A stretch of DNA of 57,157 nt from an uncultured Verrucomicrobiota bacterium. Lineage in GTDB: Bacteria > Verrucomicrobiota > Verrucomicrobiia > Palsa-1439. Position numbers and translations under genes: made by a program. The number at the start of each line of letters is the position of its first letter. The first letter of the stretch is position 1. Positions 1-57,157 of this stretch are shown here, piece by piece. Location of the stretch: positions 1-57,157 of the forward strand of contig CAZNOK010000003.1 of NCBI GenBank assembly GCA_964574605.1, in the 5' to 3' direction. The notes below the pieces were generated by a model, which saw only the letters and a list, made by a program, of their open reading frames with translations, made no database searches and was not told where the DNA came from.

Positions 1-3405
<3,405 letters not shown>

Positions 3406-3424
3406 TTCATTCTCCTGTTCTGCG

Positions 3425-4420
3425 TTAACAAATTCTGGGCAAATCCTCGCCCGTCGGCATGTCCACGATCCGCTCGCCGCCAATCGCGGTCCGCAACACG
3501 GCCATGCCCTTCGGTTTCTCTGTCACTTCCCCAATCACCCACGCCTCGCGCCCCAACGGATGCGAGCGCATCGCGTCCAACAGCCGCCCCGCGTCGGTCC
3601 CGCGACAGAACACGACGACTTTCCCTTCGTTGGCGATGTTCAAGGGATCCAGTCCCAGCAAATCGCACGCCCCGCGGACCTCGGCGCTGACCGGCAACGC
3701 CGATTCCTGCAACCGGATCCCCACGCCCGACGCGACTGCGATATCGCACACCGTCGCGGCCAATCCGCCACGGGTCGGGTCGCGCATCGCGTGGATTTCG
3801 GCGCCCGAAACGAGCGCATTTTGTACCAAGCTCCAGAGCGGTGCGCAATCACTGATTACGCTCGTCTGAAACGCAATTCCCTCCCGCCGGCTCAACACCG
3901 CCACACCGTGTTCACCGAGGTTCCCGTTCACAATGACTGCGTCGCCGGGCCGCACGCGCGTGCTGCCAACATCCGCCACCACACGCCCGATTCCAGCCGT
4001 GTTGATATACAATCCTTCGCACTTCCCGCGCTCGACGACTTTCGTGTCGCCCGTCACAACCTTCACGCCAATATCCACCGCCGTCGCCTTGATCGAAGCG
4101 ACGATCTTCTCCAAGTCCGCGATTGGCAGCCCTTCCTCCAAAATCATTCCAAGGCTCAACCACAACGGCTCCGCCCCCTGCATCGCCAAATCGTTCACCG
4201 TCCCGCACACCGCCAACTTTCCGATGTCGCCGCCCGGAAAGAAATACGGTTTCACCACATACGAGTCCGTCGTGAACGCGAGCCGTCGTCCTGCCGACTC
4301 CAGCACCGCGCTGTCCTCCAACTCTTTCATCCCAAACGCGGGCGCGAACAAACGTTCGATCAACTCGTGCGTCAACGTCCCGCCGCCACCGTGGCCTAAC
4401 AAGATTCGGTCGTGTTTCAC
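3425..4420 (-). CDS. hypE: Hydrogenase maturation carbamoyl dehydratase HypE
   Basis: HGGGG, TTDSYVV.P.FFPGGDIGKLAVCGTVNDLAM, MRDPTRGG and the C-terminal LPRIC. Confidence 0.97.
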   Translation of the reverse strand: MKHDRILLGHGGGGTLTHELIERLFAPAFGMKELEDSAVLESAGRRLAFTTDSYVVKPYFFPGGDIGKLAVCGTVNDLAMQGAEPLWLSLGMILEEGLPIADLEKIVASIKATAVDIGVKVVTGDTKVVERGKCEGLYINTAGIGRVVADVGSTRVRPGDAVIVNGNLGEHGVAVLSRREGIAFQTSVISDCAPLWSLVQNALVSGAEIHAMRDPTRGGLAATVCDIAVASGVGIRLQESALPVSAEVRGACDLLGLDPLNIANEGKVVVFCRGTDAGRLLDAMRSHPLGREAWVIGEVTEKPKGMAVLRTAIGGERIVDMPTGEDLPRIC

Positions 4421-5478
4421 GCTGCCACCTTTCGCTCATACCGGTAGAACGCCGCGCACGCGCCTTCGCTCGACACCATGCACGGTCCCAGCGGATTCGT
4501 CGGCGTGCAGGCTTTTGCAAACAGCTTGCAGTCCGGTGGCGTCAATACACCTCGCAACACATCGCCGCACCGGCAGCCCGGATGCGGCGACGATTCGCGG
4601 AACGTCACGCTCTTTCCGGCATCCCAGCGCGAAAACTCTTTCCGAATCGCTAGTCCGCTCCGCCGGATCACGCCGATGCCGCGCCAACCCGCGTCGCTCT
4701 CCTCGAACACCTCGGCGATGAGTTGCTGCGCCGCCGGATTACCCGTCTGATTGACCGAGCGGGTGTACTCAATCTCGACCGCGGCGCGTTCCTCCGCAAT
4801 CTGTGCCAGCAACATCGCGATGCACTTCATCACGTCCACCGCCTCAAACCCGCACACCACGCACGGAATGCCATACCGCTCCGGAATGAACCGGTAAAGC
4901 TGAGCACCGGTGATGACGCTGACGTGGCCGGGACAAATGAAACCGTCAATCTTCACTTCCTTGTCCTTCAGCAACGCCTCCATCGCGAACGGCATCGTTT
5001 TGTGCGCGCAGAGCACAGAGAAATTCATCACGCCGTCCTGCGCCGCCTTCTTGATCGTCCACGCCACTGTTGGCGCTGTCGTCTCAAAACCGACGCCGAG
5101 GAACACGACCTGTTTGTCTGGGTTTTCCTGCGCCAACGACAGCGCGTCCGCCGGCGAGTAAACCACGCGCACCGCCGCGCCCGCGGCGCGTTCGCGTTCG
5201 AGCGACGACTCGCTGCCCGGCACGCGCACCAAGTCGCCGAACGTCGTCACGATCACATCCGGACGTCGCGCCAGTTCGATGGCCGCGTCGAGGTAACTGG
5301 TGTCCGTCACGCAAACCGGGCAGCCCGGCCCCGAAATCAGCTTCACGTTCGCCGGCAGGAGCTGACGCAGGCCGGAGCGCGATACCGCCATCGTGTGCGT
5401 TCCGCACACTTCCATGAAGGTGACGTTGCGACTGACCCGTTGCGCCAGTTCGGCGATTCTGTTCAGCGCCTCATTCAT
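4417..5478 (-). CDS. hypD: Hydrogenase maturation protein HypD
   Basis: MEVCGTHT, GPGCPVC, GFETTAP, PGHVS and GPCMVSSEGACAA. Start moved to ATG 5478 (MNEALNR). Confidence 0.97.
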   Translation of the reverse strand: MNEALNRIAELAQRVSRNVTFMEVCGTHTMAVSRSGLRQLLPANVKLISGPGCPVCVTDTSYLDAAIELARRPDVIVTTFGDLVRVPGSESSLERERAAGAAVRVVYSPADALSLAQENPDKQVVFLGVGFETTAPTVAWTIKKAAQDGVMNFSVLCAHKTMPFAMEALLKDKEVKIDGFICPGHVSVITGAQLYRFIPERYGIPCVVCGFEAVDVMKCIAMLLAQIAEERAAVEIEYTRSVNQTGNPAAQQLIAEVFEESDAGWRGIGVIRRSGLAIRKEFSRWDAGKSVTFRESSPHPGCRCGDVLRGVLTPPDCKLFAKACTPTNPLGPCMVSSEGACAAFYRYERKVAA

Positions 5479-5686
5479 GCGGGACGGATTCCTGAATCTC
5501 CTTCCACTCCTGGTAATCGGACTCATCCCACTTCTGGATGGCGAAACCGGCGTGCACCAGCACGTAGTCGCCGAGCCGCGGCTCATCCACAAGCGACACG
5601 TCCACCTCGCGCAACGTTCCCTCAATCGAGATCGTCGCCGTGGTGCCGTTCAACTCCACTATTTTTGCTGGAACCGCTAAACACAT
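5471..5686 (-). CDS. hypC: Hydrogenase maturation chaperone HypC
   Basis: MCLAVPAKIV...GDYVLVHAGFAI, starting at ATG 5686. Confidence 0.96.
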   Translation of the reverse strand: MCLAVPAKIVELNGTTATISIEGTLREVDVSLVDEPRLGDYVLVHAGFAIQKWDESDYQEWKEIQESVPHE

Positions 5687-7929
5687 TGTAATTTCATCCT
5701 TTCGGCGGCGACCGCCGCCTGTCCGAGCGACAATCCGCCGTCGTTCGGCGGCACGAGCGTGTTGGTGAACACCTCGAAGCCGCGCTCGCGCAACGCCGCC
5801 GTCGCGCGCGTCAAAATCCATTCGTTCTGGAACACGCCGCCCGACAACGCGACGCATTTCAACCCGCGCTGCTCACGCACGGTCTCGCACACGCGCACAA
5901 CGCCAGCGACGATGGTGTTTTGGAAACGGGCTGCTCCCGTCCCGACTTGTTGGCGGTCGGCAAGCAACGCACGAATCGTCTGCCCGAAATCCAATACCCA
6001 TGCTTTGTCATCCTGAGCGAAGCGAAGGACCTCTGAACCGCAACGATTGCGAGACCCTTCGCTTCGCTCAGGGTGACAGTTTATGGAGGCGCAGATATCG
6101 AACGGGTAATGCCCCGTCACCGCAGGGTCAGCCGCTGCTTCGAGGCGAATCGCGGCCTGCGCTTCGTACGAGGCCACGTCGCACAGCCCCAGTAACGCCG
6201 CCGCCGCATCGAACAATCGTCCTGCTGAAGACGTCAGCGGCGCATTGAATCCCGATTCCACCATCCTCCGCACAACCAAGGTGGTTGACATATCAACCAC
6301 AGTGGTTGATATGTCAACCAGCCCTTCTTGGGTGAGGACGCTCGCTGCCATCCGCCACGGTTCCTCGATGGCCTTTTCGCCGCCGGGGAGCCGGTATTGT
6401 TTGAAGTGGGCAACCCGCTCGAAATCGGCGCGGGTCGCCACGAGAAATTCTCCGCCCCACACTGTCTCATCGGTTCCGTAGCCGGTGCCATCGAGCGCGA
6501 CGCCAATGACTTCGCCGTGCAGATTGTGCTCCGCCATCACGCTGACGATGTGAGCGTGGTGGTGCTGAACCGGAATCAGCTTCACCGCCTGCTTCTGCGC
6601 CCACCGGGTCGAGCGATAGCCGGGGTGTAAATCGTGAGCGATGGCCACCGGCGCGACGCGCATCAGGCGTTGCCACTCGGCAATCTCGCGTTCGAAATAC
6701 TCGACCGTCTTCAACTCCTTCAAGTCGCCAATGTGCTGCGAGAGAAACGCAAAGCCGTTTCGGGTGAGGCAGAACGTGCTCTTCAACTCGCCGCCAACGG
6801 CAAGGATGTGTGCGCAGTCGTCGGCGAATCGGATCGCGTTCGGCGCGAAGCCGCGGGCACGACGGAAGAACTGGCGCTGGCCATTGACGATACGCACGAC
6901 GGAATCATCGCACTTGTGGACGATGGGGCGGTTGTGCGTCAGCACGGCGTCAGCGACGTGCGGCAGTTCGGCGTCGTCGCTGGCAATCGGTTCCTCGGCG
7001 AGATTGCCGGAGGTCATCACCAGCGCGTCGAAATGCTGCATCAATAGGTGGTGAATCGGCGTGTACGGCAGAAATGCGCCGACGGTCGGGGAATCAGGCG
7101 AAACCGGCGACCGCTTCGACTTCAGGATGACGATGGGACGGGCGACGGAAAGAAGTTCGGCTTCCTCGGCTTCGCTGACTTCGCAGTAGTGTTTCACGGC
7201 GTCAATGTCGCGGAACATGACGGCAAACGGTTTATGCGGACGATGTTTTCGCAGCCGGAGCTTGGCAACGGCGTCGAGCGTGCAAGCAAGATGAAATCCA
7301 CCGAGGCTCTTGATGGCGACGATCTGTCCGTCTTGCAGCAGGCGAATCGCTTCGCCGATCGGCATGCTGAGGCGCGGACCACATTTTTCGCATGCGTCCG
7401 GCTGGGCGTGGAACCGGCGGTCGTGCGGATCGTGATACTCGTAGCCGCACGGTGGACACATCGTGAAGCCGGCCATGCTGGTGTTGGCGCGGTCGTACGG
7501 CAGGTCGCGGATGATGGTAAAGCGCGGGCCGCAGTTGGTGCAGTTGATGAACGGGTAGCCGTGCCGGCGGTCTTGCGGGTCGTTCAACTCGCGGAGGCAG
7601 TCGTCGCACGTGGCGAGGTCGGGGGAAATGTGGACTTCGGCGGCACCATCAGGTTCAGACTCGACGACCTCGAACTTTTCGTCGCCGCGCGGCGCTACCG
7701 CGTGTGTCTCGACGCTGGTGATGATGGCTTGGCGTGGCGGTTCGTGTTGAAGATGGTCGAGGAAGGCGATGACGTTTTCCGATTCGCCCTCGACTTCGAG
7801 GATGACGCCCTGCGGGTCGTTGCGGACGAAACCGGCAAGGCCAAGCTCGGTGGCGTACCGATAAACGGTCGGGCGAAAGCCGACGCCTTGGACACGGCCA
7901 ACAATCTTCGCCTGCACACGAGTCTTCAT
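5677..7929 (-). CDS. hypF: Carbamoyltransferase HypF, with two palindromic in-frame inserts
   Basis: GRVQGVGFRP acylphosphatase domain, CTNCGPRF and RRFHAQPDAC Zn fingers, HDLHP, QHHHAH, DGTGYG, LSGGVFQN, PPNDGGLSLGQ. Confidence 0.96.
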   Translation of the reverse strand: MKTRVQAKIVGRVQGVGFRPTVYRYATELGLAGFVRNDPQGVILEVEGESENVIAFLDHLQHEPPRQAIITSVETHAVAPRGDEKFEVVESEPDGAAEVHISPDLATCDDCLRELNDPQDRRHGYPFINCTNCGPRFTIIRDLPYDRANTSMAGFTMCPPCGYEYHDPHDRRFHAQPDACEKCGPRLSMPIGEAIRLLQDGQIVAIKSLGGFHLACTLDAVAKLRLRKHRPHKPFAVMFRDIDAVKHYCEVSEAEEAELLSVARPIVILKSKRSPVSPDSPTVGAFLPYTPIHHLLMQHFDALVMTSGNLAEEPIASDDAELPHVADAVLTHNRPIVHKCDDSVVRIVNGQRQFFRRARGFAPNAIRFADDCAHILAVGGELKSTFCLTRNGFAFLSQHIGDLKELKTVEYFEREIAEWQRLMRVAPVAIAHDLHPGYRSTRWAQKQAVKLIPVQHHHAHIVSVMAEHNLHGEVIGVALDGTGYGTDETVWGGEFLVATRADFERVAHFKQYRLPGGEKAIEEPWRMAASVLTQEGLVDISTTVVDMSTTLVVRRMVESGFNAPLTSSAGRLFDAAAALLGLCDVASYEAQAAIRLEAAADPAVTGHYPFDICASINCHPERSEGSRNRCGSEVLRFAQDDKAWVLDFGQTIRALLADRQQVGTGAARFQNTIVAGVVRVCETVREQRGLKCVALSGGVFQNEWILTRATAALRERGFEVFTNTLVPPNDGGLSLGQAAVAAERMKLQCV
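6006..6078. repeat. Palindromic element (TGTCAtCCTGAGCGAAGCGAAGG...CCTTCGCTTCGCTCAGGgTGACA) inside hypF
   Basis: Two 23-bp arms with one mismatch around a 27-bp centre. It translates as CHPERSEG...LRFAQ.D on both strands. Confidence 0.85.
6282..6320. repeat. Perfect 19-bp inverted repeat inside hypF
   Basis: TGGTTGACATATCAACCAC-A-GTGGTTGATATGTCAACCA, encoding VDISTTVVDMST. Confidence 0.85.
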
Positions 7930-8639
7930 CGGTGCGGATGGCTGTGCGGTGCGACGCCTTCGACGTGTGAGTGAGTGTGTGGGTGGACGTGAATCTCACC
8001 CTCAGCGACGTGTTCGAGCCAGTGGACCCAGTCGCCGAGACCCTCGCCGGTGCGGCAGGAGAGCTTGAAGATCGGGGCGGCGGCGTTGAGCTTCCTGAAA
8101 TCAGCCTCGAACTTCGCGTAGTCGAAATCGGTGTATGGCAGGAGGTCAATCTTGTTGAGGACGAGCGCGGCGACTTCGTGGAAGAGGAGCGGATACTTCG
8201 CCGGTTTGTCGTGGCCCTCGGTGACGCTGAGGATGCCGACCTTGGCGTTCTCGCCGAGGTCGAATTCGGCGGGACACGCGATGTTGCCGACGTTCTCGAT
8301 GATGAGGAGGTTGATGGCGTCGAGGTTCAGTTCGCCGAGGCCACGCTGGATGAGTGTGGCTTCGAGGTGGCAGGCGCCGCCGGTCAGGAGCTGGACGACG
8401 GGGACGCCGAGTTTCTCGATGCGCTCGGCGTCGCGCGTGGTGGCGATGTCGCCTTCGAGGACGCCGATGCGGAATTGTTTCAGCAGCGGAATCGTGCGTT
8501 CGAGCAGCGACGTCTTGCCGGCGCCGGGGGAGCTGATGATGTTGATGGCGGTGATGCGGCGGGCGGCCAGTTGCTGGCGGATGCGGACCGCCAACTGGTC
8601 GTTTGCTTCCAGCACATTCCGCAAGACTTTGATGTTCAT
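7926..8639 (-). CDS. hypB: Hydrogenase nickel-insertion GTPase HypB
   Basis: SSPGAGKTS, GGACHLEA, ENVGNIACPAEFDLGE, NKIDLL and a His-rich C-terminus. Confidence 0.96.
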   Translation of the reverse strand: MNIKVLRNVLEANDQLAVRIRQQLAARRITAINIISSPGAGKTSLLERTIPLLKQFRIGVLEGDIATTRDAERIEKLGVPVVQLLTGGACHLEATLIQRGLGELNLDAINLLIIENVGNIACPAEFDLGENAKVGILSVTEGHDKPAKYPLLFHEVAALVLNKIDLLPYTDFDYAKFEADFRKLNAAAPIFKLSCRTGEGLGDWVHWLEHVAEGEIHVHPHTHSHVEGVAPHSHPHR

Positions 8640-8646
8640 CAAAACG

Positions 8647-10167
8647 TCAGTCGCGCCGCAACGTCTGCACCACGTTGCCCTGCGCGTCGCGAATGGTCAC
8701 GATCATCGGCGTCTTGCCGATGGCGTGCGTGGCGCAACCGAGGCACGGGTCGTAGGCGCGGAACGCCATCTCAACCTTGTTGAGCAATCCCTGATCAACC
8801 TTGCCGCCGTGGATCAATCCTTTCGCGGTTTTCTCGACGCTCATCGCCATGCGGGCGGCGTTGCCTTGCGTGGCGACGATGAGGTTGGCTTTCGTGAGGA
8901 TGCCGTTGTCGTCGGTGTGATACTCGTGGATGAGCGTGCCGCGCGGGGCTTCGACGACGCCGATGCCGACGGTCGGTTTCTGCGTCGGGAGGCAACGGAT
9001 GTCCTTGCTGGTGATTTCCGGATCGTTGAGCAATTCATTCATCCGCTCGGCCGCGTAGATGATCTCGATGCAACGCGCCCAGTGGTTCGCCAGCGTGTGA
9101 TGGACGGGCTTGCCGCCGAGTGTGGCGTAGAATTCTTCGTAGGCTTTCTGCGCGAGCGGTGTGGCCATGCCGTCGGAGGCGTTGAGACGCGCGAGTGGCG
9201 CGACGGAATAGATGCCGCTCTTGTCGCCTTCGGTGAATCCGTTCCAACCGACCGGCTTGAGGAAGCAGAACTTCATGTAGCTCCACGGCTCGACGTGTTC
9301 GGCAACGAAGTCTTTGTACTGCTGGATGTCGAACTTGGCGTACTCTTTGCCGGCGGGGGTGACGACGCGGATCTTGCCGTCGTAGAAGTTGACCTTGTTG
9401 TTGGCGTCAACCATGCCGAGGTAATAGGTTTTGTGTGTGTAGTCGTCGGAGGTGATGAGCTTGACGTAGGCGTCGTTCTTGAGGACGATGTCCTTGAAAA
9501 CTTGAAGCGTAAACTGCGCGAAGTCGAGCGCGTCCTTGCCGAGTTGCTGGAACTGCGGCAGGTCTTGCGGCGACATGCCCTTGGCAACGCCGCCGGGCAG
9601 GCCGAGCACCGGGTGAATGACTTTGCCGCCGAGGTAGGCGATCAACTCACGGAGACGACGGCGCGTGGTGATGACACGTTTGCCGATTTCGAGGCCGACT
9701 TTCTGGATGACGCCGACGACGTTGCGCAACGCCGGATCCGCGTCGGGACCGACGATGAAGTCGGGGCCGCCGAGGATATAGACGTGCAGGGCGTGGTCTT
9801 CGAGCATGAACGTGCTGTACACAAGCTCGCGGAGTTTCTTGGCGGCGGAGGTCGGCTCGACTTTGTAGAGGTCGTCGAGCGTCTTCACGCCGGCCATGTG
9901 GTGGGCGGTCGGACAGACGCCGCAGATGCGGGAGGTGATTTGCGGCATGTCCTCGGCGGGGCGGCCAATCGAGAAGACCTCGAAGCCGCGCAGTTCGGGC
10001 ACTTGGAAGTAGGCGCGTTGGACATCGCCTTTCTCGTCGAGGTGGATGTCAATTTTGCCATGGCCTTCGAGGCGCGTGATCGGGTCAATGGCGACGCGGC
10101 GCGCTTTATACGCGGCGGCGGCGTTTTGTTGGCCTTGGTTCCAAATCTGTTTCACGGGATCATTCAT
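8647..10167 (-). CDS. mvhA: [NiFe]-hydrogenase large subunit, MvhA-like (group 3c)
   Basis: PITRLEGHG, L1 motif SRICGVC, L2 motif RAYDPCLGCATH plus C-terminal extension; lies downstream of hdrA-mvhD-mvhG. Confidence 0.92.
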   Translation of the reverse strand: MNDPVKQIWNQGQQNAAAAYKARRVAIDPITRLEGHGKIDIHLDEKGDVQRAYFQVPELRGFEVFSIGRPAEDMPQITSRICGVCPTAHHMAGVKTLDDLYKVEPTSAAKKLRELVYSTFMLEDHALHVYILGGPDFIVGPDADPALRNVVGVIQKVGLEIGKRVITTRRRLRELIAYLGGKVIHPVLGLPGGVAKGMSPQDLPQFQQLGKDALDFAQFTLQVFKDIVLKNDAYVKLITSDDYTHKTYYLGMVDANNKVNFYDGKIRVVTPAGKEYAKFDIQQYKDFVAEHVEPWSYMKFCFLKPVGWNGFTEGDKSGIYSVAPLARLNASDGMATPLAQKAYEEFYATLGGKPVHHTLANHWARCIEIIYAAERMNELLNDPEITSKDIRCLPTQKPTVGIGVVEAPRGTLIHEYHTDDNGILTKANLIVATQGNAARMAMSVEKTAKGLIHGGKVDQGLLNKVEMAFRAYDPCLGCATHAIGKTPMIVTIRDAQGNVVQTLRRD

Positions 10168-10179
10168 GTTGTATTCCTT

Positions 10180-10422
10180 TCAATAGAACGCGGCGGCGTC
10201 CATCATTTCCTGGTTGTGATAAACCTTGTACACGATGCAATGCTGGCAGTCCTTCGGGATACGCAGGACTTCCTCGCAACACGTCACTTTCTGCTCCCAG
10301 CAGGGCGTTTCGGGATGCAAGTATGCGTCGCATCGTTCGTAGGCGTATCGCGAGCAGCCAAGCATCACCCAGCACGGGGTTTTCCCACGCCAGTAACCGG
10401 GATACTCATTGGCTTCAGGCAT
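10180..10422 (-). CDS. Small Cys-rich two-CW-type protein
   Basis: 80 aa with PCW...C...C...PCWE...TCC...C..C..Y. Overlaps the mvhG stop and fills the mvhG-mvhA gap. Confidence 0.8.
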   Translation of the reverse strand: MPEANEYPGYWRGKTPCWVMLGCSRYAYERCDAYLHPETPCWEQKVTCCEEVLRIPKDCQHCIVYKVYHNQEMMDAAAFY

Positions 10423-11383
10423 GGATTTTCCCTCTCAATGAGCATTTGGCCAAGCCGTAGCGGTAGAACGTGCCGACCGGGTCGGGAATGCCGGCCAGCG
10501 TCTTGGTGATGTCCTTCTCCTCCTTGCCGGCGGCGGTGGAGGCGAGGTAACTGAGAATCTTCGCGCCGTGATCATGGACGTTGTCCACGGGACCGAAGCA
10601 ACCCGTGCACGGCATGTTGCCCTGAATGCAAACGGCGTCGCACCCGCCGCGCGTCGCGGGGCCGAGGCAGGGGAGGCCTTGCGCGAGCAGACATTTCTCC
10701 GGGTCGGCGATGATCTGGTGCGGACGCTTGAACTCGATGAGGCTGATGTCCTGCGGTTTGCTGTCGTTGCGTTTGCACTGCTGGCAAACGGCGATGTTCG
10801 GCGCGAGCACGCTGCCTTTCGGCGGCAGCTTGCCGCTGAGCAGCGCGAGCACCGCGTTCTTCAGCAGCGCCGGCGGCGGCGGACAGCCGGGAATGTAGTA
10901 GTCAACATCCACGACCTGATCGAGCGCGCGCACAACGTTGCGGAGCGTTGGCAACTCTGTCTCGCGGCCGTCCTCCTTGAAATGCGTCTGCGGATGCGTC
11001 TTCTGGTCGTTGACCATCGTCGGCGCGTCTTCATAGACGTACTTCATGATCTGTTCGCGCGTGCACTGGTTGGCGAGCGCGGGAATGCCGCCGGTGTGGG
11101 CGCACGAGCCGTAGGCGATGAGCACCTGACTCTTGCGACGCAACAGGTGCGCCATCTCTTCCTGTTCGCTGGAACGGATCGCGCCGTTCAGCAACGTGGC
11201 GACAATGCTCTTGTCAGCCATCGCCTCGACGTCAGCCTTCTTGAAGTCCATCGCGCATGGCCAGAACACAATGTCCACCGCGGCGGTGACCATCAAGACG
11301 TCCTCGGCCAAATCAACGACAGACTCTTCGCAGCCGCCGCAACTGGCGCACCAGTAAAAACCGATTTTGGGTTTAGTGGACAT
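10415..11383 (-). CDS. mvhG: [NiFe]-hydrogenase small subunit, MvhG-like
   Basis: WCASCGGCEES, YGSCAHTGGIP, IPGCPP and CLLAQGLPCLGPATRGGC...C...PCTGCFG. ATG 11383 has an AAGGAG RBS. Confidence 0.92.
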   Translation of the reverse strand: MSTKPKIGFYWCASCGGCEESVVDLAEDVLMVTAAVDIVFWPCAMDFKKADVEAMADKSIVATLLNGAIRSSEQEEMAHLLRRKSQVLIAYGSCAHTGGIPALANQCTREQIMKYVYEDAPTMVNDQKTHPQTHFKEDGRETELPTLRNVVRALDQVVDVDYYIPGCPPPPALLKNAVLALLSGKLPPKGSVLAPNIAVCQQCKRNDSKPQDISLIEFKRPHQIIADPEKCLLAQGLPCLGPATRGGCDAVCIQGNMPCTGCFGPVDNVHDHGAKILSYLASTAAGKEEKDITKTLAGIPDPVGTFYRYGLAKCSLRGKIHA

Positions 11384-11879
11384 GGGCGGGAATCTCCTTC
11401 TGGCTGTTGTTGACGTGGGCTTCAAGCTCTTCCATTTCCTTGTCCCAGTCGGTGTGTTTGCCGGGCATGTCGAGCGGGCCGAGCGCGCGGACCTTCGCGA
11501 CCATCTCATTGACGACGTGCTTGACCTTGTCGCCTTCGCTCGCCGAGATCCATTCGAGCCGGAACCGGTCCTCCTCGATGCCGAGGTCGGCGAGCATCCG
11601 TTTCAAGAGCGTCACGCGTCGCAACGCCTTGTAGTTGCCCTCGACGTAATGGCAATCGCCGGGATGGCAGCCGCCGATGAGGACGCCGTCGGCGCCCTTG
11701 GCAAACGCGGCCATGACGAACTGCGGGTCGAGCCGGCCCGAACACATCAGGCGGACGACGCGGATGTTGGGGGCGTATTTCATGCGGGAAACGCCGGCGA
11801 GATCGGCGGCGGTGTACGTGCACCAGTTGCAGAAGAACGCAACGATGCGCGGTTCAAACGTGGTGGTGGATTCAGACAT
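11373..11879 (-). CDS. mvhD: Hydrogenase [2Fe-2S] adaptor MvhD/FlpD
   Basis: FFCNWCTYTAADLAG, MCSGRLDP, GADGVLIGGCHPGDCHY, WISASEG. Confidence 0.95.
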   Translation of the reverse strand: MSESTTTFEPRIVAFFCNWCTYTAADLAGVSRMKYAPNIRVVRLMCSGRLDPQFVMAAFAKGADGVLIGGCHPGDCHYVEGNYKALRRVTLLKRMLADLGIEEDRFRLEWISASEGDKVKHVVNEMVAKVRALGPLDMPGKHTDWDKEMEELEAHVNNSQKEIPAHVH

Positions 11880-13848
11880 GGGCAAGCACTCCGTTGATTT
11901 CCTCGAAGATTTCGTCGTCCTCGAAGAGATTCTGTTTGATGGCACCGCTGGGGCAGGCGGCGACGCAGGTGCCGCAGCCTTTGCAGAGGGCCTCGTTGAT
12001 GACAGCGATTTTCTTTTCTTCGTTGCGGCTGATGGCCGTGTAGGGGCACATCGGGATGCAGGTCTTGCAACCCGAACATTCCTGTTCGACGACAAACGCC
12101 GTGTTCGGCTCCAACTCAATCGAGCCGGCGTCAATCAACGCCAGCGCCTCCGCCGCCGCCGCGCCGGCTTGGGCGACGGTGTCGGGAATGTCCTTCGGTC
12201 CCTGGCAACAGCCGGCGAGGAAGATGCCGTCGGTGAACGTGTTCACCGGCGCCAGTTTCGGATGGCGTTCGAGGAACCAGCCTTCGGTGGAGCAGGAGAT
12301 ATTGAATTGCCGGCGCACGTCGTTGGCATCGCCCTGCGCTTCGAGGCCGACGCCGAGCACGACCATGTCCACCGGCACTTTCCGCATGATGTTCAGCAAC
12401 GTGTCCTCCGCCTGCACGATGAGTCGGCCGTTTTTGTCGGCCGGATTTTCGAGGAACACGTCGGCCACCTTACCGCGGATCATGTGGACGCCTTCGCCGG
12501 AGACTTTGGAGTAAAACTCCTCGAAGCCTTTGCCGGGCGTCCGCATGTCAATGTAGAAGTTATAGACATCGGCGCCGGTGCGTTCCTTGACGAGGTGGGC
12601 GAGCTTCAGCGAATACATGCAGCAGACGCGCGAGCAATATTTGTTGGTGTTCTCGTCGCGGCTGCCGACGCAATGCACGATGGCGACGGATTTCGGTTTC
12701 TGGCCGTTGCGCAGGACGAGTTCGCCGCCGGTCGGGCCGCTGGCGTTGACGAGGCGCTCGATTTCGAGCGAGGTGTAAACGCCGGAGTAAGCGCCGTAGC
12801 CGTAGTAGGGAATCCGTTTTGCGTCGAAAACCTTGAAGCCGGTCGAGAGGATGATGGTGCCGACTTCGATCTCCTTCATCTCGGCCTTTTGATTGAAGTC
12901 AATCGCTTTGCGGTCGCCGCAAGCTTCGACGCAGGTCTTCTTGCATTTGCCGGTCTTGAGCTGGATGCAGGTCTCCGGGTCAATGACCGCCACGAGCGGC
13001 GTGGCCTGCGGGAACGGCAGATAAACGGGTTTGCGTTTGCCGAGGCCGAGGTTGAACTCGTCGGGGAACTTCGGTTCCTTGAACACGCACGCCGCGACGC
13101 ACTCGGAGCAACCGACGCAGAGGTCCTCGATGATGTAACGCGGGTTGCGGCGGACAGTGACCTTGTAGTTGCCGACAAAACCGTCCACCTTCACGACGTC
13201 GGAGTACGTCCACATCGTGATGTTCGGGTGCGTTTTCACGGTGGTCATCTTCGGCGTCAGGATGCACGCGGCGCAATCAAGCGTCGGGAAGGTTTTGTCG
13301 AACTTCGCCATGTGGCCGCCGATGGTCGGCTCGCGTTCGACGAGATAGACTTTCTTGCCGGCGTTGGCCAGCGTGAGCGCCGCGTGGATGCCGGCGATGC
13401 CGGCGCCGACAATCAGCACGTCGGACTTGATCGGCACCGATTTCTTCTCCAGCGGTTTGTGGAACGGAACGCGATGCACGGCGGCGCGGATCAGGTCCTT
13501 GGCCTTCTCCGTGGCTTTCGCGCGGTCGGTGTGGACCCACGCGTCGTGCTCGCGGATGTTGACCATCTGGAAGAAGTATTCGTTGATGCCGCCCTGCTTG
13601 GTGGCGTTGCGGAACGTGTGCTCGTGCAGCAGGGGCGAACACGCCGACACAATGATGCGGTCGAGCTTGTGTTCCTTGATGTCCTGCTGGATCAGCGTCT
13701 GGCCGGGGTCAGAGCACATGTATTTGTAATCGCGCGCCAGCGCGACGCCGGGCAGTGTGGCGGCGTATTCGGCCACGGCCTTCACGTCCACCATGCTGGC
13801 GATGTTGGTGCCGCAGTGGCAGACATAGACTCCAATTCGATTGCTCAT
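11872..13848 (-). CDS. hdrA: Heterodisulfide reductase subunit A (bifurcating flavoprotein)
   Basis: RIGVYVCHCGTNIA, ACSP..HE.TF, GAGIAG, DKTFPTLDCAAC, CVGSRD..YCSRVCC, GPKDIPDTV and C-terminal ferredoxin motifs. Confidence 0.97.
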   Translation of the reverse strand: MSNRIGVYVCHCGTNIASMVDVKAVAEYAATLPGVALARDYKYMCSDPGQTLIQQDIKEHKLDRIIVSACSPLLHEHTFRNATKQGGINEYFFQMVNIREHDAWVHTDRAKATEKAKDLIRAAVHRVPFHKPLEKKSVPIKSDVLIVGAGIAGIHAALTLANAGKKVYLVEREPTIGGHMAKFDKTFPTLDCAACILTPKMTTVKTHPNITMWTYSDVVKVDGFVGNYKVTVRRNPRYIIEDLCVGCSECVAACVFKEPKFPDEFNLGLGKRKPVYLPFPQATPLVAVIDPETCIQLKTGKCKKTCVEACGDRKAIDFNQKAEMKEIEVGTIILSTGFKVFDAKRIPYYGYGAYSGVYTSLEIERLVNASGPTGGELVLRNGQKPKSVAIVHCVGSRDENTNKYCSRVCCMYSLKLAHLVKERTGADVYNFYIDMRTPGKGFEEFYSKVSGEGVHMIRGKVADVFLENPADKNGRLIVQAEDTLLNIMRKVPVDMVVLGVGLEAQGDANDVRRQFNISCSTEGWFLERHPKLAPVNTFTDGIFLAGCCQGPKDIPDTVAQAGAAAAEALALIDAGSIELEPNTAFVVEQECSGCKTCIPMCPYTAISRNEEKKIAVINEALCKGCGTCVAACPSGAIKQNLFEDDEIFEEINGVLAHV

Positions 13849-14735
13849 AGGTTCTCCTTTTGGTTGCTGCGCGCGTGGCAGATGACAGGTTCGGCGGAGA
13901 CCAGCTCGGTGCCGATCCCCAGTTGTTTGGGCGGCAGACCGAACGCCAGCCCGATCAGTTGCGTGAAATACATCACCGGCAGATTGAAGTTGGTGCCGAA
14001 CTCCTGGTTTACCAACTTCTGGTAACATTCGAGGTTGACCTGACAAAGCGGACACGCCGTGGCGATCACGTCCGCTTTCACCGCGGCGGCGCTTTGCAGG
14101 AGGTTGCGCACGAGGCTGAGCGCGGCCTTGCGGTTCGTGATGATCAACGCCCCGCCGCAGCAGCGCAGCTTCATCGAAAACTCCACCGGCGTCGCGCCGA
14201 TGGCCGCCATCAAGTCCTCGAAGAAATGCGCCTGCTCAACGTCCTCGTGGTCTTTGCGCGGACGCAAAATCTGGCAGCCATAGTATGTCGCGACGCGCAG
14301 GTCTTTGAGCGGCTTCGTGACCTTCGCTTTCACGGCGGCCAGCCCGACGTCCTGCACGAACACTTCGATCAGGTGCCGGACCGCGCTCGTGCCGGTGAAC
14401 TTCAGGTTGTCGGCTTCGAGCGCGAAGTTGATGTGGTCGGCCAGCGCCGGCTCGTGCTGGAGGTGGGCGCGCGTGGCGAACATGTTCTTGTAGCAACCGC
14501 TGCACGGCGCGACGAGATCGCGGCCCTGTTTCTCGGCCATCGCGAGGTTGCGGGCGCCGAGCGTGTAAGCGAGCAACTCGTCCACGTGGAAATACGCGGT
14601 CGCGCCGCAACAGTTCCAGTCTTCGAGTTCCTCCAGTTCGACGTCGAGCCGGCGCAGCGTTTCGATGGCGGAGTCGTGGTAACTCTTCGCCATCTTTTCC
14701 AGCGAACAGCCGGGGAAATAAGCGTATTTCTTCAT
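13845..14735 (-). CDS. hdrB: Heterodisulfide reductase subunit B (CCG domains)
   Basis: YFPGCSL, WNCCGA, YYGCQ..RP, RCCGG, ACPLCQVNLE. Confidence 0.95.
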   Translation of the reverse strand: MKKYAYFPGCSLEKMAKSYHDSAIETLRRLDVELEELEDWNCCGATAYFHVDELLAYTLGARNLAMAEKQGRDLVAPCSGCYKNMFATRAHLQHEPALADHINFALEADNLKFTGTSAVRHLIEVFVQDVGLAAVKAKVTKPLKDLRVATYYGCQILRPRKDHEDVEQAHFFEDLMAAIGATPVEFSMKLRCCGGALIITNRKAALSLVRNLLQSAAAVKADVIATACPLCQVNLECYQKLVNQEFGTNFNLPVMYFTQLIGLAFGLPPKQLGIGTELVSAEPVICHARSNQKENL

Positions 14736-15304
14736 TCGTCAGGGTCTCCCAGCGGGATGATGCGTTTGAGGACCTTCTTGAAGTTGTCGAGCCGCTTGAT
14801 GCGCGCCGGCAACAACGGCAACCGGCCTTTCAACATCAAGCTCGTGGCGGTCTGGGCTTCCTGGAGCATTTCCGGAACACCGAGCGTGAACAGGTAGCTC
14901 GTCGCCAGCACCGGCTCGTAGGAGCGGCCGGTGCGGACGATCATCTTCACGAATGTCTCCGAGAAGACCGGGCCGATCATGCCTTCCTGGGTCTTGGCGT
15001 GCCAGACGGTGTAGCGTTTCAGTCCGTACATCAACTCGGTGATGTCAATGCCGCGCGGGCAACGCACCGTGCAGTGATAACAGGACGCGCAATACCAGTA
15101 GGTGTTGCTTTTCAGGACGCGCTCCTTGAGGCCCGCGTTGATCATCGCGATGATCCGGCGCGGACTGTTGTCCATGAACCCGCCCGACGCGACCGGGCAG
15201 GTGCCGGAGCAAGTGCCGCATTGCATGCACACGTCGAGCGGATTGCCCATCGAAGCGTGCAGCACGCCGGCGATTTCCTCGCGGAATGTGGGTTTGTCAG
15301 CCAT
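14732..15304 (-). CDS. hdrC: Heterodisulfide reductase subunit C
   Basis: CMQCGTCSGTCP and WYCASCYHCTVRCPRGI; start ATG 15304. Confidence 0.93.
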   Translation of the reverse strand: MADKPTFREEIAGVLHASMGNPLDVCMQCGTCSGTCPVASGGFMDNSPRRIIAMINAGLKERVLKSNTYWYCASCYHCTVRCPRGIDITELMYGLKRYTVWHAKTQEGMIGPVFSETFVKMIVRTGRSYEPVLATSYLFTLGVPEMLQEAQTATSLMLKGRLPLLPARIKRLDNFKKVLKRIIPLGDPDE

Positions 15305-15306
15305 GA

Positions 15307-15729
15307 TTATTTCGCCTTTGCTCTCTTGGCTTCTGCCGCCTTCAGCAGCGCGCTGACCCGGTCCAGCAACAACTTCGGGTCCACCGGCTTCTCCATCAGC
15401 TCGTCGGTGGCGACGAAATGCGGATGAACCGGCTCGCCGGGGAACAGGAACGCGATCTGTTCGCGGATGCCGGTGATGATCAACAGCGGCGTCTCGCGCA
15501 GCTTCGGGTCCTTGCCGATCTGGCGGGCGATCATGATGCCCTCGGCGCCGCGCCCCATCATCACGTCCAGCAGAATCATGTCCCACGGTTTCGATTTCAA
15601 CATCTCCATGCCCGACTTCGGGTTGTACGCAGCCTCGACCGCATAGCCGGCGCGCGTCAGGATGGCTTTGATCCCGTCCACGTAATCGGGGTCATCGTCT
15701 ATGATCAACAGTTGTTTGGTTTCGCTCAT
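15307..15729 (-). CDS. Single-domain response regulator (REC)
   Basis: LLIIDDD, ILLDVMM, ITG and KPVD motifs; no output domain. Confidence 0.92.
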   Translation of the reverse strand: MSETKQLLIIDDDPDYVDGIKAILTRAGYAVEAAYNPKSGMEMLKSKPWDMILLDVMMGRGAEGIMIARQIGKDPKLRETPLLIITGIREQIAFLFPGEPVHPHFVATDELMEKPVDPKLLLDRVSALLKAAEAKRAKAK

Positions 15730-15740
15730 CTGTTTCCTCC

Positions 15741-16844
15741 TTAACTGGTTTTCAGCGCCGGCAGCCGGATCGTGAACGTGCTGCCTTTGCCGGGTTCACT
15801 GGTCACTGAAATGGTTCCGTCGTGCGCCTCCACAATCCGCCGGCTCAACGGCAGGCCGAGGCCGGTCCCCTGCTGGCCTTTCGCCGACGATGGGGCGCGA
15901 TAGAAATCCTCAAACACATGCGGCAGTTCGTCCGCCGCGATGCCGACGCCGGCGTCGGCGACGGCGATGACAACCTGGCCGGCTTCCTCGCCGACGCGCA
16001 CCTGCACTTCGGTGCCGCTGCGCGAGTATTTGACGGCGTTGCCGAGGATGTTGGTGAGCGCCTGCGCGAGCGTGCCTTCGTCACCGTTGACCCGGCACGG
16101 CGCGTCGGCGCCTTCGGTGGTTATCCCGATGGCTTTGCGTGTGGCTTCGTTCTGGACGCTCTCGACGCTTTTTGCGACGACATCTTTCACCGCCACCGGC
16201 TGGAAACTCTCGCGGATCTTGCCGATGTCGGCGGAAATCAGCCGCAGCCACGTCTGGATGAGCTTCATCAGGTCGGTCACGCGGACTTTCATCCGCTCCA
16301 GTCGCTGGCGCTGTTCGTCGTTGAGCTTGTCGGACAGTTCCTCGGCGAGCACGAACAGGTTCTGTTGCATCGCGCCGAGCGGCGACTTCAATTCGTGCGA
16401 CACGATGGCGGCGAACTGCTCGCGCAACATTTCCTTTTCGCGCCGCAACGCCTGCGTCTCCAGAATCAGCCGCCGCCGTTCCAGCGCGCGGGCGACGACG
16501 AGCCGGAACTCGTCGGGTGTGATCGGTTTCGGCAGGAAATCGCAGGCGCCCTTCTTCATCGCGTCCACGGCGCTGCCGACGGTGGCAAAGCCGGTGAGCA
16601 TGATGCTGGAGATGGTCGGATCGAAGGTCTGAATTTGTTCGAGCACTTCCAGCCCGGAGATGCCGGGCATCTTCAGGTCCACGATGACGAGGTCGGGGTG
16701 GAACTCCCTGGCGAGCGCGACGCCTTTGGCGCCGTCCATGGCGGTCTTCACCTCGTAGTGGCCGCCGCGCAACATCCGGGTGCAGGAATCGAGCACGACT
16801 TCCTCGTCGTCAATCAGCAAAACTTTGTGTGTCTCGTTACCCAT
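15741..16844 (-). CDS. Hybrid REC-histidine kinase
   Basis: N-terminal REC (LIDDEE, VDLKMP, KP), H-box VSHELKSPL, NAVKY, DAGVGI, GTGLGL. Start ATG 16844. Confidence 0.93.
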   Translation of the reverse strand: MGNETHKVLLIDDEEVVLDSCTRMLRGGHYEVKTAMDGAKGVALAREFHPDLVIVDLKMPGISGLEVLEQIQTFDPTISSIMLTGFATVGSAVDAMKKGACDFLPKPITPDEFRLVVARALERRRLILETQALRREKEMLREQFAAIVSHELKSPLGAMQQNLFVLAEELSDKLNDEQRQRLERMKVRVTDLMKLIQTWLRLISADIGKIRESFQPVAVKDVVAKSVESVQNEATRKAIGITTEGADAPCRVNGDEGTLAQALTNILGNAVKYSRSGTEVQVRVGEEAGQVVIAVADAGVGIAADELPHVFEDFYRAPSSAKGQQGTGLGLPLSRRIVEAHDGTISVTSEPGKGSTFTIRLPALKTS

Positions 16845-18763
16845 CAGGCTTTCTCCTCCACAGTGATCGGCAGCCGCACGGTGAAGGTCGTGCCCTTGCC
16901 GACTTCGCTTTCGACGGAAATGGTTCCCTGGTGTTCCTTGATGATGCCAAAACTGATGGCCAAGCCCAGCCCGGTGCCGTGCGTGGCTTCCTTGGTCGTG
17001 AAGAACGGATCGAAGATGCGCTCCATGTGTTCCGCGCTGATGCCGTGGCCGGTATCGGTGACCTCGATCTCGACGCATTTGTCGGCGGCGTTGACGCGGG
17101 ACGTGATCCGCAATTGTCCGCCGTGGTTCATCGCCTCGGCGGCGTTGATGATGAGGTTCATGAAGACCTGCTGCATCTGCGTCGGGTCCACCACCACCAT
17201 GGGCAGTTCCGGCGCGAACGTAGGGAGGATCTCGATGTTGTGGAACAACGACTGGTGTTTGACCAGCGAGATGCAGTCGTTGAGGATGTTGTGGATGTTG
17301 ATGGAACGTTTCTGCGGCTTGCGCTGCCGGGAGAAATCCAGCAGGCCGCGCACGATGCCGGTGCAGCGTTTGGCCTGCGTCACGATCTTCTGCGCCAGTT
17401 CGCGCGAGGGATTCCCGTCGGGTGTTTCCTCCAGCAACAAATACGAATAGGTCACGATACCCTGCATCGGGTTGTTCAGCTCGTGCGCCACGCCCGCCGC
17501 CAACTGGCCGACGATCGCCAGCCGCTCCGACTCCATGATCTTGGTGCGGGCGAACTCCTTGAGCTTCTCATCGCGCTTCTTCAACGCCACGGCCATCGAA
17601 TTGAACGTGTCGGCCAACTCGTGCAGCTCGTCGTTGGAGCGGATCTCGACGGTGGCATCGAGGTTGCCGTGCGCCAGTTCGCGGGAGGCGGACACGAGTT
17701 TGCCGACGGCGCTGGAAACCTTGCGCGAAATGAAAAACGACAACACGAGCGCCCCGGCCGCGCCCACCAGCGTGATACCGAGAAACGCCAGCACCGCCCT
17801 CTGTTTGATATCGAGGTACTTCTGTTCCAGCAGGCCAACGTACAGGATGCCGATGATGTTGTTGCCGAGGCTGCGGATCGGCTCGTAGGCGGTGATGTAC
17901 CAGGCGTTCACAACGTACGCCCGGCCCAGCCACGGCTTGCCGGCCCGCACCACCTGATCATACACATCCTCCGATATGCGCGTGCCGACGGCGCGCGAGC
18001 CGTCCTCGTTGTGAACGTTGGTGGCGATGCGGAGGTCATCCAGAAAAATCGTGGCCGTACCGATGTCCTTGCCCTGATACACAACGTCCTGATAAACGGT
18101 GTTCTTGATTTTGTCCACCAACTCGAAGTTGCGGTTCAACAGCACCCCGCCATAGACGACCCCGACCAGGTTCCGCTGCGGATCAAACACCGGCGCCGCC
18201 GCCTTCAACATCATCCCCGCCGTCTCCTCCGTCTCGGCGCGCAGCCGCGCTTTCGGCGTCGGGATGAATTCAAACCGCGCCCGCTCCGCCAGCGCCGGCG
18301 ATTCCTTCCGCAAATCGTCCGCCTTCACAATCACGGTGGCGACGACCGGTTTCTTCTTGTCGAGCGCAGCCCGCACCAAATCGTCGTGGCCCTGGTTGTC
18401 GCCCTTCTGTCCCCCGTTGCCAGCGCGCAACAGGACGACGCCGTTCTTGTCCGTCACCGCCAACACGTCCAGCCCCTCGCGCTCCTTGATGCGGGTCAAT
18501 TCCTCCGCCGCGCGCTGGACATCGCCTGCCAGCGCCGGGTTCATCAGCATGTAACGGTCGGCCAAGAACCGCACCGAATCATAGACGCGAGTCTGCCGGC
18601 CGTTGTAAATCTCGCGCGCAGCGTTCAAGTCGAGCGTGACCTTTTCCTGCGCCTCCGCCAACACGCGGTTGCCGATCAAACGGATGCCCACCACAACGAA
18701 CATCGCGCTGATGATGACGATGATGGACACGAAGCTGAGCGTCAGCTTCGTTCCCATCGGCAT
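16844..18763 (-). CDS. Membrane sensor histidine kinase (Cache-HAMP-HisKA-HATPase); start uncertain
   Basis: Two TM segments flank a Cache-like domain (GTATIF, RAVGT, WYITAYEPI), then HAMP (DELHELADTFNSM), AHELNNP, NAAEAM, FDPFFTTK, GTGLGL. The start could lie up to about 18817. Confidence 0.92.
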   Translation of the reverse strand: MPMGTKLTLSFVSIIVIISAMFVVVGIRLIGNRVLAEAQEKVTLDLNAAREIYNGRQTRVYDSVRFLADRYMLMNPALAGDVQRAAEELTRIKEREGLDVLAVTDKNGVVLLRAGNGGQKGDNQGHDDLVRAALDKKKPVVATVIVKADDLRKESPALAERARFEFIPTPKARLRAETEETAGMMLKAAAPVFDPQRNLVGVVYGGVLLNRNFELVDKIKNTVYQDVVYQGKDIGTATIFLDDLRIATNVHNEDGSRAVGTRISEDVYDQVVRAGKPWLGRAYVVNAWYITAYEPIRSLGNNIIGILYVGLLEQKYLDIKQRAVLAFLGITLVGAAGALVLSFFISRKVSSAVGKLVSASRELAHGNLDATVEIRSNDELHELADTFNSMAVALKKRDEKLKEFARTKIMESERLAIVGQLAAGVAHELNNPMQGIVTYSYLLLEETPDGNPSRELAQKIVTQAKRCTGIVRGLLDFSRQRKPQKRSINIHNILNDCISLVKHQSLFHNIEILPTFAPELPMVVVDPTQMQQVFMNLIINAAEAMNHGGQLRITSRVNAADKCVEIEVTDTGHGISAEHMERIFDPFFTTKEATHGTGLGLAISFGIIKEHQGTISVESEVGKGTTFTVRLPITVEEKA

Positions 18764-18804
18764 CCGCAGCAGGCAGCCGCCGGGCTTGTTGTTTGTCGCG
18801 TCGT

Positions 18805-20748
18805 TCAGGGTTTCAACGCCTCCTCCACCAATTCCATCAAATCCTTCGCCACCAGCTTGCCTTCGAGGCCCGCCGTCTTGATCGCGTCCTGAAACATCAC
18901 CAAATCCTTCGGGCAGGCGACCACGAGCATGTTCACGCCCAATGCCGCCGCCTCGCGCACGCGGCTCTCGGCGGGCCGTTCCTTGATCTCGCCGGTGTCC
19001 TCCATCCACACGCGTCCGCCGCCGGCGCCGCAGCAGTAACTCCGGCAACGATTGCGGGGCATCTCGGCCAGTTTCACGCCCAATGCCGCCAACACCCGGC
19101 GCGGCGCATCATAGACGCCGTTGTACCGGCCAAGGTAACACGGATCGTGATACGTCGCCGTCACGCCAAGCTGGCGTTGCGGCCTGAGCTTGCCGGCCTG
19201 AAGCAGCTCGTCGAGCAACTCGGTATAATGGACCACTTTCAAGCTGTCGTATTCGTTCTTCAGCGCGTGCAGGCTGTGCGGGTCGGTCGTCACCATTTTC
19301 TGGAACTGCGCCTTGCCGATGGCTTGCATGTTTTTCTCGCGCAACATCTCGAACAACCCTTCCTCGCCGACGCGACGGACGTCGTTGCCGGAGTTCCGCT
19401 CGCCCTCGTAGAGAATGCCGAAGTTCACGCCCGCCTGCTGGAAGACGTTCGCGGTCGTGCGCGTCACCGGCTGGAGACGCGGATCGTAGCTGGCATAGTC
19501 GCCAACGAACCACAAATACTCGACCGGCTCCTTGCGCGCGTCCTTGACCTTGAACGTCAGCCCTTGCGTCCACTTGGCGCGAGCGCGATCCGATTGGCCG
19601 AACGAATTTCCGTATCGGCCCAGCTTCGTCAGCGCCTCCTGCAACCCTTTCTCGATCTGTCCTTCGCTGACCAAATGCCGGCGCATGTCCACGATGGCGC
19701 GCGGCTGTTCGATGAACACCGGGCAAATCTCCTCGCACGCCCGGCAGGTCGTGCACGCCCAAAGTTCCGGCGCGGATACCAGCTTGCCCGCGCTCAATTG
19801 CAAAATCACATTTTTCGGCGAGAGCGGCTGGCCGCTGGCGTGCGCGGGGCATTGGTCCTGACAACGACCGCACCACGTGCAGGCGTCGAACTGCAACAGT
19901 TGCCGCCACGTGAAATCCTCCAGCTTCGCCACGCCGGTCGCCTCGGCGGCGGGCAACGCGCCGGTCGGGCCGAGGTTGCGCAGCCAGATGCTGACCGCCG
20001 ACGACACGAGATGGAACGCCTTGGAATGCGGCACGAGCGCAATGAACGCGAACGCCAGCAACCCATGCAGACACCAGAACAGGAAGTGCAACGTCCGCAG
20101 CGTGTCGCCGCCAAGCGGACGGAACGCCTTCGCCAGCACGTTGCCCGCGAGGGACCAGCCCGCCCATGCCGGCTGCGACGCCGCGAGCCGCAACGCCTCG
20201 ACGACGAAACCTGTCACCGCAATCGCCATCAGGATCGCCAGCAGATAAAACGAATCGAGCGGGAAGGTCGGATAAACCAGATTCTTCAACCGTTCTGGCT
20301 TCAGCACGTAGCGCCGGTAAAACGCCAGCGCCAGCCCGCCGATGAGCGCGACGGCGAAGATGTCGAGCACCAGCTTGAACGCGAGATAGAAATTCCCGCG
20401 CAGGAATTGGAAGCCGAACATCAGGTGGGTGACATCGAGGTCAATCGTCGCCAGCGCCGTGCCGAGGAACAGGAACGCCATGCCGAAGAAGATCGCCAGA
20501 TGCATCGCCAGCGCGTAGCGGTCCGACGCGAGCCGGCCTTGAAACATCGCGAACTTGATGAACGCAACAAGTCGCTCCTTCCACGCGAACGCAACCTTCT
20601 CCGGCTTGCCGAGCCGCCACTTGCGGACGTGTTGCCACGTGCCCCACAGGAACAGAATCGCGACCAACCCACCCAACACATACTGGGTGTACTCGGCCCA
20701 GCGGTAGTGCTCGTGGATGTTATAGAAGATTGGCCGGATCGGTTCCAT
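18805..20748 (-). CDS. Membrane Fe-S oxidoreductase: NarI-like TM domain plus HdrC/HdrB-like domains (HdrF/FadF/EMO-like)
   Basis: Hydrophobic N-terminal third with spaced His residues, then CTWCGRCQDQCP, CTTCRACEEICP, YHDPCYLGRYN, CCGAGGG. Follows etfA. Confidence 0.9.
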   Translation of the reverse strand: MEPIRPIFYNIHEHYRWAEYTQYVLGGLVAILFLWGTWQHVRKWRLGKPEKVAFAWKERLVAFIKFAMFQGRLASDRYALAMHLAIFFGMAFLFLGTALATIDLDVTHLMFGFQFLRGNFYLAFKLVLDIFAVALIGGLALAFYRRYVLKPERLKNLVYPTFPLDSFYLLAILMAIAVTGFVVEALRLAASQPAWAGWSLAGNVLAKAFRPLGGDTLRTLHFLFWCLHGLLAFAFIALVPHSKAFHLVSSAVSIWLRNLGPTGALPAAEATGVAKLEDFTWRQLLQFDACTWCGRCQDQCPAHASGQPLSPKNVILQLSAGKLVSAPELWACTTCRACEEICPVFIEQPRAIVDMRRHLVSEGQIEKGLQEALTKLGRYGNSFGQSDRARAKWTQGLTFKVKDARKEPVEYLWFVGDYASYDPRLQPVTRTTANVFQQAGVNFGILYEGERNSGNDVRRVGEEGLFEMLREKNMQAIGKAQFQKMVTTDPHSLHALKNEYDSLKVVHYTELLDELLQAGKLRPQRQLGVTATYHDPCYLGRYNGVYDAPRRVLAALGVKLAEMPRNRCRSYCCGAGGGRVWMEDTGEIKERPAESRVREAAALGVNMLVVACPKDLVMFQDAIKTAGLEGKLVAKDLMELVEEALKP

Positions 20749-20753
20749 GGGCG

Positions 20754-21710
20754 TCAGGCTCCTCCCTTGGCGGCCTTGAGTTTCTCCGTCAACGCCGGCA
20801 CAACCTCAAACAGGTCGGCGTTGATGCCGACGTGCGCGACGTTGAAGATCGGCGCGTTGGCGTCGGTGTTGATTACCACAATCAACCCGGCGTTCTTCAT
20901 CCCCTCAACGTGTTCGGGCGCGCCGCTGATGCCGAGCATCAAGTAGAGCTTCGGTTTGACCGACATGCCGGACTTGCCGACCTGCCGCGACAACGGCAGC
21001 CAGCCCTGGTCAATCACCGGGCGCGAACCGCACACCGCGCCGCCGAGCACATTGGCGATGCCTTCGGCCAGTTCGAGGTTGTCCTGCTGCTGGATACCGC
21101 GGCCAACGGCCACGAGCACATCCTTCTGCGTGATGTCCACATCGCCGGCTTCGGGTTCGAGATACTTGGTGAATTTCACCTTCGCCTCCGGCAGGGTCAC
21201 CGCGACATCCGTGACCGATGAAGCATTGCTGGCAGATGCAGCGGGACGCGACCCCGGCAACACGCCAAACAACGTCGAAGGGGTCGTGGCGGCGACAGCG
21301 GCTTCGAGTTTGCCTCCATAGACGACGCACTGCGCGACGAGCGTGCCGGCATCGGCTTTGAGGTCTTTGCAGCCGTTGACGAACGGCACGTTCAACTGCG
21401 CCGCCGCGAGGGCGCCGGCGTCCATCGAGAGGTTCGTCCACGGAACGAGCACGGCCTGCGGCTGGCGTTCCTTGACGAGTTGCGCGAGCGCCGCCGCGAC
21501 GGCTTCCGGCGTTGGTTCGACGTTGTCGGCGCAAAGGACGTTGTCGGCGGCGCCGAGCGAGGCGGCGAGCGATTTGTCGCCGAGCAGGACGGCTTCAAGT
21601 TTGCCGCCGCATTGGCCGGCGACTTCGCGGCCGAGCGTCAACAGTTCGAGCGTGGTCTCGGTGACCTGACCGCGCCATGTTTCAGCGAGAACCCAGATGT
21701 TGGTTGCCAT
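20754..21710 (-). CDS. etfA: Electron transfer flavoprotein alpha subunit
   Basis: VAVGRGI, GSRPVID.GWLP..RQVGKSG, GISGAPEH..GM, INTDANAPIF. Confidence 0.95.
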   Translation of the reverse strand: MATNIWVLAETWRGQVTETTLELLTLGREVAGQCGGKLEAVLLGDKSLAASLGAADNVLCADNVEPTPEAVAAALAQLVKERQPQAVLVPWTNLSMDAGALAAAQLNVPFVNGCKDLKADAGTLVAQCVVYGGKLEAAVAATTPSTLFGVLPGSRPAASASNASSVTDVAVTLPEAKVKFTKYLEPEAGDVDITQKDVLVAVGRGIQQQDNLELAEGIANVLGGAVCGSRPVIDQGWLPLSRQVGKSGMSVKPKLYLMLGISGAPEHVEGMKNAGLIVVINTDANAPIFNVAHVGINADLFEVVPALTEKLKAAKGGA

Positions 21711-21724
21711 GGTGTCGTTCTCCT

Positions 21725-22489
21725 TTAGAGCAGACCGCGTTGGGCCAGCAGTTCGACGAGTTTGCCGGCGGCTTCTTCGGGCGAGCCTTCCAACATCTCG
21801 GCATGGCTGCTCACCACGGGTTTGGCCAGTTGCCGGACTTCAATCTGCGCCGCGCCGGCCTCGCCGGGCGCAGCAACGGTCTCGATCTTGTTCGTTTTCA
21901 TCACGGCGCGCACCTTCGCGACGGGCACGTAACGGGGCGGTTTCTCCGCCGCCTGCACGCCAAGCACGGCAGGCAACGTCACCGCAAACTCGCCGCGCAC
22001 GCCGCCGGCGAATTCCTTGATGACGGTGGCCGTCGGGCCGTTGGCCGTGACAGCGGTCACAACGCCGATGTAGGGGAAGTTGAGTTGCTGGGCGACCAGC
22101 GCGGCGCTAAGCCCGTCGAGGTCGTCGAGCGCCTGCACGCCGGTCAGGATGAGATCGGCGGGCAACAGCCCGGCGATGACCTGACCGCAAAGCTTGGCGG
22201 CCATTTGCGTGGTCATGCCCTCCGGCGCGTCGGTGATCTTGACGGCGCGGTCGGCGCCTTTCGCCATCGCGGCGAACAACGTGTCGTCAATGTCCGGTGC
22301 ATCGAGCGCGACGACGGTGACTTTGCCGCCGTGGCGTTCCTTCAGGAGGATCGCCTGTTCGAGCGCGTGGTCGTCGCGTTCGTTGATGATCGTGCGGAGG
22401 AACGAGGTGTCGAGCGACTTGCCGTCGCCGGCGACCTCCAGTTCCTCGACGACGTCGGGAACCATTTTGAGCAGGACGAGTATGTTCAT
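21725..22489 (-). CDS. etfB: Electron transfer flavoprotein beta subunit
   Basis: MNILVLLKMVPD, NERDDHALEQA, KGADRA, DLILTGVQA, PPRY. Start ATG 22489. Confidence 0.94.
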   Translation of the reverse strand: MNILVLLKMVPDVVEELEVAGDGKSLDTSFLRTIINERDDHALEQAILLKERHGGKVTVVALDAPDIDDTLFAAMAKGADRAVKITDAPEGMTTQMAAKLCGQVIAGLLPADLILTGVQALDDLDGLSAALVAQQLNFPYIGVVTAVTANGPTATVIKEFAGGVRGEFAVTLPAVLGVQAAEKPPRYVPVAKVRAVMKTNKIETVAAPGEAGAAQIEVRQLAKPVVSSHAEMLEGSPEEAAGKLVELLAQRGLL

Positions 22490-22491
22490 GG

Positions 22492-23688
22492 TCAGTCCTC
22501 CAGTGCTTCCGCGAGCAGTTCGACCACGTCGCGGACAATCATTTTGCTGTTGCCGCCCACCGTCTTCAGCGCGTCCTCGAAGCGCGAGACTTCGTAGGGA
22601 CACGCGACGGCGAGCACGTCGGCGCCGGTGGCGATGGCTTCCTTGACGCGGCGTTCGCTGAGGCGTTCGTAGCCTTTGGCCTTGTAATAAGTGTCGAGCC
22701 ACATGCCGCCGCCGCCGCCGCCGCAACAGATGCCGTTGGCGCGGTTGTGTTCCATCTCGACGAGCTTGACGCCAGGAATCGCCTGCAACAGTTTGCGCGG
22801 CTGGTCGTAAAGGCCGTTGTGCCGGCTGAGCGCGCAGGGGTCGTGATAGGTGACGGTGTAGTTGAGTTTCTTCTTGAGCTTCGGTTTGAGCTGGTCCAAC
22901 CGGCTGGCGAGGAACGTGACGGTGTGGTCAACGTCCTGTTGCAGGCCGCGCGGTTTGTATTGGTGGACAAACGTGTCGTAAGCGTGCGCGCCGGAGGTGA
23001 CGAGCCGGTTGAACTTGTATTTGCCGAACAACTTCATCGTGTAATCGGTCAACTTGTCGAAGAGGCCGGTTTCGCCGGTGAGTCGGGCGCATTCGCCGGC
23101 GCATTTCTCCTCGTGGCCGAGGATGGCAAAATCAACACCGAGCGCGTGGAACAGCTTCGCAGTGGCCCGGCAGTTGTCCTGACCGCGCGGATGATAGGCA
23201 GTGTAACATTCGACAAACCAGAGCACGTCCGTCGGCTTGCGGTCAGCGGGGAGGATGCGGACGGGAACTTTCGAGGTCTTGACCCAGTCGGCGCGTTTGC
23301 GGGGCGACTCGCCGAGCGGGTTGCCGTAGCGGTCGGTGTTTTCGAGCGCCTTCTGGAGTTCCGCCGGCATGTCAGTCAACTGGATGAACGTCTGTTCCTT
23401 CACGAGCGGCAGCAGGACCTCGGTGAGACGGATGCCGCGCGGACATTTGTTCATGCAGGCATAACAGGTCACACACGTGAGCAGACTCTGGCTGCGCAAC
23501 ACCGTGTCGAGTTCGCCCGCCTTGAGCATCCCGATGATCCGGCGCGGCGGATATTCCATCACCTCGCCGTAGGGACACGTCCCGGCGCACATGCCGCACT
23601 GCATGCAACTGAGCACGCGTTGGCCTTCCGGGGTATTCCACAGGTTCTCCAGTGTAATCTCATTTGCATCTTCTGCGATGACTGGCAT
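22492..23688 (-). CDS. Soluble HdrD/GlpC-like Fe-S protein (2x[4Fe-4S] plus CCG domains)
   Basis: CMQCGMCAGTCP, CVTCYACMNKCP, YHDPCALSRHN, CCGGGGG, ACPY. Confidence 0.9.
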   Translation of the reverse strand: MPVIAEDANEITLENLWNTPEGQRVLSCMQCGMCAGTCPYGEVMEYPPRRIIGMLKAGELDTVLRSQSLLTCVTCYACMNKCPRGIRLTEVLLPLVKEQTFIQLTDMPAELQKALENTDRYGNPLGESPRKRADWVKTSKVPVRILPADRKPTDVLWFVECYTAYHPRGQDNCRATAKLFHALGVDFAILGHEEKCAGECARLTGETGLFDKLTDYTMKLFGKYKFNRLVTSGAHAYDTFVHQYKPRGLQQDVDHTVTFLASRLDQLKPKLKKKLNYTVTYHDPCALSRHNGLYDQPRKLLQAIPGVKLVEMEHNRANGICCGGGGGGMWLDTYYKAKGYERLSERRVKEAIATGADVLAVACPYEVSRFEDALKTVGGNSKMIVRDVVELLAEALED

Positions 23689-23701
23689 GTGTGCTCCTCT
23701 C

Positions 23702-24067
23702 TCAGGCCGTGGCCACGGCCCCGGTTTCCTCCAACTCGATGTTCACCAAATCCAACTCCTGCCCCGTCAGCAACTCGCCGCCGACTGACCGGCACTTCGG
23801 ACACTCAAACCACTGCTCGTGCACAGCAAACTCGTGCTGGCACTTCGGACAACGCGCCGTTGCAGCCACCGCCTCCAGTTCCAACCGCGAACCTTCGAGC
23901 GACGTGCCCAGCGTTGCCGCTGTGTAGCAGGACTGCATTACTTCCGGCACCACCAACCGCAACGCGCCGACGCGAACGCGCACAACGGTCACCTGTGTGC
24001 CCGGATACTTTACCAATTCCGCGCGCACCGCGTCCAGCAGCGATTCAATGATACTCATCTCATGCAT
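23702..24067 (-). CDS. hypA: Hydrogenase nickel metallochaperone HypA
   Basis: MHEMSI start and two CPKC motifs. Confidence 0.95.
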   Translation of the reverse strand: MHEMSIIESLLDAVRAELVKYPGTQVTVVRVRVGALRLVVPEVMQSCYTAATLGTSLEGSRLELEAVAATARCPKCQHEFAVHEQWFECPKCRSVGGELLTGQELDLVNIELEETGAVATA

Positions 24068-24488
24068 GGACAATCTCCCGCACGACCTCCATCGCCGCCT
24101 CGCGCGTCTCCGGCGACAACTTCGTCCCAAAATTGAAATCGTGTCCGCGGATGCTGAACAACCGGCCGCGCGGCGCCTTGCCGTATAACGCCCGACACAA
24201 CCCCAGCACATCGCCCGGCGTCATGAAATGCGCGACGGCGTGGCTGCGGAAGCCGGGATCGACTTCCTCCGTCCACCACGGCTCCGGGCTTTCCGGAATC
24301 GCGGCATCCACGAAGAGAACCTCGTCGTAATCGCGAATCACATCGGCGTGATCCACCTCAAGCTGATGCGCCGTCTCCAGCGTCACGCCGGGCAGACCAA
24401 GCTTCGACAACTCCTTGACGACGAACCAGCCGGCGCCGTCGTCGTTGCGACTGTCGTTGCCGTAGCCGATGATCAACGTCTTCTTCAT
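24060..24488 (-). CDS. Hydrogenase maturation endopeptidase (HoxW/HyaD family)
   Basis: IIGYGNDSRNDDGAG, HQL, FVDAA and H..TP; ATGA overlap with hoxH. Confidence 0.93.
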   Translation of the reverse strand: MKKTLIIGYGNDSRNDDGAGWFVVKELSKLGLPGVTLETAHQLEVDHADVIRDYDEVLFVDAAIPESPEPWWTEEVDPGFRSHAVAHFMTPGDVLGLCRALYGKAPRGRLFSIRGHDFNFGTKLSPETREAAMEVVREIVHA

Positions 24489-25906
24489 TTCTGCATTGTA
24501 TCTATCACGGTTCCGTCGGCATCCACCAACTCCACCACCATCGGCATCTTGCCGATGGCGTGCGTCGCGCAACTCAGGCACGGGTCGTAGCAGCGAATGA
24601 CCGCTTCGACGCGGTTGAGCATCCCTTCCTTGAGCTTCTTCGCCTTGACGTATTTGCGGGCGACGTGTTGGACGCCCTTGTTCATGGCGAGGTTATTGTG
24701 GCCGGTGGAAACGATCAGGTTCACCCGCTCGACCTTGCCATCCTTGTTGACCCAGTAATTGTGGATGAGCGTGCCGCGCGGCGCCTCGACGATGCCGACG
24801 CCAACCGGATTCCGCGGCTGGTTCGGAACGAGGATGTCGGTGCTGGTGATTTCCTTGTCTTCGAGCAACTGCTGCGCGCGTTCGAGCGCGTACACGATCT
24901 CGATGAGCCGCGCCCAGTGGAAATAGAAGGAGCTGGTCTGCACCCGGCGTTTCTCGCGCCAGACTTTCAACTCGGCGTTCGCCTGCGGCGTCGAGATATG
25001 GCTGCAAATGTTCAGCCGCGCCAGCGGACCGACGCGGTACATGCCGTGCGGGTAGCCGAGCTTGGCGATGAACGGGAACTTCATGTAGCTCCACGGCTCA
25101 ACCGCCTCAGCTACATAATCGAGATACTTCGCGTTCGGAATCTGATCGTGAATCACGTCGCCCTTCGCGTTGCAGAACCGGAGATTGCCGTCGTACAATT
25201 CCAACGCGCCATCGGGCTGGACGAGTCCCATGTAGTTGGAATCGAAATTCCCGAAGTCCTCGACTTCCGCGAGGTTCTTCGCGTGGTAGCCTTTGAGCAA
25301 ATCGAGCGCGAACTTCGCCTGCTCGAACGCCGCCGGCATTCCCTTCAACATCGTGTCGTGTTGCTCCGCGGTGAGCGCCTTGTTGACGCCGCCGGGCACC
25401 GGGAAGTCCGCGTGAATCTTGCGTCCAGCGACGAGTTTGATCATTTCCTGGCCGAACTTGCGCAGGAGCACACCCTTGACGGCGATGTCGGGCGCGGCGG
25501 CGACGAGGCCGATGACGTTGCGTTTCAGCGGATCGCTATCGAAGCCGAGCAACATATCCGGCGCGCTGAGGTGGAAGAAACTGAGCGCGTGGGACTGGAT
25601 GATTTGCCCCATGTGCATCAACTCGCGCAGCATCTTCGCCGTGCGCGGAATCGTGCGGCCGACGATGGCATCGCACGCCTTGGCGCTGGCGAGCAGGTGG
25701 CTGACCGGGCAAATGCCGCAGGTGCGCGGCGTGATTTGCGGCATCTCGGTGTAGTGCCGGCCTTCGCAGAATTTCTCGAACCCGCGGAATTCGACGACGT
25801 GGAAACGGGCGTCATCCACATTGCCTTTGGCGTCCACGTGAATCGTGATCTTCGCGTGCCCCTCGATGCGGGTCACGGGATTGATGAGGATGGTCTTGCT
25901 GGTCAT
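24485..25906 (-). CDS. hoxH: [NiFe]-hydrogenase large subunit, HoxH-like (group 3d)
   Basis: PVTRIEGHAKI, L1 motif PRTCGICPVSH, L2 motif RCYDPCLSCATH plus extension. Confidence 0.93.
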   Translation of the reverse strand: MTSKTILINPVTRIEGHAKITIHVDAKGNVDDARFHVVEFRGFEKFCEGRHYTEMPQITPRTCGICPVSHLLASAKACDAIVGRTIPRTAKMLRELMHMGQIIQSHALSFFHLSAPDMLLGFDSDPLKRNVIGLVAAAPDIAVKGVLLRKFGQEMIKLVAGRKIHADFPVPGGVNKALTAEQHDTMLKGMPAAFEQAKFALDLLKGYHAKNLAEVEDFGNFDSNYMGLVQPDGALELYDGNLRFCNAKGDVIHDQIPNAKYLDYVAEAVEPWSYMKFPFIAKLGYPHGMYRVGPLARLNICSHISTPQANAELKVWREKRRVQTSSFYFHWARLIEIVYALERAQQLLEDKEITSTDILVPNQPRNPVGVGIVEAPRGTLIHNYWVNKDGKVERVNLIVSTGHNNLAMNKGVQHVARKYVKAKKLKEGMLNRVEAVIRCYDPCLSCATHAIGKMPMVVELVDADGTVIDTMQK

Positions 25907-25907
25907 T

Positions 25908-26459
25908 CTAGTCGTACCTCATGTTCTTCTCGTTAAATTGCGGGATGCGCCCGGCGAGCAGCTCGGTGAGCGCAAACCAGATGCAGTCGGCGTCGGGCGG
26001 ACAGCCGGGAATGTGGAGGTCCACCTTGACAATCTCCTGGAGCGGATGCGCTTTCGGCAACAGCTTCGGCACGATCGGATCGTTCGGGATGCAGGCGACC
26101 TTGGTGCTCTCGGTCTGCTCGTAGGCGCGGCTAAGGCAGTCGCGCAGCGCAAACTGGTTTCGCAACGACGGGATGTTTCCGTTGACGGCGCAATCGCCGA
26201 GCGCGATGAGCACCTTGCAACGCTCGCGCAGCATCTTCAGTTCGTGTTCCTGATCGGTGTTGTTGACGCAGCCCTCGACGATGCCGACGTCCACGCGCGG
26301 CATGTCCTTGACCTTGATGTCCACGATCGGGCTGAACAAAATATCAACGTGCTTCACGAGTTCGAGGATCCGCTCGTCAATGTCGAGAAACGACATGTGG
26401 CAGCCCGAACAGCCGCTCAACCACATCGTTGCCACTTTTACTTTACCGTTTGTGCTCAT
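25908..26459 (-). CDS. hoxY: [NiFe]-hydrogenase small subunit, HoxY-like (single cluster)
   Basis: 183 aa with WLSGCSGCHMS, LGDCAVNG, IPGCPP. Confidence 0.93.
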   Translation of the reverse strand: MSTNGKVKVATMWLSGCSGCHMSFLDIDERILELVKHVDILFSPIVDIKVKDMPRVDVGIVEGCVNNTDQEHELKMLRERCKVLIALGDCAVNGNIPSLRNQFALRDCLSRAYEQTESTKVACIPNDPIVPKLLPKAHPLQEIVKVDLHIPGCPPDADCIWFALTELLAGRIPQFNEKNMRYD

Positions 26460-26480
26460 GCGTAAACGTTCTCCAGTCTC

Positions 26481-26536
26481 TGTAGCCGCGAACCTGTTCG
26501 CGGCTTTGTCGGTCTGCGAGCAGGCTCGCGGCTACA
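26481..26536. repeat. GTAG-type REP doublet (REPIN-like)
   Basis: TGTAGCCGCGAAC-CT-GTTCGCGGC ... TGCGAGCAGGCTCGCGGCTACA; same family as 54269-54344. Confidence 0.85.
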
Positions 26537-26541
26537 ATTCT

Positions 26542-28335
26542 TCATGCGAACACAGCCTCCAAAATCGCTTTGTCATCGCGCGCCTCGCCGGCGGCGGGCA
26601 ACACCGGCCGCAGCGTCAGCTTCCGGCCCTCAAGATTCGTCACGGTGCCTGACTTCTCGCACCAGATGGTCGCGGGCAACACGACGCTCGCCTTCTCCGT
26701 CAACGCCGACTTGTAGCTCGCTTGCACGACGACGCACTCGATTTGTTCGAGCAACGCCGGGACGTGTTTCTCTTCAAGCAGGCTCGCGCCACCGTCGGGC
26801 GCATCGCTGGCGACGATGTGCAGGAACTTCAGAGGCTTGGCATCAAGCCACGGCCCGATTTCCTCGATCGCCGCGATGCCGGTTTGCGACATCGCCATCG
26901 CGTTGGCGCTGACAGGCAGGCCGAGCAGCAACGGTCCGCCGCTGCCGGCGTTGGTTTCGAGGATTGCGATGAGGCGCTCCATCACGGTGATGCCGATCGG
27001 CGTCATCGCATTGGGGCCATAGACAATCGCCGGGCGCTGCGCGTTGGCGAGCGTGGCTTTGACCTTGTCCCAAAGTTTGCTTTCGAGGCTGACGACGTTC
27101 GCGGCAACATCGGCGTACTGATCCAAATCGCTCTTGCGGGCGTGGAACACGAGCAGCTTTGCGCCGGCTTTGCGGACGGCGATGCGGATGCGCGCGGCCA
27201 CGACGCCGTTGTCGCGGCTCGGCTGCGCGCCGAGAACGATGATGGCGTCGGCGTCCTGCAGCTTGCGGAGCGCGTCCTCGCTGAACTTCGGTTCGGCGCA
27301 GAGCGCGGCTTCGTTGGCACCGACGTACATTGCGGCGCCGCTGATTTTGGCGGCGACAGCCGCCGTCTCGTTTGTGACGCGCGGAGCAAGGAGCAATGCT
27401 TTCTCCGCTTTCTTGACCTTCGCGGCTTTCTTGACGGCGGCAAGAGCTTCGTCCCACGTCGCGGGCTTGCCTTTGATGAGCGGCGTGGTGATGCGTTCGC
27501 GCGGCTCGGCCCAAGTCTGATACCGGCCTCTGACGCAGAGATGGCCTTTGTTGACCGGGCTGTCGGGATCGCCCCAGACGTTGACGATGCGGTTTTCTTT
27601 CGTGTGCACCATCAGGCCGCAGCCGACGGGGCATTCGGTGCACGTCGTCAGGACCTGCTTGCAACTGGTCCATTGGCCGCGGAACGCACTGGCCTTGTCG
27701 AAGAGCGAGCCGGTCGGGCAACTCACGACGCAGGCACCGCAGTTCGTGCAGGTCTCGGACGCGCCAAACGTCGTGTTCATGTCCACGACGATTTGGTTCT
27801 TGCTGCCGCGGTTGGCGATATCGAGCGTGTGGACGCCTTCGATCTCGTCGCACGTGCGGACACAACGCGCGCAGAGGATGCAACGGTTCTGGTCAATGCC
27901 GAAGTACGGCGCCGTCAGGTCAATCGGCATCGCAGGATACAGGTACGGATAGCGGATGCCGGTGATGCCGTGGATGTAGCCTTGATGCTGGAGGCCGCAG
28001 TCGCCCTTGTTGTACTCGCACATCGGGCAGATGTGGTTGCGTTCGCTGAACAGCAATTCGAGCGTCGCCTTCCGCAAGCTGACGAGACGTTCGCTGTGCG
28101 TGGTGATCTTCGTGCCGTCCACCGCCGGCGTCGCGCAAGCTGGGGCGACCTTCGGGCTGCCTTCGATCTCGACGACGCAAAGACGACAGCCGCCCCACGG
28201 CGTCAGGCCCTTGAGGTAGCAGAGCGTCGGGATGTAGATGTTGTGGGCGCGGGCGATGTCGAGGATGGTCTGACCTTGTTCGCCGTCGCAGACTTGGCCG
28301 TTGATGGTGACGGAGATTTTCTTGGGGGCAATCAT
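26542..28335 (-). CDS. HoxU/NuoG-like Fe-S subunit with C-terminal molybdopterin-oxidoreductase-like domain (HydA-like)
   Basis: PTLC..GGCRLC [2Fe-2S], HICPMC, CILCARC, CTNCGAC and CTECPVGC...LC, then a MopB-like fold (VVLPATIWCEKSGTVTNLEGR). Start ATG 28335; 597 aa. Confidence 0.9.
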   Translation of the reverse strand: MIAPKKISVTINGQVCDGEQGQTILDIARAHNIYIPTLCYLKGLTPWGGCRLCVVEIEGSPKVAPACATPAVDGTKITTHSERLVSLRKATLELLFSERNHICPMCEYNKGDCGLQHQGYIHGITGIRYPYLYPAMPIDLTAPYFGIDQNRCILCARCVRTCDEIEGVHTLDIANRGSKNQIVVDMNTTFGASETCTNCGACVVSCPTGSLFDKASAFRGQWTSCKQVLTTCTECPVGCGLMVHTKENRIVNVWGDPDSPVNKGHLCVRGRYQTWAEPRERITTPLIKGKPATWDEALAAVKKAAKVKKAEKALLLAPRVTNETAAVAAKISGAAMYVGANEAALCAEPKFSEDALRKLQDADAIIVLGAQPSRDNGVVAARIRIAVRKAGAKLLVFHARKSDLDQYADVAANVVSLESKLWDKVKATLANAQRPAIVYGPNAMTPIGITVMERLIAILETNAGSGGPLLLGLPVSANAMAMSQTGIAAIEEIGPWLDAKPLKFLHIVASDAPDGGASLLEEKHVPALLEQIECVVVQASYKSALTEKASVVLPATIWCEKSGTVTNLEGRKLTLRPVLPAAGEARDDKAILEAVFA

Positions 28336-28339
28336 GGTC

Positions 28340-31300
28340 TTACTTCGCCTCCACTTTGATGTCGCAACGCAGGCAGCGTAGGCACTCGGCCTTCGCCTGC
28401 CACTCGGTGAATGTCGGCGAAACTTCGGTGTTGCCGACGCGTTGTTCGGGCGGAATCGCGCGCGCGGGATTGCGCGCTCCGCCTTGCGACGGGGGCGGAA
28501 TCGTCTGGTCATACTCGAACTTCGGCCACAACTCCTCGAACCGGTCGAGCCCCGTCAACGCGCGGTCAATCTGCTTCGCGGCTTTCTTGCCGTAACCCAT
28601 CGCCGTGGCAACGTTGGCCGCGCCGCTGACGTAATCGCCGCCGGCATAGACTTTCGGGTTGCTGGTCTGGAGCGTCCACGGGTCAACCTTCACCGTGCCC
28701 CACGAGGTCGTTTCGAGACCGAGACCTTTCGTCAACGCGCTGTCGGCTTTCTCGCCGATGGCTTTGATGATGGCGTCGCACGGAATGATGTAGGTGTCCT
28801 TCGTCATCACCGGCGCGCGCCGGCCTTTCGAGTCGTGCTTGCCGGGGACGGTCTTGGCGACTTCGAGGCCGGTGAGTTTACCGGACTTGTCGGTCACGAG
28901 CCGCAACGGCGCGGCCATCGTGATGAGCTTCGCGCCTTCTTCGAGCGCCTGCTCAACTTCCTCGCCGATGGCCGGCATGTCCTCGCGGGTGCGACGATAC
29001 ACAATCGTCACAACCGCGCCTTGGCGCATCGCGGTGCGCGCGGCGTCAATCGCGGAGTTGCCGCCGCCGATGACGAGCACTTTCTCGCCGATCTTCTTCG
29101 GCTTGGTGAGATACGAGAGCGAGGAGTAAAGACCTTTCGCATCGTCGCCCGGAACACCGAGCGCCTGTTCCTCCCACGTGCCGACGCCAATGAACACGGC
29201 GTCGTTCTCTTTCACGAACTTATCGAGCTTCGTCAGCTTGGTGTTGAACTGGAATTTGACTCCCGCGGCTTTGATCAGCGCGATTTCCTTGTCCACAATC
29301 CGCTTCGGCAGGCGGTATTCGGGGAGCGCGTATCGCAACATGCCGCCGGCGTCGGCGGCTTTCTCGAACACGGTGACTTTGTGTCCGAGCAATGCGAGAT
29401 AAAACGCCGCGCTCAATCCCGACGGACCAGCGCCGATGACGGCGATCGTCTTGCCGGTCGGTTTCTGTTTGCGTTTCAGGATGCGCTTCAAAACTTTCTT
29501 CGCGACCGGACCTTCGTAGGCGACGTCGCCGATGTAACGGTGCGTCTCGCGCATGTTGATCGGGGCGTCCGCGCCGGCGCGCCGGCAACGGAGTTCGCAC
29601 GGATGCTGGCAGACGCGGCCGGTCGAGGCGGGCAACGGGTTGTCCATCACGACCTGCTCGAAGGCGTCCTCGACGCGGTCTTCCTTGAGCAACTGGAGGA
29701 AGGCCGGGATGTTCATGTTCAGCGGGCAGGTGTTCTCGCACGGCGAAATCGCAAGCGCGCTGCAGGCGCCGGCCACACAACGATGTTCGCGGATGTGTTG
29801 CTCGTACTCGTGACGGAAATAGCGGAGCGTCGTGAGGACCGGGTTCGGCGCGGTCTGTCCGAGGCCGCAGAGGCTGGCGGAGCGGACCGTTTCGCACAGG
29901 TCTTCGAGCAACGCGAGGTCGCTGAGATGTCCTTCGCCCCGGCAAATCTTTTCGAGGATGCCGAGCATCTGTTTCGTGCCGACGCGGCACGGCGGGCATT
30001 TGCCGCAGGATTCATCGCAGCAGAATTCGAGGAAGAACCGCGCAAAATCCACCATGCAGCCGTCTTCGTCCACGACGACCATGCCGCCGGAACCCATGAT
30101 CGAGCCGAGCTTTTGAAGCGTTTCGTACTCGACGGGCGTGTCGAGATGCGCGGCGGGAATGACGCCGCCGGACGGGCCGCCGGTCTGGACGGCTTTGAGT
30201 TGTTTCCCGTTGGGGATGCCGCCGCCGATTTCGTAAATGATGTCGCGCAACGGCGTGCCGAACGGAACCTCGGCGAGGCCGGTGTTCTTGATCTTGCCGG
30301 CGAGCGCAAAAACTTTTGTGCCTTTCGTACGCTCGGTGCCGATGGCGGAATACCACGCGGCGCCTTTGCGGATGACAAGCGGGATGGCGGCCCAAGTCTC
30401 GACATTATTGATGTTGGTCGGCTTGCCCCAGAGACCGCGCTGCGCCGGGAACGGCGGCCGCGGCATCGGTTGGCCGCGGCGTCCTTCGATGGAACGCATG
30501 AGCGCGGTTTCCTCGCCGCAAACGAACGCGCCGGCACCGATGCGAAGCTCGAGGTCGAAGTTGAAACCTTTCTCGAACAAATTCTTGCCGAGCAAACCGA
30601 GTTTGTACGCTTGGTCAATCGCGATCTGGAGGCGTTTGATGGCGAGCGGATACTCGGCGCGGATGTAAATGAATCCGCGGTTCGCGCCCATCGCGTAGCC
30701 GCCGATGGCCATGCCTTCGATGACGCGATGCGGGTCGCCTTCGAGGACGGCCCGGTTCATGAACGCGCCGGGGTCACCTTCGTCGGCGTTGCAGATGATG
30801 TATTTCGGCGTAAGGTGCGCGCGGGACATGAGTTCCCATTTCACGCCGGTCGGGAACCCGGCGCCGCCACGACCGCGCAGGCCGCTGGCTTTGACTTCGG
30901 CGATGACCTGCTCGGGCGTCATCGAGGTGAGGACTTTGCCGAGCGCGGCGTAACCGTCGCGACCGATGTACTCCTCAATTTTTTCGGCGTCTATGAGTCC
31001 GCAATTTTCGAGAATGATTTTCGTCTGCTTCGCGAGGAATGCGAAGTCGCGCGCGGTGGTGACGACGTTGTCGCCGATCTCGGCCTTCGGCAGCAGTCGC
31101 TCGCAAGGCCGGCCTTTGACGAAATGTTCCTCGACCAGTTCCGGCACATCGTCCGCGCTGACACGCTGGTAAAACGTGCCGTCGGGCAACACGAGGATGA
31201 CCGGGCCGAGGTCGCACGGTCCCATGCAGCCGGTGACCGTCATTTGGATTTCGTCGGCCAAGCTGCGTTTCTTGAGTTCGGCGACGAGCGTCTCTTGGAC

Positions 31301-31363
31301 GGCGTGACAGCCCGAGCTGAGACACCCGGCGCCGCCGCAAACCAATACGTGTGATCGAATCAT
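28340..31363 (-). CDS. NuoF/HoxF/HydB-like flavoprotein fused to a GltD/NfnB-like FAD-NADPH domain
   Basis: N-terminal CGGAGC/GCMGPC, GRGGAGFP, NADEGDPGAFM, FVCGEETAL, ESCGKCPPCR. Then PCENTCP, GRVCQHPCE, GAGPSG, GGGNSAID, YRR, CLRC. Confidence 0.93.
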   Translation of the reverse strand: MIRSHVLVCGGAGCLSSGCHAVQETLVAELKKRSLADEIQMTVTGCMGPCDLGPVILVLPDGTFYQRVSADDVPELVEEHFVKGRPCERLLPKAEIGDNVVTTARDFAFLAKQTKIILENCGLIDAEKIEEYIGRDGYAALGKVLTSMTPEQVIAEVKASGLRGRGGAGFPTGVKWELMSRAHLTPKYIICNADEGDPGAFMNRAVLEGDPHRVIEGMAIGGYAMGANRGFIYIRAEYPLAIKRLQIAIDQAYKLGLLGKNLFEKGFNFDLELRIGAGAFVCGEETALMRSIEGRRGQPMPRPPFPAQRGLWGKPTNINNVETWAAIPLVIRKGAAWYSAIGTERTKGTKVFALAGKIKNTGLAEVPFGTPLRDIIYEIGGGIPNGKQLKAVQTGGPSGGVIPAAHLDTPVEYETLQKLGSIMGSGGMVVVDEDGCMVDFARFFLEFCCDESCGKCPPCRVGTKQMLGILEKICRGEGHLSDLALLEDLCETVRSASLCGLGQTAPNPVLTTLRYFRHEYEQHIREHRCVAGACSALAISPCENTCPLNMNIPAFLQLLKEDRVEDAFEQVVMDNPLPASTGRVCQHPCELRCRRAGADAPINMRETHRYIGDVAYEGPVAKKVLKRILKRKQKPTGKTIAVIGAGPSGLSAAFYLALLGHKVTVFEKAADAGGMLRYALPEYRLPKRIVDKEIALIKAAGVKFQFNTKLTKLDKFVKENDAVFIGVGTWEEQALGVPGDDAKGLYSSLSYLTKPKKIGEKVLVIGGGNSAIDAARTAMRQGAVVTIVYRRTREDMPAIGEEVEQALEEGAKLITMAAPLRLVTDKSGKLTGLEVAKTVPGKHDSKGRRAPVMTKDTYIIPCDAIIKAIGEKADSALTKGLGLETTSWGTVKVDPWTLQTSNPKVYAGGDYVSGAANVATAMGYGKKAAKQIDRALTGLDRFEELWPKFEYDQTIPPPSQGGARNPARAIPPEQRVGNTEVSPTFTEWQAKAECLRCLRCDIKVEAK

Positions 31364-31378
31364 GCGGGGTGACTCCAG

Positions 31379-31741
31379 TTACTTCTGTTTGCCGACAGCG
31401 AGTTTCTCGACCTTCTTGCCCTTCTGGAGGTGCTCGGCGACAATCTGCTTCGCCTTCTCGGCGTCGAGCTGGGCGTAGGTCGTCTTCTCGCCGCTGGCTT
31501 CCTCGATCTGGATGACCGGCTCGATGTTTTCGAGGCCGTGCTCGCCGGTGACGCGGACTTCCACGTCGTCGAGACCGCGCTTCTCGATCTCGTCGAGCAT
31601 GGTCTTCATGACTTCGCGCGCGCCGGCCGCAATGCCGCTGGTGCCCATGCTGACGACGACGCGGTACTTCTTCCCGCTCTCGCGCAGGGCGACTTGCTTC
31701 TGGGCTTTTTCTTTAAGTTGTTTGAGTTGTTCGAGGTTCAT
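31379..31741 (-). CDS. Thioredoxin-like ferredoxin-fold protein (HndB/HydD-like) with no cysteines
   Basis: VSMGTSGIAAGAREV, TGEHGLENIEP and IVAEHL align with the HndB pattern MGTCGIAAGA / TGC.G.C..EP. Confidence 0.85.
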   Translation of the reverse strand: MNLEQLKQLKEKAQKQVALRESGKKYRVVVSMGTSGIAAGAREVMKTMLDEIEKRGLDDVEVRVTGEHGLENIEPVIQIEEASGEKTTYAQLDAEKAKQIVAEHLQKGKKVEKLAVGKQK

Positions 31742-32199
31742 GATGTTTTCTCCTGTGAGCTAAACTGAAATTTTTCCGTGTCGATCTGGTAGTGGAGGCG
31801 AATGTCAACTTTCGGGTTGGCGGCGCAAAGTGTGAGGATGGTCGAGTTCAAGTCACCGAGCGCGGGACGGTCAACGTGATTGAGGCGCATCGAGGCGGTG
31901 ACGCTGGTGCCTTTGCCGGGCGCGCTTTTGACGTAGAAACTGCCGCCACACATCTCGGTGGTTTGACGGAGCAACGCGAGACCGAGGCCGATGTTTTTCT
32001 TACGCGCGCGTTTCGTTGTGCCGCCGCGCAAGACGCGCTGCAACGTCGCGCTGTCCATGCCGTGGCCGTTGTCGCGGATGCGCAGGATGAGCCAGTCGCG
32101 TTTCTGGCTTTCCAGGACGCTGATCTCAACCTTGCTGGCATTGGCGGCGAGTGAGTTCATCGCGATGTCGAGAATGTGCAGTGACAGTTCCTCAAACAT
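31738..32199 (-). CDS. Stand-alone HATPase_c (GHKL) ATP-binding protein
   Basis: ELSLHILDIAMNS, IRDNGHGM, GLGLALL, GKGT, HVDRPALGD; this type is familiar from hnd/hyd clusters. Confidence 0.88.
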   Translation of the reverse strand: MFEELSLHILDIAMNSLAANASKVEISVLESQKRDWLILRIRDNGHGMDSATLQRVLRGGTTKRARKKNIGLGLALLRQTTEMCGGSFYVKSAPGKGTSVTASMRLNHVDRPALGDLNSTILTLCAANPKVDIRLHYQIDTEKFQFSSQEKTS

Positions 32200-32728
32200 A
32201 TTTTTTTAACTCGGTCTTCACCAACGCCGGGATCTTGTCGGCTTGAAGCTTGCCGTACACGTCGTCGCCGACGGCGATGGCCGGAGCGAGCGCGCAGGCG
32301 CCGATGCAACGGGCGGTTGTCAGGCTGAACCGGCCGTCCTTGGTGGTCTCGCCTTCCTTGATGCCGAGTTCCTTCTCCATGGCGGCCATGATGGCGTCGG
32401 AGCCGCGGACATGGCAGCCGGTGCCGCGGCAGACCATGATGGTGTGTTTGCCGCGCGGCGTGAGAGTGAACAGATGATAAAACGTCACGACGCCGTACAC
32501 GTGGGAGATCGGCAGTTTCAACGCGCTGGCGATGTAGCGGAGGACGTCGGCGCTGAGGTAGCCGAACATCTGTTGCGCGGCGTGGAGGATTTGAATGAGC
32601 GCAGTCGGCTCGTGGTTGTAGTTCTCCATCGTCTTGTCGAGCGCGGCAAAACGCGGGTCGCCGCTGGGATGTGTGGTGTCCATCGCGGCAAGGCGCGCGG
32701 TCTGGCTGATTTGTGATTGGTCGCTCAT
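32192..32728 (-). CDS. NuoE/HoxE/HydC-like [2Fe-2S] subunit
   Basis: LIQILH.AQ..FGYL, VVTFY, CRGTGCHVRG, CIGACALAP. Confidence 0.93.
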   Translation of the reverse strand: MSDQSQISQTARLAAMDTTHPSGDPRFAALDKTMENYNHEPTALIQILHAAQQMFGYLSADVLRYIASALKLPISHVYGVVTFYHLFTLTPRGKHTIMVCRGTGCHVRGSDAIMAAMEKELGIKEGETTKDGRFSLTTARCIGACALAPAIAVGDDVYGKLQADKIPALVKTELKKYV

Positions 32729-33069
32729 CGTAGTCCTGCCTCCCAGAGTTTGCCGGCGGCCTCGTAGCTGCTCAACTGCGTGCTCAAAACGGTCACGCCA
32801 GATTCTTCGGCCTCGGCAAGGGTTTGCGGGTCAAGTTTGCGTCCTCGGGTAATCAATACGGCGGAAATATCTTTCATGCTGGCGACGGAGACGACATTAC
32901 GGTGGACTTGGATCGTGATCCATAACACGTCGGGTTTGGCGCTGGCAAGCACGTCGCTCAATAAATCGCCGGCGTAACAGCCGCATACTTGGGCGTCGGC
33001 GTTGCCAGTCAGCAGTTCGGCCTGCAACAGTCCCAGCAGTTCTTTGATGGTCATAGTGCCGTCTTTCAT
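32725..33069 (-). CDS. DRTGG-domain protein
   Basis: YAGDLLSDVLA, WITIQVHRNVVSVA, SSYEAAGKL. Start could be 33054. Confidence 0.85.
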   Translation of the reverse strand: MKDGTMTIKELLGLLQAELLTGNADAQVCGCYAGDLLSDVLASAKPDVLWITIQVHRNVVSVASMKDISAVLITRGRKLDPQTLAEAEESGVTVLSTQLSSYEAAGKLWEAGLR

Positions 33070-34028
33070 GTTTTGTGTTCCGCCTTCTTCAACTTGATTT
33101 CAGCGTGCAAATGAGTGCCGATGCCAAGTTCGGTGTGCAGATCGAACCGGTCGGCGCATTTTTTTATGTTGGTCAATCCCATGCCGGCGCCAAAGCCGAG
33201 CTGGCGCGCGAGCGGCCCGGCCGTGGACCAGCCTTCCTGCATGGCGAGATTGACGTCTTCGATGCCGGGACCGCGATCCACGGCGTCAATCGTGACGCGA
33301 TCGGGCTCGATGACCGCACGCAGCTCGCCGCCAATGGAGTGGATGATGATGTTGGTCTCGGCCTCGTACGCGACAATGGCGGCGCGGCGGCGGGCTTCGG
33401 GATCAATGCCGCGCTGGCGCAGGGTTTCGCGCATTCGTTGCGAGACTTTGCCGGCGCTGTCGAAGTCGCCGGATTTGATCGGGGCGCGAAGGACGATGCG
33501 GTGGGCTTTTTCGTCGGCCTGACGTTCAGCGACCAGCACGGCTTCGTGGGCGACGGCTTGTTCGGCGCGTTCTTCGAGGTGATGAACAAGGGCGTTGGAG
33601 ATGTCGCCGCGGGTGATGATGCCGACCAACTGGTCGCAGACGTCCAAGACCGGGAACCGCCCGAAACCGTGGCGGTCGAACTCAGCGACGGCGCGCACGA
33701 GCGTATAGTGGTCGCGCAACGTGACGGGGTTTTGCGTCATCCATTTGTCGGAGGCGTCGTTGATGTGACCTTTGTCGAGGGCATTGATGATGTCCTCGAT
33801 GCTGACGACGCCGAGCAATTTGTCGTCTTGTGTGATGGGCACACCGGAGATCCGATGTGTTTTCATCAGGTGCTGGATGGCGCGGAGCGAGTCGGAAGGA
33901 CGCGCCGTGATCGGGTCTTTGTGCATGGCGTCGCGCACACGCAACTCATAGATGAGCAATTGCGCCAGCGTCACCTTGCGCCTGTCGGTGGCACTCAGGA
34001 TTTGGTTGATGGCGGTCGGGTTTTCCAT
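33066..34028 (-). CDS. CBS-pair protein fused to an RsbT/RsbW-like Ser/Thr kinase
   Basis: CBS motifs ISGVPI and GRFPVLD...LVGIITRGDI; kinase motifs YEAETNIIIH, DRGPGI, GFGAGMGL.NIK. Start ATG 34028. Confidence 0.9.
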   Translation of the reverse strand: MENPTAINQILSATDRRKVTLAQLLIYELRVRDAMHKDPITARPSDSLRAIQHLMKTHRISGVPITQDDKLLGVVSIEDIINALDKGHINDASDKWMTQNPVTLRDHYTLVRAVAEFDRHGFGRFPVLDVCDQLVGIITRGDISNALVHHLEERAEQAVAHEAVLVAERQADEKAHRIVLRAPIKSGDFDSAGKVSQRMRETLRQRGIDPEARRRAAIVAYEAETNIIIHSIGGELRAVIEPDRVTIDAVDRGPGIEDVNLAMQEGWSTAGPLARQLGFGAGMGLTNIKKCADRFDLHTELGIGTHLHAEIKLKKAEHKT

Positions 34029-34164
34029 GAGAAGCTCCGCCGGTGTCAAATCCACTTTCCGCTGGGCAACGCTTGACGCAGAACCGAACCTGCAAAGCCA
34101 CAGGAATCCTGTGCAGTATTTAAGCGCATTGTGTGTTGAATGAGCATCGCCCGCGCTACTGTTT

Positions 34165-34180
34165 AGCAACAGCCTTGCCA
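34165..34180 (-). promoter_or_regulatory. Sigma54 (RpoN) -24/-12 promoter
   Basis: Minus strand TGGCAAGGCTGTTGCT has exact GG-N10-GC spacing, about 137 bp upstream of the first operon ATG. Confidence 0.75.
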
Positions 34181-34282
34181 CACCCAATATGCTGTTGGCG
34201 GACATAACGTAAACCACTGGAAGCAAAACTGATAAAGATAATCGTCCAGTGCCGCTTCCCTAGGGTCGTATCGCGATGCGCC

Positions 34283-34325
34283 GACAACTTGTCAGTACTT
34301 TGCCATTAGGATGACAAACTGGCAA
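34283..34325. promoter_or_regulatory. Putative upstream activator (bEBP) sites
   Basis: TGTCA 34290, TGCCA 34301 and TGACA 34312 (11-bp phasing) plus TGGCA 34320; dyad TGCCA-N6-TGACA. Confidence 0.45.
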
Positions 34326-34361
34326 GATAACCCGCTTGGTTTGCCTCCGGTCAGCTTTGTT

Positions 34362-34664
34362 TCACGGGTGCGAAACTGTCGGGGTTTCCGCGTGCAAACC
34401 TGTTCGCCACAAGAAGTAGATAGTGGCAATACACATTCCCACTGCCACACCGCACAGCACCACACCAGTGGTTGTCAGCCGCAGGAGAAGAACCTCGTTC
34501 TCGAACGCCCGGCGGTACGCTTCCGGCACGCCGGCTTTGGATAACACGCTTATGGAATGCTCCAAACCATAAAACAGCGCCACGAAGAATCCCCCAAGCA
34601 CGATGAACGCAGCCACGGCTTTCTTCAGGCCGTGACGCCCCAACGGCCGCAACAAAGTATTCAT
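34362..34664 (-). CDS. Hypothetical small membrane protein (2 TM)
   Basis: AAGGA RBS before the ATG; two hydrophobic segments. Confidence 0.65.
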   Translation of the reverse strand: MNTLLRPLGRHGLKKAVAAFIVLGGFFVALFYGLEHSISVLSKAGVPEAYRRAFENEVLLLRLTTTGVVLCGVAVGMCIATIYFLWRTGLHAETPTVSHP

Positions 34665-34735
34665 ATGGTTCCTTACGCCTTTCTCAGTTGTAACGTAAAT
34701 GTCTGCTGGTCATCTTTAGCAGTCTTCGCGCCATC

Positions 34736-35902
34736 CTACTTCAATCCATCGCGTATCGCAGCGACGCCGACGCCCAAAACCTTCAACGCCACCGCCTCAA
34801 GGTCGTTTTCCTCCCCTTGCAGGTGGGTTGTGCGATGAACGTGCGTCGCCGATTTGCCCGGCACCAGTGCCAGCGCGGGTGACGAGCTTTCCAACTCGTA
34901 AAACGCCCCCATCTTGCCATTGTCGTTGTAGCTGTTGACCGCGTCGCCGCTGAACGGGTCATCCTGAAGTTTCCACATCGAATCGACATAATCGGCCGCG
35001 CCTTTCGGCAACGTAAACTGAGCGATTGTCAGCACCCTGTTGACCGCGTCGTAGCTACCAAGAACCGATTTGGCGCGTTTCGGCGTCAGGCCGATTTTGC
35101 TCCGGCACTTCGCGTCGGCGGCAAAGAACAACACGCCATCCTTCACCACAAGGCGTTCCGCCGGCACTTTGCCGAAGTAGGCATCATTGACGATTGGGCC
35201 AAGCTTCGCTTCCGGGCCTTTCACGAACGGCACGACAACCGTCGTAGCCGGCGAGGCGTTGAGCATGCCGAGCATCCAAATGGAGAGCAGCCCGGTCTCC
35301 TTCGTCCACGCGGTCTTGCCGGTGTTCTTGAGCGTATTGACCGACTCGACGGCAACGGCCTTGACCGACGGTTTCAAGCGGACGCCAAGATGCTTCGTGG
35401 CATCCACAAGCCGGACTTCGCGCGTGACTTCGACGTCGAACTTCGTCCCGGAGTAGTTGGTCAACTGGAAGGCTCGGCGGAAGACGGCCTTGTCGGCGCT
35501 CTTGCTGACGGTCTCGAACGGCTCCGTGTCAATCGGCGCGGGCGTGAACCAGTGTTCGAGATCGAACGGCATGCCTTTGGCGAAGAAAACAGAGAACTGT
35601 CCGCCTTCCGGCCCGATCCAGAAACGGTCTTCGCCGCCGAAGACGTTGATGTGCTGCACGAATTTCCCGGAGGCGACGAGTTCACGGTTGATCCAGCCGA
35701 AACTGAAACCATTGGGACCCGCGGCGGTGCTGGTCATGATGCGGCCTTGGTAGGCGGGAACGATGGCCGCTTGGGCGTCGCCCTTGGCGAGCACGATCAC
35801 GTCGGTGTGCTTCTTCAGGAAATCAACGTCGTCTTGGAATTGAATGGCCATGAGTTTCTCCGCAGTAAGAACAGCAACGGCAAGGCAAATGATCCGTTTC
35901 AT
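34736..35902 (-). CDS. Conserved secreted protein, DUF6786-like
   Basis: Signal peptide, QGRIMTST, FGGEDRFWIGPEGGQFS, FYELESSSPA. Start ATG 35902. Confidence 0.8.
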   Translation of the reverse strand: MKRIICLAVAVLTAEKLMAIQFQDDVDFLKKHTDVIVLAKGDAQAAIVPAYQGRIMTSTAAGPNGFSFGWINRELVASGKFVQHINVFGGEDRFWIGPEGGQFSVFFAKGMPFDLEHWFTPAPIDTEPFETVSKSADKAVFRRAFQLTNYSGTKFDVEVTREVRLVDATKHLGVRLKPSVKAVAVESVNTLKNTGKTAWTKETGLLSIWMLGMLNASPATTVVVPFVKGPEAKLGPIVNDAYFGKVPAERLVVKDGVLFFAADAKCRSKIGLTPKRAKSVLGSYDAVNRVLTIAQFTLPKGAADYVDSMWKLQDDPFSGDAVNSYNDNGKMGAFYELESSSPALALVPGKSATHVHRTTHLQGEENDLEAVALKVLGVGVAAIRDGLK

Positions 35903-36002
35903 GCCCGCGGATGATGTCAGAAACCGCCAGCGGTTGCAAGCCGGGACGCGCAACGCTTTCCGTTGTTGACAGGCCAAGAACGCAGGAGTGAAATGCAGCC
36001 GG

Positions 36003-36560
36003 ATGAAGCAGCCATCGCGACAAGCTTGCCGTGGGTTTACACGCACGGAACTGCTGGTTGTGATTGTCGCTATCGGAGTTCTCGCCGGGTTGATTGACTG
36101 GCCTCGCCCATGGGAGATTCGTGAATCTGCTCGTCGCATCCAGTGCCTCAACAACCTGAAGCAAATCGGCGAGGGTTTGCAGATGTACTATGAAGACAAC
36201 TCCGCTGCACCGCCTTCCTTCGCTTCCACAAACTTCTGGCCTTACATTGGCAGCACGTCGAAACCCCTTCGCTGTCCCAGTGATTCATCCAAGCCGTGGA
36301 CGACGAACATGACCCAATTTGTGAGCAATCTTGGACTCTACTGTAGCTATTGGTATCTCCCGTCGAAAATTCCGGAGACAAATTGGCCAACACCTGTGGC
36401 ATGGGACCGAGGCGTCTGCGAACCGAGTGGCCCTTGGCCAGTCAAATCACCTCACAAAGGAGATGGCGCCAACGTCCTCTGGTCGGATGGTCACGTGGAT
36501 TGGAACAGGAAGTTCCCCACCAACCACATCAACACCGTTGGTATTGTTCGGTTCGAGTGA
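36003..36560 (+). CDS. Prepilin-type N-terminal / H-X9-DG domain protein (DUF1559-like)
   Basis: RG-FTRTELLVVIVAIGVLAGL, CLNNLKQIG, CPSD, HKGDGANVLWSDGHV. Confidence 0.85.
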   Translation: MKQPSRQACRGFTRTELLVVIVAIGVLAGLIDWPRPWEIRESARRIQCLNNLKQIGEGLQMYYEDNSAAPPSFASTNFWPYIGSTSKPLRCPSDSSKPWTTNMTQFVSNLGLYCSYWYLPSKIPETNWPTPVAWDRGVCEPSGPWPVKSPHKGDGANVLWSDGHVDWNRKFPTNHINTVGIVRFE

Positions 36561-36566
36561 ACCAGT

Positions 36567-37745
36567 TCAATCGGATTGGCTGAGACGCTTCTGCGGTTCG
36601 GCGTCGTAGAGCGCGTGAGCTTCGCGGAGGATGCCGGGGATGCGGTCGGCGAACGGATTCCTCGCGCACGCGGTACGCATCTTGTGGTCGTCTTTCATCC
36701 GGTCGGCCTTCTCGCCGGGGAACCAGTGAGCGGCGCCGCCACTGAGAAGGTTGTAACGCATCTTCGCCCATTCATCAAGGCCGAGCGGTTTCGCAAACGT
36801 CCAGAGACGGAGAATCTCGACGACGTTGACTTGATCCGGCATCTCGTGGAATTCGGCGAGGCCGTCGCTCCAGTGTGCGCACCAGTCGGCGCCAAGGACG
36901 CACTCCATTTCGGCGCGGAGACGGGCTTCGATTGGGGCGATGGAGTCTTGGTAGGCGAGTGCGGCGACGTGTTCGTCGAAGTCGGATGGCTTGGCGACCC
37001 CGCAACTGAGGGTGTGAGCTTGCGGCCGGGCAAGGCAGTAGAGGTCGTTGAACTGCATCGGCGTGAGCGGCGCGCAGAGCGCGGGCATTTTGCCGGGACG
37101 GTTCTGGAGCATGCCGCCTTTGTCGTTGGGGCTGATGATGAACACGCCCATGTCGAATTTGGTTGCGGCCTCGATGCTCGGCCAGTTCAGCGGGTTGGCG
37201 AAATACCAATGAAGGTTGACGTAGTCGAATTCACCGGTGCGGACGGCGGTGGTGATGATCCGCTCGGTGCCGTGCGTGGAGAACCCGATGAACCGGCAGC
37301 GTCCGTCGCGCTGAAGCCGTCGGGCGGCTTCGAGGCAGCCGCCTTTGCGGAGTGTGAACCGGAGAAGTTCGTCGTTGTTGATGCCGTGGATACCGAAGAG
37401 GTCAACGTAATCGAGCCGGAGGTTGGCCATGGATTGGTTGAATGTGTTGAGGAATTCCTTCGGGTCGGCGGTCGGGCAGACTTTGGTCTGGACGATGATT
37501 TTGTCGCGGGGCAACGTCGGCAGGATGCGTCCGAGTTGGACTTCGGAAGTGCCGTAGCCGCGCGCGGTCTCGATGTGGTGGATGCCGAGTTCAAGCGCGC
37601 GGTGGATACAGGCTTCGAGGTTCGCTTGCTGCTCGGCGGTGATGTTGTTGGCGTCTTCGTCTTTCCAGCTTTGCTGAAACCTCATCCCGCCGCAGGAGAT
37701 GACGGGAAGCTGGAGGTTGGTGCGGCCGAAGCGGCGGTAGTTCAT
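36567..37745 (-). CDS. Aldo/keto reductase
   Basis: YRRFGRT, GIHHIETARGYGTSE, VQTK, DYVDLFGIHG, IGFSTHG. Confidence 0.92.
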   Translation of the reverse strand: MNYRRFGRTNLQLPVISCGGMRFQQSWKDEDANNITAEQQANLEACIHRALELGIHHIETARGYGTSEVQLGRILPTLPRDKIIVQTKVCPTADPKEFLNTFNQSMANLRLDYVDLFGIHGINNDELLRFTLRKGGCLEAARRLQRDGRCRFIGFSTHGTERIITTAVRTGEFDYVNLHWYFANPLNWPSIEAATKFDMGVFIISPNDKGGMLQNRPGKMPALCAPLTPMQFNDLYCLARPQAHTLSCGVAKPSDFDEHVAALAYQDSIAPIEARLRAEMECVLGADWCAHWSDGLAEFHEMPDQVNVVEILRLWTFAKPLGLDEWAKMRYNLLSGGAAHWFPGEKADRMKDDHKMRTACARNPFADRIPGILREAHALYDAEPQKRLSQSD

Positions 37746-39526
37746 GGCTCACACTGTAGCACAACTTTCCACGTCGCGTCCTGTCCCTCGGCCAGCGGTG
37801 CTGTGAACCCGACGACGCTCACGCCCGGATTCGGCTCATCGAAATCATGCGGCGGCGGGTCCGCCTGCCACACGCGGAGCTTGGCACCCGCGGGCGAGAG
37901 CACCTCGATGCGGAGCCGTTTGCCGTCCTTCTCCAGCCAACCGCCCGGCTTCAACGTGCCCGGCGTCACCATCGCCCAGCGCACATGTTCCGGTTTTGTT
38001 CCGGCTTTCAACCGATCCTCGATGACCACGCGCCGGTTGCCCTCAACGCTGAACCGACGTATCGCAGAGGCGAGTTGGCCGGCGTAAGTCGCGGTCAAGT
38101 CCACGACGGCAGTCATCCGTTCCGCGGAGAACTCCGTGATTGGCGCGCGGCTCTTGAGGACCTGTTCGTTGTCGTCCACCAGCAACGTGCTGTGGCCGCG
38201 GTTGTGGTAGCGGAACAACTTCCAGCGTTCGCCGCCTTGGCGTCCATCCCACAGACCAAACCCGCGGCTTTCCAGTTCGTGGTAACCCTGACGGCCAAGA
38301 TCAAGCGACCAACGCACCCCATCGGCTTCGAGAATGAACGAACCGACGTCCATGTGACCGTGACTCGCGCTCGGACTGCCGGCCTTGATGGCGAGATAGA
38401 GCGCGTTCGGGTCCGTCCACGACGTCCGGAACACCGCCAGCGGATTCGTGCCGCGCCCGCACCAGTTCTTCACCGGCGGTTCTGTGCGGTGCAACTTCGG
38501 GTCAAGCCAAAGCAACGTCAGCGGGAAGAACCGGTCGTGTTGCGTCTCTCTCGCCTCGCGCCGCAACAGGCCCTCCTCGAACCACAACAATTCCGGTCGC
38601 TGTGTTCGCGCCGCGAACCAGAGCATCGCGGGCGAGAAGACGACGCCGTTGCCGCAATCGCTGAAATTGTAGTAGTCGCCAGTCGGCCCGGTCATCTGGA
38701 GCGGGAACTCGCCGGTCTTCAGGAAGCCCGGAGTTTGCGACAACCCGAAATCCGTGCCGAGCGCCGATTCCAGCATCGAGATAAGTACAACGTTGTAAGT
38801 CGTGCCGTAGTTCCAATACATCGGGCCTTCGGGATACGCGCCATCTGGTTCATACACCTTCATCGCGTAGGGCAACCCTTTCAACGCGCGCGAAACGACT
38901 TCCGCCGCCCGCGTTGGATTCTCCTCCAACAACGCCAACGCACCCGCCAACATGCCGCCGTGACAAACTTGCGTCCAGTTGTTGCCGCCGCGTTCCCAGC
39001 CATGTTTTGAGCCGGGCTTCAAGTACGGCCCAAGCCCTTTCTTCTCAATGGCCTCCCGGATTTCCGCGCGCTCCGACCGCGACAGCTTCGCGTAAAACCA
39101 ATCGTACCCGACGGCCATCGCCAATGTCATCTCTGCCGTGTCGAGAAAATGCGACGGATTCCAATCCGGCATCGCCGCCGCCGCTTTCATCTCCGCAATC
39201 GCACGGGTAACGTAACGTTTGTCGCCGGTCATCCGCGCAGCAAACCCAAGGTGGATAATCCGGCACAACGCCTCCCGCGACCGATGTAACAGTCGTCGTC
39301 CTTGTTTCACGTAAGCCACCGGCGGCTCGCTGAGCATCCGATCCGCCGAAACGCGAACTGCATCCCAAACCGCCGCGCAACGCGGGTCTTGTTTGATCTT
39401 GGCGCACACGGTCTCCTCGTCGCGCGCCGTCCAAAACAACCGCGGATGCGGCGCGGCCTTCTCGATGCGCTCTTGGATGTCCTCTCCGCCAACCAACAAG
39501 ACAGCGGCAAACAGAATCGTGGTCAT
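37742..39526 (-). CDS. Heparinase II/III-family lyase-like protein
   Basis: HPRLF, HFLDTAE, NNWTQVC, EGPMYWNYG, NFSD, HGHMDVGSF, HSTL. Start ATG 39526. Confidence 0.85.
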   Translation of the reverse strand: MTTILFAAVLLVGGEDIQERIEKAAPHPRLFWTARDEETVCAKIKQDPRCAAVWDAVRVSADRMLSEPPVAYVKQGRRLLHRSREALCRIIHLGFAARMTGDKRYVTRAIAEMKAAAAMPDWNPSHFLDTAEMTLAMAVGYDWFYAKLSRSERAEIREAIEKKGLGPYLKPGSKHGWERGGNNWTQVCHGGMLAGALALLEENPTRAAEVVSRALKGLPYAMKVYEPDGAYPEGPMYWNYGTTYNVVLISMLESALGTDFGLSQTPGFLKTGEFPLQMTGPTGDYYNFSDCGNGVVFSPAMLWFAARTQRPELLWFEEGLLRREARETQHDRFFPLTLLWLDPKLHRTEPPVKNWCGRGTNPLAVFRTSWTDPNALYLAIKAGSPSASHGHMDVGSFILEADGVRWSLDLGRQGYHELESRGFGLWDGRQGGERWKLFRYHNRGHSTLLVDDNEQVLKSRAPITEFSAERMTAVVDLTATYAGQLASAIRRFSVEGNRRVVIEDRLKAGTKPEHVRWAMVTPGTLKPGGWLEKDGKRLRIEVLSPAGAKLRVWQADPPPHDFDEPNPGVSVVGFTAPLAEGQDATWKVVLQCEP

Positions 39527-39610
39527 GCCGGCGAAAATACCTGACGGAAAGCGGGCGTCCAACTGCAAATTCACTTGCGACAACGCGGTGTGGCTGGCTA
39601 TACAGCCGCC

Positions 39611-41527
39611 ATGATGAAATCTGTAGTCGTCCTATCTGTCCTATTGGTCTGCTGCAATGCCGACGCCGGCCTTGTTGGTCATTGGCGGTTCGACGGCAGC
39701 ACGCCGGAGTTCGACGGGCTTGGCGGCCACGTCTTGATTCGCGAAACGACGTCGTTTGGGTTTTCCAACGCCATCACGGCCACGATTTGGGTCAAGGCAT
39801 CCGCCTTGAAGAACAACACCGTCCTGTTCGGCGTGCCGCACACGAACGAATCGTGGACGACGCCGATGTTCGGGATGTACGGCTCCGACGGCCGGGTCGT
39901 GTTCGGCCTTTGGGGCGACCGCGGCTCCAGCAAAATGCTCTTGGACAGCGCGAGCGAGTTTCCGCTCGACACGTGGACGTTCCTCGCGGGCACATACGAT
40001 GGCACGACCGCGCGCCTCTACGTCAACGGCGCGCTCAGCGCGGAGAAACCACATCACGGCAACATCGTGCGCAACGGCCAGCCGTTGCTCGTCGGCAAAG
40101 GACTTGGCGCAAAACCTTCGCTCAAGGGAAGCGTCGGCGAACTGCGGCTCTACAACAACGCGTTGAGCGCGGCGGAGGTGCGGTCGCTCTTCGAGCAGAC
40201 AAAGTCCGCCTACGATCTGTCCGCACCGGCGAAGCGGGATTTCAAGGACGGAACGGTCATCGTCGAGACGCACCGGAACAATCCCGAAAGTTCCGGGCCG
40301 TGGCGTCCGCAAACGACGCGGCTGCTGGAGTTGCTGAACGGTTACAGGCCGTCGGGCGACAAGGTGAAGCTCGACTCGTTCAGCGGCTGGCTGGATCGTC
40401 CGAAGGAAAAGGCGACGGGCTTCTTCTACGTGAAGAGAATCGAGGGGCGCGATTGGTTGATCGATCCGGATGGTTGGCGATACTACAACATCGGCATCAA
40501 CACGGTCCGGGAACCGAAGAACGCGACCGACGACTGGGCGGAGACAACGACAGCGTTGTTCCGGGCAAACGGGTTCAACGGGCTGGGCAACGGGAGTTCG
40601 CCACGGCTCCAGAAGGTGAAGACGCCGCTGGTCTGGGTGCGGCGGCACAACTTCATGTTCGAGTTCGCCAAGAAAAAGAAACTCACGGAACCGGCTTCGG
40701 GCACAGTGGGCTTCCTCAATCGTTGCATGCCGGTGTTTTATCCGGACTTCGAGGCGTTCTGCGACGAGTTCGCCAAGGACCTTGCCGACACCGCCAACGA
40801 CCGGACGCTGCTCGGCATCATGACCGACAACGAACTCCAGTGCCCGGTTGACCTGCTCGACCGCTACCTGTCGCTTGGCGCCGACGATCCCGGCCACAAA
40901 GCCGCCACCGCGTGGCTCGCGGGACGGAAGATTACGCAGCGGGAGCGTTATCAATTCATCGCATTCGCGTTCGAGCGGTACTATCGCATCGCGACGAAAG
41001 CCATCCGCAAACACGACGCGAACCATCTCTATCTCGGTTCGCGAATCAATTATCACACCGGCGAATTCGACAACCCGTGGTTCTGGAAAACGCTTGCGCA
41101 GTATCACGACGTTGTGTCGGTGAACTACTACGGCATTTGGGGGCCGGACAAGAAACTGTTTGCGGAGTGGGCTGCGTGGAGCGGCAAGCCGGTCCTGTTG
41201 ACGGAATGGTACGCCAAGGCGATGGATGTGCCGGGACTGGCGAACACGAAAGGCGCAGGCTGGCTGGTCCACACGCAGGAGGACCGTGCCCGTTACTACC
41301 AGCACTTCGCGTTAAACGCGCTCGAAATCAAAAACATCGTCGGCTGGCATTTCTTCAAGTATATGGATGACCCGAAAGAATCCGTCGCGCTCGATTCCGC
41401 CGGCGGCGCGAATAAAGGCATGTTCGATTTGCAGGGCAGGCCGTACGTGCCGCTGCTCAAACGAGCTTGCGCGGTCAATCGCGAGGCGTATCCGCTCATT
41501 GAGTTCTTCGATGCGAGGAACCGGTAA
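39611..41527 (+). CDS. Secreted LamG-domain plus clan GH-A (agarase-like) glycoside hydrolase
   Basis: Signal peptide; LamG motifs (GHWRFD, WTFLAGTYDG, LYVNG, LRLYNNALS); hydrolase motifs WLIDPDG, TDNEL, LTEWY, VGWHFFKY. Confidence 0.8.
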   Translation: MMKSVVVLSVLLVCCNADAGLVGHWRFDGSTPEFDGLGGHVLIRETTSFGFSNAITATIWVKASALKNNTVLFGVPHTNESWTTPMFGMYGSDGRVVFGLWGDRGSSKMLLDSASEFPLDTWTFLAGTYDGTTARLYVNGALSAEKPHHGNIVRNGQPLLVGKGLGAKPSLKGSVGELRLYNNALSAAEVRSLFEQTKSAYDLSAPAKRDFKDGTVIVETHRNNPESSGPWRPQTTRLLELLNGYRPSGDKVKLDSFSGWLDRPKEKATGFFYVKRIEGRDWLIDPDGWRYYNIGINTVREPKNATDDWAETTTALFRANGFNGLGNGSSPRLQKVKTPLVWVRRHNFMFEFAKKKKLTEPASGTVGFLNRCMPVFYPDFEAFCDEFAKDLADTANDRTLLGIMTDNELQCPVDLLDRYLSLGADDPGHKAATAWLAGRKITQRERYQFIAFAFERYYRIATKAIRKHDANHLYLGSRINYHTGEFDNPWFWKTLAQYHDVVSVNYYGIWGPDKKLFAEWAAWSGKPVLLTEWYAKAMDVPGLANTKGAGWLVHTQEDRARYYQHFALNALEIKNIVGWHFFKYMDDPKESVALDSAGGANKGMFDLQGRPYVPLLKRACAVNREAYPLIEFFDARNR

Positions 41528-43580
41528 AATCATTTTGCTGTTGCTGCTTGCGCTCGCCGTCACCGGTGAGGCGGCTGAACGCAGGCCGCACCGTCGTAAC
41601 CCGGCAAGGGCTTCATCCGTGCCATGGGCCGTGACCAACGCGCCATACCGCGCCACCATCCAACTCAGCGATCTGCCCAATGTCCCGGCGTCGGGCGTCG
41701 CCATCGAGTTGCCGGACTTCGGGCACACGAAGCCGGATTTGTCAGACGCGGTGTTGACCGACGACGAGGGCACGATCCAACCGATGAACGGGTTGTGGTT
41801 GCGGCCGGGCGGAACGGCTTTGTTGCTGGCGCAGGAGTTGAAGCCGCGCGAGACGTACGCAGTCTATTTCGGCGGCGGCATCAGCCGCGAGCACAAACCG
41901 TGGTCGGCGACGGCGACGAGCCTGTTGATGGAGACGCGCCGGTTGGCCAGCAACGCGAAGTTCAGCAGCTGGCGCGAGATGCTCGAAACGTGGCTGCGGT
42001 CAGGGCCGGTGGACGGGATGGGATTTGTGTCGCGCATTTTTCAGGGAGAAAATCCGTTCGGCGACAATCGCCGGTTCGCGACGCATTACACCGGCTATCT
42101 ACTCACCGCGAACACGCGACAGGTGCGCCTGTACACGCTCTCGTCGGACGCGTCGTTCGTGCTGGTCAACGGCCTGTGCGTGTTGTCCAGCCCCGGCACG
42201 CACGGCGCCCGGGCCAACGAGAAGACCGCGCCGATGGTGACGATCAAATGCCCGACGCCGCTCACGCGGATTGATTACTACCACGTCAAGTCCGACAGCG
42301 CGCACCCTCCCGGCATGGTTCTCGGCTGGCAGAACCAGCATCCCGTTACCATGCGGGAACTCCGGTTCCACGGTTACGAAACCATCCCGTACAACGCCTG
42401 GGCGCACAGCGGTGACGCACGCGTCCTCCGCGTCGAAGGCCGCGACGGCCCGGCGCCCGCGCCGCACGAACGGATCTTGAGTTACATCGGCTACAACAAC
42501 GCGTGGTTTTACGACCTGTTGCTCACCACACCGCCGTTGCCGGACGGCTGGACGGCGGAATGGGAATTTGCCGACGGCGCCGTGCAACGCGGGGCGACTG
42601 CCTCGCGCGTACTCATCACCGATGCTTCGCAGAAAGTCACGCTCCGCCTCAAACACGGCAGCGAAACACTCACCGGCTTCCGACGCCTGGAGTTCCCCAA
42701 CAATCTCACACAAGCCTCGATCAACCGTTCGACCGACGTCAAGCGTTACGCCGCACTGCTGGCGCAGGACGATGCCACCAAGCTGCCGCCGGTTGCGATT
42801 GCCTTTTTGAAGGAGTTCGGCACAGTCGAACAACTGGCGCGCGTCGCGGACGGGTTTCTCCAGAAACATCCAAATGCCGCGTCCGACCTCTGGGCGGCGG
42901 CGCACGAGGCGCGAATCCGCTGGCTCGCGCAGACGAATGCGCCACAGGCGTTGACCGACGGGCGGAACCTGCCGCCGCACCAGCAACACCTCCGGCTCTT
43001 CAACGACCTCGAATTGGATTTGCTTATCTATTACCTGCGCGACGTTGGCGCCGCACCGCGCGTCGAGGCGCTGGCTGGCGACAAACTGCGCGCGCGCATC
43101 CGGCTCGGCGACCTCTTCCGTCTGGCCGGGAAAATCCCGCAGGCCATCGAGTGGTACCAAGCCGCGCAACAAGTGTCGCCCGATAAAACCGACGGGCGGA
43201 AACTGCCGGCACAGGATCGCGCGTACTCGATGACAATCAGCGACGCGCTCGCGCGCAACAACCGCGTGGAAGCCGAGAAGAAACTCGCTGAGTGGGAACA
43301 ACTCCACCCGCTGGCAAAAGTGCAGACCGATTTTCTTCTGTTGCGCGCGCAGTCTCTGATGGCGTTCGGGCGTTGGCGCGAGGCGCTGGCGGAATTGGAT
43401 TCGTTCCAAGCCATCAACCCGGAAACCCCGTATCAGGTCGAAGTGGACTTCCAGCGGGCGCACGCCCTGTTCGCCACCGGCCAGCCCGACGCCGCGCGCA
43501 AACTGTGGGCCGACATCGCCAGAAGCTACCCGAAACACGCGCGGGCCGCAGAGTCCGCGGCGCTTGTCAGGCAACCATAA
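41511..43580 (+). CDS. Secreted hypothetical protein with PA14-like segment and C-terminal TPR-like repeats
   Basis: Signal peptide, FATHYTGYL..LSSDASFVLVNG, and helical repeats (IRLGDLFRLAGK, LWADIARSYP). Confidence 0.72.
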   Translation: MRGTGKIILLLLLALAVTGEAAERRPHRRNPARASSVPWAVTNAPYRATIQLSDLPNVPASGVAIELPDFGHTKPDLSDAVLTDDEGTIQPMNGLWLRPGGTALLLAQELKPRETYAVYFGGGISREHKPWSATATSLLMETRRLASNAKFSSWREMLETWLRSGPVDGMGFVSRIFQGENPFGDNRRFATHYTGYLLTANTRQVRLYTLSSDASFVLVNGLCVLSSPGTHGARANEKTAPMVTIKCPTPLTRIDYYHVKSDSAHPPGMVLGWQNQHPVTMRELRFHGYETIPYNAWAHSGDARVLRVEGRDGPAPAPHERILSYIGYNNAWFYDLLLTTPPLPDGWTAEWEFADGAVQRGATASRVLITDASQKVTLRLKHGSETLTGFRRLEFPNNLTQASINRSTDVKRYAALLAQDDATKLPPVAIAFLKEFGTVEQLARVADGFLQKHPNAASDLWAAAHEARIRWLAQTNAPQALTDGRNLPPHQQHLRLFNDLELDLLIYYLRDVGAAPRVEALAGDKLRARIRLGDLFRLAGKIPQAIEWYQAAQQVSPDKTDGRKLPAQDRAYSMTISDALARNNRVEAEKKLAEWEQLHPLAKVQTDFLLLRAQSLMAFGRWREALAELDSFQAINPETPYQVEVDFQRAHALFATGQPDAARKLWADIARSYPKHARAAESAALVRQP

Positions 43581-43650
43581 GAAGTCGCGGTCTGATTTTC
43601 CAGTCGCGGTGTTAGTACCCTGCAACAACCCAAGAAAGGATCGAACCAAT

Positions 43651-43995
43651 ATGAAGAAACTGGCACTCATTGTGGCAAGCTTGTGCGTGCTCGGACTGTT
43701 GGCGCCGTGCGCGTTCGCCGCCAAAGGCAACAAGGAAAAGAAGGGCGACAAGAAGAAAGGCGCCCAGACCGTCCAGTCTGACTGCTATGCGAAGTACGAC
43801 AAGAACTATAACGGCGTCCTCGACACCGACGAGAAGGAAGCCATTCGCAAAGACCTCGGCAGCAACCCCTCCCTGAAGGCGTTTGACACCAACAACGACG
43901 GCAAACTCAGCGACGATGAGATTTCCGCCATCCCGGCCACGAAAGCCGCAGACGCGCCGGTCAAGAAGGAACGGAAGAAGAAGAAAAACCAATAA
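43651..43995 (+). CDS. Small secreted EF-hand protein
   Basis: AAAGGA RBS, signal peptide, loops DKNYNGVLDTDE and DTNNDGKLSDDE, Lys-rich ends. Confidence 0.85.
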   Translation: MKKLALIVASLCVLGLLAPCAFAAKGNKEKKGDKKKGAQTVQSDCYAKYDKNYNGVLDTDEKEAIRKDLGSNPSLKAFDTNNDGKLSDDEISAIPATKAADAPVKKERKKKKNQ

Positions 43996-44019
43996 CGCTT
44001 CTTGGCGTTTTCAAACGAG

Positions 44020-44060
44020 CAGCGCCGGCAAGTGTTCCTTGCCGGCGCTGTTCTTCTTTT
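44020..44060 (+). terminator. Intrinsic terminator
   Basis: 13-bp stem CAGCGCCGGCAAG, 5-nt loop, CTTGCCGGCGCTG, then TTCTTCTTTT. Confidence 0.85.
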
Positions 44061-44069
44061 GAGGTTCCC

Positions 44070-44168
44070 TTAGGTGTAGGAAGCGAGAACCGCGAAGCCG
44101 ATCCCCAGCAGCAATAGAAGGATGGCGACAACAATAACCGCGTTTCGTTCTCTTCGACTCATTGCCAT
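44070..44168 (-). CDS. Putative 32-aa single-TM microprotein
   Basis: Hand translation MAMSRRERNAVIVVAILLLLLGIGFAVLASYT*; ends 20 bp before the hairpin. Confidence 0.45.
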   Translation of the reverse strand: MAMSRRERNAVIVVAILLLLLGIGFAVLASYT

Positions 44169-44250
44169 GAGAAAAACCGATATGCGATGTGGTCGCTGGC
44201 CGCAATCGGGCTTGCCCTGATTCTGCCATCAGGAATTTCCCGACAACCAC

Positions 44251-45252
44251 TCACTTCCTGCTGAAACTCAGAACGGCATCGGCAACGGCATCAGCATACT
44301 CGCGAAAGATGCTGCGATAGCGCCTGTGCTCAATCTCCCGCTCGCCGTCGTAGTCGCCGAGTTGGAGTCGCTGCCAGACAATGCGGTTGTTCATGAAGTA
44401 TGGCTCAAGGTAGATGACGGGGCCGTGTATCTGTCGGTTCGCGCCGAGGTTGCGCAGAAGAAGATACGGGTTGTCGGTAATCGGCGCCCAGTTCTCCGAC
44501 GGCCGCAACGGTTCCAGCCCCGTCGCTTGCGCCAGCGAACGGGACACGGCGTCGGCGACGGCCAACTCCGTCGCGTGCGAGTGTTCCAGAAGTTTCGAGA
44601 GCAGCCAGAACTTCTGTTCGTCCTCGGCAACCTCGGCGGGCAGATAATGGCCGTGGACGAAGACGGTGAGGCGGTTGTCCTCCACGAGATCACGCCGTTC
44701 GTTCCACGGCACGGCGTTGAAATGGATGCAGATGGTGAGGTCGGGGTTGAGTTCGGTGTTCACGAGCCGGGCGCGAGCCGCGATGTCCGTGCGCGCGTCT
44801 GGAGGTCGCTTGTCAGTGACCGGCGTGAAATCGTTCTTGGTCAGAAATACCTTCAACCCGGCGGATTCGAGGCGCGTTTTGAGAAGACGGGCGACGGTGA
44901 GGTTGAGCGCGGCTTCCTCGATGGGTTTGTCGTTGCCCCGGACAAAATGCCGGTCCTCGAACCGCGCCCACTCGCCACCGATGTGACCGGGGTCGAGCGC
45001 GATGCGGCGGATTGGCGTTTGGCGATTCGCGATTGGCGATTGGGCAAAGTGGAGCGTCAAGAGAACGTTCGTCTTGGAGAGGATGGCGACGGAGTTGGCG
45101 GAGTAGCGGAGGTAATTGGCAAAAGCGCCGCTCGGGCAGTAAACGGTTGCGAGCAGCTTGTCGAATTCGGCGCGGGTGATGGTGCGCTGATGGCGTTCCA
45201 GCGCCGGCCAATCAGCGGCCAACAACAACGCGGCGGCTATGGCTGGTCCCAT
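44251..45252 (-). CDS. N-acetylmuramoyl-L-alanine amidase (Amidase_3-like)
   Basis: IALDPGHIGG, EAALNL, ICIHFNA, YLEPYFMN. Start may be 45267. Confidence 0.82.
   Translation of the reverse strand: MGPAIAAALLLAADWPALERHQRTITRAEFDKLLATVYCPSGAFANYLRYSANSVAILSKTNVLLTLHFAQSPIANRQTPIRRIALDPGHIGGEWARFEDRHFVRGNDKPIEEAALNLTVARLLKTRLESAGLKVFLTKNDFTPVTDKRPPDARTDIAARARLVNTELNPDLTICIHFNAVPWNERRDLVEDNRLTVFVHGHYLPAEVAEDEQKFWLLSKLLEHSHATELAVADAVSRSLAQATGLEPLRPSENWAPITDNPYLLLRNLGANRQIHGPVIYLEPYFMNNRIVWQRLQLGDYDGEREIEHRRYRSIFREYADAVADAVLSFSRK
45010..45044. repeat. Heptamer tandem repeat (GATTGGC-like x5) inside the amidase gene
   Basis: GATTGGC GTTTGGC GATTCGC GATTGGC GATTGGG, encoding QSPIANRQTPI. Confidence 0.7.
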
Positions 45253-45743
45253 TCGGCGGGACTCCATTCGAGGATTTCGTTGATTTGGTCGAAGGCGTGG
45301 ACAGTCTCGGCATCGAAGTAACGGTCGTGATCGAGCGCGGCGAGTTCGTGCTGCATCTCCTCCACGGTGCAGCGGTGATGCTCGGCGTCGAGTCGGCGGA
45401 CGCGCGCGGCGCTGAGCGCATCAAGAAAATCGAAATACGGCCCGTCGCCATCTTCATCAATCACCGGCAAGGCGAACGCCTCCCCGCCTTCCTTGCCGGC
45501 GCGCAATTGCAGCATTCCCTCGGCGATCTCCGCGTCAATCGCGTACAGATGGAACGCTTTGGCAAACCACTCTGCGACGCCGTACTCAGCAAGCTGCTCG
45601 ACCAACTCGCGAACCTGACGCGGGTCAAGGACGCCGTGCGCAGAAGGCGGCGCGTCGGGCGCGTCCGGCGTCGGCGCGAGCCACCAGTTGAAGTCCTCGC
45701 CGAGGCGGACAACGATCTGTTCAGGAAGTTTCACGGATTGCAT
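45237..45743 (-). CDS. Hypothetical acidic protein
   Basis: Protein-like composition and overlap with the amidase start; start uncertain (45743 or 45734). Confidence 0.65.
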   Translation of the reverse strand: MQSVKLPEQIVVRLGEDFNWWLAPTPDAPDAPPSAHGVLDPRQVRELVEQLAEYGVAEWFAKAFHLYAIDAEIAEGMLQLRAGKEGGEAFALPVIDEDGDGPYFDFLDALSAARVRRLDAEHHRCTVEEMQHELAALDHDRYFDAETVHAFDQINEILEWSPAEWDQP

Positions 45744-45774
45744 TTTGCCCCGGCGGAGGCGAAAATCAATCCCG

Positions 45775-46290
45775 ATGAGCATCCACAGTTATCAGGGCAA
45801 ACTGCCGAGACTCGGCCGCGACGTGTTCGTGGCGAAGGGCGCGCGCTTGATCGGCGACGTGCAGGTCGGCGATGCCTCCAGCATCTGGTTCAACACCGTG
45901 CTCCGCGGCGACCTCCAGCCGGTCGTCATCGGCCACCACACCAACATCCAGGACAACGCCATCTGCCACATCGGCTACGTCGAACCGTGCATCGTCGGCA
46001 ACTACGTCACCGCCGGCCACGGCGTGATTCTTCACGGCTGTACGATCCGCGACGAAGTTCTCATCGGCATGGGTGCCGTGATCATGGACCGCGTTGTCGT
46101 CGGCGAACAAAGCATCATCGGCGCGGCTGCATTGGTGACGCAGGACACGATCATTCCACCCGGCTCGCTGGTGTACGGCTCGCCGGCGAAGGTGGTCAGC
46201 ACGTTGGGGCCGAAGGAACGCGCGCAACTGCGCCGCTACGCCGAGGAATACTGCGAGCTTGCCGCCCGCCACATCACCATGACTTCGTAA
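45775..46290 (+). CDS. Gamma carbonic anhydrase family protein
   Basis: IGDVQVG..SSIWFNTVLRGD, TNIQDNAICH, GHGVILHGCTI, GSPAK. Confidence 0.92.
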   Translation: MSIHSYQGKLPRLGRDVFVAKGARLIGDVQVGDASSIWFNTVLRGDLQPVVIGHHTNIQDNAICHIGYVEPCIVGNYVTAGHGVILHGCTIRDEVLIGMGAVIMDRVVVGEQSIIGAAALVTQDTIIPPGSLVYGSPAKVVSTLGPKERAQLRRYAEEYCELAARHITMTS

Positions 46291-46318
46291 CCTCAATCGC
46301 CCGAACTGCCATAGCCAA

Positions 46319-46570
46319 ATGACACGAACGTTTATCATGCTGATCCTCCTGCTCGGCGCACTGGGGCCGACAGCGCTGGCGTCGCTCAGCGTTTGGGGAG
46401 CCAATCAATGGGTGCTTGCGGCAGTGCTTGTGGTTTATGCGATTGCGCTCGGTGTCACGGCGTGGCGACTGGAGAAACGAAGGCGCTGGACCGGGGCGGG
46501 ATTGTGCCTGGCGGTGTTATTGCTGGGGATGCTAATCGTCTATCTCACGCACCGCCGGCTTGTGCGATGA
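46319..46570 (+). CDS. Small membrane protein (3 hydrophobic segments)
   Basis: 83 aa with TM-like stretches and basic loops. Confidence 0.65.
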   Translation: MTRTFIMLILLLGALGPTALASLSVWGANQWVLAAVLVVYAIALGVTAWRLEKRRRWTGAGLCLAVLLLGMLIVYLTHRRLVR

Positions 46571-46805
46571 GGTGCTGCTTGCATTTGACGCCTCACCGGC
46601 TACACTATGAGCCATCATGAATTCCAATGACAAGAAGCTTTACATTGAGCCGACGCTGGAAAAACGTGATGAGTTGATTGAGGTCACGGAACAAGGCCCT
46701 GTCGTCTCACAGACTGCATTTGATTAGCCGCAACGCGACTATCAGTGGTACTAGTGCTGAGCACTTTGCTCGTCTATCTCACGCACCGCCGGCTTGTGCG
46801 ATGAG
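46536..46805. repeat. Identical 36-bp direct repeats (46536-46571 and 46770-46805)
   Basis: TCGTCTATCTCACGCACCGCCGGCTTGTGCGATGAG occurs twice, separated by 198 bp. Confidence 0.92.
46617..46727 (+). CDS. Putative 36-aa RiPP-precursor-like peptide (YxxPxL leader)
   Basis: Hand translation MNSNDKKLYIEPTLEKRDELIEVTEQGPVVSQTAFD*; preceded by TTGCAT-16-TACACT. Confidence 0.55.
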   Translation: MNSNDKKLYIEPTLEKRDELIEVTEQGPVVSQTAFD

Positions 46806-47882
46806 ACGTTTCAGTTCCTTCTCGAACACGGCACCGTCCATCGGCAACTCGATTGTCCGATCCTGAAGCGATGACAACAACATCGCATTGGCCAGCTCGA
46901 CGGAGCGGACTCCCTCGGCGGCGGGCGCGATCAATGGCGCGCCATCAAGGATTGCATCCACAAAATTGCGCACGATGGCCATGTGTTGACCGGCAAAGCT
47001 TGGAATCGTCGTGGCGCGGGTCTGCGAAGGGATGATGGGGAACAACTCCTTCGTCGTGCGGTTGAACTGGGAGGTCGGCACGTCGTTGCGAATGAAAGTC
47101 AGCGTGCCGTTCTCGACGGTGAGACGCCCCTTGTCGCCGGCGATTTCGAGGCGGTTGACGCCGGGCGCTTCGCCGGTGCAGGCAATGAACGTGCCAGTCA
47201 ACTTGCCATCGTATTCGAGGTAGGCGGTCACTTCATCCTCGACTTCGATGCGGTGGTATTTGCCGAGGTGACAGAAGGCGCGGATCCGTCGCGGCATGCC
47301 GAAAAGCCATTGGAAGAGATCGAGCTGATGCGGGCACTGGTTGAGCAGGACGCCGCCGCCTTCGCCGGACCAAGTGCCGCGCCACGGGGCGCTGCCGTAG
47401 TAGGCGTCGGGACGAAACCAATGCGTGACCGTCCAGTTCAGGCGCTGAAGCGGGCCAAGCTCGCCGGCAGAAAGCATCTCGCGGATCTTCATGAAAAGCG
47501 GCTCGGTCCGCATGTTGAACATGACGGCAAACACGAGGCGCGGGTCGGTGTGCGCGGCCACAAGGCGCTCGGCGTCGGCTTTGTGGACGGAGATGGGTTT
47601 CTCGACGAGGACGTGCAGCCCGTTGCGGAGCGCGTCGGCGCCGATGGTGGTGTGGGAGTAGTGCGGTGTGGCAATGAGGACGGCGTCCGCGGCGCCCGAC
47701 CGAATGAGGTCTTCGCTGCGGGCGAACTGTCGCGCCTGCGGGAAACGCGCCAGTTGTTCCGGTATCTGGCTGCAGACAGCGGTCACCTCGCAGCGCGGGA
47801 CAGATCCGGCAATGATTTGTTCGGCGTGTCGCGCGCCCATGGCGCCGACGCCGATGACACCTAAGCGAACGGTTTGGCTCAT
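46779..47882 (-). CDS. Gfo/Idh/MocA oxidoreductase
   Basis: RLGVIGVGAMG, IATPHYSH, LVEKP, GGGVLLNQCPHQLD. Start ATG 47882. Confidence 0.93.
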   Translation of the reverse strand: MSQTVRLGVIGVGAMGARHAEQIIAGSVPRCEVTAVCSQIPEQLARFPQARQFARSEDLIRSGAADAVLIATPHYSHTTIGADALRNGLHVLVEKPISVHKADAERLVAAHTDPRLVFAVMFNMRTEPLFMKIREMLSAGELGPLQRLNWTVTHWFRPDAYYGSAPWRGTWSGEGGGVLLNQCPHQLDLFQWLFGMPRRIRAFCHLGKYHRIEVEDEVTAYLEYDGKLTGTFIACTGEAPGVNRLEIAGDKGRLTVENGTLTFIRNDVPTSQFNRTTKELFPIIPSQTRATTIPSFAGQHMAIVRNFVDAILDGAPLIAPAAEGVRSVELANAMLLSSLQDRTIELPMDGAVFEKELKRLIAQAGGA

Positions 47883-47973
47883 GGGCGAACTGATACCGCA
47901 CTGCGCCAGCGATGCCAACTCTAAATTGCTTGACCTGACATATCGCGCGGCTACATTCGCACCAGACAAAAAC

Positions 47974-48795
47974 ATGAAGATGGTGATACCGGTATTGTTG
48001 TTGGGTCTGTCCACCTGCGTGGTGGGGCAAACCACTCGTGACGGTTTTGTGGCGGCGTTGCCAACGTTTGCCAGCGGACCGCACGCCCGCAAGCATGCGG
48101 TTTATCAGCACGAGAAATTCTCCGCTTGGTTCGACGCCAAGGGGATCCTCCGCGTGCAGCCCCTTGACAAGGGGAAACCGGTCGGCAAGGCGTTCACCTG
48201 CCTCGGGGTCGAGCCGTACTACAGCGCCAAGGGAACCACATGGGTGCGCGCGATGAAACGGTTTCAAGACACAACGCCACCGGTCGTCATCCCCGCCGGT
48301 GGCGGAAAGCTCCGACTCAAAGGTCGGTTGGACGAGAACATCCCGTTCACGGCGGAGTACACGTTTTCCGGCAACACCATCAAGGCCACCGGCGGTTGCC
48401 AAGACAACCCGTACACGAAACCGCCGACGTACTTCCGGCTGCTGACGCGTTTCTCGCCCTCGCACAGTTTCACCAACTTCACGTCTGCCGCCGAGATCGA
48501 AGCCGCCACGAAAGGGATGACCCTGGAAGTGCGCCCGAAAGCCACCGGGCTGCCCGAAACAGTCTATCCGTATTCACGAAGCATCCCGAACCTGTCCGGG
48601 CCGTACACGGCAATGATTACGCGCGGCGCGTTCGGGCCGCGTGTCATCACGCACAAACCCGTCGGCAAGGAAGGAGCGTTGCACGGGTATATCTACACAG
48701 GGTTCAAAGCGTGGCAGGGTTATTGCGCCCAGTACATCACGCAAGGCAAAAAGATCAACCTGGCCCACAACGAAGCCTCAGTGACGATTGACTAA
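47974..48795 (+). CDS. Secreted hypothetical protein, tandem paralog 1
   Basis: Signal peptide, strong similarity to the next gene, upstream TTGACC-16-TACATT. Confidence 0.78.
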   Translation: MKMVIPVLLLGLSTCVVGQTTRDGFVAALPTFASGPHARKHAVYQHEKFSAWFDAKGILRVQPLDKGKPVGKAFTCLGVEPYYSAKGTTWVRAMKRFQDTTPPVVIPAGGGKLRLKGRLDENIPFTAEYTFSGNTIKATGGCQDNPYTKPPTYFRLLTRFSPSHSFTNFTSAAEIEAATKGMTLEVRPKATGLPETVYPYSRSIPNLSGPYTAMITRGAFGPRVITHKPVGKEGALHGYIYTGFKAWQGYCAQYITQGKKINLAHNEASVTID

Positions 48796-48796
48796 C

Positions 48797-49645
48797 ATGA
48801 ACCAGCCAACCAAGAACAGCGCGCGGATGGGAGTGTTGCTGGCGGCATTGGTTCTGTCCACGCTCGCATCAGGGCAAACCACTCGTGACGGCTTTGTGGA
48901 GGCGTTGCCAACGTTTGCCAGCGGACCGCACGCCCGCAAGCATGCGGTTTATCAGCACGAGAAATTCTCCGCTTGGTTCGACGCCAAGGGAGTCCTCCGG
49001 GTGCAGCCGCTCGACAAGGGGAAACCGGTCGGCAGAGCCTTCACCTGCCTCGCGGTCGAGCCGTTCTACGTTGACAAGTCCGGCACGTACTGGGCTCGCG
49101 CGCCAAAACGTTTTCTGGATCCTTCAGCACCCAGCGTCATTCCGTCTGGGGGCGGGAAAATCCGGCTCAAGGGCCGGTTGGACGAAAACATCCCGTTCAC
49201 GGCGGAATTCACATTCTCCGGCAACACCATCAAGGCAAGCGGCGGCTGTCAAGACAACCCGGCTACCACGCCGCCGACGAGGTTCCGCCTGATGGCGCGT
49301 TTCTCTCCCACGCACAGTTTCACCAACACCCCGCCAGCCGCCCAGATTGAAGCCGCCACGAAAGGGATGACTTTGGAAGTGCGCCCGAAAACCGACCCGA
49401 ACTCACCGACGGTGTACCCGTATGCGGCGAAAATCCTCAATCTAGCCGGGCCATACGCGTCCATGATCGCGCGCGGCGCCTTCGGGCCACGGGTAGTTAC
49501 ATTCAAGCCCGTCGGCCGTGAAGGCATATTGTACGGCTACATCTATTCGGGATACAGCCCGTGGCAGGGGTTTTGCGTCCAGTACATCACCCAAGGCAAG
49601 AAGATCAACCTCACCCAAAACGAAACCCTGATGACGATCGAGTGA
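48797..49645 (+). CDS. Secreted hypothetical protein, tandem paralog 2
   Basis: Signal peptide; shares GQTTRDGFV.ALPTFASGPHARKHAVYQHEKFSAWFDAKG and full-length collinearity with paralog 1. Confidence 0.8.
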   Translation: MNQPTKNSARMGVLLAALVLSTLASGQTTRDGFVEALPTFASGPHARKHAVYQHEKFSAWFDAKGVLRVQPLDKGKPVGRAFTCLAVEPFYVDKSGTYWARAPKRFLDPSAPSVIPSGGGKIRLKGRLDENIPFTAEFTFSGNTIKASGGCQDNPATTPPTRFRLMARFSPTHSFTNTPPAAQIEAATKGMTLEVRPKTDPNSPTVYPYAAKILNLAGPYASMIARGAFGPRVVTFKPVGREGILYGYIYSGYSPWQGFCVQYITQGKKINLTQNETLMTIE

Positions 49646-49658
49646 CCGAGGCGAACGG

Positions 49659-50801
49659 TTACGGATAGCGTCGGGCTTGGAGGATTTCGAGGGCGATGAG
49701 GCTGTAGGCGGTGCAGAGCACGGGATCGTTCTCCCACCAGCGGTTGTTTTCGTTCTGCCAGAAACCGTCCGCCTTCTGGAGTATGACGAGTTTCTTCATC
49801 AACTCATACCGCCAGTCGTGTTTCCTCCCCTTCGCATCGGTGAACGTGTCGTCGCCATACACCGTCAACGACTTGGCGAACGTGTGAAAGTAGTAATACA
49901 GGCCTTGCGCGCCCATGCCGGGGTTTTCGTCGAGCGAGTAGTTGCGCTTCAGCCACTCGACGGCGGCTTTCACGCGCGGGTCATCCTTCTTCAACTCCGC
50001 GTAAATGTAGCTCTTCAATCCGGCGTAGCTCATCGAGCCGTAACTGCGCAACGGCGTCTTCTCGTCCATCGCCGGCTCCTCGTCGGCGAAACTCATGCCG
50101 GGCATATAGACGAACCCGCCGGCGTCGGATTCGCGGACGTTTTTGGCCCACGGCTGGTCGTTGGCCGACGGCAGGTTTTGGCAACGCTGGAGAAACTTCA
50201 CAGCCTTGTTCCAGTGCAACCGCGTGCCGGTATGCGGCGACTCGTCGCTGGCGCGCGTCTCCAGCGACTCGGTCAGACGGATCGCTTCGAGCGCCCACTG
50301 CGTGTTCGAGAGATCAGGCCGCTCCCGCTTGCCGTAACCGATGCCGCCGTAGCTCGTGTCCGCTTCCTTCACGTTCTCGCCGGCGTCGAATTGCGTATCG
50401 AGCAGGAACCGTCGGGCGCGCTTGATTGTGTCGGTCAACTCCGGTTTGCCCGTCGCCAGCAATGCCATCGTGCAAATCGCCGTCGAGTAATTCGGATACT
50501 TGTCGGTCTCGCCGCCGCCGTAGATGGCGCCGTTCGGCTTGACGTTGGAGAGGATGAACTTCACCGCGCGGTCCATCGCGTCCTTTGGCGGTTTCTCGCT
50601 TCGGGCCAGCGCCGTCAATGCCAGCCCCGTGATGGCGGGATGCTTGCGCCACGAGCCGTCGGCTTCCTGCTGTTTCAGCAGCCACGCCATGCCGCGTTCC
50701 TGCGTACGCGCGACCTCCTGCAACAGCGAGATGTCTTTCTGGCTCGGCAGTTCCGCAGCCATTACAGCCCCGGCAAACATACACAGCAACATTGTTTTCA
50801 T
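49659..50801 (-). CDS. Prenyltransferase/squalene-cyclase (QW-type) repeat protein, secreted
   Basis: WLLKQQEADGSW, GGIGYG, DLSNTQ, FLQRCQ..GGFVY, LQKADGFW. Confidence 0.82.
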   Translation of the reverse strand: MKTMLLCMFAGAVMAAELPSQKDISLLQEVARTQERGMAWLLKQQEADGSWRKHPAITGLALTALARSEKPPKDAMDRAVKFILSNVKPNGAIYGGGETDKYPNYSTAICTMALLATGKPELTDTIKRARRFLLDTQFDAGENVKEADTSYGGIGYGKRERPDLSNTQWALEAIRLTESLETRASDESPHTGTRLHWNKAVKFLQRCQNLPSANDQPWAKNVRESDAGGFVYMPGMSFADEEPAMDEKTPLRSYGSMSYAGLKSYIYAELKKDDPRVKAAVEWLKRNYSLDENPGMGAQGLYYYFHTFAKSLTVYGDDTFTDAKGRKHDWRYELMKKLVILQKADGFWQNENNRWWENDPVLCTAYSLIALEILQARRYP

Positions 50802-50911
50802 GGCAGCTCACCTTATGCCGTCTGTTCTTTCCTTGTCAAACCCGGCTTTCAGAACGACTGTAACCTTTCCCGTGGCCAGTGCGTCTGGAGGGATGAACGA
50901 AAGGAAACGCC

Positions 50912-51862
50912 ATGTTCACAAAACTTCTGAGCCGTGTCTCGGTGACCGTGCTGGTGCTGGGCGGCGCGCTGAGCCTGCTCCCCATCGCCCGCGCCGCACA
51001 ACCCCAAGCCGCGGCTGGTGCTCGCATCCGCGAGCGATTCGAGGAAATGGTCACGGAGTTGAAACTGTCCGACGACCAACAGTGGAAGTTGCGGGAGATA
51101 CTCCAGAACCAAATGGAAAAGGCCAAGGAGGTGCAGGGCGACACGAACCTCTCCGGCGAGCAAAAGTTGAAGGAGCTGAATGCCATCCGCGGAAACTTCG
51201 AGCCGCAATTGAAGGAGATTCTCAGGCCGGAACAGGTGACCAAGTGGGAGGCGCTGCGCGATAGAATGCGCGCCGAAGACGCCCCAGCCGTCACCGGTGA
51301 CCGCGGTCGCAACCGGATGGAGGAAATCGCCAAGGAGTTGCAGTTGACAGACGAGCAACAGTCGAAACTGCGAGACGTGTTTCAAGGCCCGGCAGAAGAG
51401 TTCAAGGCGCTGCGCGCCAACACGAATTTGTCGAACGAGCAAAAGATGAAGGAGTTCCAAGCCATTCAGCAGAAGATCGAGCCACAGGTGAAGGCGATCC
51501 TCACGCCGGAGCAGTTCGCCAAATGGCAGGTGTTGCGAGAGAAAATGACCGCCCAATCGGCCGCCGGAGTCCGAGACCGGATGGCGGCCATCGCCGTGGA
51601 GTTGAAGCTGACCGATGAGCAAAAGGCGAAGCTCAAAGAAGTGTTTCAAGGCCCGACGGAACAGATCAAGGCGTTGCGCGCCAACACGAACCTGACGCCC
51701 GAACAGAAGATGAAGGAGTATCAGGCCATTCAGGAGAAGGTTGAGCCGCAGGTGAAGGAGATTCTCACGCCCGAACAATTCACCAAGTGGCAGGCCGAGC
51801 GCGAGAAACTGCGCGCCGAGATGCGTCAGAGATTCGGCAAGCAATCGCCTTCCTCCAAATAA
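50912..51862 (+). CDS. Periplasmic Spy/CpxP-like helical repeat protein (three LTxEQ modules)
   Basis: Signal peptide; three repeats of L.LTDEQ..KL....NLS.EQK......ILTPEQ..KW. Confidence 0.8.
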   Translation: MFTKLLSRVSVTVLVLGGALSLLPIARAAQPQAAAGARIRERFEEMVTELKLSDDQQWKLREILQNQMEKAKEVQGDTNLSGEQKLKELNAIRGNFEPQLKEILRPEQVTKWEALRDRMRAEDAPAVTGDRGRNRMEEIAKELQLTDEQQSKLRDVFQGPAEEFKALRANTNLSNEQKMKEFQAIQQKIEPQVKAILTPEQFAKWQVLREKMTAQSAAGVRDRMAAIAVELKLTDEQKAKLKEVFQGPTEQIKALRANTNLTPEQKMKEYQAIQEKVEPQVKEILTPEQFTKWQAEREKLRAEMRQRFGKQSPSSK

Positions 51863-51927
51863 CAGCGGTCGTTGTCTCGCCTCGATTTCGCTTTTCTTGG
51901 CACAGTGGCCCGCGTACTCTCGCGCGC

Positions 51928-52881
51928 ATGGTTGAAGGCTCCCAGATAGACGCCGCCCGACTCGACACCCGGCGCGATTTTCTGAAACGGGTTGCCGTCC
52001 TACCGGTGGCACTGATGATCGCGCAGCAGTACTCGAAAAGTTCCGCTCATGCCGCAACTGACGAAGGCAAAATGCCGCTGGTGCCGTTTGGCAAGCATCT
52101 CATGTCACGCCTTGTCTGCGGCGCGAACCCGTTCAATGGCGGCTCGCATCTCTCCGGGTTCGTCAACCGCGAGATGCGCGCCTACTACACGCCAGAACAA
52201 ATTCTCAAGACCTTGCGCCGTTGCCAGGAGTGCGGCGTCAATTTCTGGCAGTCCGCCGGGAAGAACGTCGAGCTGTACGAACGACTCGTGGCCGAGGGCA
52301 GCCAGATGTGTTACATCTCGCTCGCCACGAACCCGGACGAAATCCCGCCGCTGCTCAAAGCCGGCACTGTCGGCATCGCGCATCACGGCGAAGTCACCGA
52401 CCGCCTCTTCAAGGACGGCCAACTCGACAAGGTCAACGAGTTACTGAAACGCGTGCGCGCCGCCGGGCTGATGGTGGGCGTCTCCACCCACATGCCAGCG
52501 GTCGTGGACGCCATCGAATCGAAAGGGTGGGACCTCGACTTCTACATGACCTGCGTCTATGAACGCCATCGTTCTGCCGAGGAACTGAAACAGCTTTTGG
52601 GCTATGTCCCGTTGCCCGTGCGCGAGGTTTACCTCGAAGAGGACCCGCCGCGCATGTTCAAGGCAATCCGCCAAACCAAGCGCACCTGTCTCGCGTTTAA
52701 GATCCTCGCCGCCGGCCGCCTCTGCGAGAACAAAGCGTCCGTGGAAAAAGCTTTTCGGCAGACCTTCGAGGGCATCAAGTCCACCGACGCCGTCATCATC
52801 GGTATCTACGACCGTTACACCGACCAACCCGCCGAAGATGCCGAGTTCACGCGGCGGTTCGGATCAACAACGAAGAGTTGA
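51928..52881 (+). CDS. Tat-exported hypothetical protein, possibly AKR-like TIM barrel
   Basis: RRDFLK twin-arginine motif; SRLVCGANPF.G.SH, HHGEVTD, AFKILAAGR. Confidence 0.75.
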   Translation: MVEGSQIDAARLDTRRDFLKRVAVLPVALMIAQQYSKSSAHAATDEGKMPLVPFGKHLMSRLVCGANPFNGGSHLSGFVNREMRAYYTPEQILKTLRRCQECGVNFWQSAGKNVELYERLVAEGSQMCYISLATNPDEIPPLLKAGTVGIAHHGEVTDRLFKDGQLDKVNELLKRVRAAGLMVGVSTHMPAVVDAIESKGWDLDFYMTCVYERHRSAEELKQLLGYVPLPVREVYLEEDPPRMFKAIRQTKRTCLAFKILAAGRLCENKASVEKAFRQTFEGIKSTDAVIIGIYDRYTDQPAEDAEFTRRFGSTTKS

Positions 52882-54222
52882 ATGAGAAAAACGCTCTGGG
52901 CAGCGTTTCTAGGAGCAGTTGTTGTGGGACAAGGTCCGACTGCGGCGCGGTCGGATGATATTCCCAAGCCCGTGGTGATTGCCACCGACTGCTACGTCCG
53001 CTCCGTCAAGTATGAGAAACACAGTTTCCACGGCGTTACTTACGACACCAGCGGACTGCCATCGGCAACCATGGTTTCGGCCTGCCTCTGGCCCAGAGCC
53101 GTCCGCTTCGTCGGCCAGCACGACCGGACTTACGTGACCTTCGGCGACCCCGAGTGCCACCCGGCGATTGTCTTCTACGACCATCGCGCCAAGAAATGGT
53201 CCAAGCCGCGGCAGGTCGGCAAAACAGGAGTCGTGGATGACAGCCACGGCCTGCCGACCTTGGCGATCAACCATGAAGGATATCTTCACGTCGTCTTCGG
53301 TTCGCACGGCGGCAAACAGTACGTAACGAGATCGTCTGTGCCCGAGGAGACCGACCGGTGGGATCCGACCGCCGTGGTTGCTCCCAACGCCACGTACTCC
53401 GATTTGTATTTTGTCGGGGACACGTTTCACATTTTCCACCGGGGGCAACCGGGCGCGTGGGGTTTCCGGACCAGTGACGACGGCGGAAAGAGTTGGTCGG
53501 ATTTCCGCGGTGTCTGCCGGGATTTTACGAAGCCGTTCAAGGGCGTTTTCTACCCGGCGCTCTCGCTCGGCACTGCAAAACCGATGCCGCGACTGCACAT
53601 GTTCTGGCTCTACTACGGCACGCCGGGCTGGAAAGACATGTATTACGCCGTCTCACACGACTTGGGCGCCACCTGGCAGCGTGCCGATAACCAACCCATC
53701 GGCCAACACATCGAGCACGGCCAAGGCGACCCAGTGTACAAGGGCGACACCCACGGCTGGCACCAACAGATTGTGATTGATCCGTCGGGCCGGCCGGGGC
53801 TGATGTTCGGCACCGGCGGTCCTGCTCTCGTTGACGACAACCGCATCCTGTTCGCTTATTGGACCGGCAAGGAATGGAAGGTCAGTAAAATCTGCGATGT
53901 CGCTTCTCGATATTGCGCCGGGGCCGTGCTGGTCAAGGGAGCCGATCACTACCGCGCGTATCTGCCGAACGGCAAATGGAACGGCGGCGAAATCTTCGAG
54001 CACGAAACGACCGACGGCGGTCGGACATGGAAATTCACGCGCAACATCACGCGAAACTCATCCGCCCCCAACAATTCGCCGCAGGCCGTCGTGAACGCCT
54101 CGCCCGAGCTTCAGATCGTCTGGTGTTCCGGTGACCGCGGCGTCGAGGGAAAGCTGCACGCGTGGGGCGAAGCCGGCAGCCTGCCAGAGCAGGCTGATCC
54201 TTTGATTGAAGTGATCCGGTAG
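52882..54222 (+). CDS. Secreted BNR/Asp-box repeat (beta-propeller) protein
   Basis: Asp-boxes SDDGGKSW, SHDLGATW, TTDGGRTW; DSHGLP...GYLHV. Confidence 0.82.
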   Translation: MRKTLWAAFLGAVVVGQGPTAARSDDIPKPVVIATDCYVRSVKYEKHSFHGVTYDTSGLPSATMVSACLWPRAVRFVGQHDRTYVTFGDPECHPAIVFYDHRAKKWSKPRQVGKTGVVDDSHGLPTLAINHEGYLHVVFGSHGGKQYVTRSSVPEETDRWDPTAVVAPNATYSDLYFVGDTFHIFHRGQPGAWGFRTSDDGGKSWSDFRGVCRDFTKPFKGVFYPALSLGTAKPMPRLHMFWLYYGTPGWKDMYYAVSHDLGATWQRADNQPIGQHIEHGQGDPVYKGDTHGWHQQIVIDPSGRPGLMFGTGGPALVDDNRILFAYWTGKEWKVSKICDVASRYCAGAVLVKGADHYRAYLPNGKWNGGEIFEHETTDGGRTWKFTRNITRNSSAPNNSPQAVVNASPELQIVWCSGDRGVEGKLHAWGEAGSLPEQADPLIEVIR

Positions 54223-54232
54223 TAGTTGAAAC

Positions 54233-54378
54233 GGGCGCATCTGGACACTGCCACATCTTTTCCAGAACTGTAGCCGCGAGCCTGCTCGCGGCAAGGGCTA
54301 ACCAGCACGAAATCAGCACAGCCGCGAGCAGGCTCGCGGCTACAACGAACACCGGGTGGCAGTGTCAAGATGCGCCCC
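54233..54378. mobile_element. MITE-like element with 22-bp terminal inverted repeats and an 8-bp flanking duplication
   Basis: GGGCGCATCTGGACACTGCCAC (54233-54254) and GTGGCAGTGTCAAGATGCGCCC (54356-54377), one mismatch; GTTGAAAC at 54225-54232 and 54379-54386. Confidence 0.75.
54269..54344. repeat. GTAG-type REP doublet nested in the MITE
   Basis: TGTAGCCGCGAGCCTGCTCGCGGC and its perfect 24-bp inverse GCCGCGAGCAGGCTCGCGGCTACA. Confidence 0.88.
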
Positions 54379-54461
54379 GTTGAAACCAGTATTACACATT
54401 CAGCTTTTCTTGACCCGGCCGCCAGAGTATTCTGGCGCGCGCATCCAACAGGAGGTACACC

Positions 54462-55805
54462 ATGACGCGACGTGAATTCATCCACACCGCAGCGGCGAGC
54501 ACTGCCGCTATCACCTGCCTCAGCATCCAAAGCGCACCTAACGTGTCCGCAGCCGGCGCGTCGGTCATGGACCTGCGCGTGCCGAAGATGGATCGCGTCC
54601 GCGTGGGATCCGTCGGTCTCGGCAAGCGCGGCTTCCCCGCGTTCCGCCGCCTGCTGGCGATCGAAGGCGTCGAAATCACGGCACTGTGCGACCTCCGCGC
54701 CGAGTGCGTCGCCGCCGCACAGAAGATGCTCGCCGACGCAAACCGGCCGGCGGCGAAGGAATTCGGGAAGACCGAGGACGACTGGAAGCGAATGTGCGCT
54801 GACGGCAACGTTGACCTCGTTTACAACGCCACGCCGAGGCCTCTGCACGCCCCGATCGCCATCTTCGCGATGAAGCAGGGCAAGCACGCCGCGAGCGAGG
54901 TGCCGGCGGCCCGGACACTGGAGGAGTGCTGGCAACTGGTTGACACTGCCGAGGCGACGCAGCGCCACTGCATGATGCTCGAGAACTGCTGCTATGGCGA
55001 AACCGAGCTGATGTTCCTGCGCATGTGCCGCGAGGGTGTGCTGGGTGAGTTGATGCACGCCGATGCGGCCTACATCCACGACACTCGCGACCTCAATGTG
55101 AGCGGCGCAGGCCACCCGCCCGGGTGGCGGCTCGATGATTTTCGGCGGCGCAACGGCAACGTCTATCCGACCCACGGCCTCGGCCCCGTCGCCCAGTATA
55201 TGGGCATCAACCGCGGCGACCGCTTCGACTACATGGTTTCGATGAGCTCAAACGAGCGCGCCATGACCCTCTGGGCCGAATCACACTATCCGCCGGAGGA
55301 TCCGCGGCGGAAGGCGACCTACACGCTGGGCGACATGAACACCACCCTGATCCGCACCGTGAAGGGCCGCACGATCATGCTGCAGAACGCCATGAACAGC
55401 CCCCGCCCCTACAGCCGCCTGAATCTGATCTCCGGCACGAAGGGCTGCTGCGCTGACTATCCGCCCCGCGTGGCAATCGAACCCAAGCCGCACGACTGGA
55501 TCCAAGGCGACGCGCTGAAGGACTACTACCGTAAATACGCCCACCCGCTGTGGGCCAAGGTCGGCGAGACCGCCAAGAAATTGGGCGGTCACGGCGGCAT
55601 GGACTTCGTCATGGATTGGCGGATGATCTACTGCCTGCGCAACGGCGAACCGCTGGATCAGAGCGTCTATGATGCGGCCGCTTGGAGCGCGATCGGTCCC
55701 CTGAGCGATTGGTCCGTCGCCCACGGCAGCCGCCCCGTCGAGGTCCCGGACTTCACGCGCGGCGTGTGGAAGACCACGCCACCGCTCGCCATCGTCGGCG
55801 GCTGA
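54462..55805 (+). CDS. Tat-exported GH109-like (alpha-N-acetylgalactosaminidase-type) Gfo/Idh/MocA protein
   Basis: AGGAGG RBS, MTRREF, SEVPAA, MMLENCCY, YPTHGLGP, GGHGGMD. Confidence 0.9.
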   Translation: MTRREFIHTAAASTAAITCLSIQSAPNVSAAGASVMDLRVPKMDRVRVGSVGLGKRGFPAFRRLLAIEGVEITALCDLRAECVAAAQKMLADANRPAAKEFGKTEDDWKRMCADGNVDLVYNATPRPLHAPIAIFAMKQGKHAASEVPAARTLEECWQLVDTAEATQRHCMMLENCCYGETELMFLRMCREGVLGELMHADAAYIHDTRDLNVSGAGHPPGWRLDDFRRRNGNVYPTHGLGPVAQYMGINRGDRFDYMVSMSSNERAMTLWAESHYPPEDPRRKATYTLGDMNTTLIRTVKGRTIMLQNAMNSPRPYSRLNLISGTKGCCADYPPRVAIEPKPHDWIQGDALKDYYRKYAHPLWAKVGETAKKLGGHGGMDFVMDWRMIYCLRNGEPLDQSVYDAAAWSAIGPLSDWSVAHGSRPVEVPDFTRGVWKTTPPLAIVGG

Positions 55806-56048
55806 TCGTGCCCTTCCGATTCCGTTCGCTATTTCGTTCAGGTTCCAACACTGGATATTTGGCTTTTCTTGACGCCACCAACGGTGTACTTATTCAGGCA
55901 TGACTGAACCGCAGCGTCATGGACGACATCCTCGAAGCGATCCAGAAAATCCACTCTGTATGGCACGGCGTTGGCGAAGAAGCCGTAAAAGGACTTTTTG
56001 GATGTTGAGTCTAGCCCCAATTCATTGTTCTTACCATCCGAAGATGAA

Positions 56049-56765
56049 TCACCGCCCCGTTGGCTCGACTTCCACAACCCTCACGCCACGCTTCTTTAGT
56101 TCGCTTAGCTCCTTTGCAACACTCACATCTTCTTCCAATAAACTACCAGAGCGTGACACAGCGTTCGTCACAAGTATGTAAGACCTCCCCTTTTTTTCAA
56201 CGTCACGCTGAACTATCAGCGCGCTTCGAACAACGAGGTTGCTTGGCCGTCCAATTTTTGATCGGTCGGCCACTATGATGATCTGCTTCGCCTTCGATTT
56301 GAGAACCGCCCGATGCTGATCGAACTCCGCTCGATTGTTCGCAAGGATTCCTCGGCTTCCGCTAACCCCGAAACACCCGATAATGACTTGGCTGACTGCC
56401 GGCATCCGTCTGTTCTCGACGGCCATCTGCCCCCGTATAAGCTCGCCGCCCACAACTTCAATCGGAACTTCCCACTCTCGTTGGACGTCTCGCTCCGCCC
56501 AGTGAAGAACAGCGGCGAGATTGTTCGTGCAAACTCGTGGCAGCCGCGGGCGAGCTATGGCGATTTCCTGTGCGATTTCCATGACGGTGGTACCTGTGCC
56601 AAGAAACAAAACCTTCTGTGGATCCAAGCAGTTCTTGACGACATAACGCGCGATCGCCAGCTTCTCTGCGCGGAAGTCCTGTCTACGTTGCTCGAACGCC
56701 GTCGGTGCGACAGCCGTTCGCTGCACACCGAGGGGTTTTGCCATATTATCCTTCGGGCGTCTCAT
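56049..56765 (-). CDS. DeoR-type C-terminal effector domain protein without HTH
   Basis: FEQR...EKLAIA, LFLGTGTT, VCTNNL, VGGEL, VADRSKIG. Confidence 0.7.
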   Translation of the reverse strand: MRRPKDNMAKPLGVQRTAVAPTAFEQRRQDFRAEKLAIARYVVKNCLDPQKVLFLGTGTTVMEIAQEIAIARPRLPRVCTNNLAAVLHWAERDVQREWEVPIEVVGGELIRGQMAVENRRMPAVSQVIIGCFGVSGSRGILANNRAEFDQHRAVLKSKAKQIIIVADRSKIGRPSNLVVRSALIVQRDVEKKGRSYILVTNAVSRSGSLLEEDVSVAKELSELKKRGVRVVEVEPTGR

Positions 56766-57157
56766 CTGTGTGTGATTAGCAAATGCATTACGTATACGAC
56801 TGGCACTAAACGACCAGCATGGTCGTGGAATCGGTGACGGTACTCGTGTACATCTTGCAAATGTGCATATTCAGAACCAAAGAATTCGTAAAGTCAACAA
56901 ACAAATTACTTCAAAAAAAAGCTTGCTTTTATCCATATTTTTTCTTTACTTTATTTCAAAATGAAAAAGCAAAAATAACATAAATTCCTCACTGTTTTTT
57001 CTCTTTGACCTTGGGTGCGGCGCGACTAGCGTTGCCTCCTCTATTCAGTGGGGTAAACTCCGTCACTTGGTTAGTCGATTATGTTACACGTTGTTCTTGA
57101 ATCGCGTAGCAGCCGGCAAGGGGTTCTTTCGGCCTCGTTGTTGGGGCAGTGCATTTT

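Follow-up and report, generated by a model that had tools for sequence, protein, structure and literature searches.

Which electron carriers would be served by a soluble [NiFe]-hydrogenase whose HydB (NuoF-like) subunit ends in a GltD-type module? The question is raised by an operon in the window, the whole 57,157-nucleotide stretch of DNA that was analysed.

Genes and subunits of the hydrogenase

A preliminary description of this DNA had placed HoxYH, NuoE, a 597-aa subunit and a 1007-aa NuoF at 24485-32728, and all of these frames were found there, on the minus strand. The genes in this interval encode HydC/NuoE, a small HATPase, a Trx-like protein, HydB/NuoF, a NuoG-like HydA, HydS and HydL (Table 1). 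The length of HydA is counted from Met60 of a longer ORF (26542-28512). NuoE and NuoF are separated by two genes absent from the preliminary description, those for the 153-aa HATPase_c protein and the 120-aa Cys-less Trx-like protein. Homologues of the former adjoin ordinary HydB genes at many loci, and the latter had a weak NCBIfam match to a 2Fe-2S ferredoxin family (E 7.7e-6). The CBS and HATPase-type protein is likely a regulator. Its gene had tblastn matches in 17 of 20 relatives' loci (L098-L117), with no tblastn match in L105 (a cut locus), L114, L116 and L117. The ORF of the maturation endopeptidase overlaps the end of hydL; its TIGR00072 match begins at residue 36, and it had no Pfam match.

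Table 1 Features of the hydrogenase locus, with positions in the window
Feature	Positions	Strand	Evidence
CBS + HATPase-type protein, 386 aa	33066..34226	-	Pfam CBS, HATPase_c_2; first gene of conserved syntenic block
DRTGG-domain protein, 114 aa	32725..33069	-	Pfam PF07085; syntenic in relatives
HydC/BfuC (NuoE-like), 178 aa, [2Fe-2S] C1 Cys motif	32192..32728	-	Pfam 2Fe-2S_thioredx E 3.3e-53; NCBIfam HoxE/NuoE
Small HATPase_c protein, 153 aa	31738..32199	-	Pfam HATPase_c; accessory gene frequent in HydABC operons
Trx-like (HndB-like) protein, 120 aa, Cys-less	31379..31741	-	Translation; kept in relatives
HydB/BfuB core, residues 1-534	29762..31363	-	Pfam; 7Q4V_B and 7T2R_B matches; ligand columns
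GltD/NfnA-type module, residues 535-1007, stop codon included	28340..29761	-	Pfam Fer4_20, Pyr_redox_2; 9BOV_A and 5JCA_L matches
HydA/BfuA, NuoG-like conduit, 597 aa	26542..28335	-	Pfam; best solved match 7T2R_A
HydS, NiFe small subunit, 183 aa, proximal cluster only	25908..26459	-	Pfam Oxidored_q6; 7T2R_E 191 bits
HydL, group 3 NiFe large subunit, 473 aa	24485..25906	-	RTCGICPVSH and DPCLSCATH motifs, C-terminal extension (translation)
Hydrogenase maturation endopeptidase	24060..24581	-	NCBIfam TIGR00072, 73.6 bits vs cut-off 47.45; syntenic
HypA nickel chaperone	23702..24211	-	Pfam HypA E 6.5e-29, ORF residues 49-159

Comparison with solved structures bore out the earlier assignment to the NiFe-HydABCSL type. 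For HydA, HydS and HydL the top-scoring solved chains all belong to 7T2R, and the HydB core (residues 2-538) matched 7T2R_B second best (783 bits, after 7Q4V_B at 790). HydL scored 579 bits against 7T2R_D, compared with 429 for HoxH (5XF9_D) and 400 for MvhA (5ODC_F), and HydS matched HoxY at 157 bits. HydC was closest to HydC of the bifurcating hydrogenase 8A6T, with 7T2R_C sixth (131 bits) behind other bifurcating HydC/NfnC chains. For HydA, Pfam agrees with the five cluster motifs and MopB-like fold described before: it contains Fer2_4, NADH-G_4Fe-4S_3, a 2x[4Fe-4S] domain, Molybdop_Fe4S4 and Molybdopterin (MopB), with no Molydop_binding domain found by Pfam. The predicted clusters are a [2Fe-2S], a His-ligated [4Fe-4S], a 2x[4Fe-4S] pair and a fifth [4Fe-4S].

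By sequence, the operon is that of a soluble Bfu-type five-subunit [NiFe]-hydrogenase resembling NiFe-HydABCSL, and this scaffold is complete apart from B3/B4. The Acetomicrobium mobile NiFe-HydABCSL enzyme (7T2R/7T30; PMC8880783) likewise has five subunits with equal roles, and the two share the N-terminal [2Fe-2S], FMN, B1, a Cys3His site and a HisK-like accessory gene in the operon. However, HydB of A. mobile has the ferredoxin-like B3/B4 domain where HydB here has a 470-residue GltD module, and HydA aligns to 7T2R_A only over residues 5-399 (354 bits), whereas its C-terminal half matches MopB and NuoG/complex I 75-kDa subunits match it at full length. The group 3d bidirectional HoxEFUYH (5XF9; preprint 10.64898/2026.06.25.734504) shares the NuoE/F/G-like diaphorase and the NiFe dimer, but its HoxF stops after the B1 domain, its HoxU is short, and the Synechocystis enzyme does not use NADPH. 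This short form was read in G028 and G038, two genomes belonging to the same class.

The fused HydB and its GltD-type module

HydB is a single open frame (28340-31363) in which Pfam parsing confirmed both NuoF and GltD domains. The core comprises 2Fe-2S_thioredx at residues 4-79, Complex1_51K at 157-328 (E 4.7e-46), SLBB at 352-401 and NADH_4Fe-4S at 439-523 (9e-34), and the tail comprises Fer4_20 at 527-617 (8.5e-19) and Pyr_redox_2 at 639-923 (2.9e-31). The GltD-like domain previously noticed after NuoF is therefore present, as are the strings quoted for it: HIREHRCVAGAC at 523-534, GAGPSG at 644-649, GGGNSA at 766-771 and YRR at 789-791. The core carries an N-terminal [2Fe-2S], an FMN/NAD(H) site, SLBB, an N3-type [4Fe-4S] B1 and a Cys436/His523/Cys529/Cys534 site (B2 or Zn). 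These four residues correspond to the A. mobile ligands Cys438/His525/Cys531/Cys536 (PMC8880783), and their columns show no variation in sets of 13 and of 61 fused proteins.

The module has two predicted [4Fe-4S] sites, one of Cys542/546/997/1000 and one of Cys585/589/593 with His608, together with an FAD GxGxxG motif (644-649) and an NAD(P)H motif, GGGNSA...YRR (766-791). Thus NiFe, FMN/NAD(H) and GltD-type FAD/NAD(P)H sites coexist in one complex, as had been claimed. Cys542 lies 8 residues past Cys534, the last Cys3His ligand; in sister HydB with a ferredoxin-type tail the first tail Cys lies about 12 residues past the same H-x5-C-x4-C motif. GxGxxG, GGGNxAxD and YRRTR are common to the module and NADPH-dependent NfnA and NfnL, with YRRTR identical to that of Pfu NfnL and Csac NfnA, and from this motif alone the module may prefer NADP to NAD. 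YRR was found in 38 of 39 fused HydB rows. A module with a structural or regulatory role instead of a catalytic one, or one that uses NADH, would leave an ordinary NAD-linked hydrogenase, but this is very improbable. Across 61 proteins with identities as low as 52%, the seven Cys, YRR and the glycine motifs for FAD and NAD(P)H show little or no variation, and nothing speaks directly for a silent module, although StnC has known non-functional cluster branches.

The closest solved match of the module is Csac NfnA (9BOV_A, residues 102-567, 330 bits); NfnL (5JCA_L) scored 292 bits. The large subunit of NfnSL/NfnAB (5JCA, 4YLF) is likewise of GltD type and carries FAD, two [4Fe-4S] and an NADPH site, but it pairs with NfnS, and the ligand of the FAD-proximal cluster in NfnL is Glu; here the operon has no NfnS partner, the ligand is His608 (Lys170 in StnC), and the module forms one chain with a NuoF core. 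The preliminary description had offered a transhydrogenase or NfnB-type bifurcation. Two nucleotide sites are indeed present, but the second option is the weaker because StnC/NfnA is closer than NfnL, the ligand is His608 and the operon has no NfnS/PyrK-like partner. We consider it improbable that the electron pair of NADPH is divided at the GltD FAD itself, with one electron leaving by way of the two clusters and its partner going to a further acceptor. The match to Pfu NfnL and Arg684, the conserved equivalent of the NfnL Arg that contacts flavin N5, would fit such a scheme, but Arg684 is also kept in non-bifurcating StnC/NfnA, the NfnL Glu is replaced, and the conserved operon provides neither an NfnS/PyrK-like subunit nor another cofactor placed for the second electron.

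Tail exchange and spread of the fusion

The same 11-gene block with the GltD tail occurs in eight genomes of the family, this one included. A ferredoxin-type HydB tail was read in seven genomes of the family, and four further loci end at a contig edge; each genome shows a single HydB form at >=70% identity among the listed matches. Same-family orthologues 70-76% identical over HydB residues 1-549 bear a doubled CxxCxxCxxxCP tail directly past H-x5-C-x4-C, which shows directly that GltD stands in place of a 2x[4Fe-4S] tail, as had been claimed. On the tree of the HydB core, proteins with one tail are intermingled with those bearing the other.

An assembly or gene-calling artefact joining nuoF and gltD can be dismissed with near certainty, as the frame is open over 1007 codons, the junction is spanned without a single difference by contigs from three other runs (X5, X6, X8), and the fused frame is also seen in the genomes of seven relatives. 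The fusion recurs in at least 119 other protein clusters, and all 119 listed have NuoF and GltD Pfam domains together. Fused HydB was present at 42 of 80 loci from many phyla, and the loci examined include FeFe-linked fused HydB genes. Stand-alone proteins of about 600 aa with NADH_4Fe-4S, Fer4_20 and Pyr_redox_2 also exist (5/5 tested).

We found no characterised NiFe enzyme with this layout in the literature, and no description of bacterial NiFe-HydABCSL combined with a GltD-fused HydB; this part of the earlier novelty claim stands. Otherwise the claim went too far: a HydB with a glutamate-synthase/FAD-NAD(P) module has already been noted in print, from genomes, for archaeal hybrid hydrogenases (2024; PMC11216029) and Kiritimatiellia FeFe operons (2026 preprint; bioRxiv 10.64898/2026.10.06.756941). 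In the archaeal [FeFe]-[NiFe] clusters, predicted only, the neighbours of a HydB with a 'glutamate synthase (GltA) domain' are a NuoG-like conduit, HydC and a NiFe large subunit of group 3, but there a genuine FeFe catalytic domain forms one chain with the small subunit. The HydS of this operon is separate (183 aa), and no FeFe domain was found in this genome (86.7% complete). The Kiritimatiellia hydABC operons, by their description, have a comparable fused HydB with an FeFe rather than a NiFe partner. Unfused hydB is also retained there in 132 of 163 genomes with the fused one (bioRxiv 10.64898/2026.10.06.756941), which fits differing function, of whichever kind.

Possible routes between H2, NAD(H) and NADP(H)

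The architecture and the presence of two nucleotide sites can be stated with high confidence. The wiring is a more tentative matter, and the reading we favour, with somewhat less than even confidence in its route and stoichiometry, is that NADP(H) replaces ferredoxin on the low-potential branch. In HydB, a GltD/NfnA-type module bearing FAD, two [4Fe-4S] and an NADP(H) site would have displaced the C-terminal 2x[4Fe-4S] ferredoxin-like domain (B3/B4). HydL would split H2, and its electrons would travel by way of HydS and the five clusters of HydA to B1 and on to FMN, the site of NAD+ reduction. Electrons of the second branch would go from the mobile [2Fe-2S] domain of HydC to the GltD clusters and not to B3/B4, and FAD would gather two of them for release as NADPH.

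Several observations count for this reading: the HydABCSL-like scaffold, the retained bifurcation-type features, the natural tail swap, the position of GltD, the identity of the NADPH module, the role of B3/B4 and the energetics. In characterised relatives B3/B4 ends the low-potential branch and forms part of the ferredoxin docking site. For Nfn-Bfu, PMC12018979 describes a path from C1 through B3/B4 to ferredoxin, which binds with the C-terminal domain of NfnC on one side and the B3/B4 domain on the other, and bifurcation was lost when B4 was mutated (4Cys/4Ala). As to energetics, by our Nernst arithmetic the two acceptors average about -330 mV, a potential that the H2 couple reaches at roughly 150 Pa H2. 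The NADPH potential is about -380 mV. The values for H2 and for NADH in vivo, taken from PMC9304861, are -414 mV and about -280 mV.

An unlikely but substantial alternative is that B1 is the point at which the module exchanges electrons with the main chain, in either direction, as the NADPH module of StnC/NfnA does through its cluster chain. H2 and NADPH would then be alternative middle-potential partners of one FMN-based bifurcation site, the low-potential partner would still be ferredoxin, which would dock close to the [2Fe-2S] clusters of HydC and of the HydB N-terminus, and hydrogenase and Nfn-type transhydrogenase would be joined in one enzyme with four substrates. The stand-alone NADH_4Fe-4S and GltD proteins suggest that the B1-type cluster itself exchanges electrons with the GltD clusters, placing NADPH on the main chain and not on the low-potential branch, and the closest homologue of the module is the non-bifurcating mid-potential input module of NfnA/StnC. 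Synechocystis HoxEFUYH, according to its preprint (10.64898/2026.06.25.734504), bifurcates with ferredoxin and NAD although HoxF is without B3/B4, so that loss of B3/B4 is no proof of loss of ferredoxin. PFOR and an Mvh/Hdr-like hydrogenase are encoded in the window, so a ferredoxin pool is available, which also counts against the favoured reading, and the authors of PMC11216029 proposed 'likely ferredoxin' as acceptor at the GltA domain where we propose NADP. Stn/NfnABC, the Bfu-type transhydrogenase (8OH5, 9BOV, 9N5U; PMC10482914, PMC12018979), shares the HydBC-type core, and its GltD module is homologous to the one here, down to the trailing RCLxC pair. However, its module is on the NuoG-like subunit, feeding B1 via five clusters, its B subunit retains B3/B4, it has no hydrogenase, and its proximal ligand is Lys; here the module is on HydB past the Cys3His site, in the exact B3/B4 position, and the strictly conserved Lys of StnC is His608. 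The module and the ferredoxin-like tail also alternate in one family as though equivalent, and a separate Stn-like gene pair in the same genome would make a transhydrogenase function redundant.

It is decidedly unlikely that the enzyme reduces NAD+ or NADP+ independently, through ordinary cluster chains to FMN and FAD, as an uncoupled H2-to-NAD(P)H valve, like a NAD-linked Hox and an NADP-linked group 3b enzyme in one. The two nucleotide sites, complete by sequence, and the non-bifurcating HydBC relatives mentioned in PMC9304861 would allow for it, but the potential difference between the NADH and NADPH pools would be lost if they were joined without coupling. Strong conservation is seen here for features missing in non-bifurcating relatives, namely the HydC cluster, the Cys3His site and the N-terminal [2Fe-2S], and the retained N-terminal [2Fe-2S], FMN loop, B1 and Cys436/His523/Cys529/Cys534 count for bifurcation.

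With NADP(H) in place of ferredoxin, the net reaction would be 2 H2 + NAD+ + NADP+ = NADH + NADPH + 2 H+, reversible, with H2 as the middle-potential and NAD as the high-potential partner. Given an FAD/NADP(H) module where ferredoxin normally docks, the enzyme would probably link H2 to both NAD and NADP.

Operon layout and hydrogenase scaffold

Seven closely packed genes on the minus strand were read from open reading frames and translations, and the genes for HydA, HydB, HydC, HydS and HydL are contiguous, as in NiFe-HydABCSL. Among solved structures, the best match of HydL was chain D of 7T2R, the NiFe-HydABCSL of Acetomicrobium mobile (579 bits), with HoxH (429 bits) and MvhA (400 bits) clearly more distant. 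The best matches of HydS and the NuoG-like HydA were chains E (191 bits) and A (354 bits) of the same enzyme. The HydL translation contains RTCGICPVSH and DPCLSCATH, that is, an N-terminal RxCGxC and a C-terminal DPCxxCxxH, which we take to be the NiFe ligand motifs. Its best NCBIfam match was VhuA, at a score below the model cut-off. HydC was closest to the HydC chains of bifurcating enzymes among all solved structures, and its [2Fe-2S] site, C1, is present. HydB residues 1-538 match HydB chains from bifurcating enzymes, FeFe at 790 bits and NiFe at 783 bits.

Genes of the hydrogenase operon and other features of the window
Feature	Coordinates	Strand	Length	Remark
PFOR	1-3483			runs off window end
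hypE/D/F/B	3425-8642
Vhu/Mvh-like large subunit	8647-10167			second group 3 NiFe hydrogenase
VhuG-like small subunit	10415-11509			second group 3 NiFe hydrogenase; full length
HdrA2-like	11872-14055
HdrB-like CCG	13845-14735
HdrC-like	14732-15586
EtfA	20754-21710			immediately downstream of hypA, with EtfB
EtfB	21725-22726
HdrD/TfrB-like CCG iron-sulfur protein	22492-23688			in the EtfA/EtfB group
HypA				downstream of the seven genes
Maturation endopeptidase				downstream of the seven genes; TIGR00072
HydC, NuoE-like	within 24485-32728	-	178 aa
HATPase_c protein	within 24485-32728	-	153 aa
Trx-like protein	within 24485-32728	-	120 aa	zero cysteines
HydB, NuoF-like	within 24485-32728	-	1007 aa
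HydA, NuoG-like	within 24485-32728	-	597 aa	counted from Met60 of ORF
HydS, NiFe small subunit	within 24485-32728	-	183 aa
HydL, NiFe large subunit	within 24485-32728	-	473 aa
DRTGG protein and CBS/HATPase protein				upstream of the seven genes
DUF6786 protein	34736-36154		472 aa	E 2e-148; upstream of regulator genes
Aldo/keto reductase	36567-37745

In HoxEFUYH (group 3d), HoxF ends after the domain of the [4Fe-4S] cluster B1 and HoxU has about 240 aa, whereas here both HydB and HydA are far longer, and HydL is nearer to 7T2R chain D than to HoxH. Hybrid FeFe-NiFe clusters have been described in 21 archaeal genomes, where the FeFe part alone was expressed according to the accessible text of PMC11216029. 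In contrast to these, the window has no HydA(FeFe)-HyhS fusion, and its HydS contains Oxidored_q6 only. The FeFe domain PF02906 had no match in the window's genome, which is 86.7% complete.

The second NiFe hydrogenase and the HdrABC-like genes of the window are a Mvh/Hdr-type cluster. The EtfAB and HdrD-like genes were rejected as members of the HydB system, since their synteny is confined to the two nearest genomes (loci L098 and L099).

The HydB fusion and its GltD-type module

The preliminary description had placed a NuoF-GltD fusion together with HoxYH. Open reading frames, translations, Pfam and NCBIfam all bear this out, and every string quoted there is present in the translation. Pfam finds, in order, a Trx-like [2Fe-2S] domain, the NuoF FMN domain, SLBB, the NuoF [4Fe-4S] domain, Fer4_20 and Pyr_redox_2, with E-values all between 1e-6 and 1e-46, and NCBIfam also sees two halves (nuoF_fam at 126-524, PRK12771/GltD-type models at 493-1002). 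The fusion is not an artefact, since the frame is open over 1007 codons and Logan contigs of three additional runs (X5 record 5, X6 record 12 and X8 record 27) span the junction near 29750 with 0 differences. All runs in which the gene occurs are lake or freshwater metagenomes.

The core of the protein resembles that of a bifurcating HydB. The N-terminal [2Fe-2S] domain (Pfam residues 4-79) has Cys9/14/19 and Cys46/50, the first Cys residues being missing in some distant fused relatives. [quoted passage not shown] In A. mobile the ligands of the Cys3His site B2, which holds Zn in other Bfu members, are Cys438, Cys476, His525, Cys531 and Cys536 (PMC8880783). These correspond, at an offset of two residues, to Cys436, Cys474, His523, Cys529 and Cys534 of the fused HydB. 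The stretch HIREHRCVAGAC is therefore the end of the HydB core and not the start of GltD. All except Cys474 are invariant in the same two alignments; the position of Cys474 is semi-conserved, and Cys476 of A. mobile is likewise not invariant. After residue 534, Pfam and the solved-structure search found Fer4_20 and Pyr_redox_2 and no Fer4-type domain. The ferredoxin-like B3/B4 domain is missing here and present in sister orthologues, whereas the BfuBC cofactors are called absolutely conserved in Bfu enzymes in the accessible text of PMC9304861.

Residues 540-1001 aligned best with residues 102-567 of 9BOV_A, the Caldicellulosiruptor NfnA (330 bits), followed in order by Pyrococcus NfnL (292 bits), Thermococcus NfnA, Sporomusa StnC and Thermotoga NfnB, with GltD and DPD ranking after these. 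The NfnA alignment reaches the C-terminus, where RCLRCD stands opposite RCLECG, and Cys997 and Cys1000 are invariant in the alignments of 13 and 61 fused proteins. We read Cys542/546/997/1000 as one predicted [4Fe-4S] site and Cys585/589/593 with one non-Cys residue as a second, FAD-proximal one. In StnC the non-Cys ligand is Lys170, reported to be essential and strictly conserved, and NfnL has Glu there (PMC10482914), whereas in residue-by-residue alignments His608 occupies this column in the fused HydB. Across 39 fused HydB rows, 8 of them read by eye at this column, the residue was Lys in 22, His in 13 and unresolved in 4. The FAD motif GxGxxG, the GGGNxAxD loop and YRRTR are common to the module and the NADPH-dependent NfnA and NfnL, and YRR is kept in 38 of the 39 rows.

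From the interpretation in the preliminary description, the architecture and the two predicted nucleotide sites hold at the level of sequence. The FAD-type bifurcation that it had also considered, as in NfnB or NfnL, appears unlikely; unlike NfnSL, the system has no NfnS/PyrK-like gene ([2Fe-2S] plus FAD) within 20754-37745 by Pfam. The GltD-like NADPH/FAD module with two [4Fe-4S] sites is common to this system and Stn/NfnABC, but there it is carried on the NuoG-like subunit and here on HydB, and the window HydA is without a Pyr_redox domain.

Two other loci of the window's genome contain related proteins. One is a second HydBC-type system (L118, G000:C115:6000-15971, at 6053-9972), with a NuoE-NuoF fusion that has an ordinary 2x[4Fe-4S] tail and is broken by a contig end, and then a protein of 578 aa that carries a [2Fe-2S] at its N-terminus, Fer4_20 and an FAD site, and which looks like a short Stn/NfnA-like partner. 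The other (L119, G000:C100:7000-17000, at 3722-8152) encodes a 1476-aa multi-domain protein with three Pyr_redox_2 stretches, Fer4_20 and C-terminal 4Fe-4S domains. The GltD-like part of this protein shares 41% identity with residues 540-1002 of the fused HydB, and relatives have comparable ORFs, about 1500 aa long.

Distribution, partners and exchange of the tail

The fused HydB is common. A word-indexed search listed at least 119 clusters besides the window's own (at least 120 in all), every one having Complex1_51K and/or NADH_4Fe-4S in addition to Fer4_20 and Pyr_redox_2, and most of them 1000-1060 aa long at 51-93% identity. Their source names include Verrucomicrobia, Acidobacteria, Rhodospirillales and Thermosediminibacterales MAGs. 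A capped scan with one genome for each species left 80 loci, and 42 of these encode the fused form (39 full length, 2 split over two HSPs, 1 truncated at a contig end); the 42 come from Chloroflexota, Acidobacteriota, Thermodesulfobacteriota, Bacillota, Bacteroidota, Planctomycetota, Omnitrophota, Armatimonadota, Gemmatimonadota, an alphaproteobacterium and a Promethearchaeota (Loki) MAG. A junction-spanning query (residues 440-700) matched 608 clusters at 50% identity (E <= 1e-30), a number that takes in partial and other architectures. The junction also exists without the FMN domain, in stand-alone proteins of about 600 aa. All five that were tested (P0147, P0156, P0168, P0170, P0195) consist of PF10589, the C-terminal [4Fe-4S] domain of NuoF, with Fer4_20 and Pyr_redox_2, and keep the B1 cysteines; a model that seems to describe such proteins is NCBIfam NF009410 (PRK12771).

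Of the 42 fused loci, 5 contain an NiFe large subunit of the window type, four of which (L001, L025, L037, L038) have the window gene order; none of the 38 unfused loci contains one. FeFe HydA genes immediately follow the fusion in about ten loci by motif scan, although this FeFe/NiFe tally was built on short motif patterns and undercounts. Partners were checked by Pfam for L014, L032, L005, L034 and L021 only. Formate-dehydrogenase-like MopB subunits adjoin the fusion in L014 and L032, and in L005 (Loki MAG, 9439-16749) and L034 (Acidobacteriota MAG, 8986-15384) the next genes are a short HoxU-like one and then a GltB-like Glu_synthase gene encoding 526-527 aa. This variety of partners marks the fused HydB as a general core variant that is not specific to one operon. 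The L005 cluster is flanked by two glutamate dehydrogenase genes. In a Balneolales MAG (L015:3805-16201), a distant NiFe large subunit of 431 aa (31% identity) comes after the fused HydB. A further NuoF, unfused and accompanied by HoxU-like, HydS and HydL genes, is in the same locus, so that two NiFe systems adjoin.

The system is a known scaffold with a HydB variant that has been noticed before but is uncharacterised. A glutamate synthase (GltA) domain on HydB is predicted for the archaeal hybrid FeFe-NiFe clusters, with ferredoxin as its likely acceptor (PMC11216029). The fused HydB is reported from 163 Kiritimatiellia genomes, two cultured species included, in the context of FeFe hydABC operons and with function not addressed in the accessible text (bioRxiv 10.64898/2026.10.06.756941). 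Kiritimatiella glycovorans and Tichowtungia aerotolerans, both cultured, have an FeFe-linked fused hydB. A HydDB rule for the protein downstream of FeFe hydrogenases reads 'GltD ... but not NuoF' (PMC5037454), which implies that NuoF-GltD proteins had already been seen. The Bfu census chose BfuB by domain content, and its accessible text does not mention the fused form (PMC9304861). The accessible texts of PMC5736913, PMC7325909, PMC7311640, PMC11406978 and PMC6085437 do not mention a NuoF/HydB-GltD fusion with an NiFe hydrogenase. In a literature search with most subscription journals outside its coverage, we found no description of a bacterial NiFe-HydABCSL with fused HydB, of two HydB tails alternating in one family or of the His ligand.

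To compare close relatives, 40 were searched and 20 regions read. The block kept in the window's family comprises CBS/HATPase, DRTGG, HydC, HATPase, Trx, HydB, HydA, HydS, HydL, protease and HypA. In this block HydB ends in the GltD-type module in eight genomes (the window's own, G000, with G001, G002, G003, G011, G016, G019 and G020) and in the 2x[4Fe-4S] tail in seven (G008, G012, G015, G022, G023, G024 and G036, the last from a neighbouring family); in four more loci the contig stops ahead of the tail or inside it. The 2x[4Fe-4S]-tailed proteins are 70-76% identical to the window HydB over residues 1-549, and among the matches listed there is one HydB form per genome at >= 70% identity. In G028 and G038, from another family, HydB stops directly after the Cys3His motif and HydA is short and HoxU-like, which is the Hox layout.

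On the HydB-core tree the family is one clade (SH-aLRT 100) with both tail types interleaved, where the row of L114, though labelled 'Fd', is a contig-cut fused one. The family's GltD modules form a monophyletic group, but their tree conflicts with that of the core: the window module groups with G001 and G003 (100/97), while the window core groups with G016 and G011, as does the Trx gene by identity. This conflict is most simply explained by recombination within the operon. Repeated independent fusion in the family was rejected, because the discordance of the two trees points to recombination, and for the same reason the at least three tail switches on the core tree cannot be counted as independent gains. 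Compared with L098-L101, the operon at 28340-31741 is a mosaic, with the core and Trx gene nearest to other genera (G016, G011) and the GltD module, HydL and HydS nearest to the same-genus G001 and G003.

Proposed electron path and its meaning

In current Bfu models the bifurcation site is the FMN with B1 and C1, and the low-potential path runs from C1 through B3/B4 to ferredoxin (PMC12018979). The GltD module lies at the sequence position of B3/B4, eight residues past the last Cys3His ligand. Because of this position, and because it alternates with B3/B4 in sister operons, we favour a path in which electrons would pass from HydC C1 through the GltD clusters and the FAD to NADP+. NADP(H) would then replace ferredoxin and be the second nucleotide partner. 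Alternatively, the module may be wired into the main chain as in Stn, giving an enzyme with four substrates. The stand-alone proteins favour such wiring, as in these a B1-type cluster must talk to the GltD clusters, while the position of the module and its alternation with B3/B4 speak for the path from C1. Synechocystis HoxEFUYH is reported in a 2026 preprint to bifurcate with ferredoxin and NAD though its HoxF is without a ferredoxin-like domain, the docking site being somewhere near E1/F2 (10.64898/2026.06.25.734504). Counting against the NADP+ path are also the PFOR gene and the Mvh/Vhu-like hydrogenase with HdrABC in the window, and the separate NuoEF and [2Fe-2S]-GltD-like pair in the genome; judging by its genes, ferredoxin clearly belongs to the metabolism of this organism. 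Given the stand-alone proteins, the Hox enzyme without the tail and this ferredoxin metabolism, we hold the path from C1 to NADP+ to be quite possible, somewhat short of probable, and the Stn-like wiring to be rather unlikely.

A broader form of the NADP+ reading, possible but doubtful, is that of a ferredoxin-free FMN/Fe-S bifurcating hydrogenase that would exploit the in-vivo gap between NADH and NADPH. The tails would be cassettes, swapped by recombination among sister genomes, that re-target the low-potential branch, and the fused enzymes may form a general NADP-type Bfu sub-class, as suggested by fused HydB genes also beside FeFe hydrogenase, formate-dehydrogenase-like and GltB-like genes. 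H2 would donate at the middle potential, with NAD+ accepting downhill and NADP+ uphill, and in reverse NADPH would help to drive NADH electrons onto protons. For the favoured path from C1 to NADP+, the energetics can be estimated with NADPH at about -380 mV. With -414 mV for H2 and about -280 mV for NADH in vivo (PMC9304861), the mean acceptor potential is about -330 mV, which by Nernst arithmetic corresponds to an H2 pressure of roughly 150 Pa; for NADH on its own the equilibrium would lie near 3 Pa H2. With such a difference, coupling would matter in either direction in anoxic lake water.

Annotation pipelines label the fused HydB as plain NuoF, so surveys probably put its partners in ordinary 'NAD/ferredoxin' classes. 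What is replaced here is exactly the domain that hands over the low-potential electron, and its replacement is an NADP(H) flavin module. Operons of close genomes that have either tail and are otherwise identical are a ready-made pair for comparison, and this natural swap makes the question of ferredoxin versus NADP directly testable. The pair addresses where and how Bfu enzymes pass on the low-potential electron, whether that branch may end in a two-electron nucleotide acceptor, whether ferredoxin is dispensable, and whether H2 may be coupled to NADPH formation at H2 levels that make direct reduction uphill.
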